From Candidatus Latescibacterota bacterium (GTDB taxonomy: Bacteria > Latescibacterota > UBA2968 > GCA-2709665): a stretch of DNA of 64,000 nt. Where the stretch lies: contig OZ250150.1 in NCBI GenBank assembly GCA_965237675.1, forward strand, positions 4,448,001-4,512,000, given 5' to 3'. This document shows, piece after piece, positions 1-64,000 of the stretch (within the stretch, counting starts at the first letter, position 1; each line of letters starts with the position of its first letter). A model generated the notes under the pieces. That model saw only the letters and a list, made by a program, of their open reading frames with translations, searched no databases and was not told the DNA's origin. The translations under genes were made by a program, and so were the position numbers.

Positions 1-181
1 AGCAAATCACCCGGCACCGGGAGGCCGAACACGCCTGTAAGCCGGTGGTAACTTTTGTGGGACCAAAACCGACCGGGGTGGTTGAGCCTTTCGAAACCCG
101 CCTTCGTATTCCGCCGTTCGACAGCCGATGTTCGTGTATGATCGAGTGGATTCCCGCGTTGATTCGATGGGGGAGTCTTCC

Positions 182-1087
182 CTAGACCTCCCACAGATCC
201 CGGATGTCGGAGAGAATCGTGTCCAGTTCGGCGTGGTCGTGCGCTTCCAGCGGCCCTGTCGCGGGGGCCCTTACGTAGGCCGAGCGGATCACCCCACGGC
301 GGCGCAGCACTTCCTTGTATGCGTGCACGCCGTGAAGCATCTCAAAATTCAACAGGGGCAGCAGCCGGTTGAAAATCTCCCTGGCGCCCGACACGTCGCC
401 CGCCTGGTACGCGTTCCAAACCGCGGCATGAACGTCGGTTGCGTCGCAGGCCGGCATCGTCCCGGCGGCGCCCCGCCGCATCTCGTCCATCATGAACCGA
501 CCGGCCGCACCCCCGAACACGCCCTCCACCGAATCCCCGCAGGCAGCAATAGCCGCCGAAATAGAATGTGTGACCGGGGGGACTTCCTCCTTGATGTAAA
601 GCACGCGTTCAATCTCGCGAGCAAGCTGACCCAACAACGCGGGTGACATCGGCACCCCGATCGGCAGCGGATAGTTCTGGATGAAAATCGGCAGTTCCGT
701 CGCCCTGGCAAGCGCCTCGTAATACGCCGTCACGCCATCCGCCGGGGGTTTGGATACATAAGGCGGCATTGCGATCACTGCGTCGGCCCCCTCCCCCGCC
801 GCGTGTTTCGCGATCCACACGGCCACGTGCGCGCTCACCCCGGACACACCCGCGACGAACGGCAGCCGATCCCGCACCGTCTGGCCCACGACCTCGATCA
901 CCCGCAGCCGTTCCGGGTCGGACAACGCGCTGAATTCACTCGCATTCACCGGGGAGACCAAACCGTGCGCTCCCGCCGCGATCGAAAACTCCACCTCGGC
1001 CTTCAACCCGTCTTCGTCCAACGAACCATCGTCCGAAAACGGCGTTGCCAGAATCACAAACACCCCCCGAAACGGCGGCCCCGTCAT
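182..1087 (-). CDS. Dihydrodipicolinate synthase (DapA/NanA) family aldolase
   Basis: GVFVILATPF, ASEF, PPY and the Schiff-base YIKEE motif fit the DHDPS-like family. Confidence 0.85.
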   Translation of the reverse strand: MTGPPFRGVFVILATPFSDDGSLDEDGLKAEVEFSIAAGAHGLVSPVNASEFSALSDPERLRVIEVVGQTVRDRLPFVAGVSGVSAHVAVWIAKHAAGEGADAVIAMPPYVSKPPADGVTAYYEALARATELPIFIQNYPLPIGVPMSPALLGQLAREIERVLYIKEEVPPVTHSISAAIAACGDSVEGVFGGAAGRFMMDEMRRGAAGTMPACDATDVHAAVWNAYQAGDVSGAREIFNRLLPLLNFEMLHGVHAYKEVLRRRGVIRSAYVRAPATGPLEAHDHAELDTILSDIRDLWEV

Positions 1088-1135
1088 TCATCTCCCTTTC
1101 GCTCGCGATTAACGTTCAACCCAACCCCCCATCCA

Positions 1136-1217
1136 ATGGTAAGGCGGAGATGACAGATGTCAAGCGGAAAATCCCCGCGATATTTCGATTGACTTACCCC
1201 GGACCCCAACCTACCAT
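1136..1217. promoter_or_regulatory. Divergent sigma70-like promoters with a palindromic operator
   Basis: Plus strand: TTGACT(1189)-17-TACCAT(1212). Minus strand: TTGACA(1163)-16-TACCAT(1141). Palindrome TGACAgaTGTCA at 1151-1162. Confidence 0.5.
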
Positions 1218-1257
1218 ATCCAATCAACAGGCGTGAACCCTTTGTCCCGCGTTTCCA

Positions 1258-1995
1258 ATGCAAATCACCCCGCGAAAACTCCAGGAACTTCGCAGTTTCA
1301 TGGACGCGTTCGACCCGGTCGGTCCACCGCGGGCAGGCTTTCTGCAAAGGGCGGTGAGGGGCCTCAATCGGCCCGGCGGCAGCCTGGTCGTGATGGATGC
1401 CTCGTTCAATCCGATGACCCTGGCTCACGAGACCATGCTGTCTCAGGCCTCGGAATCCTGCGATGCCGGGGAAGCCCTTCTTCTGCTGTCACACGCAAAC
1501 GTCGACAAAGACATCTACGGGGCATCTCTGGGGCAGCGCCTGGCCATGATCGGCCACTACGCAGAACCTGATTCCAACCTTTCGGTGGCCGGCTGCAGCC
1601 ACGCCAGATTCGTCGACAAAGCCCGCGCCCTTCGCCCGCTCTACCCGGAATCGACAAGGCTGTTCTTCGTGGTCGGTTACGACACCCTCCTGAGACTCTT
1701 CGACCCCAGGTACTATATTAACCTTTCGGACGAATTATCCACGCTCTTCGACTGTGCCCACGTCGTCGCAGCCAACCGCGACAATATCGACCCGGAAGCC
1801 ATGCGAACGCTGATGAGCAGCCCGGAATACGTCGCATTTTCCAACAGAGTTCGTTTCATCCGGTTGCGCGGCGTCCATTCGCAAATATCCTCCACGGAAG
1901 TTCGGACGCTCAAAAAACACGGGGCGCCAATCGGTCATCTTGTTCCGCCGCGTATCGCCGACGCCATCGATGCGTTGAACCTGTATCGTGCGTGA
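1258..1995 (+). CDS. Nicotinamide/nicotinate-nucleotide adenylyltransferase-like protein (Pof1-type)
   Basis: SFNPMTLAH (HxGH-like), FVDK, GYDT and ISSTEVR motifs. Confidence 0.75.
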   Translation: MQITPRKLQELRSFMDAFDPVGPPRAGFLQRAVRGLNRPGGSLVVMDASFNPMTLAHETMLSQASESCDAGEALLLLSHANVDKDIYGASLGQRLAMIGHYAEPDSNLSVAGCSHARFVDKARALRPLYPESTRLFFVVGYDTLLRLFDPRYYINLSDELSTLFDCAHVVAANRDNIDPEAMRTLMSSPEYVAFSNRVRFIRLRGVHSQISSTEVRTLKKHGAPIGHLVPPRIADAIDALNLYRA

Positions 1996-2115
1996 CGGGT
2001 CAGCGGACGCGCCACGATACCGACGACCGGCCACCTGGGTCTGTTTCAGTGCCTCCAACCCGCGATTCACTTCTGCCTCACAAAAACCCTTTAACGTTTC
2101 ATGGGAGGAAAATGC

Positions 2116-3747
2116 ATGAACGGTGCGGATCTGCTGGTGAGGGAACTACAAAAAAAGGGCGTCGCGTTTATCGCAACACTCTGCGGCCACGGGCTCGACG
2201 ACCTGGATGACGCTTGCGACCGGGCGGGAATGCGGCTTGTCGACGTACGCAACGAACAGGCAGCAGGATATATCGCCGAAGCCGTCGGACGCCTTAGCCG
2301 CACGGTGGGCGTCTGCGCCGTCAGTAGCGGCGTGGCACACGTCAACGCCCTCACAGGGGTTTGCAACGCCCATTTCGACGGCGCACCCATGCTGCTCATC
2401 ACAGGAAGCGGACCCGCCAACACCGCCGGACTCGGTCACTTTCAGGATCTGAACCAGGTTGCCATTGCCGCGCCCATTTGCAAATACGCCGAAACCATTT
2501 ACCATCCGGAGCGCATCCCGCAGATTCTGCACGAGGCATTCGAAACCGCCATGGCCGGCAGGCCAGGACCCGTACATCTGACCGTTCCTCAGAACGTCCT
2601 GGGCGCTGAGATTCACGCCGGCGCCATCCTGCGCGTCCACGATGCCAGCCATCCCGCCCCCACCGTGGCATGGGGGAGTCCTGGTGAAATCGACAGAATC
2701 GCCGACCTGCTTGCGCGGTCCGATCGCCCCCTTCTGGTCGCCGGCGCCGGCACACACTATGCGGACGGCAATGCGGCGCTGGTTGAGTTCGCGCGCGCCC
2801 TGGCCGTCCCGGTGGTGGTACCGATCTGGGATCGGGGCGCTGTCTCGCAGCCCATGGATACGTTCATGGGTGTCGTCGGCGCCGCCAGCGGCGGCCCCCG
2901 ACTCCTTCCCGACGCGGACCTGGTTCTGCTGGCTGGCGCCACGTGCGATTACCGGGTCGGCTATCTCCAGCCGCCCGCCGTACATCCCGACGCCACCCTT
3001 GTGCGCATCCACGTGGATGCCTGCACCCTCAATCAGGGAATCGGCGCCCACCTGCGCGTGGCGGCCGATCCCGGTTCCGCACTGCTCCAGTTGACCGAAG
3101 CTGCGCGGACAAGGAAAATCGCGCCCAAGACGGCCTGGCTACAGGAGGCCGCCGGCCGTCGGGACGCGTTCCGCGGGCGGTGCCTTGACGCCCGAAAAGG
3201 GAACGGGCTGCACGCGCTCGACATCATTCACGCCGTGCAATCCGTCCTGACCGACGACACCGTTATCCTCATCGACGGCGGCAACATCGGTCAGTGGGCG
3301 CACCAGGTCCTCTGCGACCGATATCCCGGCCACTGGCTTACGTGCGGCGCCAGCGGCGTTGTGGGCTACGGTCTCGCGGGGGCGATGGCGGCCCGCCTCG
3401 TATACCCGAACCGGCCAGTTATCCTCATTTCGGGCGATGGCGCGCTCACATTCACCGTCGCCGAACTCGAGGCGGCCGCCCGGCAGAGTCTGCCCTTTGT
3501 GGTCCTTCTCGCCGACGATGAAGCCTGGGGCATCACCCTCACCGGGCACGAGGCGCATTACGGCCGCGGGATCACCTCCGAACTGGGCCCGATCGACTAC
3601 GCAGGGATGGCGGATGCCTTTGGCGCCAGGGGAATTCGCATTGAAAATGCGGACCAGATCCTTCCCGCGCTGCAGCATGGCCTCGGCGCGAAACAGCCCA
3701 CGCTCATACACGTGCCGGTTGCCCGGAGCAGCCCTGCCGACAAATAG
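2116..3747 (+). CDS. Thiamine-diphosphate-dependent enzyme, acetolactate synthase-like
   Basis: RNEQAAGY, RPGPVHL and GDGA ThDP motif; GGGAGG RBS before ATG 2116. Confidence 0.85.
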   Translation: MNGADLLVRELQKKGVAFIATLCGHGLDDLDDACDRAGMRLVDVRNEQAAGYIAEAVGRLSRTVGVCAVSSGVAHVNALTGVCNAHFDGAPMLLITGSGPANTAGLGHFQDLNQVAIAAPICKYAETIYHPERIPQILHEAFETAMAGRPGPVHLTVPQNVLGAEIHAGAILRVHDASHPAPTVAWGSPGEIDRIADLLARSDRPLLVAGAGTHYADGNAALVEFARALAVPVVVPIWDRGAVSQPMDTFMGVVGAASGGPRLLPDADLVLLAGATCDYRVGYLQPPAVHPDATLVRIHVDACTLNQGIGAHLRVAADPGSALLQLTEAARTRKIAPKTAWLQEAAGRRDAFRGRCLDARKGNGLHALDIIHAVQSVLTDDTVILIDGGNIGQWAHQVLCDRYPGHWLTCGASGVVGYGLAGAMAARLVYPNRPVILISGDGALTFTVAELEAAARQSLPFVVLLADDEAWGITLTGHEAHYGRGITSELGPIDYAGMADAFGARGIRIENADQILPALQHGLGAKQPTLIHVPVARSSPADK

Positions 3748-3809
3748 AATCCGGTGGCGGAATCCGCCGCCGGCCACCGCATCGGCAAACGGCCACACAC
3801 GCTTCGAGC

Positions 3810-5918
3810 TCACATCACGCCGTACCAGCCATACTGATCTTCGGGAACGAGAACGAAATTGGAACGTGCGGCGGGATACCAGGGTTCCGGATTCCTGTCC
3901 CGGTGATTGTCCACGGCACGCACCTCCACAAAGTACATCCGGTTGGCCTCCGGCACGTTCCAGACAATCGACGTATCTGCGGTCAACTCCGTCAGGACTT
4001 CCTCTCGACACGCTCGATCCGCGAAAATGCGAACGTCGTACTCTATCCGGCCACCGCCCAACTTCATCGACCGCGCCCAATTTACGCGGACCTCCTGCGG
4101 GCCGACCCGTTGCGCGGGCAATGCCATGGGGAACGTCGGCGGATGGGCTTTCTCGGCCCCGAGATAGTACGAGTAGTACGGCTCCGACCCCCAGATGCCG
4201 AATACGTAACCCAGAATCCAGAACCGGTCTTCGCTCTCGAGCAACTCAGGATCATACGCGAAACACTCCTGCGCAAAGCCATCGGCGAAGTAAATATCCG
4301 CCTTCAGTTCGGCCACCGACAACACGCTTCCGGCTTTCTGCGGCTGATTGGCGCCGAAAAACAGCGCGTCCACGATATGGTCGCTCCCGTCATAGGTCGC
4401 CTCCGCCACCACGTGGTGCGAAAGCCCGACCGACCGGACCGGAATGCCAAGCGCCTCCAGAATCGCAACGGTAACCGTAACGCCCTGCCCGCACCGCGCA
4501 TCATGCCCCTCCAGAATGGCCACCGGATCCCGCGTTTCCGGCACCTGGACAGGGTTGTAATAGAGTACCCGATTCACATGGTCCGCAACCTGTCTCACCG
4601 CATCCGCGTCCGACGACACCCCGTCTGTAATTGTCTCCGCAAGATGCCCCAGGTAACCCTCCCTATCGGTTCTCGCAGCCCGTCTGACCAACTCGGCCTC
4701 CATCCCGGGCGGGTATTCCGATACGGGGCCCTCCAAATTCACAATGGGCGGCGTCCACGGCGTGCGCGGCAGAAAGAGCGACCGTTTTGCACCATAGGTT
4801 CGCCGGTACCGAGCCAGATGCGCCCGCCTGTCGAATACCACGTCAGGGATGCCGAAGCCCTGCTCCCGTGTGGCCGGTTCGCTCTGCAGGACGATCCAGG
4901 AACCGAAAATTTCTCCCAATTCCCCAGATCGGATATACGGAATCATCGTCCCTGTAATGACGAACCGTTCGCCATCCGTCCAGTGATAACACAGCAACGG
5001 GACCCCGTCCGGCTGTTCCGGAGCCACCAGGTAGTCAAACGTGACGGTACCGGGATCAAATACCAGCATTCGATCCAGAAACCTCGGCGGCTTGCCGTCG
5101 ACCGTTAACGGCCCGTCCGGAACCACGATCCGACCCGTGTTGGGATCCAACCTGCTCGGATGCATATACGTGCTCAAGCAGATATACGCACGGCCCTGAA
5201 AGCCGAATCCCCCTCCCATGAAGCCGTAAAGCTCTCCGTGATCCGGCGTTGGGATTGCGTTTCCCCACCGTCCCCGATCCGGTTCCAACGGAAAAATCCT
5301 GCCCTTCGCCGTATCCCAGGCGTACAACACGCCGCGGTGTATGAAGTGCCCGGCCAGCGCGGCCTCCGGGTACGGGCCGGGGCTCTCGTCGACGAATTGT
5401 TCCGCGCCGGGATCGAATCTGATGATTCGAGACGGTTCGCACATTGGCGAATAGACCATCCCGTCAACGCACCACCCGTTTGCCAGCTGCCCCTCGAACG
5501 GACAGTCCACAACGCGCGGCTCCGCCAGCGGACCGTCCAGAACCAGGACCCTGGATTCCGAACGCTCAAAGAGCAACACCTTTCCACCGGGCGTCCTGAC
5601 GCCGTACCACACGAGGGGTCGCGCGCCGGGGATCTCTCGCCTTTCGCAAGCGCGTCCCACAGGGTCGAGAACCAGGTAGTACGGCGCGTCACCCAGGGTG
5701 AGCACCAGCTTTTCCTCCCAGGCAATGGCCTGGAAGACCGATCGGCCGCCCATTTCCGGCACCGGAATCTGAACCGTCTCCGCCGTACGTAAATTATGGC
5801 CTGTCAATCGGTTGCGCCCACAACCCTCCCAAAGCCAATCCGCGCTGTCCACGTCAATCCCAAACGGCCGTCCGGTATGAATCTCATCGTGCCTGTACAA
5901 CCATACCTGATCTTCCAT
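3810..5918 (-). CDS. Hypothetical protein: beta-propeller-like N-terminus, transglutaminase-like core, FN3-like C-terminus
   Basis: 702-aa ORF; RCGQ...LGIPVR...HHVVAE...IVD Cys-His-Asp pattern; YFVEVRAVD FN3-like strand. Confidence 0.6.
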   Translation of the reverse strand: MEDQVWLYRHDEIHTGRPFGIDVDSADWLWEGCGRNRLTGHNLRTAETVQIPVPEMGGRSVFQAIAWEEKLVLTLGDAPYYLVLDPVGRACERREIPGARPLVWYGVRTPGGKVLLFERSESRVLVLDGPLAEPRVVDCPFEGQLANGWCVDGMVYSPMCEPSRIIRFDPGAEQFVDESPGPYPEAALAGHFIHRGVLYAWDTAKGRIFPLEPDRGRWGNAIPTPDHGELYGFMGGGFGFQGRAYICLSTYMHPSRLDPNTGRIVVPDGPLTVDGKPPRFLDRMLVFDPGTVTFDYLVAPEQPDGVPLLCYHWTDGERFVITGTMIPYIRSGELGEIFGSWIVLQSEPATREQGFGIPDVVFDRRAHLARYRRTYGAKRSLFLPRTPWTPPIVNLEGPVSEYPPGMEAELVRRAARTDREGYLGHLAETITDGVSSDADAVRQVADHVNRVLYYNPVQVPETRDPVAILEGHDARCGQGVTVTVAILEALGIPVRSVGLSHHVVAEATYDGSDHIVDALFFGANQPQKAGSVLSVAELKADIYFADGFAQECFAYDPELLESEDRFWILGYVFGIWGSEPYYSYYLGAEKAHPPTFPMALPAQRVGPQEVRVNWARSMKLGGGRIEYDVRIFADRACREEVLTELTADTSIVWNVPEANRMYFVEVRAVDNHRDRNPEPWYPAARSNFVLVPEDQYGWYGVM

Positions 5919-6008
5919 CGATTTCTCCCCCCGGTTGCCCGCAATCCACCAGACCTTTTTTTGAGCGAAAAAGGGGGCGGCGCGCTGGATAAACGGTGTC
6001 TAAACCCA

Positions 6009-6036
6009 TTGACAATTCGATATTTTGCGCTAATTT
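6009..6036 (+). promoter_or_regulatory. Putative sigma70 promoter
   Basis: TTGACA-16-TAATTT upstream of the ORF at 6114. Confidence 0.4.
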
Positions 6037-6113
6037 ATGCCATCGTCCAATTTTCGTCACCATCCGCTCAATGCTGAATCCGAAAGCGGCATCTCACATC
6101 AGCGAGGCTCAAT

Positions 6114-6806
6114 ATGGGTGTGATTACCGTCTCAAGAGAATACGGCAGCGACGGACGATCGGTCGCTCAGAAAGCCGCCGATCTGTTGGGTTATCTGTGC
6201 ATGAACAAGGACCTGCTCGTGGAAGTGGCCAACGAAGCCCAGGTCCCTGTCGCCGAAGCCGAGCGTTTCGACGAACGCCCGGAACATCCCGCCATGCGTG
6301 TGATTCGAAAAATCCTCACGCCCGGTCACCCGGAGGCGATCACCGGCCTCTCGGAGTACGAGTGGTGGGCAACCGCCACCGTGCCCGAACTGACCGGCCG
6401 GATCGATTCCGTTGTTTCTTTACCGGACGAAGAGGCTTTTGTCAACATCACACGGGAAGTCGTTACGCGTCTGGCCGAGCGGGACAACGTGGTCCTGGTG
6501 GGCCGGGGCGGGCAGATCCTGCTGAGAGACCGACCCGCCACGTTGCATCTGCGGGTGGTCGCCCCGATCGATTATCGAATTCACATGGTCATGAAGCGGG
6601 AAGAACTGGATGCCAACGCCGCCGCAAAACGTATCCGCAAAATGGACGACTATCGAAAACGCTATCTCAAGAGACACTTCGGAATTGCCTGGAACGCCGC
6701 GGAAAACTATCACCTGACGTTCAACACCGGCCAGACCGGAATCGAGGGCGCCGCCGGCATTGTCGCCGAAGCGATGCGGTATATGTTGAAGGCGAGGCGA
6801 AACTGA
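6114..6806 (+). CDS. Cytidylate kinase-like family protein
   Basis: ITVSREYGSDG, VVLVGRGG, D..R..Y and YHLTFNT motifs. Confidence 0.85.
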   Translation: MGVITVSREYGSDGRSVAQKAADLLGYLCMNKDLLVEVANEAQVPVAEAERFDERPEHPAMRVIRKILTPGHPEAITGLSEYEWWATATVPELTGRIDSVVSLPDEEAFVNITREVVTRLAERDNVVLVGRGGQILLRDRPATLHLRVVAPIDYRIHMVMKREELDANAAAKRIRKMDDYRKRYLKRHFGIAWNAAENYHLTFNTGQTGIEGAAGIVAEAMRYMLKARRN

Positions 6807-6837
6807 GCACGCGGTTCGGAAGAATCGGGAAACGCAC

Positions 6838-6871
6838 AAAGATGCCCCGGGGATCTCTCCGGGGCGTCTTT
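6838..6871. terminator. Bidirectional intrinsic terminator
   Basis: AAAGATGCCCCGG-loop-CCGGGGCGTCTTT between convergent genes. Confidence 0.7.
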
Positions 6872-6896
6872 ATTCCTGAATTGGCCCTGCCCTTTT

Positions 6897-7337
6897 TTAT
6901 TCTTCTTCTCTCAGCATCTCCACCAGCATCTCCAGCGCCGCGACATAACCCCGCCACTTGAATCCGGCAACCTGCCCGACCATGATGGCCGAGAAACAGG
7001 AATGCCGCCGGAACGCCTCCCTTGCATGGATATTGGACAGATGCACTTCCACCGCCGGCAACTGGCTGTCTTCGATCGCATCTCTCAGCGAATACCCGAA
7101 CCCCGTCAGCCCGGCCGGATTGAGAATGATCCCCTGGACACGATCCCGCTTTGCCTGAACCCTGTCGACAAGAACGCCCTCGTGGTTGGACTGCAGGAAC
7201 TCCAGTTCGCAGCCCAGCGCACGCCCCCGTTCCTCAAGCCGGCGGTGGATCTCATCCAGCGTCACGAGACCGTAATGGGCCGCCTTCCGTTTGCCCAGCA
7301 TGTTCAGATTCGGTCCCTGGAGCACAAGTATGTTCAT
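6897..7337 (-). CDS. aroQ: Type II 3-dehydroquinate dehydratase
   Basis: GPNLNMLG, QSNHEG, NPAG and EVHLSNIHARE motifs. Confidence 0.95.
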   Translation of the reverse strand: MNILVLQGPNLNMLGKRKAAHYGLVTLDEIHRRLEERGRALGCELEFLQSNHEGVLVDRVQAKRDRVQGIILNPAGLTGFGYSLRDAIEDSQLPAVEVHLSNIHAREAFRRHSCFSAIMVGQVAGFKWRGYVAALEMLVEMLREEE

Positions 7338-7463
7338 TCCGGCTTCTCCATTGTCCAACCCGAAACGCCAAGATATCTTGAGCGCTCACCATTTCAGGCA
7401 AAGGGTTCAAGACGCCTTCCGATCCGTAAACCGTTCCCTCGATCTGAGATTCCGGATTGACCT

Positions 7464-7519
7464 GTGTTCTGTCCCGGAAATAGATTGCCGTATGGTGACA
7501 TATTTCCGGGAAAGGACAC
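7464..7519 (+). mobile_element. MITE family A, copy 1 (56 bp, termini only)
   Basis: TIRs GTGTTCTGTCCCGGAAATA / TATTTCCGGGAAAGGACAC shared with three longer copies. Confidence 0.75.
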
Positions 7520-8592
7520 TAGATATACCCGGCACGCCCCTCTCGCAGAGCCGCGACCACGTCTCTGACACGCTGTGCCCGATCGCGCCGACAGATCAAC
7601 AGCGCGTCGGGCGTATCGACGACAACCAGCCCCTCGACATCCACGAGTGCGATCAGCTTGCCCTCGACACCGTAGGCGGTGATGTTCCGCGAGTTCAAAT
7701 TCAACACGTCCCCGGAGATGAGGTTGCCCTCCGTGTCGACTGGCAGGACGTCCGTCAACGCACCCCAACTGCCGATGTCGCTCCAGTCGATATCCGCCTC
7801 CAGGGTGGCCACCTTCGGTGCCCGTTCAATAATGGCATTGTCAATGGCCACCTCCTTCATGCGGGGATATTCCCGCGCAATCGCGTCCCGTTCCTTCCCG
7901 GAACCCACCGCGCCCCGAATGCGCATCAGAAACCTGTGGAGTTCCGGCTCGAACTGCTCGAACAAACTCAGGACGGTTTGCGCCTTCCATACGAACATGT
8001 TACTGTTCCATAGATAGTTGCCACTTTCCACGTACCGCCTTGCCGTATGTTCATCGGGTTTCTCTCTGAACCGCGCCACGCCGTAGACCGGCTCTCCGTT
8101 TACCCGGCTGGCGACGGCGCCCTTCTGGATATAGCCGTAACCCGTTTCCACGCGGGTGGGTTTCACCCCCAGCGTTAACAGCGTGTCCGGATCCTCCTCC
8201 ACGGCTTCTTCGGCCGCCCGAAGCAATCGGCAGAACGCCTCCGGTTTTCCTATATGATGGTCCGAACCCAGACTGGCCACAGTACAGCCGGGATACCGGC
8301 TCTCGAGCAGTACGCACTCGAGCCCCACGGCCGGGCCGGTATTACGCAGTGCCGGTTCGACAATGAAACCCGACGCGGGCAACTCCGGGAGCTGTTCCCG
8401 TACGAGAGCGACGAGTTCGTTTCCCGTTGAAACGTGGAGATCGCGGACGCCAACCAGCGGCCGGATCCGATGCACGGCCTCCTGCAGCATGGTGCGTTCG
8501 CCGACCATCCTGTGAAACTGCTTCGGCCGCGTCGTCCGGCTGAAGGGCCACAGGCGGGTGCCGATGCCGCCGGCCCGAATCACGAACTTCAT
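7519..8592 (-). CDS. manC: Mannose-1-phosphate guanylyltransferase
   Basis: AGGIGTRLWPFSR, PKQF, ETGYGYI, FREKP and WSDIGSW motifs; true ATG at 8592 overlaps the upstream TGA (ATGA). Confidence 0.92.
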   Translation of the reverse strand: MKFVIRAGGIGTRLWPFSRTTRPKQFHRMVGERTMLQEAVHRIRPLVGVRDLHVSTGNELVALVREQLPELPASGFIVEPALRNTGPAVGLECVLLESRYPGCTVASLGSDHHIGKPEAFCRLLRAAEEAVEEDPDTLLTLGVKPTRVETGYGYIQKGAVASRVNGEPVYGVARFREKPDEHTARRYVESGNYLWNSNMFVWKAQTVLSLFEQFEPELHRFLMRIRGAVGSGKERDAIAREYPRMKEVAIDNAIIERAPKVATLEADIDWSDIGSWGALTDVLPVDTEGNLISGDVLNLNSRNITAYGVEGKLIALVDVEGLVVVDTPDALLICRRDRAQRVRDVVAALREGRAGYI

Positions 8593-9122
8593 CGCACTTC
8601 CCGCCGTCTGGGCAAACGCCCCAATGCCGCCCGATCCACTCTCAGGGCGCTCACGGTTCCGTAGCGCATCCCGTCTTCTACAGCGACGTAAACGTCTGGA
8701 AATCCGGCCTTTTTCTCCTGAAGGGCCAGATTCAGAGCATATCCGGCGTTCTCTACCAGATCCAGGTCGGCGATGCGATCCAGCTCGATCCACTGCAGCC
8801 GGCCTTCGTCGCAGCGGCGCAACGCCTCGTGATCGGTATGCCCCGTGAAAAACACCACGGTTGTGACGTCGCCGTCTTCCAGCCGGGTCAACACGACCCG
8901 GATGTGTAGATTGTCGACGTCCTGCGCGGCGATTCCGGCTTCCTCGCCCACCTCCCGCAGTGCCGCCGCCTCCAGATTCGCCATTTCGTCCGGTTCCACC
9001 CGGCCCCCTACCCCCGTCCACCGGCCTGGCGCAAATTGCTTGTGAGGCGCGCGCTCAAGCAACAAAACACGGTTTTTCCGAAACAGAAAAACCGTCACAT
9101 AGACCTTGAGACCCACACCCAT
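8589..9122 (-). CDS. NUDIX hydrolase
   Basis: Nudix box GGRVEPDE...AALREVGEEAG. Confidence 0.88.
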   Translation of the reverse strand: MGVGLKVYVTVFLFRKNRVLLLERAPHKQFAPGRWTGVGGRVEPDEMANLEAAALREVGEEAGIAAQDVDNLHIRVVLTRLEDGDVTTVVFFTGHTDHEALRRCDEGRLQWIELDRIADLDLVENAGYALNLALQEKKAGFPDVYVAVEDGMRYGTVSALRVDRAALGRLPRRREVR

Positions 9123-9137
9123 GTCAGCCTTACACTA

Positions 9138-9299
9138 GTGTTCTGTCCCGGAAATAGATTGCCGAAATTCGGCCGACGAGTCGCCCGGCTCGCAAGGCGC
9201 CTGAGCGAGGCGACCTGCGCAAGGTCGGCGGGTGAAGGGAACGCAGCGAGACGGGATGAATCGACGGATGAATGGTAACATATTTCTGGGACAGGACAC
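9138..9299 (+). mobile_element. MITE family A, copy 2 (162 bp)
   Basis: Same TIRs; internal GAGTCGCCCGGCTCGCA and AACGCAGCGAGACGGGATGAA blocks. Confidence 0.8.
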
Positions 9300-9382
9300 C
9301 TAATCGCCATCCGGGAGTCGGAACGCAGAAGGCGGGGCGTTATTGTCCTCGGCCGCGCGCCGAACTCAGACCGGAACCACGG

Positions 9383-10258
9383 TCATACCCGCACATCCGT
9401 TCCAGATTGCGAGGTCAACAAGAATGAAAACAGGCTGGCCAGCGTCTGTCGCATTTCGCTGCGAGGCACGATCATATCGACAAATCCATGTTCAAGAACC
9501 TTTTCGGCGCGCTGCGCCCGCCGGAGCGCTTCCAATTCCTCCTCACCCACCGAACTCCCGGTAATCCGCTCTCCCGTGAAGCCAATCAACGCATTGGGCT
9601 CGGCAATGTTGATATCGCCAATCAGGGCATAACTGGCCGATACACCGGCCGTCGTGGGATCGGTCAGAATGGAAATGAACAACAGCCCCTCGTCCGCAAA
9701 CCGCGCCAGCCGGGCGTTGATTTTTGCCAGTTGCATCAGGGAGAGTGCGCTTTCCTGCATCCGGGCCCCACCCGAGCGACAGATCAGAACCAGGGGCAGA
9801 CGCTCCGTGATGCAACGATCAATGAGGCGACAAAACCGCTCGCCCTCCGCTGAGGACAGCGTGCCCATGATAAACGCGGGCTCGTGGATACCCACGCCGA
9901 CGCGTTGGCCGTCAATCTTACCGATACCGACACAAACCGCCGCATCCAGCCCGGTGGCTTTGCGGGCCTCCCGGATCCTATCGACATATCGCATGCGATC
10001 TTCGAAATGCAGCGGGTCGGCGGATTTCACCTCCGAGGCAATTTCCTCGAACGAGCCTGCCTCCAGGATATAATCCAGATAATCTTTGTAGCCGATCCGG
10101 AAATGCGCGCCGCAGTGGGAACATATTCCGTAATCCTGGCGCACCTGCTTGCTGTAAAGCGTGTGATGGCAACGTTCGCACTTGATCCATAGATTGTCGG
10201 GCATCGTCCGCCGGACCAGCGTTTGAATGCCGGACTTCAACCGATCAAACCAATTCAC
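9383..10258 (-). CDS. accD: Acetyl-CoA carboxylase carboxyltransferase beta subunit
   Basis: LWIKC..C...C..C zinc finger, SGGARMQES, DPTTAGVSAS. Confidence 0.93.
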   Translation of the reverse strand: MNWFDRLKSGIQTLVRRTMPDNLWIKCERCHHTLYSKQVRQDYGICSHCGAHFRIGYKDYLDYILEAGSFEEIASEVKSADPLHFEDRMRYVDRIREARKATGLDAAVCVGIGKIDGQRVGVGIHEPAFIMGTLSSAEGERFCRLIDRCITERLPLVLICRSGGARMQESALSLMQLAKINARLARFADEGLLFISILTDPTTAGVSASYALIGDINIAEPNALIGFTGERITGSSVGEEELEALRRAQRAEKVLEHGFVDMIVPRSEMRQTLASLFSFLLTSQSGTDVRV

Positions 10259-10492
10259 GATCCTGTTTCCTTTCGAACCCGTTGCACTCCGGTGAGACCG
10301 CGTCGCCAGAACCCGTTCTGCTGGAACGCGAAATATACTCCTATAGACAACCTAACACAAGAAGATTAATACATTGCAAGCAGTTAGAGCGACCCCCGGT
10401 GAAGACCTGCGTTTTCGTCTGACTGTGGAGAATGCCCGATTTGTTCGACCGCTCTCCCCCGCAGCTCATCGTCGGGACATATAGATTTTCTA

Positions 10493-10519
10493 TTGACTTG
10501 CTTTCACGAATCTTATAAT
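10493..10519 (+). promoter_or_regulatory. Putative sigma70 promoter for the LysR gene
   Basis: TTGACT-15-TATAAT; the spacer is short. Confidence 0.4.
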
Positions 10520-10730
10520 TTCCGTTACGTGATCCACTGAATTCCGCAGTCGCATGTCCGTCCGTTGCTGCGCGTCGAATTCCGGCGATGCGTACGCCGT
10601 CCGGGCAATTGGAATCGAATCATCCCCGTTTCGGGTGCCATCAATCCGAATGCATGAACACCCTCTCGGGAGCGCGGCCTTCACGTCTCGCCCTTTCACG
10701 TTTTCATCCAGGAACCGTCATCCACACCGG

Positions 10731-11630
10731 ATGGGAAACCGTTTTGTGCTTACCGAAAGCCTGAAGGTCTTTTGCGATCTTATAGAAACCCAGAGCTTCT
10801 CCAAAACCGCCCTGCTCAATGACGTCAGTCAATCGGCTGTCAGCCAGCAACTCAAGAGCATCGAAAAACGACACGGGCGTCGGCTGGTGCAGCGGGAAAA
10901 GAGACGACTTTCCCTGACGGCGGAAGGTGAAATCTTCTACTGCTATGCGCGGGAAATTGTCCTGCGCTTCGACAAGATGCAACACCGCATCCAGGCATTG
11001 AGCGGCGAGGTTTCCGGTACCGTTCGACTTTCCGCCATCTACGGCGTGGGCATGTTGGAATTGGCTCCCTATCTGAAAACCTATATCAAATCCAATCCCA
11101 AAGTCAATCTGCGATTGTCATATACGCAGGCCAAAAAAATCTACGACGATGTGGCAAGCGGCCAGATCGACCTCGGAGTGGTTGCCTTTCCGCGCTCTCA
11201 ACGAAATGTGGACGCGATCCCGTTTGCGGAAGATCCGATGGTCGTGATCTGCGCCGTATCCAATCCCCTCAGCCTGCGAACGACCGTCAGTCCCGGCGAG
11301 CTGGGCAACCATCCATTGATTCTCTTCACGCCTGAAGCCCCCACCCGGTCGGCTATCGACCGTTACTTCCGGAAACACGGCGTGGCCTTCCGAACCGTCA
11401 TGGAACTGGACCACATCGCCACCCTCATCCATGCCGTCGAGGTCGACATAGGGATTTCCCTGGTGCCTGCATCGGCATTGAGACAGGGACGATTCAAAGA
11501 CACGCTCAAGGCGCTTCCGCTGCGGGGAGAACCCTTGATACGCCCGCTGGGCGTCCTACAACGCAAGGGGCGCAGTTACTCCATCGCCACGCGGAAATTG
11601 TTCGAGACGCTGACCCGAAACAACCCGTAA
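10731..11630 (+). CDS. LysR family transcriptional regulator
   Basis: HTH SFSKTA...SQSAVSQQLK..LT.EG, followed by a LysR substrate-binding domain. Confidence 0.9.
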   Translation: MGNRFVLTESLKVFCDLIETQSFSKTALLNDVSQSAVSQQLKSIEKRHGRRLVQREKRRLSLTAEGEIFYCYAREIVLRFDKMQHRIQALSGEVSGTVRLSAIYGVGMLELAPYLKTYIKSNPKVNLRLSYTQAKKIYDDVASGQIDLGVVAFPRSQRNVDAIPFAEDPMVVICAVSNPLSLRTTVSPGELGNHPLILFTPEAPTRSAIDRYFRKHGVAFRTVMELDHIATLIHAVEVDIGISLVPASALRQGRFKDTLKALPLRGEPLIRPLGVLQRKGRSYSIATRKLFETLTRNNP

Positions 11631-11650
11631 GCTGCCGTGAAGACCCCTCC

Positions 11651-12031
11651 ATGCCAATAACCCGCGCACTTCCCGCCCTTCTCTTTGTCGTCTTGCTGGC
11701 CAAACCGCAACCTGTCCGTGCCTCCTGGGACCGGTATGCAGGTGATATCGTTCGCTACCATGCACGGAATATCGAGTTGAACCCACAGTGGGTTGCGAAA
11801 ATCGGGGTTCAGTCCAACCGATTCGTGATCGAGTGCGCAATTCCTCTTCGCGCGGTCGGCATCCGCCCTGAACACCCCCTTGCTCCGTTGCGATTCAATC
11901 TTGCCGTCCTCGACCAGGCCGCGGCCAGGTGGACCTGGTCGGCAACATTCGGTCGCCCTGAGGACGCCAGCCGATTCCGGGATCTCCCACTTCAATCACC
12001 TCCGCCGGTGGAAGAAGCCCGCCATGAGTGA
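11651..12031 (+). CDS. Small hypothetical protein, possibly a CBM9/DOMON-like C-terminal fragment
   Basis: IECAIPLRAVG...LRFNL...W.WS pattern; stop overlaps the next gene. Confidence 0.4.
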   Translation: MPITRALPALLFVVLLAKPQPVRASWDRYAGDIVRYHARNIELNPQWVAKIGVQSNRFVIECAIPLRAVGIRPEHPLAPLRFNLAVLDQAAARWTWSATFGRPEDASRFRDLPLQSPPPVEEARHE

Positions 12032-12638
12032 ACCCTTTGAACTGCCTCTTTTTCCGCTGGAATTGGTCCTCTTTCCCTTCCAACAGATTCCTCTACATAT
12101 CTTTGAAGGACGTTATCGGCAAATGATCAAGCTGTGTATGGATACGACGGTTGAATTCGGCATCGTGTTCGGGACGGACGACAATTTTCGCGATACCGGC
12201 TGCGCCGCGACCGTTACCAGGCTGGTCAACCGGTTTCCGGACGGGCGTATGAATATCCTTGTTCGGGGCACCAGGCGTTTCCAGGTGATGAAACGCCTGG
12301 ATACCCACCCTTATATCTCAGGAATGGTACAGGAAATTGAGGATACCCCGGAAACTCCGGACCCTGAGCTGGCCAACCGAGCCATCGCCCTCTACGAGGA
12401 CGCAGTCAAACTCTCGCTGGGCTGGCTTCACTGGAGACGGGAATCGGACTGCTCTCCCTCGGAGTTTTCTTATACCATTGCAGGCAGCCTCAACCTGACG
12501 CTCTCCGAGAAACAGGAGTTTCTGGAAACCACCTCCGTGAACCGACGCCTGCAGTACGTATCAGACACCCTTGAAAACGCCCTGAAGACCATTCGCGACG
12601 TCAAGCGGAGAACCGGGGGTAACGGCCACGTGGCGTAG
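12024..12638 (+). CDS. LON peptidase N-terminal (substrate-binding) domain protein
   Basis: LPLFPL..VLFP...PLHIFEGRY, DGRMNILVRG..RF. Confidence 0.88.
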   Translation: MSEPFELPLFPLELVLFPFQQIPLHIFEGRYRQMIKLCMDTTVEFGIVFGTDDNFRDTGCAATVTRLVNRFPDGRMNILVRGTRRFQVMKRLDTHPYISGMVQEIEDTPETPDPELANRAIALYEDAVKLSLGWLHWRRESDCSPSEFSYTIAGSLNLTLSEKQEFLETTSVNRRLQYVSDTLENALKTIRDVKRRTGGNGHVA

Positions 12639-12915
12639 GGTTCTGTCGCGGAAATGGATTGCCGAAACTCGCCCGATGAGTCGCCCGGCTCGCATCCTTC
12701 GACAGGCTCAGGAACCGGCGCCTGCACCCTGAGCCGCTCCCTGAGCTTGTCGAAGGGTCGGCGAGCGCGCTTCGAAAAGCGCGCTTCGACAAGCTCGTTT
12801 CGACAAGCTCAACGCACGCAACGCAGCGAGACGGGATGAACCTGCGCCTGCCTGTGCGTGCAGCCTCACGCACGCAGACATGGAAGATTGGTGAAATATT
12901 CCTGGGACAGGACAC
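12638..12915 (+). mobile_element. MITE family A, copy 3 (278 bp) with nested REP-like hairpins
   Basis: Slightly diverged TIRs; internal CCTTCGACAGGCTCAGG (12696) and CCTGAGCTTGTCGAAGGG (12740). Confidence 0.78.
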
Positions 12916-12943
12916 AAGACCCGTGGATAGATCAGGAGACCGT

Positions 12944-13504
12944 ATGTCACTACCGAGCCGCGATGAAGCCTTTCAACTGCTGTGCGAACACACCCGGAAT
13001 CCCAATCTTATCAAGCACATGCTGGCCGTCGAAGCGGCAATGCGGGCCTACGCACGCAAATTCGACCAGATCGAAGATTTGTGGGGCATCACTGGGCTAC
13101 TGCACGACTTCGACTACGAAAAACACCCCGATCCCGAAGAACATCCGATGGTTGGCGTTGGCATCCTCACGGAGAAAGGGTATCCTCCTGACATCATCCA
13201 CGCCATCAAATCCCACGCTACCTATCTCGGCGTGCCCAGAGACAGCCTGCTCGACAAGACCCTGTTCGCCGTGGATGAACTCACAGGGTTCATCGTAGCC
13301 GTTACACTCATGCAACCGTCCAGGAAGCTGGCTGACCTGAAAACCTCGTCCGTACGCAGGAAGATGAAACAAAAGGGATTCGCACGGGCGGTCAGCCGGG
13401 AGGACATCCGCACGGGTGCATCGGAACTCGGGGTAGAACTGGACGAACACATTGCATTCGTGCGAGAAGCAATGGCTGGCATCGCGCAGGAACTGGACCT
13501 TTAG
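12944..13504 (+). CDS. HDIG/HD-domain phosphohydrolase
   Basis: KHMLAVEA, GLLHDFDYE, AVDELTG and FARAVSR motifs. Confidence 0.88.
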   Translation: MSLPSRDEAFQLLCEHTRNPNLIKHMLAVEAAMRAYARKFDQIEDLWGITGLLHDFDYEKHPDPEEHPMVGVGILTEKGYPPDIIHAIKSHATYLGVPRDSLLDKTLFAVDELTGFIVAVTLMQPSRKLADLKTSSVRRKMKQKGFARAVSREDIRTGASELGVELDEHIAFVREAMAGIAQELDL

Positions 13505-13533
13505 AAGCTGTCTTAAACCCCCAGCGGTCTTCG

Positions 13534-13560
13534 CGCCTGCCTGCTGCCGCAGGCAGGCGC
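13534..13560. repeat. REP-like GC hairpin
   Basis: GCGCCTGCCTGC-tgcc-GCAGGCAGGCGC between convergent genes. Confidence 0.6.
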
Positions 13561-13667
13561 TGCAAAAGCGTCGGTCGGCGTTGGTCAAACCCACCCGTAT
13601 CTCTAGTCGAGGCTGCGCGCCCCTCGCCTCTCACAGGTGCCAAAAGGAATCGTCCAGACCCATCGCT

Positions 13668-16600
13668 CTACTGCTTCAATACATACAGCACGCCGTCTTC
13701 GGAGGCCGCCGCAATCTCCGGAACGCCGTCACCATCCACGTCCGCGGCGGCCATTGTCAATAACGGACCGCCGGTCTTGAAACGCGCCACCGTCCGTCCG
13801 TCTCCGTTGGCGAGCACGTGCACCACACCGTCCTCGGTTCCGGCGGCCACTTCCAGTTTTCCGTCGCCGTCAAAATCACCCACCGAGATACAACGTACGA
13901 CCTCCCCGAGATCCGCGCGCCAGACCTGCGTACATCCATCGCCTTTTATCACGTACACGTTGAAACTCATTGAAGACGCCACGACCTCGTCCAACCCGTC
14001 TCCATCCATATCGGCCGTCACGACCTGCGTGACCTCATCTCCGGTATTGAACTGCCAGAGCAGCTTGCCGTGGGCGCTCAGGGTGTGGATATGCGTATCG
14101 GCCCCCGCGAAGACGACTTCCTTCAGACCGTCTCCATCCAGATCGCCGGCCGTGGCGGAATTGGTCCGGGGGCCCGTCCTCGGATGGTAGGACCATCGGA
14201 TCTCCCCGCTGCCATCAATACAGTGCCAGCGGTGATACTCTGTTCCGGCGATCACCTCGTCCCTGCCATCCCCGTCGATGTCCGCCGCGCAGCCGTGGGT
14301 GGATGAATGCACCGTCATCTGATGCCACAGAAACTTGCCTTCGTGGGTGAACGCGTAGTATCGCCACGACTCCGCCCCGGCGATCACCTCCAGCTTGCCA
14401 TCCCCATCGATATCGCCGGCGAACACCGTTTTCAACATCGGTGTACGATAGTAGAGTGGAATTTCATAGTCCCATTCCTTCTGTCCCTTTGCGTTCAGTA
14501 CGTAGACCCTGGTATCGGCCGACCCGGCGATCACTCGCGTCCTGCCGTCCCGCGCCAGATCCGCCGCCCACACGGAGCGAACCTCCCCTCCTGTCCGGAA
14601 CCGCCACAGCGCGTCACCATCGTGCAGCGCGCAAACCGATGCGCCCCGGCCGCCCGCCACGACCACATCCGATTCATCGCTCAGAAGGTCCGCCGCGTGT
14701 AACGAAAGGAACGGCCCCTCCTCCCGGTACGTCCACATTTCCTTCAACTGTCCGACACGACCCCGCCTGGGCCGGATCAACGCCGGTTGCACCGCCTTTG
14801 GGCGCACCGTACGGGAGGCCGCCCGACGCAACGCCATCACGGAGTCTGACACCAGGCAGAATCGATGTTCGCCCTTCGGCATCGTAAACGCTACCGCGCC
14901 GTCGGATACCGAGGAGTCCACCGGCTTCCCATCCACGGTGACGCCCGATCGACCATCCGACGACAGACACAGCCGCGTGGCGTTCCTGGCCATCGTCCGA
15001 CCTTCACCCCTCACCAGATCGTACTCTATAGACACCGGCTGCTCCGACGTCAGTTCCACGCCGCCCCACCGGACCCGTGTGACGTCCACGACGGCAAACC
15101 GGGAAGGAGACACCAGAAATTGAGCCGCGGCCACTGCCGGTCCGCCCGGAATTTCAGACAGGACGCCGGCTTCCCCCACACCGGCGAAGACGACCTCCTC
15201 GCCGCCGTCGACCCGGACAGCCCCATCGGTCAGTTGCGTCAGCTTCAAATCCCGTGTCGTCGGGTCGCCGCCGCAATGGAGCAGATTGAAGAACCGGTAC
15301 GTATCCCGCGCTTTCAAGCGCACGTCCACGATCTGCTGCAGAATCCGCACGACCGGATCCGCGTGCGGATAACCCTCCCAATTCTTCCCCGTTACCTCGT
15401 CATCCTCGAGTTTCAGCGATGGCCCCTTCAAACCCTTGATATGGAACCGCTCCCCGTCCTGCTCCACGACCAGCCCGCCTTCGCGCACGGCCACGTGGCC
15501 CAGCGTCTGCCATATCGCCCTGAAACTGTAATCGTCCTCCCCGAGAGCCTCCATCTCGTCGATGACAAGAAAAAACCGCCCCCGTTTCCAGAGTATGTTC
15601 CGGTGCCAGTCCACGCCACTGTAGTTGCGCAGCGTTGTCTCGGAAAAACCCGACCGGTCGAAATTCGCCGCACGCTCGAGTTCGACGAACGGCGGGATCT
15701 CGGCGGACTGACCATTTCTAAAAATCAGCACGCCGTTGTGAAACTTGGGCAAAGACTTTATATAGTCGCAGTCGGCCAGCCAGATCCGGCGCCTCTGCGT
15801 TATTCGGGATATCGAATTCCCGTCGTAATGCTTATGGCCTCCGTTGGAAAGCCCATCCAGAAACAGATATTGGCCCATCGGATCGTACCCGTCTCGAAAC
15901 ACCACCTTGTCGAAGGTTTTCTTCAACGGAAGATGGTCTTTCCCCAGGTTCGATTCGTAATACAGCGGATCCACAGGGAACACCTGCGTTCCATCCAGAT
16001 CCTCCGGTTCCACAGGGGTTACGCGCCTGTGATATTCATATGCGGCAAATTGAGGTTCGACGGCCGTCTTCTTATCCAGCATCCACTGATAACGCCCGTC
16101 TTCCAGCACGAAAACGGCCGCTCGCAGATAGGGCAGTTCGCTCCACCAGCCAAAGGGCGACGCATTGTCTCCATACGGAAGCGCATAGCCCAGATTGTCC
16201 GTCGTCAGGATCGAATAGTCCGCCGCTCTCCGCGCGCAACCATTCTCGAAAAACGTCATATCCCCGCAGGAAAGCGAATACCTGGTCAGATGATAGTGGG
16301 TCAGCCACTGGTATCCGCTGCAATCTTCGTGGGGTTTGAACGCCTTCGCCTGGAACCTGAAACACTCGTCCGACAACGCAAGCCAGGCGTCCGCCTCCGG
16401 CAACCCGTAATATTTTCGATAGTACGTCCCGGCGTAATGCAGCCCCAATGCGGCGAACGTGGTGTGGTTGTGCCTGACGTGGGGGATCTTCATATCTCCG
16501 ACGTGGGACACACAATCGGTAATGAATTCAAACAGGATCCGGGTAATCCGCAGCCGGTCGTCCTGGGACATCACCGGGCTTTCCTCCACGAGATCCCACC

Positions 16601-17366
16601 CCGGCATCACCTTGTACAGGGCAAAATCCGCATCGAATCCCCAGATGCCGCCATAGTTGTCCGGGTCGGACATCGCGTGCCGGTACATTCGATAGACGAG
16701 GCGTTTGTAGAGCTCGGCGTAGGCGTCGTTTCCCGTAAGCCCGTACAACAATCCCCGCTCTCCAATCCGGCCCCAGAGGCCCGTATGTTCGCCCCGGCGC
16801 AGCGCCTCCTCCGCGGCTTCCATCTCCGAATCGACATCGGGCTCGTCTTCAAGCTTTGGAATCCGCAACGCCTCCGGGCCGAATCGGACCTCGAAAAGAG
16901 GCCCTGTCGAGAGCGTCGTTTCTTTTTCCAACGTCTTCGAGAACCGGCCGACCGCCGTGCGGACGCCTTCCAGGTCGCTGCCGAACAGCCCCACAACGTT
17001 CTTTCCGTTCCCCCACGGGTCGTGGATGGTCTGAACAAGATACCCACCACGCCCCGGATACACATCGTCCGCCGGGGTATAATTGTATCCGTAGAGACGA
17101 AATACCACGCGGTTCGTATTCACGTTCCCAAGCAGAACAAGGTGTCGATCGGGCGGTGTCGCCACGTCCACATCCGTGACCACGGAGACGTTCGCGCCGG
17201 TAAGATCCCGGATCCTGCCCTGCAATTCGGAAGCCAGTTCCCGGTAGCGCGCATCATCCGGACAGACGATTGCCGACACGGCCTTTCCGTGTTTCACCAG
17301 CATCGTGTCCGGGTACAGCTTCTTCGGCTGCTTCAGTTTCCGAAGGGTCCCTTTCCTATCCGACAT
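13668..17366 (-). CDS. Large heparinase II/III-like protein with C-terminal FG-GAP/PQQ-like propeller
   Basis: HNH, PYGD, GHKHYDGNSI and HN lyase-like motifs; many DxDGDGxxE repeats in the last ~360 aa. Confidence 0.7.
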   Translation of the reverse strand: MSDRKGTLRKLKQPKKLYPDTMLVKHGKAVSAIVCPDDARYRELASELQGRIRDLTGANVSVVTDVDVATPPDRHLVLLGNVNTNRVVFRLYGYNYTPADDVYPGRGGYLVQTIHDPWGNGKNVVGLFGSDLEGVRTAVGRFSKTLEKETTLSTGPLFEVRFGPEALRIPKLEDEPDVDSEMEAAEEALRRGEHTGLWGRIGERGLLYGLTGNDAYAELYKRLVYRMYRHAMSDPDNYGGIWGFDADFALYKVMPGWDLVEESPVMSQDDRLRITRILFEFITDCVSHVGDMKIPHVRHNHTTFAALGLHYAGTYYRKYYGLPEADAWLALSDECFRFQAKAFKPHEDCSGYQWLTHYHLTRYSLSCGDMTFFENGCARRAADYSILTTDNLGYALPYGDNASPFGWWSELPYLRAAVFVLEDGRYQWMLDKKTAVEPQFAAYEYHRRVTPVEPEDLDGTQVFPVDPLYYESNLGKDHLPLKKTFDKVVFRDGYDPMGQYLFLDGLSNGGHKHYDGNSISRITQRRRIWLADCDYIKSLPKFHNGVLIFRNGQSAEIPPFVELERAANFDRSGFSETTLRNYSGVDWHRNILWKRGRFFLVIDEMEALGEDDYSFRAIWQTLGHVAVREGGLVVEQDGERFHIKGLKGPSLKLEDDEVTGKNWEGYPHADPVVRILQQIVDVRLKARDTYRFFNLLHCGGDPTTRDLKLTQLTDGAVRVDGGEEVVFAGVGEAGVLSEIPGGPAVAAAQFLVSPSRFAVVDVTRVRWGGVELTSEQPVSIEYDLVRGEGRTMARNATRLCLSSDGRSGVTVDGKPVDSSVSDGAVAFTMPKGEHRFCLVSDSVMALRRAASRTVRPKAVQPALIRPRRGRVGQLKEMWTYREEGPFLSLHAADLLSDESDVVVAGGRGASVCALHDGDALWRFRTGGEVRSVWAADLARDGRTRVIAGSADTRVYVLNAKGQKEWDYEIPLYYRTPMLKTVFAGDIDGDGKLEVIAGAESWRYYAFTHEGKFLWHQMTVHSSTHGCAADIDGDGRDEVIAGTEYHRWHCIDGSGEIRWSYHPRTGPRTNSATAGDLDGDGLKEVVFAGADTHIHTLSAHGKLLWQFNTGDEVTQVVTADMDGDGLDEVVASSMSFNVYVIKGDGCTQVWRADLGEVVRCISVGDFDGDGKLEVAAGTEDGVVHVLANGDGRTVARFKTGGPLLTMAAADVDGDGVPEIAAASEDGVLYVLKQ

Positions 17367-17440
17367 GGGTACGTCCTTTCGTATTCAGCATTTATCTATT
17401 GGCGCGCCGGATCTTGGAAATCCGTCGCGAACGGGGCCTG

Positions 17441-17670
17441 GTGTTCTGTCCCTGAGATAGATTGCCTTAATTCGGCCGCCGAGTCGCACGGCTCGCATCC
17501 TTCGACAGGCTCAGGAACCGGCGCCTGAGCCCTGAGCCGCTCCCTGAGCTTGTCGAAGGGTCGGCGAAGGGCCGTCGATTGACATCGACCGGTGCACCCT
17601 GAGCCTGTCGAAGGGTAGCGAAACGCACGCAGAAAGGGATGAATGGTGACATATTTCTGGGACGGGACAC
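17441..17670 (+). mobile_element. MITE family A, copy 4 (230 bp) with three REP-like arms
   Basis: Same TIRs; REP-like arms at 17499-17515, 17543-17560 and 17598-17615. Confidence 0.8.
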
Positions 17671-18365
17671 TAAATCTCCACGAATTTCTCAAACAGGAAC
17701 AGCCCGATCAGCAGAAAGACCAGGCCTGCGAGAATCGTGTACGCCATCAACGCCGCGCCAGTTGACAGATATTCCCGCATTGCGACGACGAAGTAACCCG
17801 CCATCGTCAGATAAATGACAGCGCACGAAACAAATGAAGCGGCCGTGGCCAGCCCTCTGAGACGCGAGGCCGTGTACTTGACGCCCTCCATGGCTGTCAC
17901 GACGCCAAGCGACAGTAGCACATAGGAAGCGAAGAATCCAGCGGCGTATCCGGATACCGCCGCTGGCGTGACGCCGAAATAGCTCAGAATCTGGGAAACG
18001 GCTTCCTGGGGGGCGCGCGAAACGACGAAGTATACGCCTGTACCCGCGATCGCGAACAGCAGGAGACCGATACTCAGAATCGCGGCGAATTTGCACAGAC
18101 CCATAACACCGGTCCGGATGGGAAGCGCAAACAGCAGATGGTTCGTATTGCCGCGCCATTCCCCGTTGAACGAAGAAGCCAGCAGGAATGGCAGGACAAA
18201 CATGATTGCCCAGAGGGGAAGACCCGAAAGAAACAGGGCGATCATCTGGGTCTCAACGGCCAGCAAGACCCAGCCCTGCAACACCAGAGTACCGATCCCG
18301 AGGATACAGAACACACCCCTGGCGTCCTTTATTTCCTTGATATACAGTGCGATAAACATCCCCAT
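17670..18365 (-). CDS. ABC-2 type transporter permease
   Basis: Six hydrophobic segments; EW......LFALPI motif; downstream of an ABC ATPase. Confidence 0.75.
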   Translation of the reverse strand: MGMFIALYIKEIKDARGVFCILGIGTLVLQGWVLLAVETQMIALFLSGLPLWAIMFVLPFLLASSFNGEWRGNTNHLLFALPIRTGVMGLCKFAAILSIGLLLFAIAGTGVYFVVSRAPQEAVSQILSYFGVTPAAVSGYAAGFFASYVLLSLGVVTAMEGVKYTASRLRGLATAASFVSCAVIYLTMAGYFVVAMREYLSTGAALMAYTILAGLVFLLIGLFLFEKFVEI

Positions 18366-18384
18366 ATCAGACTTCCACTATCCC

Positions 18385-19075
18385 TCAACCAACCTGCGTT
18401 TCGAAAATTTCAGCAAGAGATTTTCCATAGTCCTGTTGCAATTGATCCGGCCGGCCCGAAATACAAATCTCGCCGTCTCGCAGAAGCAGCACATCCTCGA
18501 TAAACGGCTCCACCTCGGATACCAAATGGGTCGAAATCAGAATCGTCTGGTCCGCCCGCCGGAACTCGTTGAAAAGGCCGTCCAGGATTCGCTTTCGCGA
18601 CGGGGGATCGATGCCGCCCAGGGGTTCGTCCATCAGCACCACTTCCGGCGACCAGGAGAACGCAGACACTACCTTCAGCCTTGCGCGCTGCCCGCGTGAG
18701 AGGGCGCCCACCTTCCGGTCGCCCGGCAGATTCATGAATTCCAGCAGGTTTCGGGCTTTCCGCGCATCCCACGTGGGATAGAAGGCTGAAAGGAAATCCA
18801 GCTGCTCCCCAACCCTCATCCAGGAATAAAACGGATCTATCTCCGGCAGATAGGACACGATCCGCTTTGTCGCGAAACCCGCCGGATGTTTCCCTATCAG
18901 CGCCCGACCGCGGGTTGGCCGCGTCACCCCGGCGAGGATCCGGAACAATGTACTCTTCCCGCTTCCGTTTTCCCCCAGCACACCCAGCAACCCCCCCGCG
19001 CGCCACCGTCAGCGACACACCTCTGAGCGCCCATGCACCCGGGTATTTTTTCCACAGATCTTCGACATGAACCAT
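18385..19075 (-). pseudogene. ABC transporter ATP-binding protein, frameshifted at a G7 tract
   Basis: N-terminus MVHVEDLWKKY..ALRGVSLTV is in one frame; Walker A GENGSGKST onward is in another; junction at G7 (18991-18997). Confidence 0.8.
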
Positions 19076-19095
19076 CGGTGTAAATCCCCGGATAG

Positions 19096-19130
19096 AAAAA
19101 GGCCGCCCCGGTACCCACCCGGAAGCGGCC
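19096..19130 (-). terminator. Intrinsic terminator after ferritin
   Basis: GGCCGCTTCCGG-loop-CCGGGGCGGCC followed by TTTTT on the minus strand. Confidence 0.75.
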
Positions 19131-19166
19131 GAATTCAGATCGTCACCTGACTCACGCCAGCGGGAT

Positions 19167-19646
19167 TCAGCGCATATCGCGATCGATCAGGAACAGCCCG
19201 TAACGATCATCACCCACAAGCTCCAGCTTTTTTACAATGGAGCGAAGCCGCGCCTCCTCCTCCACCTGCTCGTTGACGAACCACTGCAAAAACGTGTTGG
19301 TCGCATGGGCGCGGTTCCTCATTGCCAGATCGACCAGATTGTCGATCCGTCCGCTGGCTTCCTGTTCCCGCCGATACGCCTCCGAAATCGCGTCCAGAGG
19401 AGAACCCCAATCCGCCGGGGGCTCTGGAATTGATTTGAACCCGACCGGCGCCTCCCGCTCGTGCAGGAATTCGCAGATCTTCATTGCATGCGTCATCTCG
19501 TGCTGGGCCTGCTTCCCCATCCACCTGGCAAATCCGTTCAGATTGATCGATTTGAAATACGAGGACATCGCCAGGTAGGTATACGAGGCGAGGAATTCAC
19601 TGTTGACCTGCTCGTTCAGCGCCGATTGAATCTCCTTGCTAAACAT
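19167..19646 (-). CDS. ftnA: Non-haem ferritin
   Basis: LNEQVNSEF..SYTYLAMS, HEMTHA, FLQWFVNEQVEEE; GGAGG RBS. Confidence 0.9.
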   Translation of the reverse strand: MFSKEIQSALNEQVNSEFLASYTYLAMSSYFKSINLNGFARWMGKQAQHEMTHAMKICEFLHEREAPVGFKSIPEPPADWGSPLDAISEAYRREQEASGRIDNLVDLAMRNRAHATNTFLQWFVNEQVEEEARLRSIVKKLELVGDDRYGLFLIDRDMR

Positions 19647-19845
19647 CAACGCCTCCTGTGGTTTATCCGGACGAAGACATCGCCGGCCATCCGCAACCGA
19701 CGGAACCGGACGCCAACTGAACCCACAAGTGCAACCGTCTGGCCCCGCAGACGAGACATTCACACCCCGTTGTGTCCGGGATCGACGCGGACCCCAACCC
19801 TATCGGAACGTCGACCCGGCATGCAATCCACAACGGCCGTGAGGC

Positions 19846-20199
19846 CTATTGGGGCGGTTGGATCTTGCAGCAACCCGGTAGACCTGCGTAGGCCGCACTG
19901 TCCGCGGGGGCCTGATTCGCCTGATAACCCGCCTGGGCAATCGCCTGTTCCAACTTCATGGTGTCGGTGCGCTTCGCATCGTAGGTCACGTTGACAACCT
20001 TGATATCCATATCAACGTCTACCTCTTCCACGCCATCCACTTTCTTCAAGGCCTTTTCAATCTTATTTGCGCACACCATGCACTGCGCAGTGGGCACGTT
20101 GATTTTCGCCGTGCGGGTTTCCGCCGTGGAACAGGCTGTGACGGCGAGAAAGCAGAACGCGAGCACGTTGGAAAGCAGGACAGAATCGGTCTTGCGCAT
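19846..20199 (-). CDS. Exported heavy-metal-associated (HMA) domain lipoprotein
   Basis: Lipobox-like TAC, CxxC (CMVC), C-terminal LPGCC. Confidence 0.85.
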   Translation of the reverse strand: MRKTDSVLLSNVLAFCFLAVTACSTAETRTAKINVPTAQCMVCANKIEKALKKVDGVEEVDVDMDIKVVNVTYDAKRTDTMKLEQAIAQAGYQANQAPADSAAYAGLPGCCKIQPPQ

Positions 20200-20290
20200 G
20201 GATCAATCTCCTCTGACGAAAGGGAAAATCCGACACTTTCCCGGAACCTGACTCTGGTAACTTCGAATATATGACAACACCTGCCATTAA

Positions 20291-23200
20291 TCAACCCTCA
20301 TCCTTCAACGATCGTCCCTTCCACAACGCGTAAACCACGGGAATCACGATCAGCGTCAGAAGCGCGGACGAAGCGACGCCGCCGACCATCGGCGCCGCAA
20401 TACGCTTCATCGTCTGGGACCCGATCCCGTGCCCCCACATAATTGGCAACAAACCCAGAAATGTCGTCAGCACGGTCATCATTTTCGGCCTGACGCGTTC
20501 CACCGCACCGGCAACAACCGCTCTCCTGAGGTCCGAGGCGTTCATTTCCTCTCCCCGCGCCTTGCGAATGCGATCGTACGCGTGATCAAGGTAGACCAGC
20601 ATGACCACACCGGTCTCGGCCGCAAGACCGCCGAGCGCGATGAATCCGACCCCCACCGCCACGCTCATGTTGTAATTCAGCAGATACATCAACCAGATGC
20701 CGCCCACCATGGCAAAGGGGAGGGACAGCATCACGATGAGACTCTCCGATATGTTTCCAAAGTTGAGATACAAGAGCAGGAGAATGATGCCGAGGGTAAG
20801 CGGCACGACCAGCTTCAACCGCTTCTCCGCCCGCTGCATATACTCGTATTGTCCGCTCCAGATCACCGAATAGCCAGGTGGCATGGGCACCCTCTCCAGC
20901 ACCGCCTGCTGCGCGCGTTTCACATAGGTTCCCACGTCGATGTCGTGGATGTCCACATACACCCATGCGTTCAGCCGCGCATTCTCGCTCTTGATGCCCG
21001 GAGGACCCTTTCGGAAACGGATATCGGCAAGTTGCCCGATCGGTATCTGGGCGCCGGTGGGCGTTGGCACCAGCACGCGCCGCAGCGCAGGCAGGTTGTC
21101 CCGCAGTTCTCTATCGTAACGCAGATTGACCGGGTAGCGTTCCAGTCCCTCCACGGTCGTCGTGATATTCATCCCGCCCAATGCAAACATAATGACGTCC
21201 TGGACGTCGCCAACGGTGAGCCCGTAACGCGCGATCTCCTCGCGGTCGATCTCGAAATCCAGATAGTTTCCGCCCGCCACCCGTTCGGCAAACACGCTCA
21301 GGGTACCCGGCAGATCACGAATCACTTTCTCGATCTGTTCACCGAGGCGCTGCAACACCATCAGATCCTCACCCGCGATCTTGATGCCCACCGGCGTCTT
21401 GATTCCGGTTGACAGCATATCGATTCGCGTCTTGATCGGCATTGTCCACGAATTGGTCAGACCGGGGAACTGAATCGCCCGGTTCAGCCGTTCGATCAAC
21501 CTTTCAGGCGTCATTCCCGGGCGCCACTCACTCTCCGGCTTCAGCGTTATCGTGGTCTCGATCATCGCGAGGGGCGCCGGATCCGTTGCGGTCTCGGCCC
21601 GCCCGATCTTGCCGAATACGTCCTGGACCTCGGGAAACGCCTTGATGATCTTATCCGTCTGCTGAAGCAATTCGCGAGCCTTGGTCACTGAGATTCCCGG
21701 CAGGGTGGTGGGCATGTAGAGAAGGTCACCTTCATAGAGAGGCGGCATGAACTCGGAACCGATCTTATCCAACGGGAACAGGCGGTCCAGCCTTACAAGC
21801 GCCCGATACGCAAGGCTGCGCGGCGCTTCCGAGAACCGATCGAGCACCATGCTCCGGAACGGAAACAGCGAAAGAAACAGAATGGCACCCGCCATTACAA
21901 GCGTCGCCGCCCTGTGCCTCAACACCCACGCAATCACCGGACGATAGATCCAGATGAAGAACCTGCTGCTGGGATTCCGTGCCTCCGGCCGGATTTTTCC
22001 GCGCACAAAAACACTCACCAGCACCGGAACCATCGTGATGGCCAGCAACGCGGCGGCAACCATCGCATATGTCTTGGTATAGGCCAGCGGTTTGAACATC
22101 CGGCCCTCCTGCGCCTGCAGGGTAAACACGGGAAGGAAGGAAACCGCAATCATCAGAAGCGAGTAAAACAACGCGGGCCCGATCTCTTTCGAGGCATCCA
22201 CAATGATCTCCAGATGCCGCTTCCGTCCGTTGTTCTGTTCCAGATGTTTGTGCGCATTCTCGATCATCACGATCGACGCATCGACCATCGCGCCGATGGC
22301 GACCGCGATCCCCCCCAGCGACATGATATTGGAATTCATACCCTGTGTGTACATGACGCCGAATGAGATCAGCACCCCGATCGACAGGGCAAAAACCGCG
22401 ACAAATGCGCTGCGAAAATGCAACAGGAACACGACGCAGACAAGCGCCACCACCGCCATTTCCTCGATCAGCTTGGTTCGCAGATTGCCGACGGCGCGGC
22501 GTATCAGCGCGGACCGATCGTAGGCCGGCTTTATCGAAACGCCTTCGGGCAAACCGGGTTTGAGCGATTCGATTTTCACCTTGACCCGGTCGATCACGGC
22601 CAGCGCGTTTTCGCCGTAGCGCATGACGACAATCCCGCCCACGACCTCACCTTCGCCGTTCCATTCAGCCAGGCCGCGACGCAACTCCGGACCTATGCCG
22701 ACGGTGGCGACATCTCGGACCCGGATCGGCGTGCCCCGGGCATCGACCCCCACCGCGATATTTCGGATATCCTCCAGCGATCGAATATAACCCAGCCCAC
22801 GTACCATAAACTCGGTTTCCCCGAATTCCAGGGTTCGCCCACCCACGTCGTTGTTGCTCCGGCGGATTGCCTGTTGGATCCTCTGCAACGGGATATTGTA
22901 TGCCAGCAGCCGGTTCGGATCTACCGTTACCTGATACTGCTTCACATAACCCCCAACGGCGGCGACCTCCGCCACGCCCGGTACGCTGCTGAGTTCGTAA
23001 CGCAGGTACCAGTCCTGGATGGATCGCAGTTCCGAAAGATCACGGCGCCCGGTGCTGTCAACCAGAACGTATTCGTACACCCATCCGACCCCCGTCGCAT
23101 CCGGCCCGAGCCGCGGCGCGACCCCCCGCGGCAACCGATTCGACACGGTGTTCAGCGCTTCCAGAACCCGGCTCCTGGCCCAGTACATATCCGTGCCATC

Positions 23201-23494
23201 CTCGAATATCACATAAACGAACGACAGCCCGAAGAAGGAAAATCCTCGCACGACCTTCGCGTGGGGTACCGCCAGCATCGCCGAGGTGAGCGGGTAGGTT
23301 ACCTGATCCTCCACCACACGCGGCGCCTGCCCCGGATATTCGGTCAGTACGATCACCTGCACGTCCGACAGATCCGGGATCGCATCGAGGGGCGTGTTAA
23401 ACATCGCGTAGACGCCCCAGGCGATCGCGAACACGGTGGCCAGCGCGATCACAACACGGTTTCGAAGACTGAGTTCAATGATTCGACCGATCAT
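20291..23494 (-). CDS. cusA: CusA-family heavy-metal RND efflux permease
   Basis: LDAIPDLSDVQV, GPDATGVGW, GSEFMPPLYEG and RIDMLSTG motifs. Confidence 0.95.
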   Translation of the reverse strand: MIGRIIELSLRNRVVIALATVFAIAWGVYAMFNTPLDAIPDLSDVQVIVLTEYPGQAPRVVEDQVTYPLTSAMLAVPHAKVVRGFSFFGLSFVYVIFEDGTDMYWARSRVLEALNTVSNRLPRGVAPRLGPDATGVGWVYEYVLVDSTGRRDLSELRSIQDWYLRYELSSVPGVAEVAAVGGYVKQYQVTVDPNRLLAYNIPLQRIQQAIRRSNNDVGGRTLEFGETEFMVRGLGYIRSLEDIRNIAVGVDARGTPIRVRDVATVGIGPELRRGLAEWNGEGEVVGGIVVMRYGENALAVIDRVKVKIESLKPGLPEGVSIKPAYDRSALIRRAVGNLRTKLIEEMAVVALVCVVFLLHFRSAFVAVFALSIGVLISFGVMYTQGMNSNIMSLGGIAVAIGAMVDASIVMIENAHKHLEQNNGRKRHLEIIVDASKEIGPALFYSLLMIAVSFLPVFTLQAQEGRMFKPLAYTKTYAMVAAALLAITMVPVLVSVFVRGKIRPEARNPSSRFFIWIYRPVIAWVLRHRAATLVMAGAILFLSLFPFRSMVLDRFSEAPRSLAYRALVRLDRLFPLDKIGSEFMPPLYEGDLLYMPTTLPGISVTKARELLQQTDKIIKAFPEVQDVFGKIGRAETATDPAPLAMIETTITLKPESEWRPGMTPERLIERLNRAIQFPGLTNSWTMPIKTRIDMLSTGIKTPVGIKIAGEDLMVLQRLGEQIEKVIRDLPGTLSVFAERVAGGNYLDFEIDREEIARYGLTVGDVQDVIMFALGGMNITTTVEGLERYPVNLRYDRELRDNLPALRRVLVPTPTGAQIPIGQLADIRFRKGPPGIKSENARLNAWVYVDIHDIDVGTYVKRAQQAVLERVPMPPGYSVIWSGQYEYMQRAEKRLKLVVPLTLGIILLLLYLNFGNISESLIVMLSLPFAMVGGIWLMYLLNYNMSVAVGVGFIALGGLAAETGVVMLVYLDHAYDRIRKARGEEMNASDLRRAVVAGAVERVRPKMMTVLTTFLGLLPIMWGHGIGSQTMKRIAAPMVGGVASSALLTLIVIPVVYALWKGRSLKDEG

Positions 23495-23582
23495 TCCACG
23501 AACCCTTGCTTGACATTCAGGATTGAAAATGTGAAAGAAACGCCTCTGTTCGGCTCAGGACAATTTGAACCCATCTCCTGTC

Positions 23583-24866
23583 TTAATGCCGATGTCCCTT
23601 ACGCTCCGACTCTCCCTGGTGCCCGCCCATGGTCGCCAGCGCCGCCTGCAGATTGCTCTCCGAGTCGATCAGAAACTGTGACGAAATGACGATTCGCTCG
23701 TCTCCGCGCAGCCCCGCGGTTACCTCGTAGACATCGCCCGTTTCGACCCCCAGCGTCACCTCACGCGGCGCGAAACGGCCCTCGCCCAGATCCAGGATCA
23801 CCACGTTTCGTTCGCCGGATCGGATCACCGCCTGCGCCGGAACCACCACGGCCTTCTTCGCAACCTCTGACCGGATCCTCACGGTGGCGAACATCTCGGG
23901 CTTCAGTTCCAGATCCGGGTTGTCGAATATCATCCGTACTTTCGCAGTGCGAGTCTTCGGTTCCAGGAACGGGTAGATGTAGGACACCACCCCTTCGAAC
24001 ACGCGCCCGGGCGCGTACGAAAGCACAACCTCGACCGCCTGCCCCTTCCTGATCCATGGCAACTCGTATTCGTAGATATCCGCATAAACCCATACCCGGG
24101 AAAGATCGACAATACGATAGAGATGCTCGCCGGCTTTGATATATGAGCCGTCGTAGACGGCTCGATGCACCACCACGCCCTCCTGGGGGGAATGGATCGT
24201 CATCGTTCGCTTTGTCTGGCGTGTCGCTTCCAATTCGACGATCTGCGTTTCCGTGATGTCCCAGTAGAGCAATCGCTGCCTGGCCGCACCGAGCAGTGCC
24301 CCGGCTCCCTTCAATGCTTCCGGCGAAGCGTTCTCCTCGAGGCGCCCGGCATAATCCAGCGCCGTCAGATACTCCTCCTGCGCGGCTACCAGTTCGGGAC
24401 TATAGATCTGCAGCAATGGCTGGCCCTTTTTCACCGCCTGTCCCGTGAAATCCACAAACAAGCCCTCCACCCAGCCGGTCACCTTCGTGTTCACGTCCGT
24501 CATCCGGGTCTCGTCGTAATCCACGCGTCCGAGGGCACGCACGGTCCGGCTCAACCCCCGCCGTTCCACCCGTGCGGTCCTCACTCCCATATTCTGAACC
24601 GTTGCCGGATTTATCCGGACCTCGGCAACCTCCGCTCCGTGGCCGCCTTCGTGCCCCGACCCTCCCGGCTGATCCGGTACCAGGTCCATTCCACAGACCG
24701 GGCAGCTTCCGGGCCTATTCGACACGACCGTGGGATGCATCGGGCACCGGTATACAGCCGTTTCCGTTTCCTTGGATTCTGAGCCGTCATCTCCACCCAG
24801 CCATATCCCAACCACAAATCCAACGCCCAGGGCGAGAATCACCGCAGCAATTGTCTTCGGATACAT
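23583..24866 (-). CDS. cusB: CusB-family membrane fusion protein with heavy-metal-binding domain
   Basis: YRCPMHP...CPVCGMDLVP, YSPELVAAQEEY, QFLIDSESNL. Confidence 0.93.
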   Translation of the reverse strand: MYPKTIAAVILALGVGFVVGIWLGGDDGSESKETETAVYRCPMHPTVVSNRPGSCPVCGMDLVPDQPGGSGHEGGHGAEVAEVRINPATVQNMGVRTARVERRGLSRTVRALGRVDYDETRMTDVNTKVTGWVEGLFVDFTGQAVKKGQPLLQIYSPELVAAQEEYLTALDYAGRLEENASPEALKGAGALLGAARQRLLYWDITETQIVELEATRQTKRTMTIHSPQEGVVVHRAVYDGSYIKAGEHLYRIVDLSRVWVYADIYEYELPWIRKGQAVEVVLSYAPGRVFEGVVSYIYPFLEPKTRTAKVRMIFDNPDLELKPEMFATVRIRSEVAKKAVVVPAQAVIRSGERNVVILDLGEGRFAPREVTLGVETGDVYEVTAGLRGDERIVISSQFLIDSESNLQAALATMGGHQGESERKGHRH

Positions 24867-24884
24867 AAACCGACCTTTCTTTCT

Positions 24885-26195
24885 TCACCGTGCGTGCGGT
24901 CGTCGGAAGCACGCACGATATCCAGACGGGATCAAGAACAGGCGTTTGCCCACAACCGCTTCGAGTTCCGCCAGCTTTTTCTCGCGTTGAATGACGTGCC
25001 GGTAGTATTCAATCTCAAAATTGAAGAGTGAAACCTGGTTATTCAACAGGGTCAGAAAGTCCACTTTGTCCACCTGGTATCCGGTCATTGCGGATTCCAG
25101 CGACTGCTGCGCCTGAGGCAGAATGGCGGTGCGAAACAGCTCGGCCTCCCTCCAATGCTGTTCGATTTCCAGGTAGATCTCCTCCACCCTGAACAGAATC
25201 TCCCGGCTTGCATCCTCTTTTTGCGCCTGGCCCATTCGTACCTGAGCCCGCGCCTCGGCAACCTGGGAATCCCTTTTCCTTCCGTTGAAGATCGGGAGGT
25301 TCAGGCCCACGCCGAACGACAGAAAATCACTGCCCTCTACCGGATCCGATCCGACGGGAGCACGCTGCCGATATCCGAGAAGGAACGTCAGGTGTGGCCG
25401 GCCAGCCCGTCGCGCGGCCTGTTCGGCTGCCGTCCACCTGGAAATGGTCTGGTCGATTTCTTTCAGCAGCGGGCGATGGGCCATGGCATGCCGTCTTATT
25501 TCTTCCAACGACAGATCCAGAGACTCTGGCCTCACTTCATCGGGTGTGTCCACGGTCGTCCGCAGGGGTCTATTGATCACCCGGTTGAGCCGTATCTGCG
25601 CCAGCCGGCGCTCCGTCTTCAGCCTGATCAACCGATCCTTCAACGCCGAAAGCGATACATGCGCCTTCAAAACATCCTGCTGCAGACCTCGGCCCACCAC
25701 GTACTTAGTCTGGGCAATGCGGATCAGATCCTGGAGCAAGGCCCGGTTCTTTCCCGTCACTTCAATTGCCCGGTCAAGGAATGCCAGCGCATAGTATCCC
25801 TGTTTCACAAGATTGACGATCGCGCCCTCCCTGTCCGAGAGAACCTCCCTGGCCGCCCCGGCAGCGTATTCCGCCGCCTGTTCCCTGGCGTTGAGCAGGC
25901 CTGGAAGGGGAATCCGCTGGCTTACCGTCAACTGCTTCCCGGACATCGGCGTACTGTCGAAATCGAGGTGACTGGTCGGTACGTTCATCAGATCCAGACG
26001 CAGCATTGGATCTTCCAGCGCGCCCGCCTGAGGCACCCTGGCTTCAAATGCCGCCAATCGGTGTTCCAGGACCTTCAACCCGGTATTCCTGGTCAGTGCG
26101 GAATCAATCAGCCCTTCCAGGTCCGGCGCCCCGGCACCGGCGATATGGGGCGCCTGCGCCAGACACACGCCAATGAATATCAGGAATCGCTTCAT
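24885..26195 (-). CDS. TolC/CusC-family outer membrane efflux protein
   Basis: Signal peptide, ALEDPML, LPQA.QSL...GYQV..VDFLTLL; operon position. Confidence 0.88.
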   Translation of the reverse strand: MKRFLIFIGVCLAQAPHIAGAGAPDLEGLIDSALTRNTGLKVLEHRLAAFEARVPQAGALEDPMLRLDLMNVPTSHLDFDSTPMSGKQLTVSQRIPLPGLLNAREQAAEYAAGAAREVLSDREGAIVNLVKQGYYALAFLDRAIEVTGKNRALLQDLIRIAQTKYVVGRGLQQDVLKAHVSLSALKDRLIRLKTERRLAQIRLNRVINRPLRTTVDTPDEVRPESLDLSLEEIRRHAMAHRPLLKEIDQTISRWTAAEQAARRAGRPHLTFLLGYRQRAPVGSDPVEGSDFLSFGVGLNLPIFNGRKRDSQVAEARAQVRMGQAQKEDASREILFRVEEIYLEIEQHWREAELFRTAILPQAQQSLESAMTGYQVDKVDFLTLLNNQVSLFNFEIEYYRHVIQREKKLAELEAVVGKRLFLIPSGYRACFRRPHAR

Positions 26196-26355
26196 GGCAG
26201 GTCACCTCCCTGACTGGAAAACATGGAAACGCAAAACACAGAGTCGCACACTCATGGCGAAGCCAAGGGATTCGCCGCGTGCGATTGAGGTTCGAACCAA
26301 CAACAAAACGGGGAAAAATCGAAAATGCCGCGGGAGACGCGGACAAGGCGGGAAA

Positions 26356-26718
26356 TCAGATCAGAAACGACGTCTTCATCAGATACAGCGCGGGAAATAT
26401 ATGGGCCGGTACGGATTGAGACCCGTGCTCGCGGCCCAGACGCGAAGAGAGAACCTCCTGGGAGCGGGCCAATTGCGTCGCCGCCTGGGAATCGGGACCC
26501 GAAACCCTGGGACTCGTGGCCGCCATGACCGGAGGAAGGACGGGAGAGACGTCGGTTACCCTGCTGTCCTTCTCGGCGCAACAGCAGTCCGTAGTGGCCG
26601 TCTGTACGTGGCAGACATCAACCTGAACGGACATCCCGCACAGGCATTGGATGGCAGAAAGAACAAAGCCGACGGCCAGACATGTGATGGAGAGTGCGCG
26701 AATCACGACATGCCTCAC
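26356..26718 (-). CDS. Small Cys-rich exported protein at the head of the cus operon
   Basis: Hydrophobic N-terminus, CLC, CH, DCCC, C-terminal PALYLM...FLI. Confidence 0.55.
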   Translation of the reverse strand: MRHVVIRALSITCLAVGFVLSAIQCLCGMSVQVDVCHVQTATTDCCCAEKDSRVTDVSPVLPPVMAATSPRVSGPDSQAATQLARSQEVLSSRLGREHGSQSVPAHIFPALYLMKTSFLI

Positions 26719-26729
26719 ACATAAGGTTG

Positions 26730-26768
26730 GTCTGTCAGAATTAACGGTACTTTATATACGTCTGTCAA
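26730..26768 (-). promoter_or_regulatory. cus operon promoter region with direct repeat
   Basis: TTGACA at 26768-26763; TGACAGAC repeated 30 bp apart. Confidence 0.4.
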
Positions 26769-26956
26769 GCCCAGTTGTTCAAAAAAAGCCCGGTCCAGCG
26801 TGAAATCGGCCGGCGGCGAGCCCCCGTACCCGCGGCCTGCCCGGATACGTCGAAACACACAGGGGCGCGAATGCGTGGAATCCACAATCCTCCCGATGGC
26901 CGCCAATTCGCCGGCCCGGGGGATGCGGCACGGGGTTTGAAAACGGGGCTGAGGCC

Positions 26957-28156
26957 TCACCCGGCCCGCTGGAAGGGCTTCCAGGCTTCGCCGGCCGCTG
27001 CGGCCTGACGCTCCAACCCGCTACGCCAGCCCACCACGTCCCCGGCCTTGATTCTCCGGACGTCATAGGAGGCGTACCGGTCTTCGAGCGTATCGCCGAG
27101 CTTTTGCGTTTCGGCCCATCGGTCCCACGCCGTTTTCATCCACTCGCAGGGCAAAGCGTCTCGCGCCTCCGGATCGAGTTGCCACGCGCTTCGCGCGTCG
27201 GCCACTGCCGGCTCATCCGTGAACGGCCCGGACCACCTGGACCAGCCGATGGATAGTGTGTTTCGCTCACGTTCGGGGACGGTGTGACCCGTGTGAATGG
27301 TCGTGCCGTTGCGAATGAGGGCTTCGCCCGCCCTGAGTCGGATCGCAACCTGGTCCGGCAACGGATCCGTGCCGTTCCAACTGGGTGTGTAGGGAACACC
27401 CTGGTCTTTCATCGCCTTGGGAAGGAGCACGTCGTGTTCGAGCGGCGTGCGCCATCGATCGTGGCTGCCAGGGATGAGTTCGTGACATTCATCGTCGACC
27501 AGCGCCAGGAACATGCTCACGCCCTTTCGATCCGATATCGTTTTTGCGTTGTTCGCGCGAATCTCCTCCCAGCGTTTCCGCTCAACCTCCTCCGTGTATG
27601 CTTCGGGTCCCTCGCCGCGGATCTCGCGTTGGGAGAAGTAGGGCTTCCCGGTACCCCACCACGTGACGTCCCGGTGCCATCCGAGGGCGTTTTCCGCCTG
27701 GCGGGGGTTGCACCACAAAAGCAAGCCGCTAAACGTCAGATCCTCGGGTAGGAGCCCATCGCACCACGATTGGACAAAGTCCAGGAAATCGGTAGAGCCG
27801 TGAAACTCCGCGAAACACGGCTCATCGAAGGCGGGATGTACCAAACCGCGAATCGCCCACGGCTCGTCCGCACCGGTCCGGTGGACGTATCCACGGGAGC
27901 AGTCGATCTTGCCATAGCCGTTGGATGGCGCGCACGCCTCCGTAACCCGGCGCCCCGCTTTGCGGAGGACCGGGATCCAGGGATTGTCGACGAAGTCGTT
28001 GATGATGACGAATCCGTGCTCCTTCAGGTGTGCAAGGCGCTCGGGCGTGGCCCCCGGCGCCGACAACTCCGGCATGGCGTCGGCGAAGGCAGACGCCCTG
28101 TAGGACGTTTCCGACGCACCAGCCGCGCTCGTGGAGGACGATTGGTCGGGCTTCAT
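26957..28156 (-). CDS. Phytanoyl-CoA dioxygenase (PhyH)-like Fe(II)/2OG enzyme
   Basis: GFVII, WHRD, IPGSH, GEALI...TIHTG. Confidence 0.75.
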   Translation of the reverse strand: MKPDQSSSTSAAGASETSYRASAFADAMPELSAPGATPERLAHLKEHGFVIINDFVDNPWIPVLRKAGRRVTEACAPSNGYGKIDCSRGYVHRTGADEPWAIRGLVHPAFDEPCFAEFHGSTDFLDFVQSWCDGLLPEDLTFSGLLLWCNPRQAENALGWHRDVTWWGTGKPYFSQREIRGEGPEAYTEEVERKRWEEIRANNAKTISDRKGVSMFLALVDDECHELIPGSHDRWRTPLEHDVLLPKAMKDQGVPYTPSWNGTDPLPDQVAIRLRAGEALIRNGTTIHTGHTVPERERNTLSIGWSRWSGPFTDEPAVADARSAWQLDPEARDALPCEWMKTAWDRWAETQKLGDTLEDRYASYDVRRIKAGDVVGWRSGLERQAAAAGEAWKPFQRAG

Positions 28157-28168
28157 TTGAACTCCTTT

Positions 28169-28222
28169 CAGGATCAGGATTTGGACCAGGATTTTCAGGA
28201 TTTAGACCAGGATGTACAGGAT
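28169..28222 (+). repeat. Six CAGGAT units in a ~21-nt periodic array
   Basis: CAGGAT at 28169, 28175, 28187, 28196, 28208 and 28217. Confidence 0.8.
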
Positions 28223-28554
28223 TAAAACCTGTTATTCACTGTCATTCTTCCGTCCTTGCAATCCTTATACAATTATACGGTATGTACCCGACCGGATTTT
28301 GTCAATAGCAATATCCGCAGTACTTCCCCGGGTGGAACTGAAAAACAGAATACGAAATCCGGGCAACGGTTTACAAAATTCTCGACCATCCGGTGAATTG
28401 TCCGTATATTTGAGTTTTCATGCCGGTGCATCCGGCGAATACGACACCGGTGCGCCTTCACCCCCGCCGCCAGGTTCCGTACCTGGCCACAATCGTGTCC
28501 CGCGGGGTTGACGAATCCGGAATTCCACGGAGCCCATCCACCGGGGAAGCAGGT

Positions 28555-30477
28555 GTGTACCGAATCTTTTCAGCGTTCTGTTTGATCTGGTTTGTCTCCG
28601 TCGCTCATCCTGCGGCTGGGCCACCATCGATCCCACAACCCGGCCGCGGAGAAATCGAGACCCAATTCGAAACGGCGCTTGGCGACTACGCAAACGGAAC
28701 CTATCGCAAGGCGAAACGGGCTTTCCAGAGGTTGGCCAAGACCGTACCGGCTCACCATCGCTCGTCCGCCGCACGGTTGATGCTGGCCAAATCGCTGTAC
28801 AAACTCAAGGAGTACAACCAGGCAATTGCCGCCGCGACCGGGCTCTATGAAGCCTTCCCCAATAGCCGGTATCTCCCGGAAGCCGACTTGATTGTTGGCG
28901 ACTGCAAATTTCGGCAGGGCCAGATCTACCGGGCCGCAACCCACTACGCCCACGTGGTCACCGGGAGAGGAGACTTGCGCCTGAAGGCCAGAGCAGCGGA
29001 TCGATTGGGGCAACTCGCCGGGGCAGGGCGCATCACTCCCGGTGATATCACTCGCCTTCAAGGCGATTTCGGCCGCGCGACCATCGACGAGGCCATCGCC
29101 TTCGGCCGGGCGCGCTGGCCGCTGAAACACGACTGGGCCGAGCCATCCGAAAATGCGATGGCCCGATTTCTGAAACAGTATCCCAACGGAATCTTCGCGG
29201 CGCTGGTGCACAGAACACCCCCGCAATCGGGGCGCCCTCCGCCGACCGTGGCAGAGGCGCAGCCGGCACCTCGCGCGGAAGCTCCGGAAGAACCGACCGA
29301 TGCGCACTACACAATCGGCCTGATCGCGCCATTGGCAAGCCCCCTGGGGAAGGACATGATAGACGGTGTTCTGCTTGCCAGAGAACTCCGCCCACTCAAA
29401 TCCGGAGTGCAGGTTGCCCTCGTCTTCAAGGACTCGGGAGGCAGCCCGGTACGCGCGATCAAGGCCGCCCAGAGTCTCATCGAAGAACACGGTGTGATTG
29501 CCATTATCGGCGCCCTGACGAGCGCAGAGACCCTTCCCATTGCCGCGCTGGCCGGCCCCCATAAAGTCCCGCTGATTGCGCCCACGGCCTCGGAAGACGG
29601 ACTTGCCTCCCTGAGCCCCTTCGTTTTTCAGGTCAACGCCACTCCCGGGGCTCAGGGCCGCCGAATTGCCGACTACGCGGTCCGGGAGCTGGGCCTGCGC
29701 ACGCTGGCTTCGCTGGCTGCGCGGGATTCCTACGGGGAACGGATCGCCAAAGAGTTCACTGCCCGTGCGGAAGAACTGGGTTCAGAGGTCATTGTCCAGA
29801 CGTGGTACGAACCCGGCACAACCGACTACCGGGGCCAGTTGAAACGCATCCGGGACGCCGGACTGGCGCTGCACCCGCCCGCAATCCTGGCGGATGAAAT
29901 GGACTCCCTGCTTCTGGGGAGTATCCGTCTGGCGCCACCGCCCCCGGTTATCGTCGATCCCGACACGGTGCAGCCGGAACCGGTGCGTACGTTGGAAGGC
30001 CTGCTTATCGCCGGGGGAAAGGACGAGGTGCTTCTGATCGCGCCCCAGATTGCCTTCCATCGCATCCATGCGCGGTTGCTGGGCGGCGACGGCTGGAACC
30101 ACCATGCCGTCGCGAGAAATTCCTATACGGACGGCGCGGTCTTTGTCGCCAAATATTCCACACGTAGCAATATGGTCTCCGTACATGAGTTCCTGGGCGC
30201 ATTCAGGGAACGGTTCAATCGAGATCAGGGCATTGCGGCCGCGCTGGGATATGACGCTATGACAGCTGTTTTAACCGCCATCGACAGGGGCGGTACGTCT
30301 CGGCAGCGGCTTCAGACCGCTCTTGAAAATCTGGACGACATGCCCGGCGCCACCGGGAAGATCTCCTTCAGCAAAGGCAATCGTGAAAATGCCTGGATGT
30401 ACATACTGACCATCCGCGACGGAAAGCTCCGACTCCTCTCCGACGACCGCACGGACGATGCCACGTCCAAACCCTGA
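28555..30477 (+). CDS. TPR plus type-1 periplasmic-binding-fold protein (LppC/LpoA-like)
   Basis: Signal peptide, BamD-like TPRs, IGLIAPL...D..G...AIIGAL, AALGYDA, GATG.ISF; start uncertain (28420 or 28555). Confidence 0.75.
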   Translation: MYRIFSAFCLIWFVSVAHPAAGPPSIPQPGRGEIETQFETALGDYANGTYRKAKRAFQRLAKTVPAHHRSSAARLMLAKSLYKLKEYNQAIAAATGLYEAFPNSRYLPEADLIVGDCKFRQGQIYRAATHYAHVVTGRGDLRLKARAADRLGQLAGAGRITPGDITRLQGDFGRATIDEAIAFGRARWPLKHDWAEPSENAMARFLKQYPNGIFAALVHRTPPQSGRPPPTVAEAQPAPRAEAPEEPTDAHYTIGLIAPLASPLGKDMIDGVLLARELRPLKSGVQVALVFKDSGGSPVRAIKAAQSLIEEHGVIAIIGALTSAETLPIAALAGPHKVPLIAPTASEDGLASLSPFVFQVNATPGAQGRRIADYAVRELGLRTLASLAARDSYGERIAKEFTARAEELGSEVIVQTWYEPGTTDYRGQLKRIRDAGLALHPPAILADEMDSLLLGSIRLAPPPPVIVDPDTVQPEPVRTLEGLLIAGGKDEVLLIAPQIAFHRIHARLLGGDGWNHHAVARNSYTDGAVFVAKYSTRSNMVSVHEFLGAFRERFNRDQGIAAALGYDAMTAVLTAIDRGGTSRQRLQTALENLDDMPGATGKISFSKGNRENAWMYILTIRDGKLRLLSDDRTDDATSKP

Positions 30478-30641
30478 TCGCCCCTACCCGAAAAATTCCT
30501 CCTCGCGCCAGTTTCGGCTTCCCCCTGGCATTCCTATTGCATTGGTTTCAGCAAACGACGGCCAGACGTAACATCAACGGCAGTCGGATCGCTTGTTACC
30601 GATTCTTTTATATGCAATAGACATGTCCGGGGAGTCAGTCC

Positions 30642-32453
30642 GTGATATGCGATTTCTTTCAATCCGCCCGGCTCGGACCGAAACAGGCGTTCATTATGCT
30701 GCTCCCATTCACGTTGTACGTTGCTGCACCGCGCGCGCAGGAATCGTTGAACCCTGAAACCGCGGAATCGTACCTCGCCGTGTTGCGGGATCTGGAAGGA
30801 CAGGTCATCGACGTCAACAAGGCAAGCCAGCAGGACCTCCAGGCCCTCCCCTGGATTTCGCCGGAAGTCGCGCGTGGGATCATCACCAACCGAAGACGAT
30901 TCGGCCCGTTTCGGAACGTCAACGATCTTCGCAGGGTGCCCGGCGTCACATCGAACGTCCTCGCCGCCGCTCGCCAGTATCTATCGGTATCTTCCTGGCG
31001 AGGTCCGCGCGCCCGGACGCGCCTCCGGATCACACGTCCGTCAAACCAACCCACCGCGTGGGGCAACCTGAGGCTCTACCAGCGGACCGAGGTCGCCACG
31101 CGGCACGCGGAAGGCGTCTTCCTCACGGAACGCGACCCCATGGAAAGCCGGCTGGCGGACTTCCTCAGCGGATACATAAGGGTCTCCTCCATTCCGGGCC
31201 TGCAGCGCCTGCTCGTGGGCGACTTCCGGCCCGGATACGGACAGGGACTCCTTTTCAGCAGGCACAGCCGATCGGCGACCGGCCTCGAGTGGGCCAGGCC
31301 GGCGAACGTCCGACGCGTGGGCTATCGCTCCGCGGTCGAAGACGGCGCCCTCCGCGGCGTCTTTGCCGAAGGCCGGTCCGGCCGCGTCACCTGGACTGCC
31401 ATGTTTTCCCGCAACCGCTGGGATGCCGTCATAGACAGCGCGGGCGTTGCCGCAATCCGTACCGCCGACCTGCATGTCACCCAGACCCAGCAAGAACGCA
31501 GAGGCAAATTGCGAGAAAATCTGGCCGCGCTTCGACCGCACGTCGACCTGCCGGTCGGCCGGATCGCAGCCACGCTCGTCCGAACCACATTTTCGCCCCC
31601 ACGCCAAAGTGTTCGGCGCCAGCATTCCGCCGGTATAGATTGGGACCTGCGTTCGAGCCGTCTGAATTTCTTCGGCGAAATCGCGGCTTCTAACAGAAAC
31701 ACCGCCTGGCTGGCCGGCGCACGATCCGGTCTGGATCGCCTCACTCTGGTGATGCTTGGCCGCTGGTACTCGGCCGGGTTTTCGAGCCTGCGCGGCGGCC
31801 CGTTCTCCGCGTACAGCGGCGGAAACGAGTGGGGTCTTTTCACCGGCGCCGCCTGGCGGGCCGGCCGGCGAACCCGGATTCAGGCTACCCTGGACCGCCA
31901 CGGCCGCATCGCGCCTGAGGGCAAACTCACGTTACCCGCACGTGGAGAAAGATTCTCCCTCGATTTGAGACAACGCCGGAAATACGCCACCATACGGATC
32001 ACGCTGGGCACGCGGCGGCAGACGGTTACGACTTCGGGCGTCACTGGCCTCAGACTCCAGAGGCGCGCCCGACTACGCGTCACCATCCCGCGATCCGTTG
32101 CGCGCCTCAACCTCTGGCTGGAAAGCACCGGCGCCCGCTCCCCGGTTCGCCAGAGCGGGGGCCGCGCCGTTGGCTTCGATCTCCGGCTCCAGCGAAAGTC
32201 CCACCTTCGCGCGAACCTCTGGCTCTCCCTGTTCAACGTCGACCACTTCGATTCACGCATCTACAACTTCGAACCCGATGTCTGGGGAGGCAGCCGGTTG
32301 CAGCTCCTGTCCGGCAGAGGCCGTACGGCTGGCGTCCGGCTCACCTGCGCCGGGTCGCGCCTCCGCGTTTCCACACGATACGCGATTAAGACGACCCAGA
32401 ACGGTCCGTCGAACAGCTGGTCCTTACAATTGGAACTCGGTACGGCCAAATAA
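30642..32453 (+). CDS. ComEA-like helix-hairpin-helix protein with beta-barrel-like C-terminus
   Basis: IDVNKAS..DLQALP, GPF..V.DL.RVPGV, GDF..GYGQGL. Confidence 0.75.
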   Translation: MICDFFQSARLGPKQAFIMLLPFTLYVAAPRAQESLNPETAESYLAVLRDLEGQVIDVNKASQQDLQALPWISPEVARGIITNRRRFGPFRNVNDLRRVPGVTSNVLAAARQYLSVSSWRGPRARTRLRITRPSNQPTAWGNLRLYQRTEVATRHAEGVFLTERDPMESRLADFLSGYIRVSSIPGLQRLLVGDFRPGYGQGLLFSRHSRSATGLEWARPANVRRVGYRSAVEDGALRGVFAEGRSGRVTWTAMFSRNRWDAVIDSAGVAAIRTADLHVTQTQQERRGKLRENLAALRPHVDLPVGRIAATLVRTTFSPPRQSVRRQHSAGIDWDLRSSRLNFFGEIAASNRNTAWLAGARSGLDRLTLVMLGRWYSAGFSSLRGGPFSAYSGGNEWGLFTGAAWRAGRRTRIQATLDRHGRIAPEGKLTLPARGERFSLDLRQRRKYATIRITLGTRRQTVTTSGVTGLRLQRRARLRVTIPRSVARLNLWLESTGARSPVRQSGGRAVGFDLRLQRKSHLRANLWLSLFNVDHFDSRIYNFEPDVWGGSRLQLLSGRGRTAGVRLTCAGSRLRVSTRYAIKTTQNGPSNSWSLQLELGTAK

Positions 32454-32665
32454 CACCCTCCAGCGCGGCCCTCGACCCACAGGAGCCCACCCGCCAGGTT
32501 CTCGAGATCTCGATCCGCCCCCGACGCGGACGCCATCTCACCTGTTACCCGATGGTACACGGCCGTTGAATCCGAGCGCCATTTTTCCCTTTCTGATGTC
32601 CGATTTTTTCCTTATTTTGCCCACCGATTCGTCGTGTCTATTTCACGACAAAAAGGAGGGTTTAG

Positions 32666-32945
32666 ACGAACGCCATAGCGCTGCTCGATGAATTCATCGG
32701 CACGGTCGCACTGGTTTTTGTGGGCGTAGGCGCCATAGCGGCAGACCATATTACCAATGGGGCCTCCGGCCTCACCGGAATCGCCCTTGCCCATGGTATC
32801 CCACTCGACGTGATGGTCAGCGCCACGGGAGCCATCAGCGGCGGCCACGTGAACCCCGCACGCCACCTCGGCCTTTCCCTGCCCGGCGGAGGGTTGGAGA
32901 ACCTCTGGGTTTACTGGGTTGGCCCTCTGCCGGGAGGCGCCTGGC
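32666..32945 (+). pseudogene. Aquaporin/MIP pseudogene with internal NPA-to-NPA deletion
   Basis: EFIGT..LVFVG, IALAHG, ISGGHVNPA runs directly into RHLG...LWVYWVGP; ACG sits where ATG is expected after AGGAGG. Confidence 0.8.
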
Positions 32946-33129
32946 AGGCATCGTTTACGCCAGGGTGCTGGAGGAATAAACAGACGCCCGCGGCGCGCTC
33001 GATTTTTGTTTCTTGCGATCGGCGGGCGCGTCTCACATGGACGCGTATCGCCAGAAGCCAATTGCCGGCAGCGATGCATGTCCGCCCGCCGGCAATTTCA
33101 CTTCCTTCGAAACCGTATCCAAAATCACG

Positions 33130-34167
33130 ATGTCAGACGTCCTCAGACAATTCTGGAAATCCGGTGTCGTCCTCGGTGTGCTGATCCTGGCCGGTTGCGA
33201 CCCCCGGCTGCCCGAGTCGGTCGGACCGGCGCAGGAGATCCTGGTCCTGATTGACCCGGCCGACCGGGAAAGCCTGGAATCGCACTTGAAAGAGGTATTT
33301 GAGAGAGTTCTCTATACACCACAGGAAGAGAAACTCTTCTGGCTGAAGTTCGGAAACTTGGCCGATTTCGAAAGGTACGAGAACAAGAGGCGAAAGAACA
33401 TCCTGATTGTGGCCACATTGGACGATCCGCACCCCACCGCTGCCTTTCTGAGGAACATTCTGAGTCCCGACGTGCAAGATGCCGTGCGCCGGAACCGGTC
33501 CGCCGTATTCTGGAAAGAGGACATCTGGGCAAAGGAACAACTCCTCATGGCGGTCTCGGGCAACGACCGCGCGGGCCTCGTGGAAAACCTTCGGATGGAA
33601 ACGGACCGGCTCTACGATCGGGTCGAGGCGGCGCGCAACAAGCGGATTCGCCAGTTGATCTATCGATATGGCGAACGGAAGGACGTTACGGAGCGCTTAG
33701 GCCGCGAATTCGGTTGGGAGGTGCGCGTCGCCTTCGGGTACCGCATCCTGGAGGCCGATCCCGACAGTGGATTTGTCGTCTTGACCAAGGAGGAACCCAA
33801 CCGGTGGCTGTTTGTCTACTGGGAGGACGGTATTGCCCCCGACCTGCTCTCAGATGAATGGTGCATCCGGAAACGCGACAATATCACGCAGAGGTTTTTC
33901 GATCAGGACCGGATTGCACAGGACTACCTGGAAATTGGCCAGGCCGAGTTCGCGGGCAACCTGGCGTTTGTCCTGCAGGGCCTGTGGGAGAACAAAAGAA
34001 AATGGGCCGGGGGCCCATTCAAGAGTTACGCGTTTGTGGATGTGGAAACCAATCGGTTTTTCTACATCGACTGCGGGGTTTATTCGCCAAATAAGCGCAA
34101 AGAACCCTATCTTCGCCAGATCGACCTCATGGCCCAGACTTTCAACCAGGTGGATTCGACGCCCTGA
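33130..34167 (+). CDS. DUF4837-like lipoprotein
   Basis: Lipobox LAGC; TPQEE..F, D.WAK.Q, GLWE....GGPF.SY, YSPN..K. Confidence 0.7.
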   Translation: MSDVLRQFWKSGVVLGVLILAGCDPRLPESVGPAQEILVLIDPADRESLESHLKEVFERVLYTPQEEKLFWLKFGNLADFERYENKRRKNILIVATLDDPHPTAAFLRNILSPDVQDAVRRNRSAVFWKEDIWAKEQLLMAVSGNDRAGLVENLRMETDRLYDRVEAARNKRIRQLIYRYGERKDVTERLGREFGWEVRVAFGYRILEADPDSGFVVLTKEEPNRWLFVYWEDGIAPDLLSDEWCIRKRDNITQRFFDQDRIAQDYLEIGQAEFAGNLAFVLQGLWENKRKWAGGPFKSYAFVDVETNRFFYIDCGVYSPNKRKEPYLRQIDLMAQTFNQVDSTP

Positions 34168-34253
34168 GCCTTGATTTTCATTCGAGAAGAAGGTATAATT
34201 CGGGACGGGAAATAACCAATCGGACGTCGCACATCCTGCGGAGACGGGGATCG

Positions 34254-34964
34254 ATGGGTAAGCAAGATCGACTTTCGAATCTGGGCAAACGCGCACGCAT
34301 GAGTTTTCGCGGCACCCTGCTTGCGGGGATCGCGCTCCTTGTGCCGGTAGCGGTCACTTTTATCGTCCTGCAGATCGTCTTTCAGTGGCTCGACGGCCTG
34401 GCCCAGCCAATGGTCAAGCGCATTTTTCAGACCAAAGACGATGTCTTCGGACTGGGCCTGGTCCTGACGCTCATCCTGATCTGGCTGGCCGGTTTGCTGG
34501 CCAGCAATGTATTTGGCAAACGCCTCATCGGCATAGGAGACGTTCTGATCAAACGTCTTCCGGTCATCGGCAGCATCTACGGTCCGGTAAAACAATTCAT
34601 TGAATCGGTTGTTTCACCGAACGAAGACAGGGGTTTCAACCGGGTCGTGCTCGCGGAATACCCCACCGAAGGGCTGTGGATTCTGGGTTTTGCAACCGGA
34701 GATATTACGATGGACGCGGAAGGCCAAATGGGTTGTTGCGTGTTTATTCCAACTTCACCCAATCCCGCCACCGGCTGGACGGTGGTGTTCCCGCCGGAAA
34801 AAGTACGGAAGGTATCGCTCACGGTCGAAGAGGCGATGCAGATGATCGTCTCAGCCGGAGTTGTCATTCCGGATGCGCTGAAAGTCACGTCCGTGGATAA
34901 GCCCGCCAACCCGCTTCTGAACCTGCCCACGGTTGCCGACCAATCCGACCAGGCACACACATAG
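34254..34964 (+). CDS. DUF502 family membrane protein
   Basis: LPVIGSIY, VLAEYP, FIPTSPNPATG, VSAG. Confidence 0.85.
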   Translation: MGKQDRLSNLGKRARMSFRGTLLAGIALLVPVAVTFIVLQIVFQWLDGLAQPMVKRIFQTKDDVFGLGLVLTLILIWLAGLLASNVFGKRLIGIGDVLIKRLPVIGSIYGPVKQFIESVVSPNEDRGFNRVVLAEYPTEGLWILGFATGDITMDAEGQMGCCVFIPTSPNPATGWTVVFPPEKVRKVSLTVEEAMQMIVSAGVVIPDALKVTSVDKPANPLLNLPTVADQSDQAHT

Positions 34965-35084
34965 AGACGAGCCGCGGTGTTTGAACCGCTGGCTGGAAGT
35001 CACCGGGGTCGGTTACCGGCAGACGCGCCCGCCCGAATGGCTCGCCCCCGCGAAGGCGGTCGCGCCGGGCACCAAACATGTGCG

Positions 35085-35492
35085 TCAGGTCTCGAAATCT
35101 TCCACGTCTTCGAACCCCTCCGGGCCGCCGCCGTCGTTCCGAATCAGCGCCAGAATGGAGTTGTGCGGAATAATCAGGTACTTGTCACCCTCGAACTTGA
35201 TCTCCATCGCCATCTTTTTCAGGAATAGGGCATAGTCGCCAACCTGGGCCTGCATCGGCAGGTACTTGGGTTGGTCGGGTACGCTCCTCCGCCATGGCTC
35301 ATCGTCTCCGTCGTGAGGCTGCGGAAGCGGCATCCCTGGGCCCGTCAGTATGATCCGCCCGCCCTGAACCTCCTCCTTTTCGACAACCGTCTGCGGTAAA
35401 TACAGGCCCACCTCGGTACGTTCCTGGAGGTCCTCCTGTTTGACCAGGACCCGATCGCCCACAATAATCAGTTGTTTATTTCCCATTTTCAT
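35085..35492 (-). CDS. GroES-family co-chaperonin (stand-alone paralog)
   Basis: GDRVLVK, GLYLP, GPG, VGD; no adjacent groEL. Confidence 0.8.
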   Translation of the reverse strand: MKMGNKQLIIVGDRVLVKQEDLQERTEVGLYLPQTVVEKEEVQGGRIILTGPGMPLPQPHDGDDEPWRRSVPDQPKYLPMQAQVGDYALFLKKMAMEIKFEGDKYLIIPHNSILALIRNDGGGPEGFEDVEDFET

Positions 35493-35526
35493 AGGACAGT
35501 CCTCTGTAGCGTCGGTATCGTGTGAG

Positions 35527-35612
35527 TGCCGGAGGCCGGACTCGAACCGGCACGGGCTTATCGGCCCGGGGGATTTTAAGTCCCCTATGTCTACCAATTC
35601 CATCACTCCGGC
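35527..35612 (-). tRNA. tRNA-Leu(TAA)
   Basis: GCCGGAG acceptor stem, GGGGA-CTTAAAA-TCCCC anticodon arm, long variable arm, GTTCGAG T-loop. Confidence 0.95.
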
Positions 35613-35622
35613 ACCGTATTCG

Positions 35623-35651
35623 AAAATAGCTAACGGCCCGCGCGTTGTCAA
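35623..35651 (-). promoter_or_regulatory. tRNA-Leu promoter
   Basis: TTGACA-17-TATTTT. Confidence 0.65.
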
Positions 35652-35730
35652 GTGGGATTATCCGTTCATCCTACTCCCAAAAAAAACAACGACTAATCTT
35701 TATAAGACAGTCGTGTAACCACCGTTCAAA

Positions 35731-35805
35731 TGGAGGCGGCGGGCGGATTCGAACCGCCGAATCGGGGCTTTGCAGGCCCTTGCCTTACCACTTGGCCACG
35801 CCGCC
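35731..35805 (-). tRNA. tRNA-Cys(GCA)
   Basis: GGCGGCG acceptor stem, CTGCAAA anticodon loop, GTTCGAATC, encoded CCA. Confidence 0.95.
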
Positions 35806-35820
35806 TCGCTCTAAGAATTG

Positions 35821-35849
35821 AAAATACAATACCTGCGCCCCCTTGTCAA
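35821..35849 (-). promoter_or_regulatory. tRNA-Cys promoter
   Basis: TTGACA-17-TATTTT. Confidence 0.65.
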
Positions 35850-35884
35850 GCCTCTCGCACACGTCATCGGGAATTCCGTCCCGC

Positions 35885-36529
35885 TTACCGGCTCGCCCAT
35901 ACCATCCCCCGCCTCTGAATCTCGCGCGCTTCCGGCACCCTGAAATCCCGTGCCACGTGCCCAAGTGATGAGTAGAACACCCGCCCCCCGCCCCACATCC
36001 GCTTCCAGACGACCGGCATCACGCACCCGTTCACCCAGGGCGCCACCGTGGTCTGGAATGTCGTCGTCGCCAACACGCGGTTGGACGGATCCACGTGCAT
36101 ATAGTACTGCTCCGAATGCATCTTGAAATCCTGAATCCCGAGGGTAATCGGATCTTCACGATCCACGACGTTCACCTCGTAGTCGATCACGCCGCCGGGA
36201 TGCGCCACCCACTGGCCGCCAACCATAAATTGATATTCCGTATGTTCGCGGAATGCATCCGCCATTCCTCCGTGCCATCCGGCAATGCCCACGCCACCCC
36301 TGATGGCTGCCAGCAGGCCCTTCGCCGGATCCCTTTCGATGGCGCCCATCGTCCAGACCGGTACGACAAGACTCAACTCCGCCATCCGTTCCGCGTCCAG
36401 ATACACGTCCATTGTATCCGACAGCGTCACGTCGAAACCCTCGTCGGCCAGGATCGGCGCGAAGATGTCCACGCACTGTCTGGGTTCGTGCCCCTGCCAG
36501 CCGCCATATACCATCAACGCTTTCTTCAT
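35885..36529 (-). CDS. ThuA domain protein
   Basis: [33 protein letters not shown]. Confidence 0.88.
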
Positions 36530-36605
36530 GTTGCCCCTCTCGTTATCACGTTTGAAGAAGCCATACCCGTTGTCAACCGACGATGCCCCGCGTCGCGGTT
36601 ACGCT

Positions 36606-36962
36606 TTACTCCAGAGCGCGGCGCCAGGCGTCTTCCCTGAATCCAACGAGACCGGCATCCTGCGTCAGCAGAAAGGGCCGCTTGACCAACATCCCGTTTT
36701 GCGACAGGAGGCCCACGGCTTCCTCGGTAGTCATTGTGTCCAGGCGATCCTTCATCTTCAATTTTCGATACAGCTGACCCGAAGTGTTGAAGAGCTTCCT
36801 GATATCGCCGTTGTAGTGGTTGAGCATGGCCCACAATTCCGGCTCCGAGGGCGGGGTTTCCGTGATTTCACGTGACTTGTATTCGATGCCCAGATCGTCC
36901 AGGAATTTGATCGCCTTGCGACAGGTACCGCATTTGGTATACTGATAAACCTCCACGGCCAT
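36606..36962 (-). CDS. ArsC/Spx-family protein
   Basis: KCGTCRKA, FNTSG..YR, LVKRP. Confidence 0.9.
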   Translation of the reverse strand: MAVEVYQYTKCGTCRKAIKFLDDLGIEYKSREITETPPSEPELWAMLNHYNGDIRKLFNTSGQLYRKLKMKDRLDTMTTEEAVGLLSQNGMLVKRPFLLTQDAGLVGFREDAWRRALE

Positions 36963-37041
36963 GGTGAATTTCCTTTGTGAATTGAGAACGAGCGCCTCAG
37001 GGGTCGGGGCCGCCAGGTCGTAGATTGTCTTCCGGTCCCGA

Positions 37042-38289
37042 TCAGGACCAGCCGCGCACCATGTACGCCTGGAGTGCGCCGCTTTCGTCGGAATTGAAGA
37101 AGCCGGAAAGTCCGTCCGGCGCCAGGAAGGGGTGGATGTGGGTATCCTTTCGCCACGACGACCCGGGACTCGCGACCTTCGTTGCACTCGACAACGCGCC
37201 GTGCGCCTCGCCGGGCAGATCGAACAGCCATACCGCGCCGCCCCCGTCCCTCGGGCCTGCGTCCGTAATCAGGCGGTTACCGTCGACGTCCGTGGCGAAA
37301 TGGTAAAAATCCGGCGCGTCGACGGCGCGGGACAGGTCGTTGCGCCATCCCTCGGGAGTCCGGCTGCCGCAGTGGCCGGCGTGCGACGCCGCCCGACCGG
37401 AAATGAGCTGCCTTTCGTCCGGTTGGCGCGTGGACGTGCTCGTGATCGCAATATCGGACTGACCCTGCCAGCATTGGTGCCCCTGGCAGAACTCGTTCCC
37501 GTCCCGGCCCCACGGAAAGTCCCGGAGCGCCGTTCCATCGTCCCGGATCAGGTGGATATCGGCGCCCCGTCCGCTGACGAGTTTTTCCAGCCTGCCATCG
37601 GGGGACGTGACGTTTCCGTGGTTCTCCTGAATCATGATGTCGCGGGAGGCGTCCGGCTCGGTCTGCCGCGTGTACTGGGGGTGGATATTGCACCAGGTCG
37701 GGCCGTGAAAGACCAACCGTACGGATGGCTCGTCGATCTCGAAGACAAGCAGGCCCCACGGCGCGCCTTCGGTTTGGCCGTCGCCCAGGAATCCGGATAT
37801 GGCGATTCGCCTGCCGTCGGATGAAATGGTCGAGAGCGGATACGGACGGCTGAGCCGGAAATCCGTGCCCGGGACGGCGTGATCCAGGACATAGATCACC
37901 TCGCGGTCCGACCCGTCCAGTCTCACCCGTTTGAGCGTGAGCGGCCCCGGGTGCGCGGGGTCCGTTTCATCGACGAAGTAGTAGAGCCAGTCGCCGTCGG
38001 GTGAGATGGAGGGCGCGGTCGTTCCCAGTTCGGTCGTGAGGGGCGCCATACGGCAGTGATCTTCCACGTCGCAAATGAGATACCTGTGTTCAGGGTCCAC
38101 GGGGTCGGAGCCATGCGGATGCGCGGAGCGGTGGAGAACCAGTCGCCGCGAATCGGGCGTGAAAATCTGCGCTTCCATGTAAATGTGCGACGACGGAATC
38201 GACTCATCCGTAAGCTGGATGACCTCCAGGTTGTCCCTCTCGGCCCGGGGAACGAGTTCAGGTCTGATTTTCAAAAAACTACCCCCCAT
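37042..38289 (-). CDS. Oligogalacturonate-lyase-like/TolB-type beta-propeller protein
   Basis: QLT...HIYME...FTPD, HIHP...PDG...FNSD.SG. Confidence 0.65.
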   Translation of the reverse strand: MGGSFLKIRPELVPRAERDNLEVIQLTDESIPSSHIYMEAQIFTPDSRRLVLHRSAHPHGSDPVDPEHRYLICDVEDHCRMAPLTTELGTTAPSISPDGDWLYYFVDETDPAHPGPLTLKRVRLDGSDREVIYVLDHAVPGTDFRLSRPYPLSTISSDGRRIAISGFLGDGQTEGAPWGLLVFEIDEPSVRLVFHGPTWCNIHPQYTRQTEPDASRDIMIQENHGNVTSPDGRLEKLVSGRGADIHLIRDDGTALRDFPWGRDGNEFCQGHQCWQGQSDIAITSTSTRQPDERQLISGRAASHAGHCGSRTPEGWRNDLSRAVDAPDFYHFATDVDGNRLITDAGPRDGGGAVWLFDLPGEAHGALSSATKVASPGSSWRKDTHIHPFLAPDGLSGFFNSDESGALQAYMVRGWS

Positions 38290-38485
38290 TACTACCCTTA
38301 TTCCCGATAAAACGCCAGCGCGCACCCGGCCCTCGCCCGCTGCAAGCCACATCGCCGGAATTCTTTAGCTTCGCCAGGAGGGTGCGAATCCACTCGCGGC
38401 CAACGCCGGGGCAGTCGCGTTCCAGGTCGCTCAGGCGGAATTCGCCCGACTGGGCGCGGATGGCGGCGAGTACATTGATGAGCAT
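38279..38485 (-). pseudogene. C-terminal winged-helix remnant of a Fic-family gene
   Basis: EFRLSDLERDCPGVGREWIRTLL...GRGPGARW resembles Fic C-termini; no Fic HPFxDGNGR motif. Confidence 0.5.
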
Positions 38486-38905
38486 TTATGGTGAGCGCCG
38501 CTTGAACTGCCAGCGTTTTACGTCCTCAAATCGGTCAAAGTCCTTGTCAAATGTCGCCACATGGTCGCCGGATGCCGCAGCCAAGGCAGCCAGGTAGCAA
38601 TCCAGAAAGTCGCACTTGGTCGTCTCAAATCGATACAAAGCATCGAGCATTTCATCTCGCTTCATACAGCGTATGCCGGCACTGATGATGACCTTACGCA
38701 GCCCTTCGGCAATCTGTTCGCGCTCGGTTTTGTAGAAGGAATTGAGCACCCACACCGCTTCTGCAACAGTCACTTCGGTTAATATCAGCACACATTTTCC
38801 ATCGCAAGCGTCCGAAAACAGTGCCCGAGCGGCCGGGGAGTGCTGAGCATCGTCTCCGCGCAGAAAACGGAGGAGGACGTTGGCGTCTAAAAGATACTTG
38901 ATCAT
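38486..38905 (-). CDS. PIN-domain (VapC) toxin
   Basis: LLDANVLLR, E..WVL, DFLD, ATFDKDF. Confidence 0.9.
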   Translation of the reverse strand: MIKYLLDANVLLRFLRGDDAQHSPAARALFSDACDGKCVLILTEVTVAEAVWVLNSFYKTEREQIAEGLRKVIISAGIRCMKRDEMLDALYRFETTKCDFLDCYLAALAAASGDHVATFDKDFDRFEDVKRWQFKRRSP

Positions 38906-39144
38906 TCGTATCTGGCCGCTCTTTCCTGGCGCGCGGCTTCTCGTTCCTCGGATTTGGACGCAGAGGGCTTGCCATCTGCAAGACAGCCATATAAGTCCTT
39001 GAGCGTTTCGGGCTGGGGCTTCACCAAAACGGCGCCGTCAGCCAACTCATAGATGAGCTGCTGCCGAGGCTTGAGGTGGAGTGCCTTGCGGACTTCGGCC
39101 GGGATGGTGGTTTGCCATTTATCGGTTAGAGTTGACTTAATCAC
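38902..39144 (-). CDS. AbrB/MazE-family antitoxin
   Basis: STLTDKWQTTIPAEVRKALHL; ATGA overlap with the toxin; GTG start after GGAGA. Confidence 0.85.
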   Translation of the reverse strand: MIKSTLTDKWQTTIPAEVRKALHLKPRQQLIYELADGAVLVKPQPETLKDLYGCLADGKPSASKSEEREAARQERAARYE

Positions 39145-39364
39145 CTTCCATCTCCTTTTCATTGTTTTTTTGAATCCATTGTGATAAATATAACAATGCA
39201 AATTCAAATCCGCAAGGCGTCCGGATACTCCCGGATAGCCTCAATCGTAGATTCCGTTTCGCTGTGACCGGTGCGGGCGGCCGGTTTTTGTAGCCGTTGT
39301 CCGTGCAATCGTCAGGATCAGGATCTAAAGGTGAACAGCCGCCTGTGCAATGATCGCTTTCAGT

Positions 39365-39952
39365 TCAACGACGACGCGATCCAACGAGACTCTTGAATTG
39401 CAGGACGCCTTTGGCCGGAGCGTTGATCTTCAGCATACGTTCCGGACTGTCGTTGGAACCGGATTTCGGTGAATTTCGTGTTTCTTTTTTGTTGATTCCG
39501 ATATTTTTGACGCTGACGAAACGTTGCTGATAGTTCTTTTTTTCTAGGAATCTCGACTCTTGCCAGAATTCTTGACCGATGGCGCGGCAGTAGGCAACAA
39601 CGCACTGTGCCCCTCTCAGTTGATTCTCGATTTCACTGACCAAACCTGTATTTCCGCGTTTCATCTCTATATATACAATCCAGTTTACATTCTTGTCACT
39701 AGCGATAAGCACATAATCGGCCCGTTTGCATTCTCCCTTGGTGTCTCTGAAAATCCCATCTGGAGGCGGAAAAGCATCAGCTTTGAATGCGAAAATTTCG
39801 TCCGGCAAGTTGCAAATCTTTAGGGAATATGCCGGTTGGTGTCGGTTGCCAGGTTCCTGAAGAACGATAACCTCTTTTCCATATTGATACTCGACCGAGG
39901 CCATTGTCTCATTCCGGATCAAATCTCGCAAAATATCAATGTCGCAAATCAT
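39365..39952 (-). CDS. Hypothetical protein with PD-(D/E)xK-like nuclease motif
   Basis: KRADYVLI...YIEMK...NQL; coupled by ATGA overlap to the upstream ATPase. Confidence 0.6.
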   Translation of the reverse strand: MICDIDILRDLIRNETMASVEYQYGKEVIVLQEPGNRHQPAYSLKICNLPDEIFAFKADAFPPPDGIFRDTKGECKRADYVLIASDKNVNWIVYIEMKRGNTGLVSEIENQLRGAQCVVAYCRAIGQEFWQESRFLEKKNYQQRFVSVKNIGINKKETRNSPKSGSNDSPERMLKINAPAKGVLQFKSLVGSRRR

Positions 39953-41343
39953 TCATCTCCACCCCACACAATGGCTTCTTGAATCTCGTTCATTTTACTA
40001 ATGGTATCGTCGAAACTACCTGCCCCGATGCCCAATTCCGGGTCAATCGCCGCAGGCACGAGCGTGGGTCGTCGACTTCTTCTGGTGTTATTCCCTAACA
40101 TCATTAACGCTTTTTCGGCTATGTAAACCCTGATCTTATCAGCAGACAACAACTCTTCGCTCTTGTAGCCTTCGCGGTGTGCGATTTCCTTCAGATACGG
40201 CTTGTCCTGATTCAACATAATCAGGGTATTGAGTTCTTTCACGATATAGTCGCTGTGCGTCGTCACGAAAACTCGGATACCCATATTCACCAGCCGAGCA
40301 AAGATCCGAGCGATGCGCCGCTGATTCTCCGGATGCAGGTTCAATTCCGGCTCATCCACCATCAACAAATCACCCGGTTTGGCAACATGGCGCAAATAAA
40401 AACCAATGTCCAATAGGGATCGTACCGCACTGGAACTCTCGTCCATTGTCAGCTTGATTTGTTTGCGTGCCGGCCTGAAATAAATCGTGTCATCACTCCC
40501 CGCGACGTATTCGCCTCCGATGATGTCGGCGAAATCTTCCAAGATTTGCGGATGTTTCTTGGCAAGAAAGCTGTCCTCTTTGGCGACGTCTTCAAGTTGT
40601 CGAATAAAATCGACATTGACTTCCACCGGCAATGGATAGTCCTGGTACGACTTGAATAACAGTTCTAATGGATTGACCTTTTGATCCGACCGAATCATCT
40701 CTTTCAGCAAACGGTTACGTGCAAAATTCAGTTCCTTGCGAAAAATTGCCGCGCCTGTACGCTCCGTGCTAGCGATAAATGTCTGGGGGAAAAACCGGTC
40801 GAAGAGTAATTCTACAATCCCGTCTGATATTACTTCCTCAATCATACTCTCGGGCAACGCGCTCCTCCGCTTCTCCATCAAAAGAGAAATGACTATGTCG
40901 TTTTCCCCTTCAGCCTTTGACAATAAAAGAAGATCGTCTTCGGCAGATCTTATTGTTCGCTTATACGTACGACTCTTTATTGAAGATATCGTCTCCGTTT
41001 CTATGGACACCTGAAATTTAGTGTCTTTAAAACGGCCGGGTTTCGAAGCAAAGATTTTCGGAAGACGGCTCGTGTATTCTATGCATCCCTGTTCAAGAAT
41101 GTGTTTCGCTTCCTTTGCATAGGACTCGACATTCAGCCGCGTTACGCCGTCCCTAAGTAGCTCCTGAACGGTACTGCTGTTAACCGTAGCGTGGAGTAGG
41201 CGTTCCCAACGCCACAAAAAGCCGAATAGGGCATACGTCGCGTAGGTCTTTCCCGTATTGTTGCTGCCACAAATCAGCGTCAACTCGCCCAGTTCGAATT
41301 CCGCCTTTTTGAGTACGCCCAAATTCTCCAACTCTATTTTCAT
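39949..41343 (-). CDS. ABC-type (AAA_15/AAA_21-like) ATPase
   Basis: Walker A GSNNTGKT, SSSAV signature, Walker B VDEPELNLHP, H-loop TTHSDY. Confidence 0.88.
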   Translation of the reverse strand: MKIELENLGVLKKAEFELGELTLICGSNNTGKTYATYALFGFLWRWERLLHATVNSSTVQELLRDGVTRLNVESYAKEAKHILEQGCIEYTSRLPKIFASKPGRFKDTKFQVSIETETISSIKSRTYKRTIRSAEDDLLLLSKAEGENDIVISLLMEKRRSALPESMIEEVISDGIVELLFDRFFPQTFIASTERTGAAIFRKELNFARNRLLKEMIRSDQKVNPLELLFKSYQDYPLPVEVNVDFIRQLEDVAKEDSFLAKKHPQILEDFADIIGGEYVAGSDDTIYFRPARKQIKLTMDESSSAVRSLLDIGFYLRHVAKPGDLLMVDEPELNLHPENQRRIARIFARLVNMGIRVFVTTHSDYIVKELNTLIMLNQDKPYLKEIAHREGYKSEELLSADKIRVYIAEKALMMLGNNTRRSRRPTLVPAAIDPELGIGAGSFDDTISKMNEIQEAIVWGGDE

Positions 41344-41510
41344 GATATACCTCGATTGTTGGCTTTCCTCCTACGTTCCGGAGTAGATTACAACGTCCGA
41401 CCCGCCTCCCCTTCAGGCACCTCCGCGTTAGACGAGGCAACCGTCGTGGGCTGCCGAATCCCCGTTTACACGCCTTGAGTTGTCTTTACCAATGTCAATC
41501 ACGCACAGAA

Positions 41511-44500
41511 TTACCGTTCTTCGGATCCGCTTCTTCTCAATTCTTGATCCGCCTGCTGCTCATATGTCTCCGCTATCTTGCGCAATGCAGTCGCAAATCG
41601 TGAATAACCTCTCTCCTCGAGGGCTTCTGCCTTTTCTCGGTTCAACTGCGCCAACTCTCGCTCCTCTTTGCCGGCGGTAAACCAATAGGCACCTCGCTGA
41701 TTTACGATCTCAGTTGTAAATCCGGATCGCATATCTGCCGCATTTCGTGCGTTCAAGGCGGACGCGACCGCATCATGTATCCACAAGCCATCAGGGTCAG
41801 GTGGCGCGTGTGTCAATACATGGCCGATTTGTATCTGCGCAACTTGACGGTGGCCAGTCGTTTCCGTAATTCGAATCGCCTCCTCTAACCATATCCTAAA
41901 AATAACTGCATCAAAGGAGTCATCGGGTAGTTTGCCCGGACAGATTTCCCATTCGGCTAAGAGCCTGTAGGCATTCTGGGCGAGGTTTTTTCTTTCTTCA
42001 CTGATTCCTGAAATGTTTTCGTCCTCATTTATTGAAGGAAAAATGAGTGCGACGACTTCAGCGAAAAACGCAGGATCTGAGGCGAGCCGTCTTTCAAGTG
42101 TAACTGGTGATCCTGACGAGAACCGGTCAAGCAACGGAAGTAAGTTCCATTCAATCTTAAATAGAGCGTCCGATTCGACGTTAGAAGAATTCTGTAATCG
42201 TTTAATTACGTCGACGGTCCTATTGGGATCCAGTCGATTCGCCACGTCGGGCGTCTCCAGTACACCAAGAAGTGCTCGAACCGCAAGGTCTTCCTTAAAC
42301 CTCGTTTCGTCTTGTATCGTGCGGTAGACACAGAGGACAGCTTCCGGAGCACGCCCAAATTCGATCAGTTTCTCAATGGCTAAATCCAGGTCTCGATCTG
42401 GCCCAAACGGGTTTACGCCAACCTTCATCCAATAGAGCCTTTCATTCTCATCTCCGAGGTGGTCTCTTACTCGACTCCAAACGCCCTCATTGAACGGAAG
42501 CAGAATCAGGAATGCGCTTTTCTGAATGTGATCCCAATCGTACCTGAGCACCTGATCAACCCAAGCCCAACTCAATCTCCAGAATCGCCCAAAGACGAAC
42601 CCGGATACAAACCGTTTCTCGATTTCGTCTTCAGCATTAAGCAGTGAAGGAAGAATCACTGCCTCGATTTCTTCACTTCCGATACTACCCAGAGCATATC
42701 CAACTTCATAAGGTAAGGCAACATTCTGAGCGAAAGTTAAAACAGCACGCACACCTCCTGTGTCAAGAATCGCCTGCACAGCATTCTGACGAGCCTTGTC
42801 AAGGAGCTTTTGCTGTTCTTCGTAATTACCCTTCTCATCGAAATATTCTAAACCTCGACCACTGAAAAGGTAACGATTTTTCAGATCTGGGCTCTCGGGA
42901 GCCAAGGAGTTTGCCACAATCTCAATCTTAGCGACTCTATCTTCGGGCATTGCCCACTTAGCGTCTGCGAATTTTCGGTGTTGGCAGACTGTATCTCTCA
43001 ACCTCTCCCAGAGCTCAAGGCGCTCAGCCTGAGGCAAAGCCAGGACCTCGTCCGAAGCCAAATGTTCCAGAACGTTCGCTTGCGCTTTCCTGGGCAAATC
43101 GGACAGACGCTTAATCAACTCCTCAAGTTTCTCAGTGCTTGTCTTTGCGAGTACAACTGCCAACTCTGTGTAAATCGTTATCTGTTTCCAATATTCTGAA
43201 TTCAAGACACTGTCATTCCAATCTCTCGGAATGTAATTCCGCCAAGTTGGTCGGTGGCACCCGCTGGTAGAGCCGTGATCGTGCGGCAATAGACTTAGAA
43301 TTAACTCCCAACCTACTTTCGGCTGTTCTCGGAGTACGGTTTGAACAGCCGCTTTCCGCTTTTCAACCGAGGCACATGTTTGCACATGCCATGGTAAGAA
43401 GATGTCTACGAGGGAGTTCGATGGACGGTTTGCCCAGTTTCCTCCGGGATCAATCGAGGCAAGGTCTGATAGAATCACAGCTACGCGGGAGAGGAAATCT
43501 GGATTCCACGCAAGAGTTTCCAGTGCCCACAATAGGCCGCTCATGTAGTTCCAACCTCCAACTCCTCCACTATCCTCCTGAGCGAAAAGCTCGTGAAATG
43601 GCGATTGGCCCAAGTCTTCTAACGCCGACTCAACCGCATCGAGAAACTCGCCGGGAGCCGCTTCGGCAAGGAGCGGCAACAACGAATCCAAACTCGCCCA
43701 CCGGTCCCAGTTCGCATTATCCAAAAGTCCTCGGACTGTGAGAACTGCCGTAAATTCCGGTTTGTTAAGAGAACATGAGGAAAGTGTTTTCGGGCGACTT
43801 CCGATTAGAGCGAGTGTTTCTGCCAAACCTTCACGAAGAAAACGGGAATGTCTAAGTTGCTTACCGTGAATGCTTGCCGCGAATCGTTCCTCTTTCGGCA
43901 AGTCAAACTTTGGATCTCTTTCTCCAAGAACTGAAATGGCTGCCTCTTGGAGCCGATCTAGATCCTCATCCGTTATTCTATTGCCCAACGCGCTCCACGC
44001 TTCACCCCGTGCGACAAATCGCCATCTTTCATCGAGTTGAGTTAGGGGAGAGTCCGAGCGAAGCGCGTCAGGTCTGACTGTCTCGATCCACTCCCCATAT
44101 CCTTTTCCCAACAACCTCTCCAAAGCAGCCTGGTCTGACGGGCTGTTACCGTCCCATTTACCGACAAGCCCTGCTTGTGCAATGCGCCTCGCATTCTCCC
44201 AGGTTGCATAAGGCGGCAGCGTTCCAAGTCCCTGCAAGTTCCTGCGTATTGCGGAAATTCGATCCCCTCCAATTCCGGCTAACTCTTTAGAACGAACCTC
44301 TGTGAAACCTGCCTCTTTTAGGATTGTCTCTATACGGTGTTGGGACGGACTTCGTAATTTGACTATTTCGTGACTTTCCGCTGCCCACGCACCAAAAAGA
44401 GGAACGACCACCGCATGTTCTCTCTGCGTGGCGATTGTTTGGAGATCAGCTCGCTCCTCCGTCTCCAAACCGAGCTTGACATCAGCGACAAAAACGTGTG

Positions 44501-45326
44501 ATCTACGTGTGTGCACGACCGAACGCCAAGCATCCTCTTCGGAAACAATCAAGCATCGGTGAGCGTAGTTTTGCGCGGTCTCCTCATCAAGTGTCTCGAT
44601 ATAGGCTGCGACAAAGTCGGCGACATCGTTTGGGCTTTCTGCAAACAGAAGCAGCCTTTTCGAATTACCTTCGAACAGCGCCTGTAGAGCATCGCAGGCA
44701 TTACTACGTCCTTCAGTGAATAGCTTTGCTGGAAGTGGAGGGTCGGACGGTACTGTTGGAGTAGCGATGATATCCCAATGCTCTCGCGGAGTCGAAAGCC
44801 CGCCTAAGCTGCACAACAAACCGATTTTTTTTGCCATCCACCGACCTATAGCTGGAAACTCCCGCAACCAGTCGGCGAGTTTAACACCGTCAATAATTCG
44901 GATATCTTTCCAGCCCTTACCTCTTTTGGTTTCCAGCCACTTTGCTTGCTTCGGCTCATCCCATCCACCGGCACCGGCGGAACGGGGAGTCACAAAAATG
45001 AACGATGCCTCGGCCCGATCAGTTTCCGAGAGAGTGTCCGTCCTCTTCTTCAAGTCAGCTGTAGCTTTATTCTGTGGGTTTGCCCCAGTGCCGATTTCCC
45101 AGTACGATCTACCTTCCGGAACAAATTCGAGAAACGCTGCTTCAGCTTCAACGATCCCGTCCCAACCTGGTTGATTAACGTCGTCTCCATAGGGAATTCG
45201 ACACACCGAGGCGTTTGTAGACTGTCTTACAAGTAAGTAAAGCAACTCTGGAACTACGTCTTGGCTTTCTATAGTATCGGCATATCGTTCAAGATCACTG
45301 GAATGAACGATGTGGGTATGGTCCAT
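41511..45326 (-). CDS. 1271-aa putative defence protein: REase-like N-terminus, degenerate NTPase-like region, helical C-terminus
   Basis: PGWDG...WEIG N-terminal motif; GR...L...ESP region; long Leu/Trp-rich helical tail. Confidence 0.6.
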   Translation of the reverse strand: MDHTHIVHSSDLERYADTIESQDVVPELLYLLVRQSTNASVCRIPYGDDVNQPGWDGIVEAEAAFLEFVPEGRSYWEIGTGANPQNKATADLKKRTDTLSETDRAEASFIFVTPRSAGAGGWDEPKQAKWLETKRGKGWKDIRIIDGVKLADWLREFPAIGRWMAKKIGLLCSLGGLSTPREHWDIIATPTVPSDPPLPAKLFTEGRSNACDALQALFEGNSKRLLLFAESPNDVADFVAAYIETLDEETAQNYAHRCLIVSEEDAWRSVVHTRRSHVFVADVKLGLETEERADLQTIATQREHAVVVPLFGAWAAESHEIVKLRSPSQHRIETILKEAGFTEVRSKELAGIGGDRISAIRRNLQGLGTLPPYATWENARRIAQAGLVGKWDGNSPSDQAALERLLGKGYGEWIETVRPDALRSDSPLTQLDERWRFVARGEAWSALGNRITDEDLDRLQEAAISVLGERDPKFDLPKEERFAASIHGKQLRHSRFLREGLAETLALIGSRPKTLSSCSLNKPEFTAVLTVRGLLDNANWDRWASLDSLLPLLAEAAPGEFLDAVESALEDLGQSPFHELFAQEDSGGVGGWNYMSGLLWALETLAWNPDFLSRVAVILSDLASIDPGGNWANRPSNSLVDIFLPWHVQTCASVEKRKAAVQTVLREQPKVGWELILSLLPHDHGSTSGCHRPTWRNYIPRDWNDSVLNSEYWKQITIYTELAVVLAKTSTEKLEELIKRLSDLPRKAQANVLEHLASDEVLALPQAERLELWERLRDTVCQHRKFADAKWAMPEDRVAKIEIVANSLAPESPDLKNRYLFSGRGLEYFDEKGNYEEQQKLLDKARQNAVQAILDTGGVRAVLTFAQNVALPYEVGYALGSIGSEEIEAVILPSLLNAEDEIEKRFVSGFVFGRFWRLSWAWVDQVLRYDWDHIQKSAFLILLPFNEGVWSRVRDHLGDENERLYWMKVGVNPFGPDRDLDLAIEKLIEFGRAPEAVLCVYRTIQDETRFKEDLAVRALLGVLETPDVANRLDPNRTVDVIKRLQNSSNVESDALFKIEWNLLPLLDRFSSGSPVTLERRLASDPAFFAEVVALIFPSINEDENISGISEERKNLAQNAYRLLAEWEICPGKLPDDSFDAVIFRIWLEEAIRITETTGHRQVAQIQIGHVLTHAPPDPDGLWIHDAVASALNARNAADMRSGFTTEIVNQRGAYWFTAGKEERELAQLNREKAEALEERGYSRFATALRKIAETYEQQADQELRRSGSEER

Positions 45327-48300
45327 ATCGCGACCCTATTTGGTTTTTGTTTCGGTTTGGTTAAGAGAGCTTGATGCAAATCGCAATGGAGGCGCCCTAA
45401 GTGACGATCGCTCGGCTAAGTAGCACCTCAGAACGGGATTTCACTTACTCCATTGCGGCCCTAGCCCTTGCTGCTGAGTCAGACCCTGTGGCCCAGGTAC
45501 AAGCCCTTGTCCCTCACTTTTTGTTGGGCGGCAAGCAACGGACGCGGGTTTCTTTTACTACCTTTGGAAGGCGATCAGCTATTAGGTGGGTTCGCTATAT
45601 GGCGAGATGTGCTGTGAGGCTAATCGTCTATTTGCGAGAGTTTAGAATATAAGCCCACACGAATCCACCGGCAATCTCTGCACGAACGCAGGCTTGTTGG
45701 TTACCGTCGGTCGGTTTGTTTCCTGCCATCGTGCAAAGGACTTCTTGATTCCTCCCGAGAGACGATTTCTTCACATTTGGCCATTGTATCTTGGACTGTT
45801 TGCCGTCGAAGCAATTGCTCTTTCCGAGCGAGAACTCTCCGCACGCAATTGTGAGCATCAGAATTATCAACAGCGTGACGGGCGTACGCAACATTGCGTG
45901 TGGCGAAGACTGAATCTGTATAATCCTGTTAATCGGTCTCGTTCGCCCTTAAAATAGTTTCCACCGCGGCGATCTCTTCAGCCGTCAGCCCGTACAGTGC
46001 ATAGACCAAGCGATCTATCTGCACTTCCTGCTCGCTGGTGTCAGCACCGGTGTTGACACGTTTGGCGTCGAGGATATTGTCAACGATGTTCGTAATTTGG
46101 AACTGATTTTCACGTGATACTATTGGTATCGGAAACTGCTTCACATAGTTATTGATCCAACGGCTTGTTCCCATCCCACTTGTTTCTGCTGTAACGTATA
46201 GGTAAAACCGAATTGTGCTTGAATTTAGAACTCCAAGAAGGAATTTCGAATCTATACCTGATGGTGGGATCAAAAAATACGCCGAGTTCAGAAGGTATAT
46301 CTCCTCATTGCAAAGCGCGAATCGACCCAAGTCTGTTAGTTCAATCCATACGATCTTTTCTTTCTTGAAATCGTCATAAAATGAGCATGCACGCAAGTTT
46401 GTCCAGTGTTTCCCCCTTGCACCGCGACTTCTAAACTTGCCTCCAAACGACTCGAAATGCGAGTATATTTCGGGATAATCCCTCCTTACATTCACACCAT
46501 TCCTAGCCAGCAGTATATGCTGTCCCGATGAAATGTAGCTGTAGCGATGAATATCCCGACCTCTAAGAATCGGCTTTATTATGGCAGTGTTAACTGGATT
46601 CTTCTCGCAGAGTTCGCGTTTCTTTTCTTCATCTATTATAAATGCTTCATTGCTACCCGTAGCAATACCAAGTCTGATTTTCGTCCTGAGCTGTTCGAGG
46701 GTCTTTCCGGTGGACGCAAGTTTTCTTTGAAGCACAATTAGCTCTGGCCTTGTGAGGGTCCAAGGATTGGCATCCAAATACGCTTGGGGATAATCAAAAC
46801 CGTTGCTTTCGACAAAGTCTTCAATTGGAATTCCTTTTGTGAGTGGTGAGTTAACAACAACGCAAAGCTCATCATACATCTGGGATGAATTACAAGAGAC
46901 GATTATCGCTACATTTACAATCGCGCTCGCGAAAACCTGTGAGTCTTCAATACTTAATACTCTAAGTAAGGCATTTCTCTTGCTCAGCAATTCGCGGATG
47001 GGGGCTCCGTATTCTGCCCTCAAATACGAATTGGAAGTAATAAAGCTCAATACGCCTGCATTGTTTTGCAACCTCAGTGCCTTCTCAATGAAGTAGCAGT
47101 ACAAGTCGGCAAATGGCTGGTACGATAGATAACTATTCCTAACAATGGATTTCTGATGTTTTGAGATTTTGTCGTGACTAACATAAGGAGGGTTTCCAAT
47201 TACGACGTCAAAACCACCCGTTTTTCCAAACATATACTCGGCATCGAACCAATGCGCAACGGTATTCTGGTCATAAGGATCCCATTGCGCAATATTGAGG
47301 GCTGCATCAGTAGGAAGTCCAAGATTTCGCAGCTCCGTTGCCAATTGTGTCCGCAGGATTCTATCCTTTTCCTTACATTCAAGTTTTCGCTGCCGTGTAG
47401 AGGCGTGAAAATGCTGTTCGCGGTTTTCATTCAGTTCACGTTCCAAATCCTGCGCTCTCCTGTTTTTCAACATTCGCTCACCCTCGAGACCGATGAGCGT
47501 GTTCGCCACAACAAAACGTGTCTCCAGATTCGGCAAGGGTTTAATGCCCAAATTCTCCGCTGTCTCGTCCGATTCCTGTTCAATGGCCAAGGAGATGAAG
47601 AAGCGCAATCTTGCGATCTGGCAGGCTACGGGCTGAATATCCACGCCGAAAATACTGTTTTGTATGAGGTAGAGTTTGCGTCCGAAGTCCCCTGAATATC
47701 GCTGGAAGGTTTCGCTGATTTCCAACATCTCGGCGTTGCGTTCCCGCTGGTTTCGTGTTTCAAACGCTGCGTCCACTCTCGCTCTGGCGCGTTCCTTTTG
47801 TAGGGCTTGCCAGTGCTCATTGTCCGGGTCAAGCCGCTGTAACGCAAGGATAAGCTTGTGCAAGATGCCCATTGGAAACGCGCCGGAACCAACCGCAGGA
47901 TCAAGCACCTTGAGATTGGCAATCGCCCGAATGATGCTTTCCTTCTCGGGTTTATCAAACAAGACATCGACGTCATTGAATTCGTCCGCGTAATCTAGCA
48001 ACCAGCGCAAACTGGTATCAAAGTCATCGGCGATCCCATTCTTGGGCAGACACTTCTGCTTCAGAGTTGCCACCAGCGCCTCATCCACCATATAGTCAAC
48101 GACGACACGCGGCGTGTAATATGAGCCGGTTTGCTTTCGTACTGTGTCACGAGTTTCAGGGTTGTAGGCAGCCAGCAGGTTTTCAAAAACCTTGCCCAGC
48201 AGTTCAGGATCCAATGCGACTTCTTGCTCGACAGGCGTGTTTTCCTCGACCGTGAACTTGTAGTGATTGAGTAGAGGAAACAGTCCATATTCATCATCGA

Positions 48301-49450
48301 AGAACAGCGCGTCAGGGACGTTCAATTGCCGCCATGCGTCACGACGCGCTTCTGCGGCGCGGGGCCCCTCACTTGGGTCGGGGTCGCTGAACATGTCGAT
48401 GCGTTTGCCACCCGCGCTTCTCGACTCTTCGTCGTCGAGGCAGTCAAACAGCCCACCGTTGATGAACGGCGTCTGCTTCATCAAGCCTTCAAATCGGTCC
48501 AAATCGCGAATGAGTGATTTGTAGCGATAACGTGAAAAGACCCTGTGGTTGGGCTCCCTTCGGGTACTGAATCCGCGTGCTCCCATCTCGGTGTTGAGGG
48601 TAGCGAAAAAGAGATTCTGCAAGACAGCGCGGTAGTAGTCCGAGCCGCCGAAGTTGCTCAGCAACTCTTCCATTTCGGCCTTTACGTACCATTCCTCCCG
48701 GACCAATCCCTTTTCCTTGATGAACCAGACGAACAGGATTCGTGTTATCAAACGGATTACCTGTTGTTCCGCAGACACGGTCGAGGGGAATTTCGCATCC
48801 TCAGCAGCCCTCTTGAACCATTCGAAGAGTTCCCCGTAGAACCGTCGGTTGAGTTCCTCGGTGTCCAGTTTGTCCAGCCAGGCGGCCAGCAGGCCGTCGA
48901 AATTGTGTGGCTTGCTGTGGAGATCCATCCATCTAGCGCACTCGGCCAGCGACAGTTCAGCCAATATGTCCAAATGGGCGCGGTGCGGATTTTCCGGGTC
49001 AACTTCCCGTATCAGCGACACTTTGCCCAGTACATCGCGCTCCGGATCGCGCTTGTGCTCGCGACGGTGAACGAAGCCCACGGTTAGCAAGTTGCCCGTG
49101 GTTTTGAATAGAACGACCGTAGGTTGGATCAGACGCTTGTTGATCTCGCGTGTGAACTGTGCATACTGGCCGCGAGGGTAACCCTTGCCGTTCAGTTCTA
49201 CTGCGAAGAAGACAAAACTCTGCTGACGCCCCTTGTCGAACGCAGTGGCATTAAAACCAAACGTCGGCTGGCTACTGGCCGCGATTTCGTCGCTTGTAAC
49301 CTGGAATATCACCTTCACGGATTGCGTCTGCTCGCGGAATTCCAGTTCTGACTTCGTGTTTTCGTTTGGAACGGGAAATTCGCGAATAAACTCATCCACG
49401 CTTCCCGAAAGTTCCTGAGTGCGCCCGCTTTGATATCCCAGGACCTCTAG

Positions 49451-51138
49451 CCCGATTAATTCATGAATCGTCAGATAGAGCATTTTAAGGAAGCAGAAAG
49501 AGCTTCCGAGTGAGACAAGAAACGAAAGCGCATGGGCTGTGACGGATTTGGCGTGTTCAAGCCGTTTGGGCGGCGCCTGCTTTGCCTCGTGACGTCAGGT
49601 TGACCTCGATGCCCGTGTCAAGCGCACAGACTTCTCCATGACCTTTGGTGGTGGTCGATGCAAATGTGAAGGCGGGGTCAGCACGTCGATGGGTTATGGA
49701 ACACCCGTTGCCAGATTATAGAGGATCTTGCCATAAAGGTGTTTGAGTGGAAACGCCGTTGGCAGATGGAACTTGATTTTAGTTTTCAACTCACAAACGC
49801 GCCCGGCGACTTTCAAGAGACGATTTTGCAGGGTATTGAACTGTGCGTTGGTCCACTTCGTGCCGCGCAATCCGATTGCAGCCAGGCTGTGCATCAGGAC
49901 ATAGGCGGCGCTGTGGAGAAAGAGACGGAAGTGATTGGCCTGGAAGGTGTGACAAGAGGTGCGATCGGAATGGAGAAAGGTCTTGTGATTTTTGATGAAG
50001 TTTTCCATCCTGCCGCGTGTGCAATAGGCGGTTTTGTAGATGAATGACGGTTGGGCGCGCTTCAGGTTGGTGACCACGAATCGGATATTGACACCTTGCG
50101 GTGTCACTTCCGCCTTGCAGACGATGCGTTGTGGACACGCCCAGGTGCCGGCCTGATAGGCCCAACAGCGATAAAGGCGCACGGTTTCTCCGGAATCGGC
50201 ATACCGCGTTTTGGCCTGGTCTATCAAGGACTGTGCCTTCCGCAGGAGTTTGGCGTTGCCGTTCTGTCCGAGGACAAAATACACATCTTCTTCCTCACAC
50301 AACACGTGCACTTCCGGACACGAAAAATGCGCATCGCCACGTAACAGGATCTCCACGTCGGGCCAGGCTTTACGCAGGTAGGCGATCACCCGTTTGAGGA
50401 TGGTGACGATCTCTTTACCCGCAGGCCGCCTGCCAGGACGCAAGACCGTCGTGATCAACTTGCCGGTTTGGCCTTCATAGATATGCAGGGGCTGGTAGCA
50501 ATAGCCATTGAAATACGCATTGAACAACGACAACTGTTGAGACCCATGCACCTTGTCTTCGGTGTCATCGATGTCCAACAGAATGGCTTCCGGCGGTTCC
50601 TCATACGAGGCGACAAACACATCCGCAAAGGCCTTGGCGATCCGATACAAATCGGTTCTGCTGATGCGGTTCTCGAACCGACTCATCGTGGGCTGACTGG
50701 CCAGGTCCGCGCCAGACAACGGCAACCGATCACAGGCCGCCTTGAAGCCGGGGTCCTCGCGTAACGTCTTGCAATCATTCGCATCCTCATACCCACAGGC
50801 CATCTGAAAGACACGTTGTTTGATCAGGTCCATCATCGAATGATGTACGTAACTTTGATGTCGATGATCGGTGAGCGCCGCAACCATCCGATGCAAAATG
50901 CCGACATTGGCCTCGACCTCACGAAGCAGCATCACCCCGACGTCGGTCGTCAGCACGCCCCCGTCGAACGTGGCTTCTACCTGCCTACCAGAAAGACTTG
51001 CGAAAGACAACCTGTGATGTTTATCTTGAACTCCCACGGTAGTTTCCTCCTGTTTCATTGTTATTAGGTTATTTGCGTAACCATAATATAATACAATGAC
51101 TTGGGTATGGAAACTACCTTTTTTGTGAATTATTCAGG
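49451..51138 (-). mobile_element. IS1380-family insertion sequence (1688 bp)
   Basis: Imperfect TIRs CCCGATTAATTCA / CCTGAATAATTCA; CTAG duplicated at 49447-49450 and 51139-51142. Confidence 0.92.
49694..51058 (-). CDS. IS1380-family DDE transposase
   Basis: FDGG...D.G, GYEDAND, LDIDDT, LRGD, RG.MEN.IK, F.AN. Confidence 0.93.
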   Translation of the reverse strand: MKQEETTVGVQDKHHRLSFASLSGRQVEATFDGGVLTTDVGVMLLREVEANVGILHRMVAALTDHRHQSYVHHSMMDLIKQRVFQMACGYEDANDCKTLREDPGFKAACDRLPLSGADLASQPTMSRFENRISRTDLYRIAKAFADVFVASYEEPPEAILLDIDDTEDKVHGSQQLSLFNAYFNGYCYQPLHIYEGQTGKLITTVLRPGRRPAGKEIVTILKRVIAYLRKAWPDVEILLRGDAHFSCPEVHVLCEEEDVYFVLGQNGNAKLLRKAQSLIDQAKTRYADSGETVRLYRCWAYQAGTWACPQRIVCKAEVTPQGVNIRFVVTNLKRAQPSFIYKTAYCTRGRMENFIKNHKTFLHSDRTSCHTFQANHFRLFLHSAAYVLMHSLAAIGLRGTKWTNAQFNTLQNRLLKVAGRVCELKTKIKFHLPTAFPLKHLYGKILYNLATGVP

Positions 51139-51288
51139 CTAGGATGTCTTTGGTCGCCTCCGGAAATTCGCTGGCAGGTATCGCAGCCAAAACAGATTGT
51201 AGGGCTTCCAGCAGATCGTCAGTGCGCTTCGCCACTTTTTCTCTGACCATGTTGCCTCGTTTCTTGTATTGATCGTCTAGGCCGCAGG

Positions 51289-52299
51289 TCACACGTCCCC
51301 GAGGTCGATTCTTTGTACGATCTTCTTCGCTAAATTCCTGAAATCGCGGCGGGCGTCGTTTGCAGCGGCGGCATGGCTGCCAATTGCTCCGTCGGCCGTG
51401 GTGAGGTGAAAAATGGGCTTCCGCGCTTCCTGAGCCATGGGCACCAGGCTCCGGTAGTGCTTGACGGTGGCGAGGGCGTGTTCTTCATCCTGTGCAGGTG
51501 TCGCGGGGTAAGGTCCTTCGTTGTCGTCGCGCAGGTTGCGGGCATACTCTTCCGGCATTCGATTAACCCACTTGTCGTACGCCTTTACGGGACGGCTCAG
51601 GCGTACGCCGTGCTGCTGCACCACGTACCCGACGGGTCGCATCTCCCCGTCAGGCAGTTGAAATTCCGGCTGCATCCAGTTGTCCCTTCGCTGCTTCCAG
51701 TCTTGCCGCCACCGATTCAACGTAGGACCGAGGTTGCGCAAGCCCTGGAGTGAAAACAAGTCGGCGCCCAGGGGAACGATAATTCGGTCGGTTGCAATCA
51801 TTGCGGAGCGATTAATCGCACCAAGATTGGGGCCAACGTCTGCAAGAATGACCGAGGCGTTCATTTGCATTGCACCACGCTGCATGACGGTAGAGAAAGC
51901 AGTCAGAATACGAAAAGGGCGGTAGAGTTCGCCGGAACCCAATGCGTTGGGCCATTCTGCGGACAGCGTGTCTTCAAATCCGGCCAGGGCCAGGTCTCCC
52001 GGTATCAGGTTCAGCGCAGGCACAATTTCCGCAAGCGATGGGTTTTTGATGTCTCCGACCATTGTCAGAGGCCGGACGCACTGCAGGATGGTCCGCCCGG
52101 AGGCATCGTTGTCTTCGTCCCACAGCTTTTCCAACTGCTCTTCATTCAGAAATGCAGCAGTGAGGTTCGCCTGCGGGTCCAGATCGCAGGCCAACACCCG
52201 ATAGCCGATGTCGGACAACATCCACGCCAGATGATAGACAAGGGAAGTTTTGCCGACACCGCCCTTGTTGTTGAAGAAAGTCAAAACGGGAACGGTCAC
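51289..52299 (-). CDS. Orphan ParA/MinD-family ATPase
   Basis: FNNKGGVGKTS, DLDPQANLT, DVGPNLGAINR; no parB nearby. Confidence 0.88.
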   Translation of the reverse strand: MTVPVLTFFNNKGGVGKTSLVYHLAWMLSDIGYRVLACDLDPQANLTAAFLNEEQLEKLWDEDNDASGRTILQCVRPLTMVGDIKNPSLAEIVPALNLIPGDLALAGFEDTLSAEWPNALGSGELYRPFRILTAFSTVMQRGAMQMNASVILADVGPNLGAINRSAMIATDRIIVPLGADLFSLQGLRNLGPTLNRWRQDWKQRRDNWMQPEFQLPDGEMRPVGYVVQQHGVRLSRPVKAYDKWVNRMPEEYARNLRDDNEGPYPATPAQDEEHALATVKHYRSLVPMAQEARKPIFHLTTADGAIGSHAAAANDARRDFRNLAKKIVQRIDLGDV

Positions 52300-53525
52300 T
52301 ATTCTGCTCCCCCCAGGTTTTGCCTGGCCTTTACCGTTACCGACACGAAACTGTCCGAAATATCGAATTCAGGTTCCGGATGTCCCGCGGCCGCCAACTG
52401 CCGTTTGGCTATTGGTATTCCTACGCCAAAACGCTGGACATATCCCAGTATTTTCATGGATTCCGCCAAGTTGGGGTTGCGGTAATCGACCAATCCCGGT
52501 TCCCCAAAATTCTCGATTGTCACCGCCCCAAATGCGCCGCCGGGGCTCAAAACCTCAATCCGGTCATTGAACCAATAGACATGAACGGGCGCATTGGTTG
52601 CCTCGTAAGCCCTGTGCATCACTGCGTTACGGGTGATCTGGTTTAACGCTTCCACGGGGTACAGCTCGGTTCGTTGTTCAATGTAGCTCGTTGTGATATC
52701 CACAGCGATTCGATTATGGGCCGTCAGTTTTTCTTCGAGACGGTGAAGAAGATCGGGAATGGCACCGCGTATCTCTTTGACATCGATTATCTCATCTGCG
52801 TATTCGTTGCCATTGATTCTGAGGAATTGCACATAAGCGCCTGGCAGGAAATCCTGCGGGTTCTTCCCAATGGCGAGGATCCCCAACACAGTCGCCGTAG
52901 GCTGGTCGGCGGCGACAATTATTTTTGTCGCAGCGAGTTGCTCATACAAGCTGCGATCGTTTGCTGCCAGTACCTCATCCGGAAACGCTGCGGTTAAGTA
53001 TTCGTTCTCAAATTGGGTCAGATTAAGGTCGGATAAGCCAGCTGTCGGGATTGGCTGGAGATCGAAAGGGCGATCCCCGTATCGCCGCTTCTCGTTGAGA
53101 ATCCTTTCATCCTGTGCCGTAGCCGTCCCACGGCGGGTGCCCGTTCGGATGTGGATAGCCCCTTTGTATCGAACCGGCGGCGAATTGGAGGGCTGCACTG
53201 TAATCAGCGCCAATTCCTTTCCCTTCAGCCTGCACTTCTCCACCGTCATCGAGGGCGGAGGCACAATGTTGCCGTCGGTTTTCATATCAGCCAACACCTG
53301 GAGCACCCGATCCGTTACACGGAAATCGTAAATCGTCCTGTCGTCTTTCACGCCCACGAAAACAAGGCTCGGACGTTCGTAGCCGGGCAAGTCATTGGCA
53401 AAAGCGCAAATGGCCTCCCTGATCCTGGTTGTAGCGTCCCCAGACAAAGTCTCCTTGAACTCGACGCGATCAGATTCGCCGGCCGCGATGATACGTACGA
53501 GATCCGCTTCGGTAAGACTTGCCAT
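52299..53525 (-). CDS. Schlafen/AlbA_2 domain plus HATPase_c-like (RecG C-terminal-like) protein
   Basis: ESDRVEFKE, ICAFAN, VGVKDD; NAVMHR.Y, RIEV.SPGG, YRNP.LA...GYVQRFGVG; alternative TTG start at 53543. Confidence 0.85.
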   Translation of the reverse strand: MASLTEADLVRIIAAGESDRVEFKETLSGDATTRIREAICAFANDLPGYERPSLVFVGVKDDRTIYDFRVTDRVLQVLADMKTDGNIVPPPSMTVEKCRLKGKELALITVQPSNSPPVRYKGAIHIRTGTRRGTATAQDERILNEKRRYGDRPFDLQPIPTAGLSDLNLTQFENEYLTAAFPDEVLAANDRSLYEQLAATKIIVAADQPTATVLGILAIGKNPQDFLPGAYVQFLRINGNEYADEIIDVKEIRGAIPDLLHRLEEKLTAHNRIAVDITTSYIEQRTELYPVEALNQITRNAVMHRAYEATNAPVHVYWFNDRIEVLSPGGAFGAVTIENFGEPGLVDYRNPNLAESMKILGYVQRFGVGIPIAKRQLAAAGHPEPEFDISDSFVSVTVKARQNLGGAE

Positions 53526-53555
53526 TGTGATTGTCCCGTCCAAATTATCACGTTG

Positions 53556-56500
53556 TCAGCTTACACGTTCAAAGATAACAAGCCAGGTTACCAACTCAAA
53601 ATCGCTGTTGCCAAGGTTCGCGGATTGAACTGGAAGCCTGGCATCCCGTCTACCCTGAATACCCAGTTGCCGAATTTGCGTCGACTTATTCGCTCTGCAA
53701 ACATGGGCAATCATCGCGTTCAGCAATTTATCGAAACGCGCCATGTCGCGGCCATTTTGGGTCTCACGGTCAAACTGATCACACAATCCTTGAATGGGCT
53801 CGGTCTCTCCTATGGCCACCGACTCAAACAACTCGAGCACCTGTCGCGCGTTTGCGCAACCGTACCGAATTTCTCCGGTGTTGCGGATGTACGCTAGGTA
53901 ATATGGATGAATCGGACTCGCCATTTTTTCCCGTCTGTCTTGTGACACGTCACGTCGCCGAAGGAAAAATACTACTCCTGGCGCTGCGGGATTGGCTCCA
54001 CCGTGGGTTACTGCATACGCACCATTGGGCGTTGCTTCCAATTCCGCCTTATTTTTTTCGAGATAGCGCAATAACTGAGCGAAGAAATAATCCAGCGTAA
54101 AATCACTTATTACGACGCCATCCGTGACTTCGTCCAGATCGAGGACTTCCTCGCGAAGTTGCTGAAGTTGCCTATCGCGAAAATTCAGTTCTCTCTGGAC
54201 CCCGCCATATGTTTCTTCGTCCAAGGGATCATCGGTCCCGCTTGCGGCCGCGTCCGCGAGTGCCATGCGAGCCTGCACACGGCTTTGCAGGCGCAGGTAG
54301 ACTTCCATATCGTCTGTAGGCCAGTAATTGATCATCCTCACTGCCTTGCTGCGGCTTCCGATTCTGTCGATTCGCCCGAAGCGCTGAATTATTCGTATTG
54401 GATTCCAGTGGATATCGTAGTTCAGGACGGTATCGCAATCCTGTAGGTTCTGACCCTCCGAGATGCAGTCGGTCGCAATCAGCAAGTCAATTTCCCCGTT
54501 GGCGGTGCCAGTACGCCCACGCGCGCGGGGCGAGAAGTTGGTGAGAATGGCGTTGAAGTTGTTGGCGCCGAACTTCGTATACGTCACGTCGCCGGCGACC
54601 AGAGCCATATTCAGCCCCAATCCTTCCACCAAGTTCCCAAAGTTTTCGTAGAGGTATACCGCTGTATCTTTGAAGGTCGTGAATATCAGAATTTTGCGAC
54701 AGACCTTGCCGTCCTTGTCGGTCGTTGGACTCTTCGCCCTGCTTCGAATGTGTTCCTTGATTTTTCTCAGCTTTCCGTCCCGCTCCGGTGAGATCCCCCT
54801 GACTTTCTGCCATGCCGAAGCAAGTGTTTCCCTATCTTTTAGTAGATCATCCCTCCAGCGTGGCAAGTCGAGTTCCCGGAGGTGAAAGGGATTGCGTGCT
54901 CGGTTGACTAGGAATTCCTCATCATCTTCGTCATCATCCGGAAGGATACCGGCTTGAGTTGGCACCGCGGGCCGGGTTTCCAAGTAACTGTCGATTTTTT
55001 CCACCAATTCGTCAATCTTCCCAACAGTCCGACCCAGCGTTTCGGAGAGTGAATGGGCGGAACTTTCCAGGCGCTTGAGAAAATTTGTCCGAATCATGCC
55101 GATGAGAAAGCGCTCACGGTCCTCCTGGTTGAATCTCAGAGTCCGTTTTTCATCCGCCAATCGTCGTTTTGCCTCTTCACTTGTAACGTATCTGGAAGGC
55201 CTGTAGACAGAAAGGGCGAATGATTCTATTTGTTCAACTAGACTGTGATAGGAGAGTCTGCCTGTCAGGTCGGTCCGCGGATGATGGTTCTCGGGTCTCA
55301 ACTGTTTCGGAAACTCGCCGATTCGATCCATTTCGTCAGCGTAAAATGCCTTGATCTGGCGTCGGGACCGGGCAATCGAAATTCCGCCTAGCAATCCGAA
55401 AAAATCTGCGCCTAGTTGTTCCAATAGCTTCGATTTGTCCTTCTTGCCGGTCAGCGCAGTCGTGTTCTCCCACGACCTAAATTCCCTTTGGGCTTGTTTC
55501 AGCAGCACATCAATATTGCCGATCCCCAAACTCTCGCGAAAAACATCCTGGCGTCCTTCAGTCATCAAGTAAATTTGATTGCGAAGGTCTATTAGTGACG
55601 TGTTAACGGGCGTCGCCGAGAGCATTAGCACCTTTGTCTGTGTACCCTCCTTTATCACCTCGTCCAGCAAACGGGAATAGCGACTGTGTCGGATATTGCC
55701 GTCTTCATCTCTACGGGACGTTGAGTCATTCCTGAAATTATGGGACTCGTCTATGACCACCATATCAAAATTGCGCCAACTGAAGTTTGCTAGATCGATT
55801 TGTCCTGATCTTCCGCCATTTCGGGTCAGATCTGTATGCGAGAGCAACGTGTATCCGAAGCGGTCATCGTCGAAGGGATTGTTCTCATGTGCGTTATAGG
55901 CCGGATACAAAGCCCAATTATCGTGCAGCTTTTTAGGGCACAATACCAGCACACGCTCATTTCTCAACTCGAAATATTTGATAACAGCAAGCGCTGTATA
56001 TGTCTTACCCAAACCCACGCTATCAGCCAAAATGCAACCGTTGTGTCTAAGCAGGCGTGTAATGACGCTCTTTACGCCGTCCTTCTGGAAGTTGTACAAC
56101 GTATTCCAGATGGCAGTATCATACAGGTGCGTGTCTTCAAACCTACGGTCTCTTGCTTCCCTTGCATCTATTTCGTCCTGGAACAGCTGATAGAGCGTCT
56201 TGTAATACACAATTTCCGGTGCATGGTCCTTGCCGATCCTGTTGAGAGCGGCGAGGACCTCCTTTTTTACATTTCGGGTGAGTTCCTTGTTTGTCCAGAG
56301 TTCGTCAAACCAGGCACGCAATTCGGCACGAATAGCCGAATCGGCGGTTGAGAGATTGATTTCGACGTTTGCCCCCTGGTCGCAGCCAAGTCCCCTTTTG
56401 GTAAAGTTGGAACTCCCGACCACCGCCGCTCCCCCACTGAACGATTCGGTGAGATGCATTTTCCCGTGAAGAAAATTGGACTTGCCGATGGAGCGAACGC

Positions 56501-56840
56501 TCACACCCCTTCTCCGCACCCATTCCTCGCACCTCCGCGCCAGGTGTTTTTGCTGCAGAACGTGATGTGGCGAGAGTCCGTCTTCCGTCAGGTCGAAGGA
56601 TTTCGGCTCTTTCTCACCCGGGTCCAATTCGCCCACGGACGCAGGATTGCCAAAAAGAAAGCGGACGTTCTTTACGCCCCACAATTCGGACTCCAAAGCC
56701 TCGTATCCGTAAATCGTGAAATACGCCGAAACGAGGCGGTACACGTCGGCATCGGATAGGTGCCTTCGCAGAAAATCGGCAACGCTGCGGTGCCGATTGT
56801 CCAGGATATGCTCGTACGTGGAGAATTCAGTTGTTTTCAT
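53556..56840 (-). CDS. PLD-nuclease/SNF2-family helicase fusion
   Basis: LHGK...GSSNFT (PLD), ADSVGLGKT, DESH, SATP, SEGQNLQ, QRFGRIDRIG. Confidence 0.9.
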   Translation of the reverse strand: MKTTEFSTYEHILDNRHRSVADFLRRHLSDADVYRLVSAYFTIYGYEALESELWGVKNVRFLFGNPASVGELDPGEKEPKSFDLTEDGLSPHHVLQQKHLARRCEEWVRRRGVSVRSIGKSNFLHGKMHLTESFSGGAAVVGSSNFTKRGLGCDQGANVEINLSTADSAIRAELRAWFDELWTNKELTRNVKKEVLAALNRIGKDHAPEIVYYKTLYQLFQDEIDAREARDRRFEDTHLYDTAIWNTLYNFQKDGVKSVITRLLRHNGCILADSVGLGKTYTALAVIKYFELRNERVLVLCPKKLHDNWALYPAYNAHENNPFDDDRFGYTLLSHTDLTRNGGRSGQIDLANFSWRNFDMVVIDESHNFRNDSTSRRDEDGNIRHSRYSRLLDEVIKEGTQTKVLMLSATPVNTSLIDLRNQIYLMTEGRQDVFRESLGIGNIDVLLKQAQREFRSWENTTALTGKKDKSKLLEQLGADFFGLLGGISIARSRRQIKAFYADEMDRIGEFPKQLRPENHHPRTDLTGRLSYHSLVEQIESFALSVYRPSRYVTSEEAKRRLADEKRTLRFNQEDRERFLIGMIRTNFLKRLESSAHSLSETLGRTVGKIDELVEKIDSYLETRPAVPTQAGILPDDDEDDEEFLVNRARNPFHLRELDLPRWRDDLLKDRETLASAWQKVRGISPERDGKLRKIKEHIRSRAKSPTTDKDGKVCRKILIFTTFKDTAVYLYENFGNLVEGLGLNMALVAGDVTYTKFGANNFNAILTNFSPRARGRTGTANGEIDLLIATDCISEGQNLQDCDTVLNYDIHWNPIRIIQRFGRIDRIGSRSKAVRMINYWPTDDMEVYLRLQSRVQARMALADAAASGTDDPLDEETYGGVQRELNFRDRQLQQLREEVLDLDEVTDGVVISDFTLDYFFAQLLRYLEKNKAELEATPNGAYAVTHGGANPAAPGVVFFLRRRDVSQDRREKMASPIHPYYLAYIRNTGEIRYGCANARQVLELFESVAIGETEPIQGLCDQFDRETQNGRDMARFDKLLNAMIAHVCRANKSTQIRQLGIQGRRDARLPVQSANLGNSDFELVTWLVIFERVS

Positions 56841-56944
56841 ACCGGTTGTCTACCTGCCAGGATATGTGTTCGCACGTCATACGCCGGGCGTATATTACGG
56901 CACTCATTGACCACAAACTGCATGTTTACCGGAAAGGACGCGCC

Positions 56945-57322
56945 ATGAAAAAACGACCGTTCACCAGTTCCAGGGGGAACATCCCCAAATTCCCTTACTC
57001 ACAGGCCATCATATACGGCGACCTCATTTTCATCTCAGCACAACCGCCCGTGGATCCGGAAACGGGAAACCCGGAATCCGGAGACGTTAAGGCCCAGACC
57101 CGCTGTATCCTCACCAACGTATCCGGCATTCTCGAAGACGCGGGTACCACACTGGAGAACGTCCTCAAAGTCACCGTCTTTCTCAAAGACCGATCGCTAT
57201 TTGCAGACTTCAACGACGCCTATGCGAAATTCTTCAAAGAAAACCCGCCGGCGCGTTCACCGGTGTTTACCGACACGGGCGACCATCTTGTGACCATGGA
57301 TTTTGTCGCCGGAATGGACTGA
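56945..57322 (+). CDS. RidA/YjgF family protein
   Basis: PYSQA, VLKVTVFL, FN..Y..FF...PPARS. Confidence 0.9.
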   Translation: MKKRPFTSSRGNIPKFPYSQAIIYGDLIFISAQPPVDPETGNPESGDVKAQTRCILTNVSGILEDAGTTLENVLKVTVFLKDRSLFADFNDAYAKFFKENPPARSPVFTDTGDHLVTMDFVAGMD

Positions 57323-57349
57323 GCTTCGGAAAGGCGCCGGGCTCAGGGG

Positions 57350-58369
57350 TCATTCATCATCATCCTGTTTCCCATGCCTTTTTACAGCCAGGCGTGCGCC
57401 CAGCCGCAGGGTGCTGAGCATATTGGCCTCATCCGCCACACCCTTGCCGGCGATATCGAACGCCGTACCGTGGTCCACGGACACCCGGACGATGGGCAGG
57501 CCCAGCGTCACATTCACGGCATCGTGGAACGCCACCAGCTTGACGGGTGCGTGGCCCTGGTCGTGATACATCGCCACCACACCGTCGAAAACGCCATTGT
57601 ATGCCTTGAGAAAAACCGTATCCGCGGGCAACGGCCCGGCAACCCGCATTCCCTCGGCATTCGCCGTCTGTATTGCGGGGTGGATCAATTCCATGTCTTC
57701 TCTCCCCAGGATTCCCGCCTCTCCGGCATGCGGATTCAGCCCGCATACGGCAATGCGGGGATGGGGCCGTTCCATGTCCGTCAGCGCGCCGTGCAGCAGT
57801 CTGATTGTGCCGAGAACGCCCGCTTCCGTCAACCGCTCCGGGACCTTGGCCAGCGCCACGTGTCCCGTGACATGAGCCACGTTCAAGCGTTCGGACGCCA
57901 GCATCAACCGGACATCCGAAACGCCAAGACGCTCCGCCAGCAGTTCCGTATGACCGGCATACCGGAACCCGGCCCGGTTCATCGCTTCCTTATTCAGCGG
58001 CGCCGTCACAATGGCATGGATCCGGCCCTCGGTCGCCAGGTCCGCTGCTCGAACCACCCATTCCACGGCCGCCCGACCTGCCTCAGGGCAGATCCGCCCG
58101 GTCTCAACCTGCGCGTGATCCACTTCAACCGGCGCCCAGACATCAATTTGACCGGGCCGGTATTGGCCCAGTTCCGGCCCGTCCACCCTTCGAACGTCGA
58201 TCCGACACCTCGAATGCACAAGGTTTGCAGCGAGGATATCCATGTCGCCGACGACGAGCGGCCGGCAGAAGGCATAGACCTCGGGGTGGCTCAACGCCTT
58301 TACAATCACCTCCGGCCCGATGCCGGAGACATCTCCCATTGTGATCCCCAGCAATGGACGCGGTGTCAT
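57350..58369 (-). CDS. pdxA: 4-hydroxythreonine-4-phosphate dehydrogenase (PdxA or PdxA2)
   Basis: TMGD..GIGPE, GHTE, LNPHAGE, MYHDQG, VDHGTAFDIAG. Confidence 0.92.
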   Translation of the reverse strand: MTPRPLLGITMGDVSGIGPEVIVKALSHPEVYAFCRPLVVGDMDILAANLVHSRCRIDVRRVDGPELGQYRPGQIDVWAPVEVDHAQVETGRICPEAGRAAVEWVVRAADLATEGRIHAIVTAPLNKEAMNRAGFRYAGHTELLAERLGVSDVRLMLASERLNVAHVTGHVALAKVPERLTEAGVLGTIRLLHGALTDMERPHPRIAVCGLNPHAGEAGILGREDMELIHPAIQTANAEGMRVAGPLPADTVFLKAYNGVFDGVVAMYHDQGHAPVKLVAFHDAVNVTLGLPIVRVSVDHGTAFDIAGKGVADEANMLSTLRLGARLAVKRHGKQDDDE

Positions 58370-58400
58370 CGTATCACCCTCATTCAAACCGCAGCGGCAC

Positions 58401-59264
58401 TTAACCTTTTTCAGGTCCGGACGTTGCATACACCTGCCCTGGACGGCCGCTGTAGGGTTCCCTGCCGAGGTACATCCGTGTAAATCCGCGCTGCATCGAA
58501 AACCCGAATTCTTCGGCCAGCGCCGTCCCGTCCGGATTTACCAGCGGAACGTCAAAGAAAACCGGTTCGCCCGCCAGCCGGTCCAGCGCCCAGCAGAACA
58601 GCGCCCTGCCCGCACGCTCGTGGGCCGCCACCAGAGGTCCGATCTGAAAAGCGCCGCTTCCGGGTCTGACCATCACGTAACCCTCGATCGCGCTGCCCTC
58701 CTGCGGGAAGACACCGGACAAGCCCCCTGAATCCCGGTACAGAAACCTCAAAAGATCCCCACGGCAAACGCCATAGCAGGGCGTATCGAAGGCAATCACG
58801 TCTGCCAGATCCGTGTCGCGCATCGCCCGCACCGACGTCCACCGGCACGCCTGCCCGACCCCTTCTCTCCGCTGCAACCCGTACTCATCCCGGAATCCGA
58901 GCGGCACGTAGACCTGGCGGCCCATCGGCGTTGCGTCCAACTTGATCGTATCCACTCGACTGGCCTGCAGGTGGGCAATCCCGTGCCTCAACATCGCCGT
59001 GCCGATTCCCTGACGCCGTCGCGTCGGCGGTACCAGCACCATCGCGACCCAGCCGCAGACCCCGCCGAACGTTACGGTCACCACCGTACCCACGGGTTCG
59101 TTTCCTATGTCGGCGACAAAACAGCCGTCGGGCGAGAGCGCCAGGAAGCGCTGCCAGTCCGGTTCGACCTGATTCCAGCCGGCCAGTGTCTTGAACCGCA
59201 TCCCTGTTGCGACATCCGGCGGCGTCATCGGCCGTATGTGAAGGCTTTCCTCGATATCGGACAC
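58401..59264 (-). CDS. Tandem GNAT N-acetyltransferase
   Basis: GWNQ...DW, RRQGIG, LDAT.MG..VY..LGF, IGPLVA, GPEKG; start uncertain. Confidence 0.85.
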   Translation of the reverse strand: MSDIEESLHIRPMTPPDVATGMRFKTLAGWNQVEPDWQRFLALSPDGCFVADIGNEPVGTVVTVTFGGVCGWVAMVLVPPTRRRQGIGTAMLRHGIAHLQASRVDTIKLDATPMGRQVYVPLGFRDEYGLQRREGVGQACRWTSVRAMRDTDLADVIAFDTPCYGVCRGDLLRFLYRDSGGLSGVFPQEGSAIEGYVMVRPGSGAFQIGPLVAAHERAGRALFCWALDRLAGEPVFFDVPLVNPDGTALAEEFGFSMQRGFTRMYLGREPYSGRPGQVYATSGPEKG

Positions 59265-59480
59265 CCCCCCTCCGACGGGCCGCACCCACGCCGGTCCAAT
59301 GGTGGCAAACGGCAACGAAAGTGAGAAAGTCCGGCCATTCACCCGTTGACACGGCAGCCCATACACATCATATTATCGCCACTTTTGGCCCTGCGCGCAA
59401 CAGCCAAACGCCGTTTCATGAGGTCTATCGCCCCATCCACCCATCCTCACAACCTCGCGCAGAAGCCCGGATCCGATTCC

Positions 59481-61400
59481 ATGCCACAGACTGTCAGCCG
59501 CCGGTCCATCCTCATCGGCCTTGCGCTTACCGTTATCATCTGCCTCTTCGCGACAGACACCACCTACCGCCTGCGCGCCTCCCGCGTCTCCCTGGGCCAC
59601 CTGCCCATGTCCCTCTGGCTGCCGTTCCTGCTCCTCTTTATCTCCAACCGGGTCCTGCAACACGTACGTCCGCGCTGGTCCCTGAGCGCCCAGGAACTCG
59701 GTCTCGTCCTCTGCATGGGATTCATTGGCGGCGCATTTCCGACGAAAAACATCGCTGGCCGCCTGGTTGCCGTCCTCGCCACGCCCTATTACAAGGCGAC
59801 GCCCGAAAACCGATGGGGTGAGTACGTCACCGAACACCTGCGGTCCTGGTCCGTCCCCGGCAACCACACCGACGCCATCACCCACCTGTGGGAAGGGCTG
59901 CCCAGAGGCCAGTCCGTTCCCTGGGAGGCCTGGCTGGTGCCCCTGTTCTGGTGGTTCACACTGCTCTTCGCGCTCTTTTTTGCCTGCCTCAGCATCGCCG
60001 TGATCCTCCGCAAACAGTGGGTGGAACACGAACGAATCGTCTTTCCCCTGGCCCGGCTGCCACTGATGATGATCTCGGAAACCCGGACGGGCGCCATCCC
60101 GCTCTTCAACAACCGGCGTTTCTGGGCCGGATTCGGGATCGGCATTTTCGTTCTCGCGTGGAACGTACTCCCCCGCTTCTCTCACCGCGTCCCCTACATT
60201 CCTCTCGGACCCACGTATTCGAGCGCCCTCTCCTTCGGCCACGACTTCCCGCCGCTGCAGATCAAATTCAACTTCGTGGTTGCCGCGTTCGGTTATCTCA
60301 CGAACCTGGAGGTGTTGCTATCCGTATGGCTCTTTCATCTGCTATCGCTCTTTGAGATCGGCCTGACCAACCGTCTCGGCATCACCGTCAGCAGCGAATA
60401 CCACGGCGGCGTTCTTCTGCAACAGGCGGGCGGCTTTGTGGCGCTCGTTCTCCTGGGTCTCTATATGGCCCGGTCCCATATTGCCAACGTCGTCCGCAGC
60501 GCCTGGAGGCCGCGTCCGGAACTCGACGATGCGGACGAACTGCTGTCCTATCGCGCCGCCGTAATCGGTCTGATCGTGTCCCTGGTCTATGCCGCGGCGT
60601 GGATGCACGCATTGGGCATCTCCATCCTCGCGGTCACGGTCCAGCTTGGCCTGTTGCTCATCTTCTTTCTGGGCCTGTCCAAGATCGTCGCCGAAACCGG
60701 CCTGGTCTACATCGAAACGCCACAGCGTACCCAGATGCTGACCGCCGCGATACTGAGCACGAAGATACAGACCGCCGATCACGTGGGTTTGGCCCTTGCA
60801 GCCAATGCCGTAGAGAGCCACCGGCAATACATCCTGCCCTCGCTGGTACACGTCGCTCGCATCCACCACAGCTTTCGCTGGAATCGCTTCCGTATGACCG
60901 CGGCACTCTGTGCGGCCTTCGTGGTCGGCTTCGTCGCCTCTATCGCTTACACCCTCAACCTCTGTTACAGCGCGACCGGCGCGGCCAACATCCGACACGT
61001 CTACGTCTTCGGCGGATATGGCCTCCGAATGTTCGACCGCGTTGTCACATGGGCCGGCGCCGCGCCCACATTCACCGGAACGGAACTCGCCTTTCTGGCC
61101 GCCGGCGCCGCGGCCACGTTTCTACTGGGAATGCTCCGGCTGCGTTTTCCGTGGTGGCCGCTGCACCCTATCGGCTTCACGGTCGGTTATGCGTTCCCTG
61201 TAAGGGTCACCGCCTTCACCGTCTTTCTCGTGTGGGCCTTCAAATCCCTTGTGCTTCGGTTCGGCGGCATTGCGCTCTACCGTAGTTTCCAGCCCTTTTT
61301 TATGGGCCTGCTCATCGGCTATACCCTCGGCGTGGGAATCTCGACGCTCACCGATGCGATCTGGTTCCCGGGCGACGGAAAAATGGTGCACACCTGGTGA
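59481..61400 (+). CDS. DUF6785/DUF6784-like polytopic membrane protein (putative transporter)
   Basis: Many TM segments; RKQWVEHERIVFPL, VAETG, WWPLHPIG, PFFMGL. Confidence 0.7.
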   Translation: MPQTVSRRSILIGLALTVIICLFATDTTYRLRASRVSLGHLPMSLWLPFLLLFISNRVLQHVRPRWSLSAQELGLVLCMGFIGGAFPTKNIAGRLVAVLATPYYKATPENRWGEYVTEHLRSWSVPGNHTDAITHLWEGLPRGQSVPWEAWLVPLFWWFTLLFALFFACLSIAVILRKQWVEHERIVFPLARLPLMMISETRTGAIPLFNNRRFWAGFGIGIFVLAWNVLPRFSHRVPYIPLGPTYSSALSFGHDFPPLQIKFNFVVAAFGYLTNLEVLLSVWLFHLLSLFEIGLTNRLGITVSSEYHGGVLLQQAGGFVALVLLGLYMARSHIANVVRSAWRPRPELDDADELLSYRAAVIGLIVSLVYAAAWMHALGISILAVTVQLGLLLIFFLGLSKIVAETGLVYIETPQRTQMLTAAILSTKIQTADHVGLALAANAVESHRQYILPSLVHVARIHHSFRWNRFRMTAALCAAFVVGFVASIAYTLNLCYSATGAANIRHVYVFGGYGLRMFDRVVTWAGAAPTFTGTELAFLAAGAAATFLLGMLRLRFPWWPLHPIGFTVGYAFPVRVTAFTVFLVWAFKSLVLRFGGIALYRSFQPFFMGLLIGYTLGVGISTLTDAIWFPGDGKMVHTW

Positions 61401-61424
61401 TTCGCACAGCCGGGTTCCGTCTTT

Positions 61425-62447
61425 TCAGCGTGCCTGTCGGGGGGACCGCGTTTCCCCTTCTCCGAACAGGAAGGAAAGCAGGGTGAACCGCTTCCCCGAC
61501 GTCACCTCCGTGACCTCGTGCAGGTGCGAACAGGAGAATACCACCGCGCCGCCGGCTCCGGGTCTGTAGAGGTGGGGGCCGAACTCCGGAAAACGCAGGT
61601 ATCCGCCCGTGTACTGGTCGTTCAGATTCAACGTTAGCGCAAACCGCCTGTGGGCGGTCGACGGGCTCAGATTGTCCCGGTGCGCGTGAAAAAATCCTCC
61701 GGAATCGGCGTCGTAGCAGGCTATTTTGAACCCTTCAAATCGCGTGGCCCTGTACGCGAACGACCGCTGCACCTCCGGCATCACCCGGCGCCCGATGGTG
61801 GAGGACAGCAACCTGACCAGTTTGTCATCCCGTACAGTATGGTCCCTGCGGCGCTTCTGTTCCACATTGATCTGCTCTCCCCGACCCGAACCCCGAGTCT
61901 GTTCCACGCCGGTCTCCACGTTGCCTCTGTCTTCCCATACACGCATCAGAAAATAGCAGATCTCGGGATCCAGGACATTGGGAATCAACAGCACCGGCGC
62001 CTGAGTGTCAACCACCCTGGGTTCCGTATCAGCGTGGCTTGAATCCAGCGCGTTTCGCACCTTTCGCGCGGCATTCCGGGCGTCATCCAGCACAATTGAC
62101 GCGAGCACCCGCAGATTCGGATCCAGCACAAACACAATCGATGCGTCCGGATCCCCTAACCGATAGGCGGACCGGACCACGCTTTTCGCATCCACGAAAA
62201 CCGGATGGGGCCACCGCGGCGTCTGCGCCGGTTCGGAGGCCATCACTGCCAGGATGTTCACATTCCGACCGTCCAGCGCGGCCGAAATGCTCGCCATGCG
62301 TTCGTCGCAGGCGCCCGAAAATATAAGTACCGTGGGGATGCCGCCGGCCTTCGAATAAAACCGGGTCGGCGTGCCGTCCGGCGCCAGGGGCAGCACGAAG
62401 TCCGTGGCTCGTTCGCCTCTGCCCAGTCCCTGTGTGTCTGAATTCAT
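61425..62447 (-). CDS. Redoxin-like plus 2OG-Fe(II) oxygenase fusion
   Basis: GERATDFVL, VLDPNLRV; HRDN, LNLN..Y.GG, HEV, RF. Confidence 0.82.
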   Translation of the reverse strand: MNSDTQGLGRGERATDFVLPLAPDGTPTRFYSKAGGIPTVLIFSGACDERMASISAALDGRNVNILAVMASEPAQTPRWPHPVFVDAKSVVRSAYRLGDPDASIVFVLDPNLRVLASIVLDDARNAARKVRNALDSSHADTEPRVVDTQAPVLLIPNVLDPEICYFLMRVWEDRGNVETGVEQTRGSGRGEQINVEQKRRRDHTVRDDKLVRLLSSTIGRRVMPEVQRSFAYRATRFEGFKIACYDADSGGFFHAHRDNLSPSTAHRRFALTLNLNDQYTGGYLRFPEFGPHLYRPGAGGAVVFSCSHLHEVTEVTSGKRFTLLSFLFGEGETRSPRQAR

Positions 62448-62520
62448 CCTGCCACTTTCCGCTGTGATGGGGTTCGGCAATCGTTGAAACCGGCGTGTCC
62501 AATGCCGCGTCCTACCCTAA

Positions 62521-62573
62521 CAGCCCGTTGAAAAAGTCCATCCGGGCTGCGGAGCAACTTTTTCAACGGACTG
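62521..62573. mobile_element. 53-bp IS5-like mini-MITE
   Basis: 17-bp TIRs (16/17 match) CAGYCCGTTGAAAAAGT; CTAA duplicated on both sides. Confidence 0.8.
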
Positions 62574-62649
62574 CTAAGCCAGGAACAACCGCCTGAAATT
62601 CACAGAATCAGAGACGTATTCAGAGGCTTCCAGCCGCTCGCGGGATCAC

Positions 62650-62678
62650 AAGATACCGGTGCGCGCCGGGGCTGTCAA
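62650..62678 (-). promoter_or_regulatory. Promoter for the 2OG oxygenase gene
   Basis: TTGACA-17-TATCTT. Confidence 0.6.
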
Positions 62679-62683
62679 AGCAC

Positions 62684-62830
62684 AAAAAACCCCAACGGGT
62701 GCGAACCACGCCACCCGGGTCTCAATCCTCGTGAATTCCGGTGTCGACGGGCGGGGCCAGGGCCCGACCCTGGCGACGCCAGCGGGCTCGACCTCCTCTG
62801 AAATCCCTTGCAGGAAACCGCATAAGGCGC
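62684..62830 (-). ncRNA. Stand-alone structured ncRNA candidate, 6S-RNA-like rod
   Basis: Extended -10 TGTGCTATTAT upstream; 5'/3' end pairing; apical GCCAGGG/CCCTGGC stem; T6 end; separate promoter downstream. Confidence 0.5.
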
Positions 62831-63056
62831 ATATAATAGCACAGTTATCATGGATGGATAAGGCTTGATTCCGCTAGACGCAAGAGACAAGAAGCAAAAG
62901 GAAAACGTCCTGTTTCTTGTTCTGATGGAAATATCGGGTTTAAGATTGAGGAACTGAAAGCGATCAGCGATCAGGTCCGTCCCTTTTTCTCTTACGTCTC
63001 ACTTCTCGCTTCTGCCCGCTTTTGTGACACATGCGTGCAGCCGATTATAAAATGTA

Positions 63057-64000
63057 ATGGCACTGCGCGTTGTCGATCACGGACCGCCGATGATTCCCAG
63101 CCCACGCATCCTTTTTCTCGCCCGCCGGTATCCGCCTTCCGTCGGTGGCATTCAGACCTACGCGACGGAACTGCACAACCGGCTCGGCCGGTTGTGCCCC
63201 GTAACACGGATCGCCCTCGGCAAGGACCCGCTCTATCACCTGGCCTGGTTTATGCCCTATGCGTTCTGTGCCGCCGTGTTCCACATTCTCCGTCAAAAAC
63301 CCGATGTGATTTTCTTTATGGACGGAGTCACCGCCGCCCTGGCCCCGTTTCTGCGCCCCTTCACGCCGGCGCGGTTCACGGTGACCATCCACGGCGCCGA
63401 ATTGACATTCCGACGCGCTTTCTTCAGCCGCCTCATGCAAGCTGGCGCCCGTGCGTGTGACCGGGCCGTTATGGTCAGCCGCGCCACGGCGGCGCTCGGC
63501 GTCCGAAGCGGCTTGCCGGCGGACAAGACCCGCGTTATCTATCAGGGAATTCACGCCGTCATCCCGACTGAAACGGAGCACGAACGCCTCAAAGACCGTT
63601 TTGAACGGGCGCACGGCCTGCGTCTGGGCGAACGTCCGTTTCTCCTGAACTACGGGCGGCAGGTGCGTCGGAAAGGCGTGGTCGAGTTCATCGAAAACGG
63701 TATCCCGCTGATGAGGGAGGATATTCGCCTCTTCATCAGCGGAAGCGGACCCATGCAGGATGGTATCCGAGCCGCCGTCGAATCTCTGAATCTGGCGGAC
63801 CGCGTCTTTGCGCTGGGGCGGCTGGATGATTCCACCGTGGGCATGCTGCGCCAGGAGGCGCAACTTTTTCTCATGCCCAATATCCATCTGCGCCACGACG
63901 CGGAAGGATTCGGCATTGCCCCGCTCGAGTGCCTGTATGCCGGCCTGCCCGTAGTCTATTTCGACGTGGATGCCCTGGGCGAAAGCCTGCGTGACGGCGG
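63057..64000 (+). CDS. Glycosyltransferase family 4 (runs off the window end)
   Basis: RILFL...YPP.VGGI, IHG.E, GRQVRRKG, EGFGIAPLE; absent from the ORF track because it has no stop in the window. Confidence 0.9.
   Translation, partial: MALRVVDHGPPMIPSPRILFLARRYPPSVGGIQTYATELHNRLGRLCPVTRIALGKDPLYHLAWFMPYAFCAAVFHILRQKPDVIFFMDGVTAALAPFLRPFTPARFTVTIHGAELTFRRAFFSRLMQAGARACDRAVMVSRATAALGVRSGLPADKTRVIYQGIHAVIPTETEHERLKDRFERAHGLRLGERPFLLNYGRQVRRKGVVEFIENGIPLMREDIRLFISGSGPMQDGIRAAVESLNLADRVFALGRLDDSTVGMLRQEAQLFLMPNIHLRHDAEGFGIAPLECLYAGLPVVYFDVDALGESLRDG

Follow-up and report, generated by a model that had tools for sequence, protein, structure and literature searches.

A Schlafen-GHKL nuclease gene coupled to a ParA-like ATPase gene: a candidate mobile conflict module found inside and outside restriction operons

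We describe a two-gene cassette encoding a Schlafen-GHKL protein and a ParA-like ATPase in a 64,000-nucleotide stretch of a Candidatus Latescibacterota genome (contig OZ250150.1, positions 4,448,001 to 4,512,000; hereafter the window). We assign a probability of about 0.6 to the reading that it constitutes an autonomous, horizontally mobile conflict module, in which a Schlafen RNase effector is held by a ParA switch independently of restriction-modification (RM). Adjacency, co-divergence and natural fusions support the view that the two genes form a conserved functional unit, and the surrounding context supports a defence island; to judge from comparative genomics, the cassette is probably an anti-phage module. 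The features discussed here are collected in Table 1.

Table 1. Position and basis of the cassette genes and of the operon that flanks them in the window.
Feature	Coordinates	Strand	Remarks	Basis
Schlafen (AlbA_2) nuclease + linker + GHKL-type ATP-binding domain (HATPase_c_4), 'Schlatpase'	53543..52299	-	414 aa from TTG 53543	ORF + Pfam
ParA-like deviant-Walker-A ATPase	52299..51289	-	336 aa, GTG start	ORF + Pfam/NCBIfam
PLD (HKD) + SNF2 helicase	53556..56840	-	1094 aa, first operon gene	Pfam PLDc_2, SNF2-rel_dom, Helicase_C
Severed 5' end of methyltransferase gene	51143..51250	-	36 codons	in-silico IS removal
IS1380-family element	49451..51138	-	1.69 kb; transposase 51058..49694	NCBIfam/Pfam + genomic copies
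Eco57I/TaqI_C type IIG-like N6-adenine methyltransferase body	45929..49446	-		Pfam, PADLOC, frame analysis

The stop codon of the Schlafen gene (TAG, 52301..52299) and the start codon of the ParA gene (GTG, 52299..52297) share one base in the string TAGTG, read directly from the sequence, which bears out the translational coupling proposed in an earlier note on this DNA. A promoter and terminator scan returned no minus-strand terminator between the genes. Since the alignments of relatives begin at residue 5-10, ATG 53525 may be the true start codon of the Schlafen gene instead of TTG 53543. Two sigma-70-like matches, which are consensus matches only, lie on the minus strand at 53572-53530, around the helicase stop and the Schlafen start.

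The product of the first gene combines an SLFN_AlbA_2 domain (residues 23-137, E 1.5e-15) with an HATPase_c_4 domain (PF13749, residues 318-403, E 2.2e-17) according to Pfam. The nuclease motif E23-SDRV-E28-F-K30 is intact in a 56-row alignment, with E28 and K30 invariant and E23 at least 90% conserved, and the acidic residues that the earlier note had considered kept are indeed so. The alignment likewise shows conservation of the GHKL residue Asn306 and of the Gly-rich boxes. Top fold matches of the AF2 model (pLDDT 74) comprise 3lmm (DIP2311; Foldseek E 5.9e-17, with a profile E of 6.7e-9 on the GHKL part), the N-domains of Schlafen 11, 13, 14 and 5, the SAMD9 tRNase domain and the GHKL domains of PDK4 and HK853, and by sequence and fold the GHKL domain is a putative ATP binder. 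No NCBIfam model matches the protein, and PADLOC (2023 library) yields only partial matches, to the N-terminal modules of pAgo and Aga. The lack of a C-terminal HTH places it in the plain HisKinase class of pSlfns, which makes up 34.0% of 5,930 pSlfns in the available passages of Perez Taboada et al. (Nat Microbiol 2026, PMC13056530); as characterized there, Slfn-HisKinase proteins share with it the AlbA_2 domain, the fused PF13749 domain and the motif Ex4(E/D)xK, with which E23, E28 and K30 agree.

The second gene product matches the ParA-type AAA_31/CbiA domains of Pfam (E 1.2e-26). Its Walker A (NNKGGVGKTS), CDLDPQ and DVGPNLG motifs are conserved in the alignment, and residues K12, K17, T18, D39, D41 and D154 are kept. 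The best PDB match, 3pg5 (DIP2308), spans the full length of the protein (profile E 2e-34). Soj is matched by profile over the P-loop region only (E 4.7e-13) and by Foldseek with E 3e-12 and a TM of ~0.6-0.8, the AF2 model having a pLDDT of 81 and a pTM of 0.86. The protein thus shares the deviant Walker A ParA fold with the ParABS and Soj-Spo0J systems, but differs from them in carrying a conserved Trp-rich extra segment (residues ~195-270) and in having no ParB partner; the absence of a parB gene stated in the earlier note extends well beyond the locus, the sole ParB_N match of the genome lying ~1.7 Mb away (C1:2.817 Mb). PADLOC (2023 library) matches only its P-loop, to PDC-M28B, and that library holds no named system spanning the pair.

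The ParA fold with all its ATPase motifs, whose closest characterized relatives are Soj and ParA, invites a housekeeping interpretation, in which the AlbA_2/GHKL protein would replace ParB as the DNA-binding adaptor of a positioning, partition or transcription regulator. AlbA-type domains bind nucleic acids, and the architecture is often annotated as regulator or RecG-like (one source name). We nevertheless regard this as very improbable in view of the essentially invariant nuclease triad, the distance of the chromosomal ParB, the frequent decay of the partner gene and the patchy spread within the phylum (38 of 168 genomes), which is patchy even inside a genus. Among 72,556 plasmid records ParA has 11 matches, all at no more than 36% identity and none reaching 60%, and we rejected plasmid partition because these matches are few and distant; two of them were inspected, and in both ParA stands alone, close to RM or Abi genes. 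In phage records there are seven matches, at 24-29% identity.

To analyze linkage, related loci were collected by ParA alone, yielding 467 loci of which the best 80 were analyzed. A near-full Schlafen-GHKL gene ends at most 150 nt upstream of ParA in 68 of these best 80 loci, which span many phyla, so that the co-occurrence of this ParA subfamily with AlbA_2-HATPase proteins, proposed earlier as a check, is found as adjacency. A further seven of the 80 retain a C-terminal Schlafen remnant, in every case without the N-terminal nuclease domain, and five have no partner, one of them at a contig edge. Because the distance from Schlafen stop to ParA start is at most 24 nt in all 60 measurable related loci, with a 4-nt overlap in 28 of these, the tight coupling is not due to chance. 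Among 18 distant loci (ParA identity 43-54%), 11 carry a full-length partner at 38-48% identity, and the remainder comprise one split partner, one cut by a contig end, one remnant and four loci without partner. In addition, the two proteins occur as single-chain AlbA_2-HATPase_c_4-ParA fusions of 721-760 aa in the same gene order (~10 clusters, ParA identity 45-75%), and one such fusion was found on seven contigs from four sources.

ParA is the better conserved of the two partners, with a mean column identity of 73% versus 69% for the Schlafen protein; its variation is confined to residues ~60-100 and the last ~10, and conservation is among the highest at residues 280-320. The variable part of the cassette is the linker-GHKL module of the effector. 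ParA genes that are 98% alike adjoin Schlafen proteins whose linker-GHKL is only 46-70% identical, and this module occurs as two alleles that have diverged deeply and are swapped en bloc beside near-identical ParA genes.

Genomic evidence of this kind supports control of a Schlafen RNase by ParA as the most economical reading. Under the mechanism we propose, the first gene would provide the effector, a Schlafen-type RNase most likely directed at tRNA. ATP binding by its GHKL domain would drive oligomerization into an active nuclease, as has been demonstrated in SLFN-pAgo, which has the same pair of domains; the available literature reports for it an ATP-driven tetramerization of SLFN+GHKL together with tRNA cleavage. 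The ParA-like ATPase, made in fixed proportion through translational coupling, would act as the switch, an ATP-bound, DNA-associated ParA dimer presumably keeping the nuclease latent. Invasion might then change the nucleotide or DNA state of ParA and release the nuclease, so that translation stops and abortive infection or dormancy follows. The cassette would move horizontally as a unit, and would repeatedly have entered operons of a PLD-SNF2 helicase and a type IIG-like methylase without depending on them. The regulation of a Schlafen RNase by a ParA-like ATPase had been advanced in the earlier note; the conserved unit and the retained motifs favor that part, whereas the coupling of the abortive response to RM, considered below, is not upheld.

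A predicted complex of the Schlafen and ParA chains, each supplied as its own alignment, scored 0.07 against a mark of 0.32, a value that counts neither for nor against an interaction. Several observations weigh against this preferred explanation. Near-identical ParA proteins beside divergent linker-GHKL modules are awkward for a tight, co-evolving ParA-GHKL interface. Slfn-HisKinase is one of four architectures chosen for the experiments described in the available passages of PMC13056530, and of the seven constructs expressed there the two that protected were DUF262 and Ig-like fusions. These active pSlfns, like SLFN-pAgo, are single-gene systems with fused sensors, whereas in the cassette the sensor or switch would be a separate ATPase.

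In the window the pair is embedded in an RM-like operon, 12 nt from the helicase and 38 nt from the original methylase start. The helicase best matches the PADLOC model C3a139 'HKD+Snf2' (6.4e-109), and the methyltransferase matches Eco57I (5.8e-36), TaqI_C and N6_Mtase in Pfam and REase_MTase_IIG in PADLOC (1.5e-107). The earlier description of a tight seat between these two genes holds on the helicase side; on the other side an IS1380-family element (NCBIfam transpos_IS1380, 1.3e-114; Pfam DDE_Tnp_1_4, 1.7e-156) now separates ParA from the methyltransferase gene, which it interrupts after ~codon 36. The ends of the element, on which an inverted-repeat search alone was ambiguous, were set by comparing its genomic copies and their NTAG duplications: a CTAG target duplication flanks it at 49447-49450 and 51139-51142, and 13 other copies in the genome are at least 99.8% identical. 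Deletion in silico of the element and one copy of the duplication restores a single open frame, which starts at an ATG 38 nt beyond the ParA stop and continues into 49446 downward; the methyltransferase ORF as called reaches 49483, its first 12 codons belonging to the element. The insertion is recent. Among the matches listed for contigs of four sequencing runs against positions 48600-53600, exact contigs from two runs of one study span the pair, another study covers part of it, and no contig piece carries either IS junction with at least 31 letters on both sides, or an IS-free joint.

As regards the identity of the flanking system, DISARM, BREX and Hma were rejected, with scores far under the model cut-offs. 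The DrmD score of the helicase is 137.7 bits against a cut-off of 610, other NCBIfam models are likewise far under theirs, a DrmA match is partial (1.5e-16, residues 782-835), and none of the seven ORFs scanned between 39949 and 56840 is a DUF1998 or DrmA-type gene by best match.

The location inside an RM-like operon recalls the anticodon nuclease PrrC, an ABC-ATPase/nuclease single protein that is encoded within EcoprrI, a type I RM locus, and binds its RM partner. The two arrangements are alike in having an RNA nuclease gene co-directional inside an RM operon and in their backup logic; they differ in that the Schlafen fold is unrelated, the ParA is separate and the cassette mostly occurs without an RM operon. 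By analogy with PrrC, the helicase/methylase complex could silence the nuclease and ParA could fire it when a phage inhibits that complex, essentially the guard function put forward in the earlier note. The two are associated much more often than chance would give: helicase and/or methylase lie within 10 kb in 21 of the best 80 of the 467 loci (both in 18, nearly all co-oriented). Of the 22 phylum copies of ParA with an identity of at least 77%, 12 are at most 4 kb from a helicase; the 5.6-Mb genome of the window holds only two helicase loci of this kind. The order of genes varies (helicase-pair-methylase, pair-helicase-methylase and methylase-pair), and these varied positions, together with helicases of 27-90% identity, imply repeated capture of the pair. 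C-terminal remnants of the helicase precede the pair in three loci (L007, L023 and L035). As a weak hint, from a hand count within the phylum, Schlafen is intact in nine of 12 helicase-linked copies versus four of 10 unlinked ones. RM-embedded backup effectors are also proposed, for other ParA lineages and effectors, in the accessible part of a recent preprint (bioRxiv 10.64898/2026.10.19.760177).

We consider this guard function unlikely all the same, the dependence on RM being the part of the earlier proposal that the wider sample does not support. No homologue of helicase or methylase lies within 10 kb in 59 of the best 80 of the 467 loci, so that RM-locus enrichment is present without being consistent. 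The other 10 of the 22 close phylum copies have no operon nearby, the helicase lying more than 500 kb away in four of those 10 genomes, and none of 23 more distant phylum copies (45-64% identity) has a helicase match within 100 kb. Conversely, of 31 such helicase operons in the phylum, 12 contain the pair and 18 show no trace of it, four of these in the genus of the window. Because partner helicases go down to 27-46% identity to that of the window, pair and helicase do not co-diverge, and in the window the pair is intact despite the split methylase gene. Guarding RM is possible but unsupported as a general function.

A more novel reading, which we hold to be unlikely and offer as speculation, is that the cassette serves PLD-SNF2/type IIG-like restriction operons as a second line that can be carried from one to another: nucleoid-bound ParA would read the state of the DNA on which the helicase-nuclease works and, upon failure or inhibition of restriction, free a Schlafen tRNase gated by ATP. 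If so, the linker-GHKL module would be an arms-race surface against phage inhibitors, and the ParA ATPase the trigger of a restriction-coupled, tRNA-cutting abortive infection.

Returning to the autonomous module, its mobility is apparent in its distribution. Cassette identities of 70-93% over at least 11 phylum labels among the best 80 of the 467 loci mark the cassette as recently and widely exchanged. Many of the taxa that carry it are, we presume, typical sponge symbionts. In a tree of 75 ParA rows built by a quick method, which omits five of the best 80 loci for want of a called ParA ORF, 17 changes are required for the phylum labels, against a minimum of 10 and a mean of 46 after shuffling, and helicase/methylase linkage, a label without shuffle control, needs 10 changes for 18 linked rows; both labels are mixed on this tree, which gives no direction of transfer. 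The immediate neighbours are mostly housekeeping genes, such as histidyl-tRNA synthetase (7/74) and UbiA (4/74), and those of RM type are few (SNF2 upstream in 4/74, Eco57I downstream in 6/74).

The two genes also differ in how they decay. By hand count over the 168 genomes of the phylum, 34 of the subfamily's 36 Schlafen loci adjoin a ParA gene, and ~10 of 45 ParA loci lack such a Schlafen partner; split, truncated or stop-bearing genes number nine of 36 for Schlafen versus four of 45 for ParA, in related and partly draft genomes, with differing E-value cuts for the two proteins and with stops that may be assembly errors. That ParA often survives without the nuclease and the reverse is rare fits a toxic effector held by ParA. 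It would also suit a selfish addiction cassette of toxin-antitoxin (TA) type, made up of a nuclease toxin and a ParA inhibitor, which would persist and spread by post-segregational killing, stabilize the islands it enters and have no direct anti-phage role. Such a reading is in keeping with the translational coupling, with the patchy occurrence within a genus and over many phyla, and with insertion among housekeeping genes and beside the TA genes Phd, RHH and Fic/DOC. Classical type II TA systems usually have a small, labile antitoxin whose gene precedes that of the toxin; in the cassette the toxin is encoded first and is followed by an ATPase of 336 aa, and single-chain fusions are hard to square with differential stability. 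The family context is also one of defence, 69.6% of pSlfn neighbourhoods lying within 10 kb of a defence gene in the available passages of PMC13056530. On balance, we judge addiction quite improbable.

The pairing itself is already predicted computationally and is not the undescribed system that the earlier note took it for. The ParA-effector systems compiled by Li, Burroughs and Aravind (bioRxiv 10.64898/2026.10.19.760177, Oct 2026) include "ParA + Histidine Kinase fused to Schlafen RNase", and we infer that the ParA subfamily of the window belongs to their set. As described in the accessible part of that preprint, the systems are alike in the operonic coupling of ParA to an effector of Schlafen + HisKinase type, in a wide, patchy distribution and in their purely computational status, and the marks of ConB1/PriB1 are present here: an initial Asn in Walker A, a Val within it and a Gln two residues past DxD. 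Their model expects a fast-evolving C-terminal extension of ParA that intercepts invader DNA; the ParA of the cassette is strongly conserved and lacks this feature, which counts against our explanation. The association with PLD-SNF2/type IIG-like operons finds no mention in the same part of the preprint, where RM embedding concerns other ParA lineages. A second preprint (bioRxiv 10.64898/2026.05.29.728809) names the SLFN+GHKL supradomain 'Schlatpase' and reports stand-alone genes in RM operons of Poribacteria; a ParA partner is mentioned neither in its available text, in which the word ParA is absent, nor in the available passages of PMC13056530.

Schlafen + GHKL is the commonest bacterial Schlafen architecture, accounting for 34% + 19% of pSlfns in one census and for 58.6% in another, as given in the parts of these sources at hand. 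The ParA partner is retained over identities from 93% down to 43%, in some cases in one chain with the nuclease, and a dedicated ParA may supply what has been missing for one large Schlafen-GHKL subgroup. Beyond the one-line listing in the preprint, our analysis adds that the cassette is embedded facultatively yet repeatedly in one type of restriction operon, that the nuclease gene decays preferentially, that linker-GHKL alleles are swapped in blocks and that both partners appear to be represented by crystal structures, two in number and unpublished. These are the Corynebacterium diphtheriae entries 3pg5 and 3lmm, both titled uncharacterized, which are the best solved matches of ParA and of the Schlafen-GHKL protein; the identities of DIP2308 and DIP2311 are ~23% and ~21%, respectively, DIP2311 is the longer protein (583 aa), and the locus-tag numbers suggest that their genes are neighbours.

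ORF calling placed a single co-directional gene string on the minus strand of the window, in which a Schlafen gene and a ParA-like gene lie within a restriction-like operon. Read directly from the sequence, the Schlafen stop codon TAG and the ParA start codon GTG have one base in common, and the gap between the helicase stop and the Schlafen ORF is 12 nt; the pair with TAGTG-type overlap located by the earlier note between the helicase and methylase genes is real. Against NCBIfam models, including that of DISARM DrmD, the helicase scored far under the cut-offs.

Features of the minus-strand gene string in the window
Feature	Length (aa)	Position	Strand	Match or remark
PLD(HKD)+SNF2 helicase	1094	56840..53556	-	best PADLOC model C3a139 'HKD+Snf2', 6.4e-109
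Schlafen protein	414	53543..52299	-	SLFN_AlbA_2 residues 23-137; HATPase_c_4 residues 318-403
ParA-type ATPase	336	52299..51289	-	domain-model matches including NCBIfam
IS element		49451..51138	-	ends set by comparison of genomic copies
IS1380-family transposase		51058..49694	-	
Eco57I/TaqI_C methyltransferase ORF	1184	49483..45929	-	PADLOC REase_MTase_IIG 1.5e-107
Large orphan ORF	1271	41511-45326	-	between methylase and PD-T4-4_A-like ATPase
PD-T4-4_A/PDC-M47A ATPase		39949-41343	-	1.2e-218

The 2-kb interval between ParA and methylase has 13 further matches in the same genome, at ≥99.8% identity over ~1.7 kb, and contains an insertion sequence with a 4-nt target duplication (NTAG; CTAG at the window copy). 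Removing the element and one copy of the duplication in silico restores a single open frame into the methylase from an ATG at 51250, 38 nt past the ParA stop, so the original operon order was helicase, Schlafen, ParA, methylase, tightly packed. The tight packing of pair and methylase described earlier therefore holds for the original operon and no longer for the present one, in which the previously unnoticed element intervenes. The element now interrupts the methylase gene after codon 36, and the first 12 codons of the called ORF come from the element; since transposase and methylase share orientation, read-out from the element is conceivable. The contig of this genome (C1) carries 14 copies of the IS1380-family element at ≥99.8% identity and older copies at 76-98%, the burst being recent; one more copy has been broken into two parts (C1:4698338-4701465).

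The pair is a genuine, mobile two-gene module. A search with ParA alone on contigs from one genome per species returned 467 relatives, the best 80 of which (69-93% identical) were kept; these come from Latescibacterota, Poribacteria, Chloroflexota, Nitrospirota, Rhodothermota, Binatota, Acidobacteriota, Actinomycetota, Pseudomonadota and others. Among the best 80 of 467, a near-full Schlafen-GHKL homologue (56-89% identity) ends ≤150 nt upstream of ParA in 68, only a C-terminal Schlafen remnant is present in seven, all seven missing the nuclease domain, and no Schlafen partner is found in five, one of them at a contig edge. Spacing is ≤24 nt in all 60 measurable loci, with a 4-nt overlap in 28. 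Neighbour clustering of the same best 80 of 467 loci revealed, apart from the pair, no other recurring gene family, the largest further clusters being the methylase (18 loci) and the helicase (16 loci). The linkage reaches divergent members: 18 loci of the phylum with ParA at 43-54% identity comprise 11 with a full-length partner (38-48% identity), one with a split partner, one cut by a contig end, one with a remnant and four without a partner, the last adjoining a McrB-like AAA_5 protein, a type I HsdM, an AAA_21 ATPase or a transposase. Searching longer proteins also yielded fused AlbA_2-HATPase_c_4-ParA chains of 721-760 aa in ~10 clusters (ParA identity 45-75%), one of them present on seven contigs from four sources. 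A frameshift at a 1- or 4-nt overlap could account for some of these fusions as artefacts, but the range of divergence among them favours at least some being genuine.

Proteins of 676-678 aa whose N-terminal part is of this ParA type (44-54% identity) were also observed (P0127-P0131, P0133, P0136, P0137, P0139, P0143, P0146); their C-terminal ~340 residues, without a Pfam match in the two scanned (P0128 and P0136), may constitute another fused effector. Four more Schlafen-GHKL paralogues (22-27% identity) are encoded in the window's own genome, on C1 at ~862 kb, ~1.80 Mb, ~4.25 Mb and ~4.56 Mb, none with an adjacent ParA of this type. Distant solo ParA relatives (28-36% identity) occur on plasmids of Vibrio campbellii (L129) and Pantoea agglomerans (L130), beside a type I RM operon together with 'mobile mystery proteins A/B', or beside an Abi-family gene and an integrase; a Schlafen partner is absent at both loci.

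Conservation was assessed on two alignments, one of Schlafen proteins with 56 rows and one of ParA proteins with 52. The Schlafen nuclease residues E23-x4-E28-x-K30 are conserved and correspond to the Ex4(E/D)xK motif given as catalytic for prokaryotic Schlafens (Perez Taboada et al., PMC13056530), as are Asn N306 and the Gly-rich boxes of the GHKL domain; ParA conserves the signature Lys12, Walker A Lys17/Thr18, the D39-x-D41 sensor and Walker B Asp154. The AF2 model of the Schlafen protein (pLDDT 74) matches 3lmm (DIP2311) over its full length, as well as Schlafen 11/13/14/5, SAMD9 nuclease domains and GHKL kinases. For ParA (pLDDT 81, pTM 0.86), the best structure match is 3pg5 (DIP2308), full length with a profile E of 2e-34, whereas Soj matches at 4.7e-13 over the P-loop only. 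Both top matches are uncharacterised C. diphtheriae structural-genomics entries with nearby locus tags, which suggests that crystal structures may already exist for the two partners of a related pair.

The earlier note cast the pair as a candidate PrrC-like guard of the restriction complex. Among the best 80 of 467 loci, 21 have helicase and/or methylase ≤10 kb away and 18 have both, in several phyla and in varied order: helicase-pair-methylase (window, L026, L034, L013), helicase-extra gene-pair-methylase (L005, L010, L048), pair-helicase-methylase (L006, L011, L028, L044, L060) and methylase-pair (L040, L050). The linked helicases are 27-91% identical to that of the window, and the pair 62-93%. 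Across 168 genomes of the phylum, with coordinates matched by hand, 12 of 22 ParA copies at ≥77% identity lie ≤4 kb from a helicase match, three of these helicases being truncated or split; six of the other ten are in genomes lacking a helicase match and four have the helicase >500 kb off. For the 23 ParA copies at 45-64% identity, no helicase match lies within 100 kb. Conversely, 31 genomes have a helicase at ≥64% identity: 12 with the pair alongside, 18 without it, and one (G130) with an in-place cassette remnant left by a deletion between helicase and methylase (L100, G130:C1:139136-145369), where Schlafen residues 5-103 are fused directly to ParA residues 231-334. The 18 include four species of the window's genus, which carry, ~95 nt past the helicase, a gene whose product resembles the methylase N-terminal ~230 residues. 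In 74 loci, the genes directly flanking the pair are chiefly housekeeping ones (histidyl-tRNA synthetase 7, beta-propeller proteins 5, UbiA 4, GMC oxidoreductase 3, ATP sulfurylase 2), with few RM genes (SNF2 4 upstream, Eco57I 6 downstream) and few toxin-antitoxin genes. Bearing in mind that these phylum and locus counts are drawn from related genomes and are not independent, our reading is that the association is real and repeated, yet facultative both ways. A guard-of-restriction mechanism is a minority possibility, its one favourable point being repeated embedding in one operon type, and that embedding is facultative. A second pair of SNF2 helicase (28%) and methylase (28%) lies at ~3.99 Mb of C1.

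Of the 36 Schlafen loci that this subfamily has in the phylum, 34 adjoin a ParA gene, and ~10 of 45 ParA loci are without such a partner; split, truncated or stop-bearing genes number 9/36 for Schlafen versus 4/45 for ParA, in counts from related draft genomes with unequal E-value cuts for the two proteins. Such asymmetric decay is expected if the nuclease is harmful without ParA. The window Schlafen is 82-90% identical to that of L005 over residues 1-150 and 46-66% beyond, whereas against L003 the pattern is opposite (66-80%, then 88-96%); L011 and L014 have ParA proteins 98% identical and linker-GHKL parts just 46-70% identical. By these patterns, two old linker-GHKL alleles recombine beside a near-constant ParA, with the exchange falling in the linker between the domains (residues 158-170, modelled at low confidence), and the fast-changing surface lies on the effector rather than on ParA. 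Beyond the conserved motifs, we infer every step of a mechanism in which the nuclease would be an ATP-gated oligomeric tRNase, kept latent by an ATP- and DNA-bound ParA dimer and freed by a change in ParA's own state.

The pair is probably defensive. Perez Taboada et al. (PMC13056530) place Slfn-HisKinase first among pSlfn architectures by frequency (34.0%, and a further 19.2% carrying an HTH) and chose it as one of four to test; of the seven constructs expressed, the DUF262 and Ig-like fusions were the two that gave protection. The SLFN-pAgo preprint (bioRxiv 10.64898/2026.05.29.728809) names SLFN+GHKL proteins 'Schlatpase' (60,692 of 103,533 Schlafen proteins) and shows stand-alone copies in Poribacterial RM operons; the word ParA is absent from its text, in contrast to the ParA partner present here. 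Li et al. (bioRxiv 10.64898/2026.10.19.760177) include the combination 'ParA + Histidine Kinase fused to Schlafen RNase' in their set of ParA-effector systems. In their proposal, invader DNA is intercepted by ParA and the effector is freed on failure, and a second-line role is suggested for other ParA lineages that lie within type I RM systems. The window ParA bears the sequence marks they give for the PriB1/ConB1 groups and, judged by these, would belong to their set. The system, previously a candidate for an undescribed one, is thus of a kind already predicted in silico, although the literature searched contained no experimental study of a ParA-Schlafen pair.

Other genes of the surrounding operons were also noted. 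The 1271-aa ORF, an orphan large protein within the defence island, has no match in Pfam, PADLOC or NCBIfam, and none of the 80 related loci (best 80 of 467) contains a homologue of it. In L003, L042 and L048, the helicase/methylase operon is likewise followed, a few genes downstream, by a PD-T4-4_A/PDC-M47A ATPase (74% identity), and this in turn by a ~195-aa gene without a Pfam match. In L005, L013, L048 and L060, an inverted fragment matching the methylase C-terminal specificity region (residues ~930-1175, 31-38% identity) lies downstream of the methylase, followed by a tyrosine recombinase; this arrangement, absent from the window, looks like an invertible specificity cassette for phase-variable target recognition. 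AIPR (abortive-infection) and FRG+TPR proteins recur in or beside relatives' operons (L035:454-2199, L048:6558-8291, L004, L010; L040:6644-8098, others). Many relatives carry, past the helicase, a gene whose product is similar over its N-terminal ~230 residues to the methylase N-terminal domain, at 46-55% identity (L010:6950-8596, L005:6954-8351, L011:14321-16027, L082-L098); in L010, a complete sigma-70 factor (regions 1.2-4) makes up its C-terminal half, an unusual fusion in a restriction-like operon.
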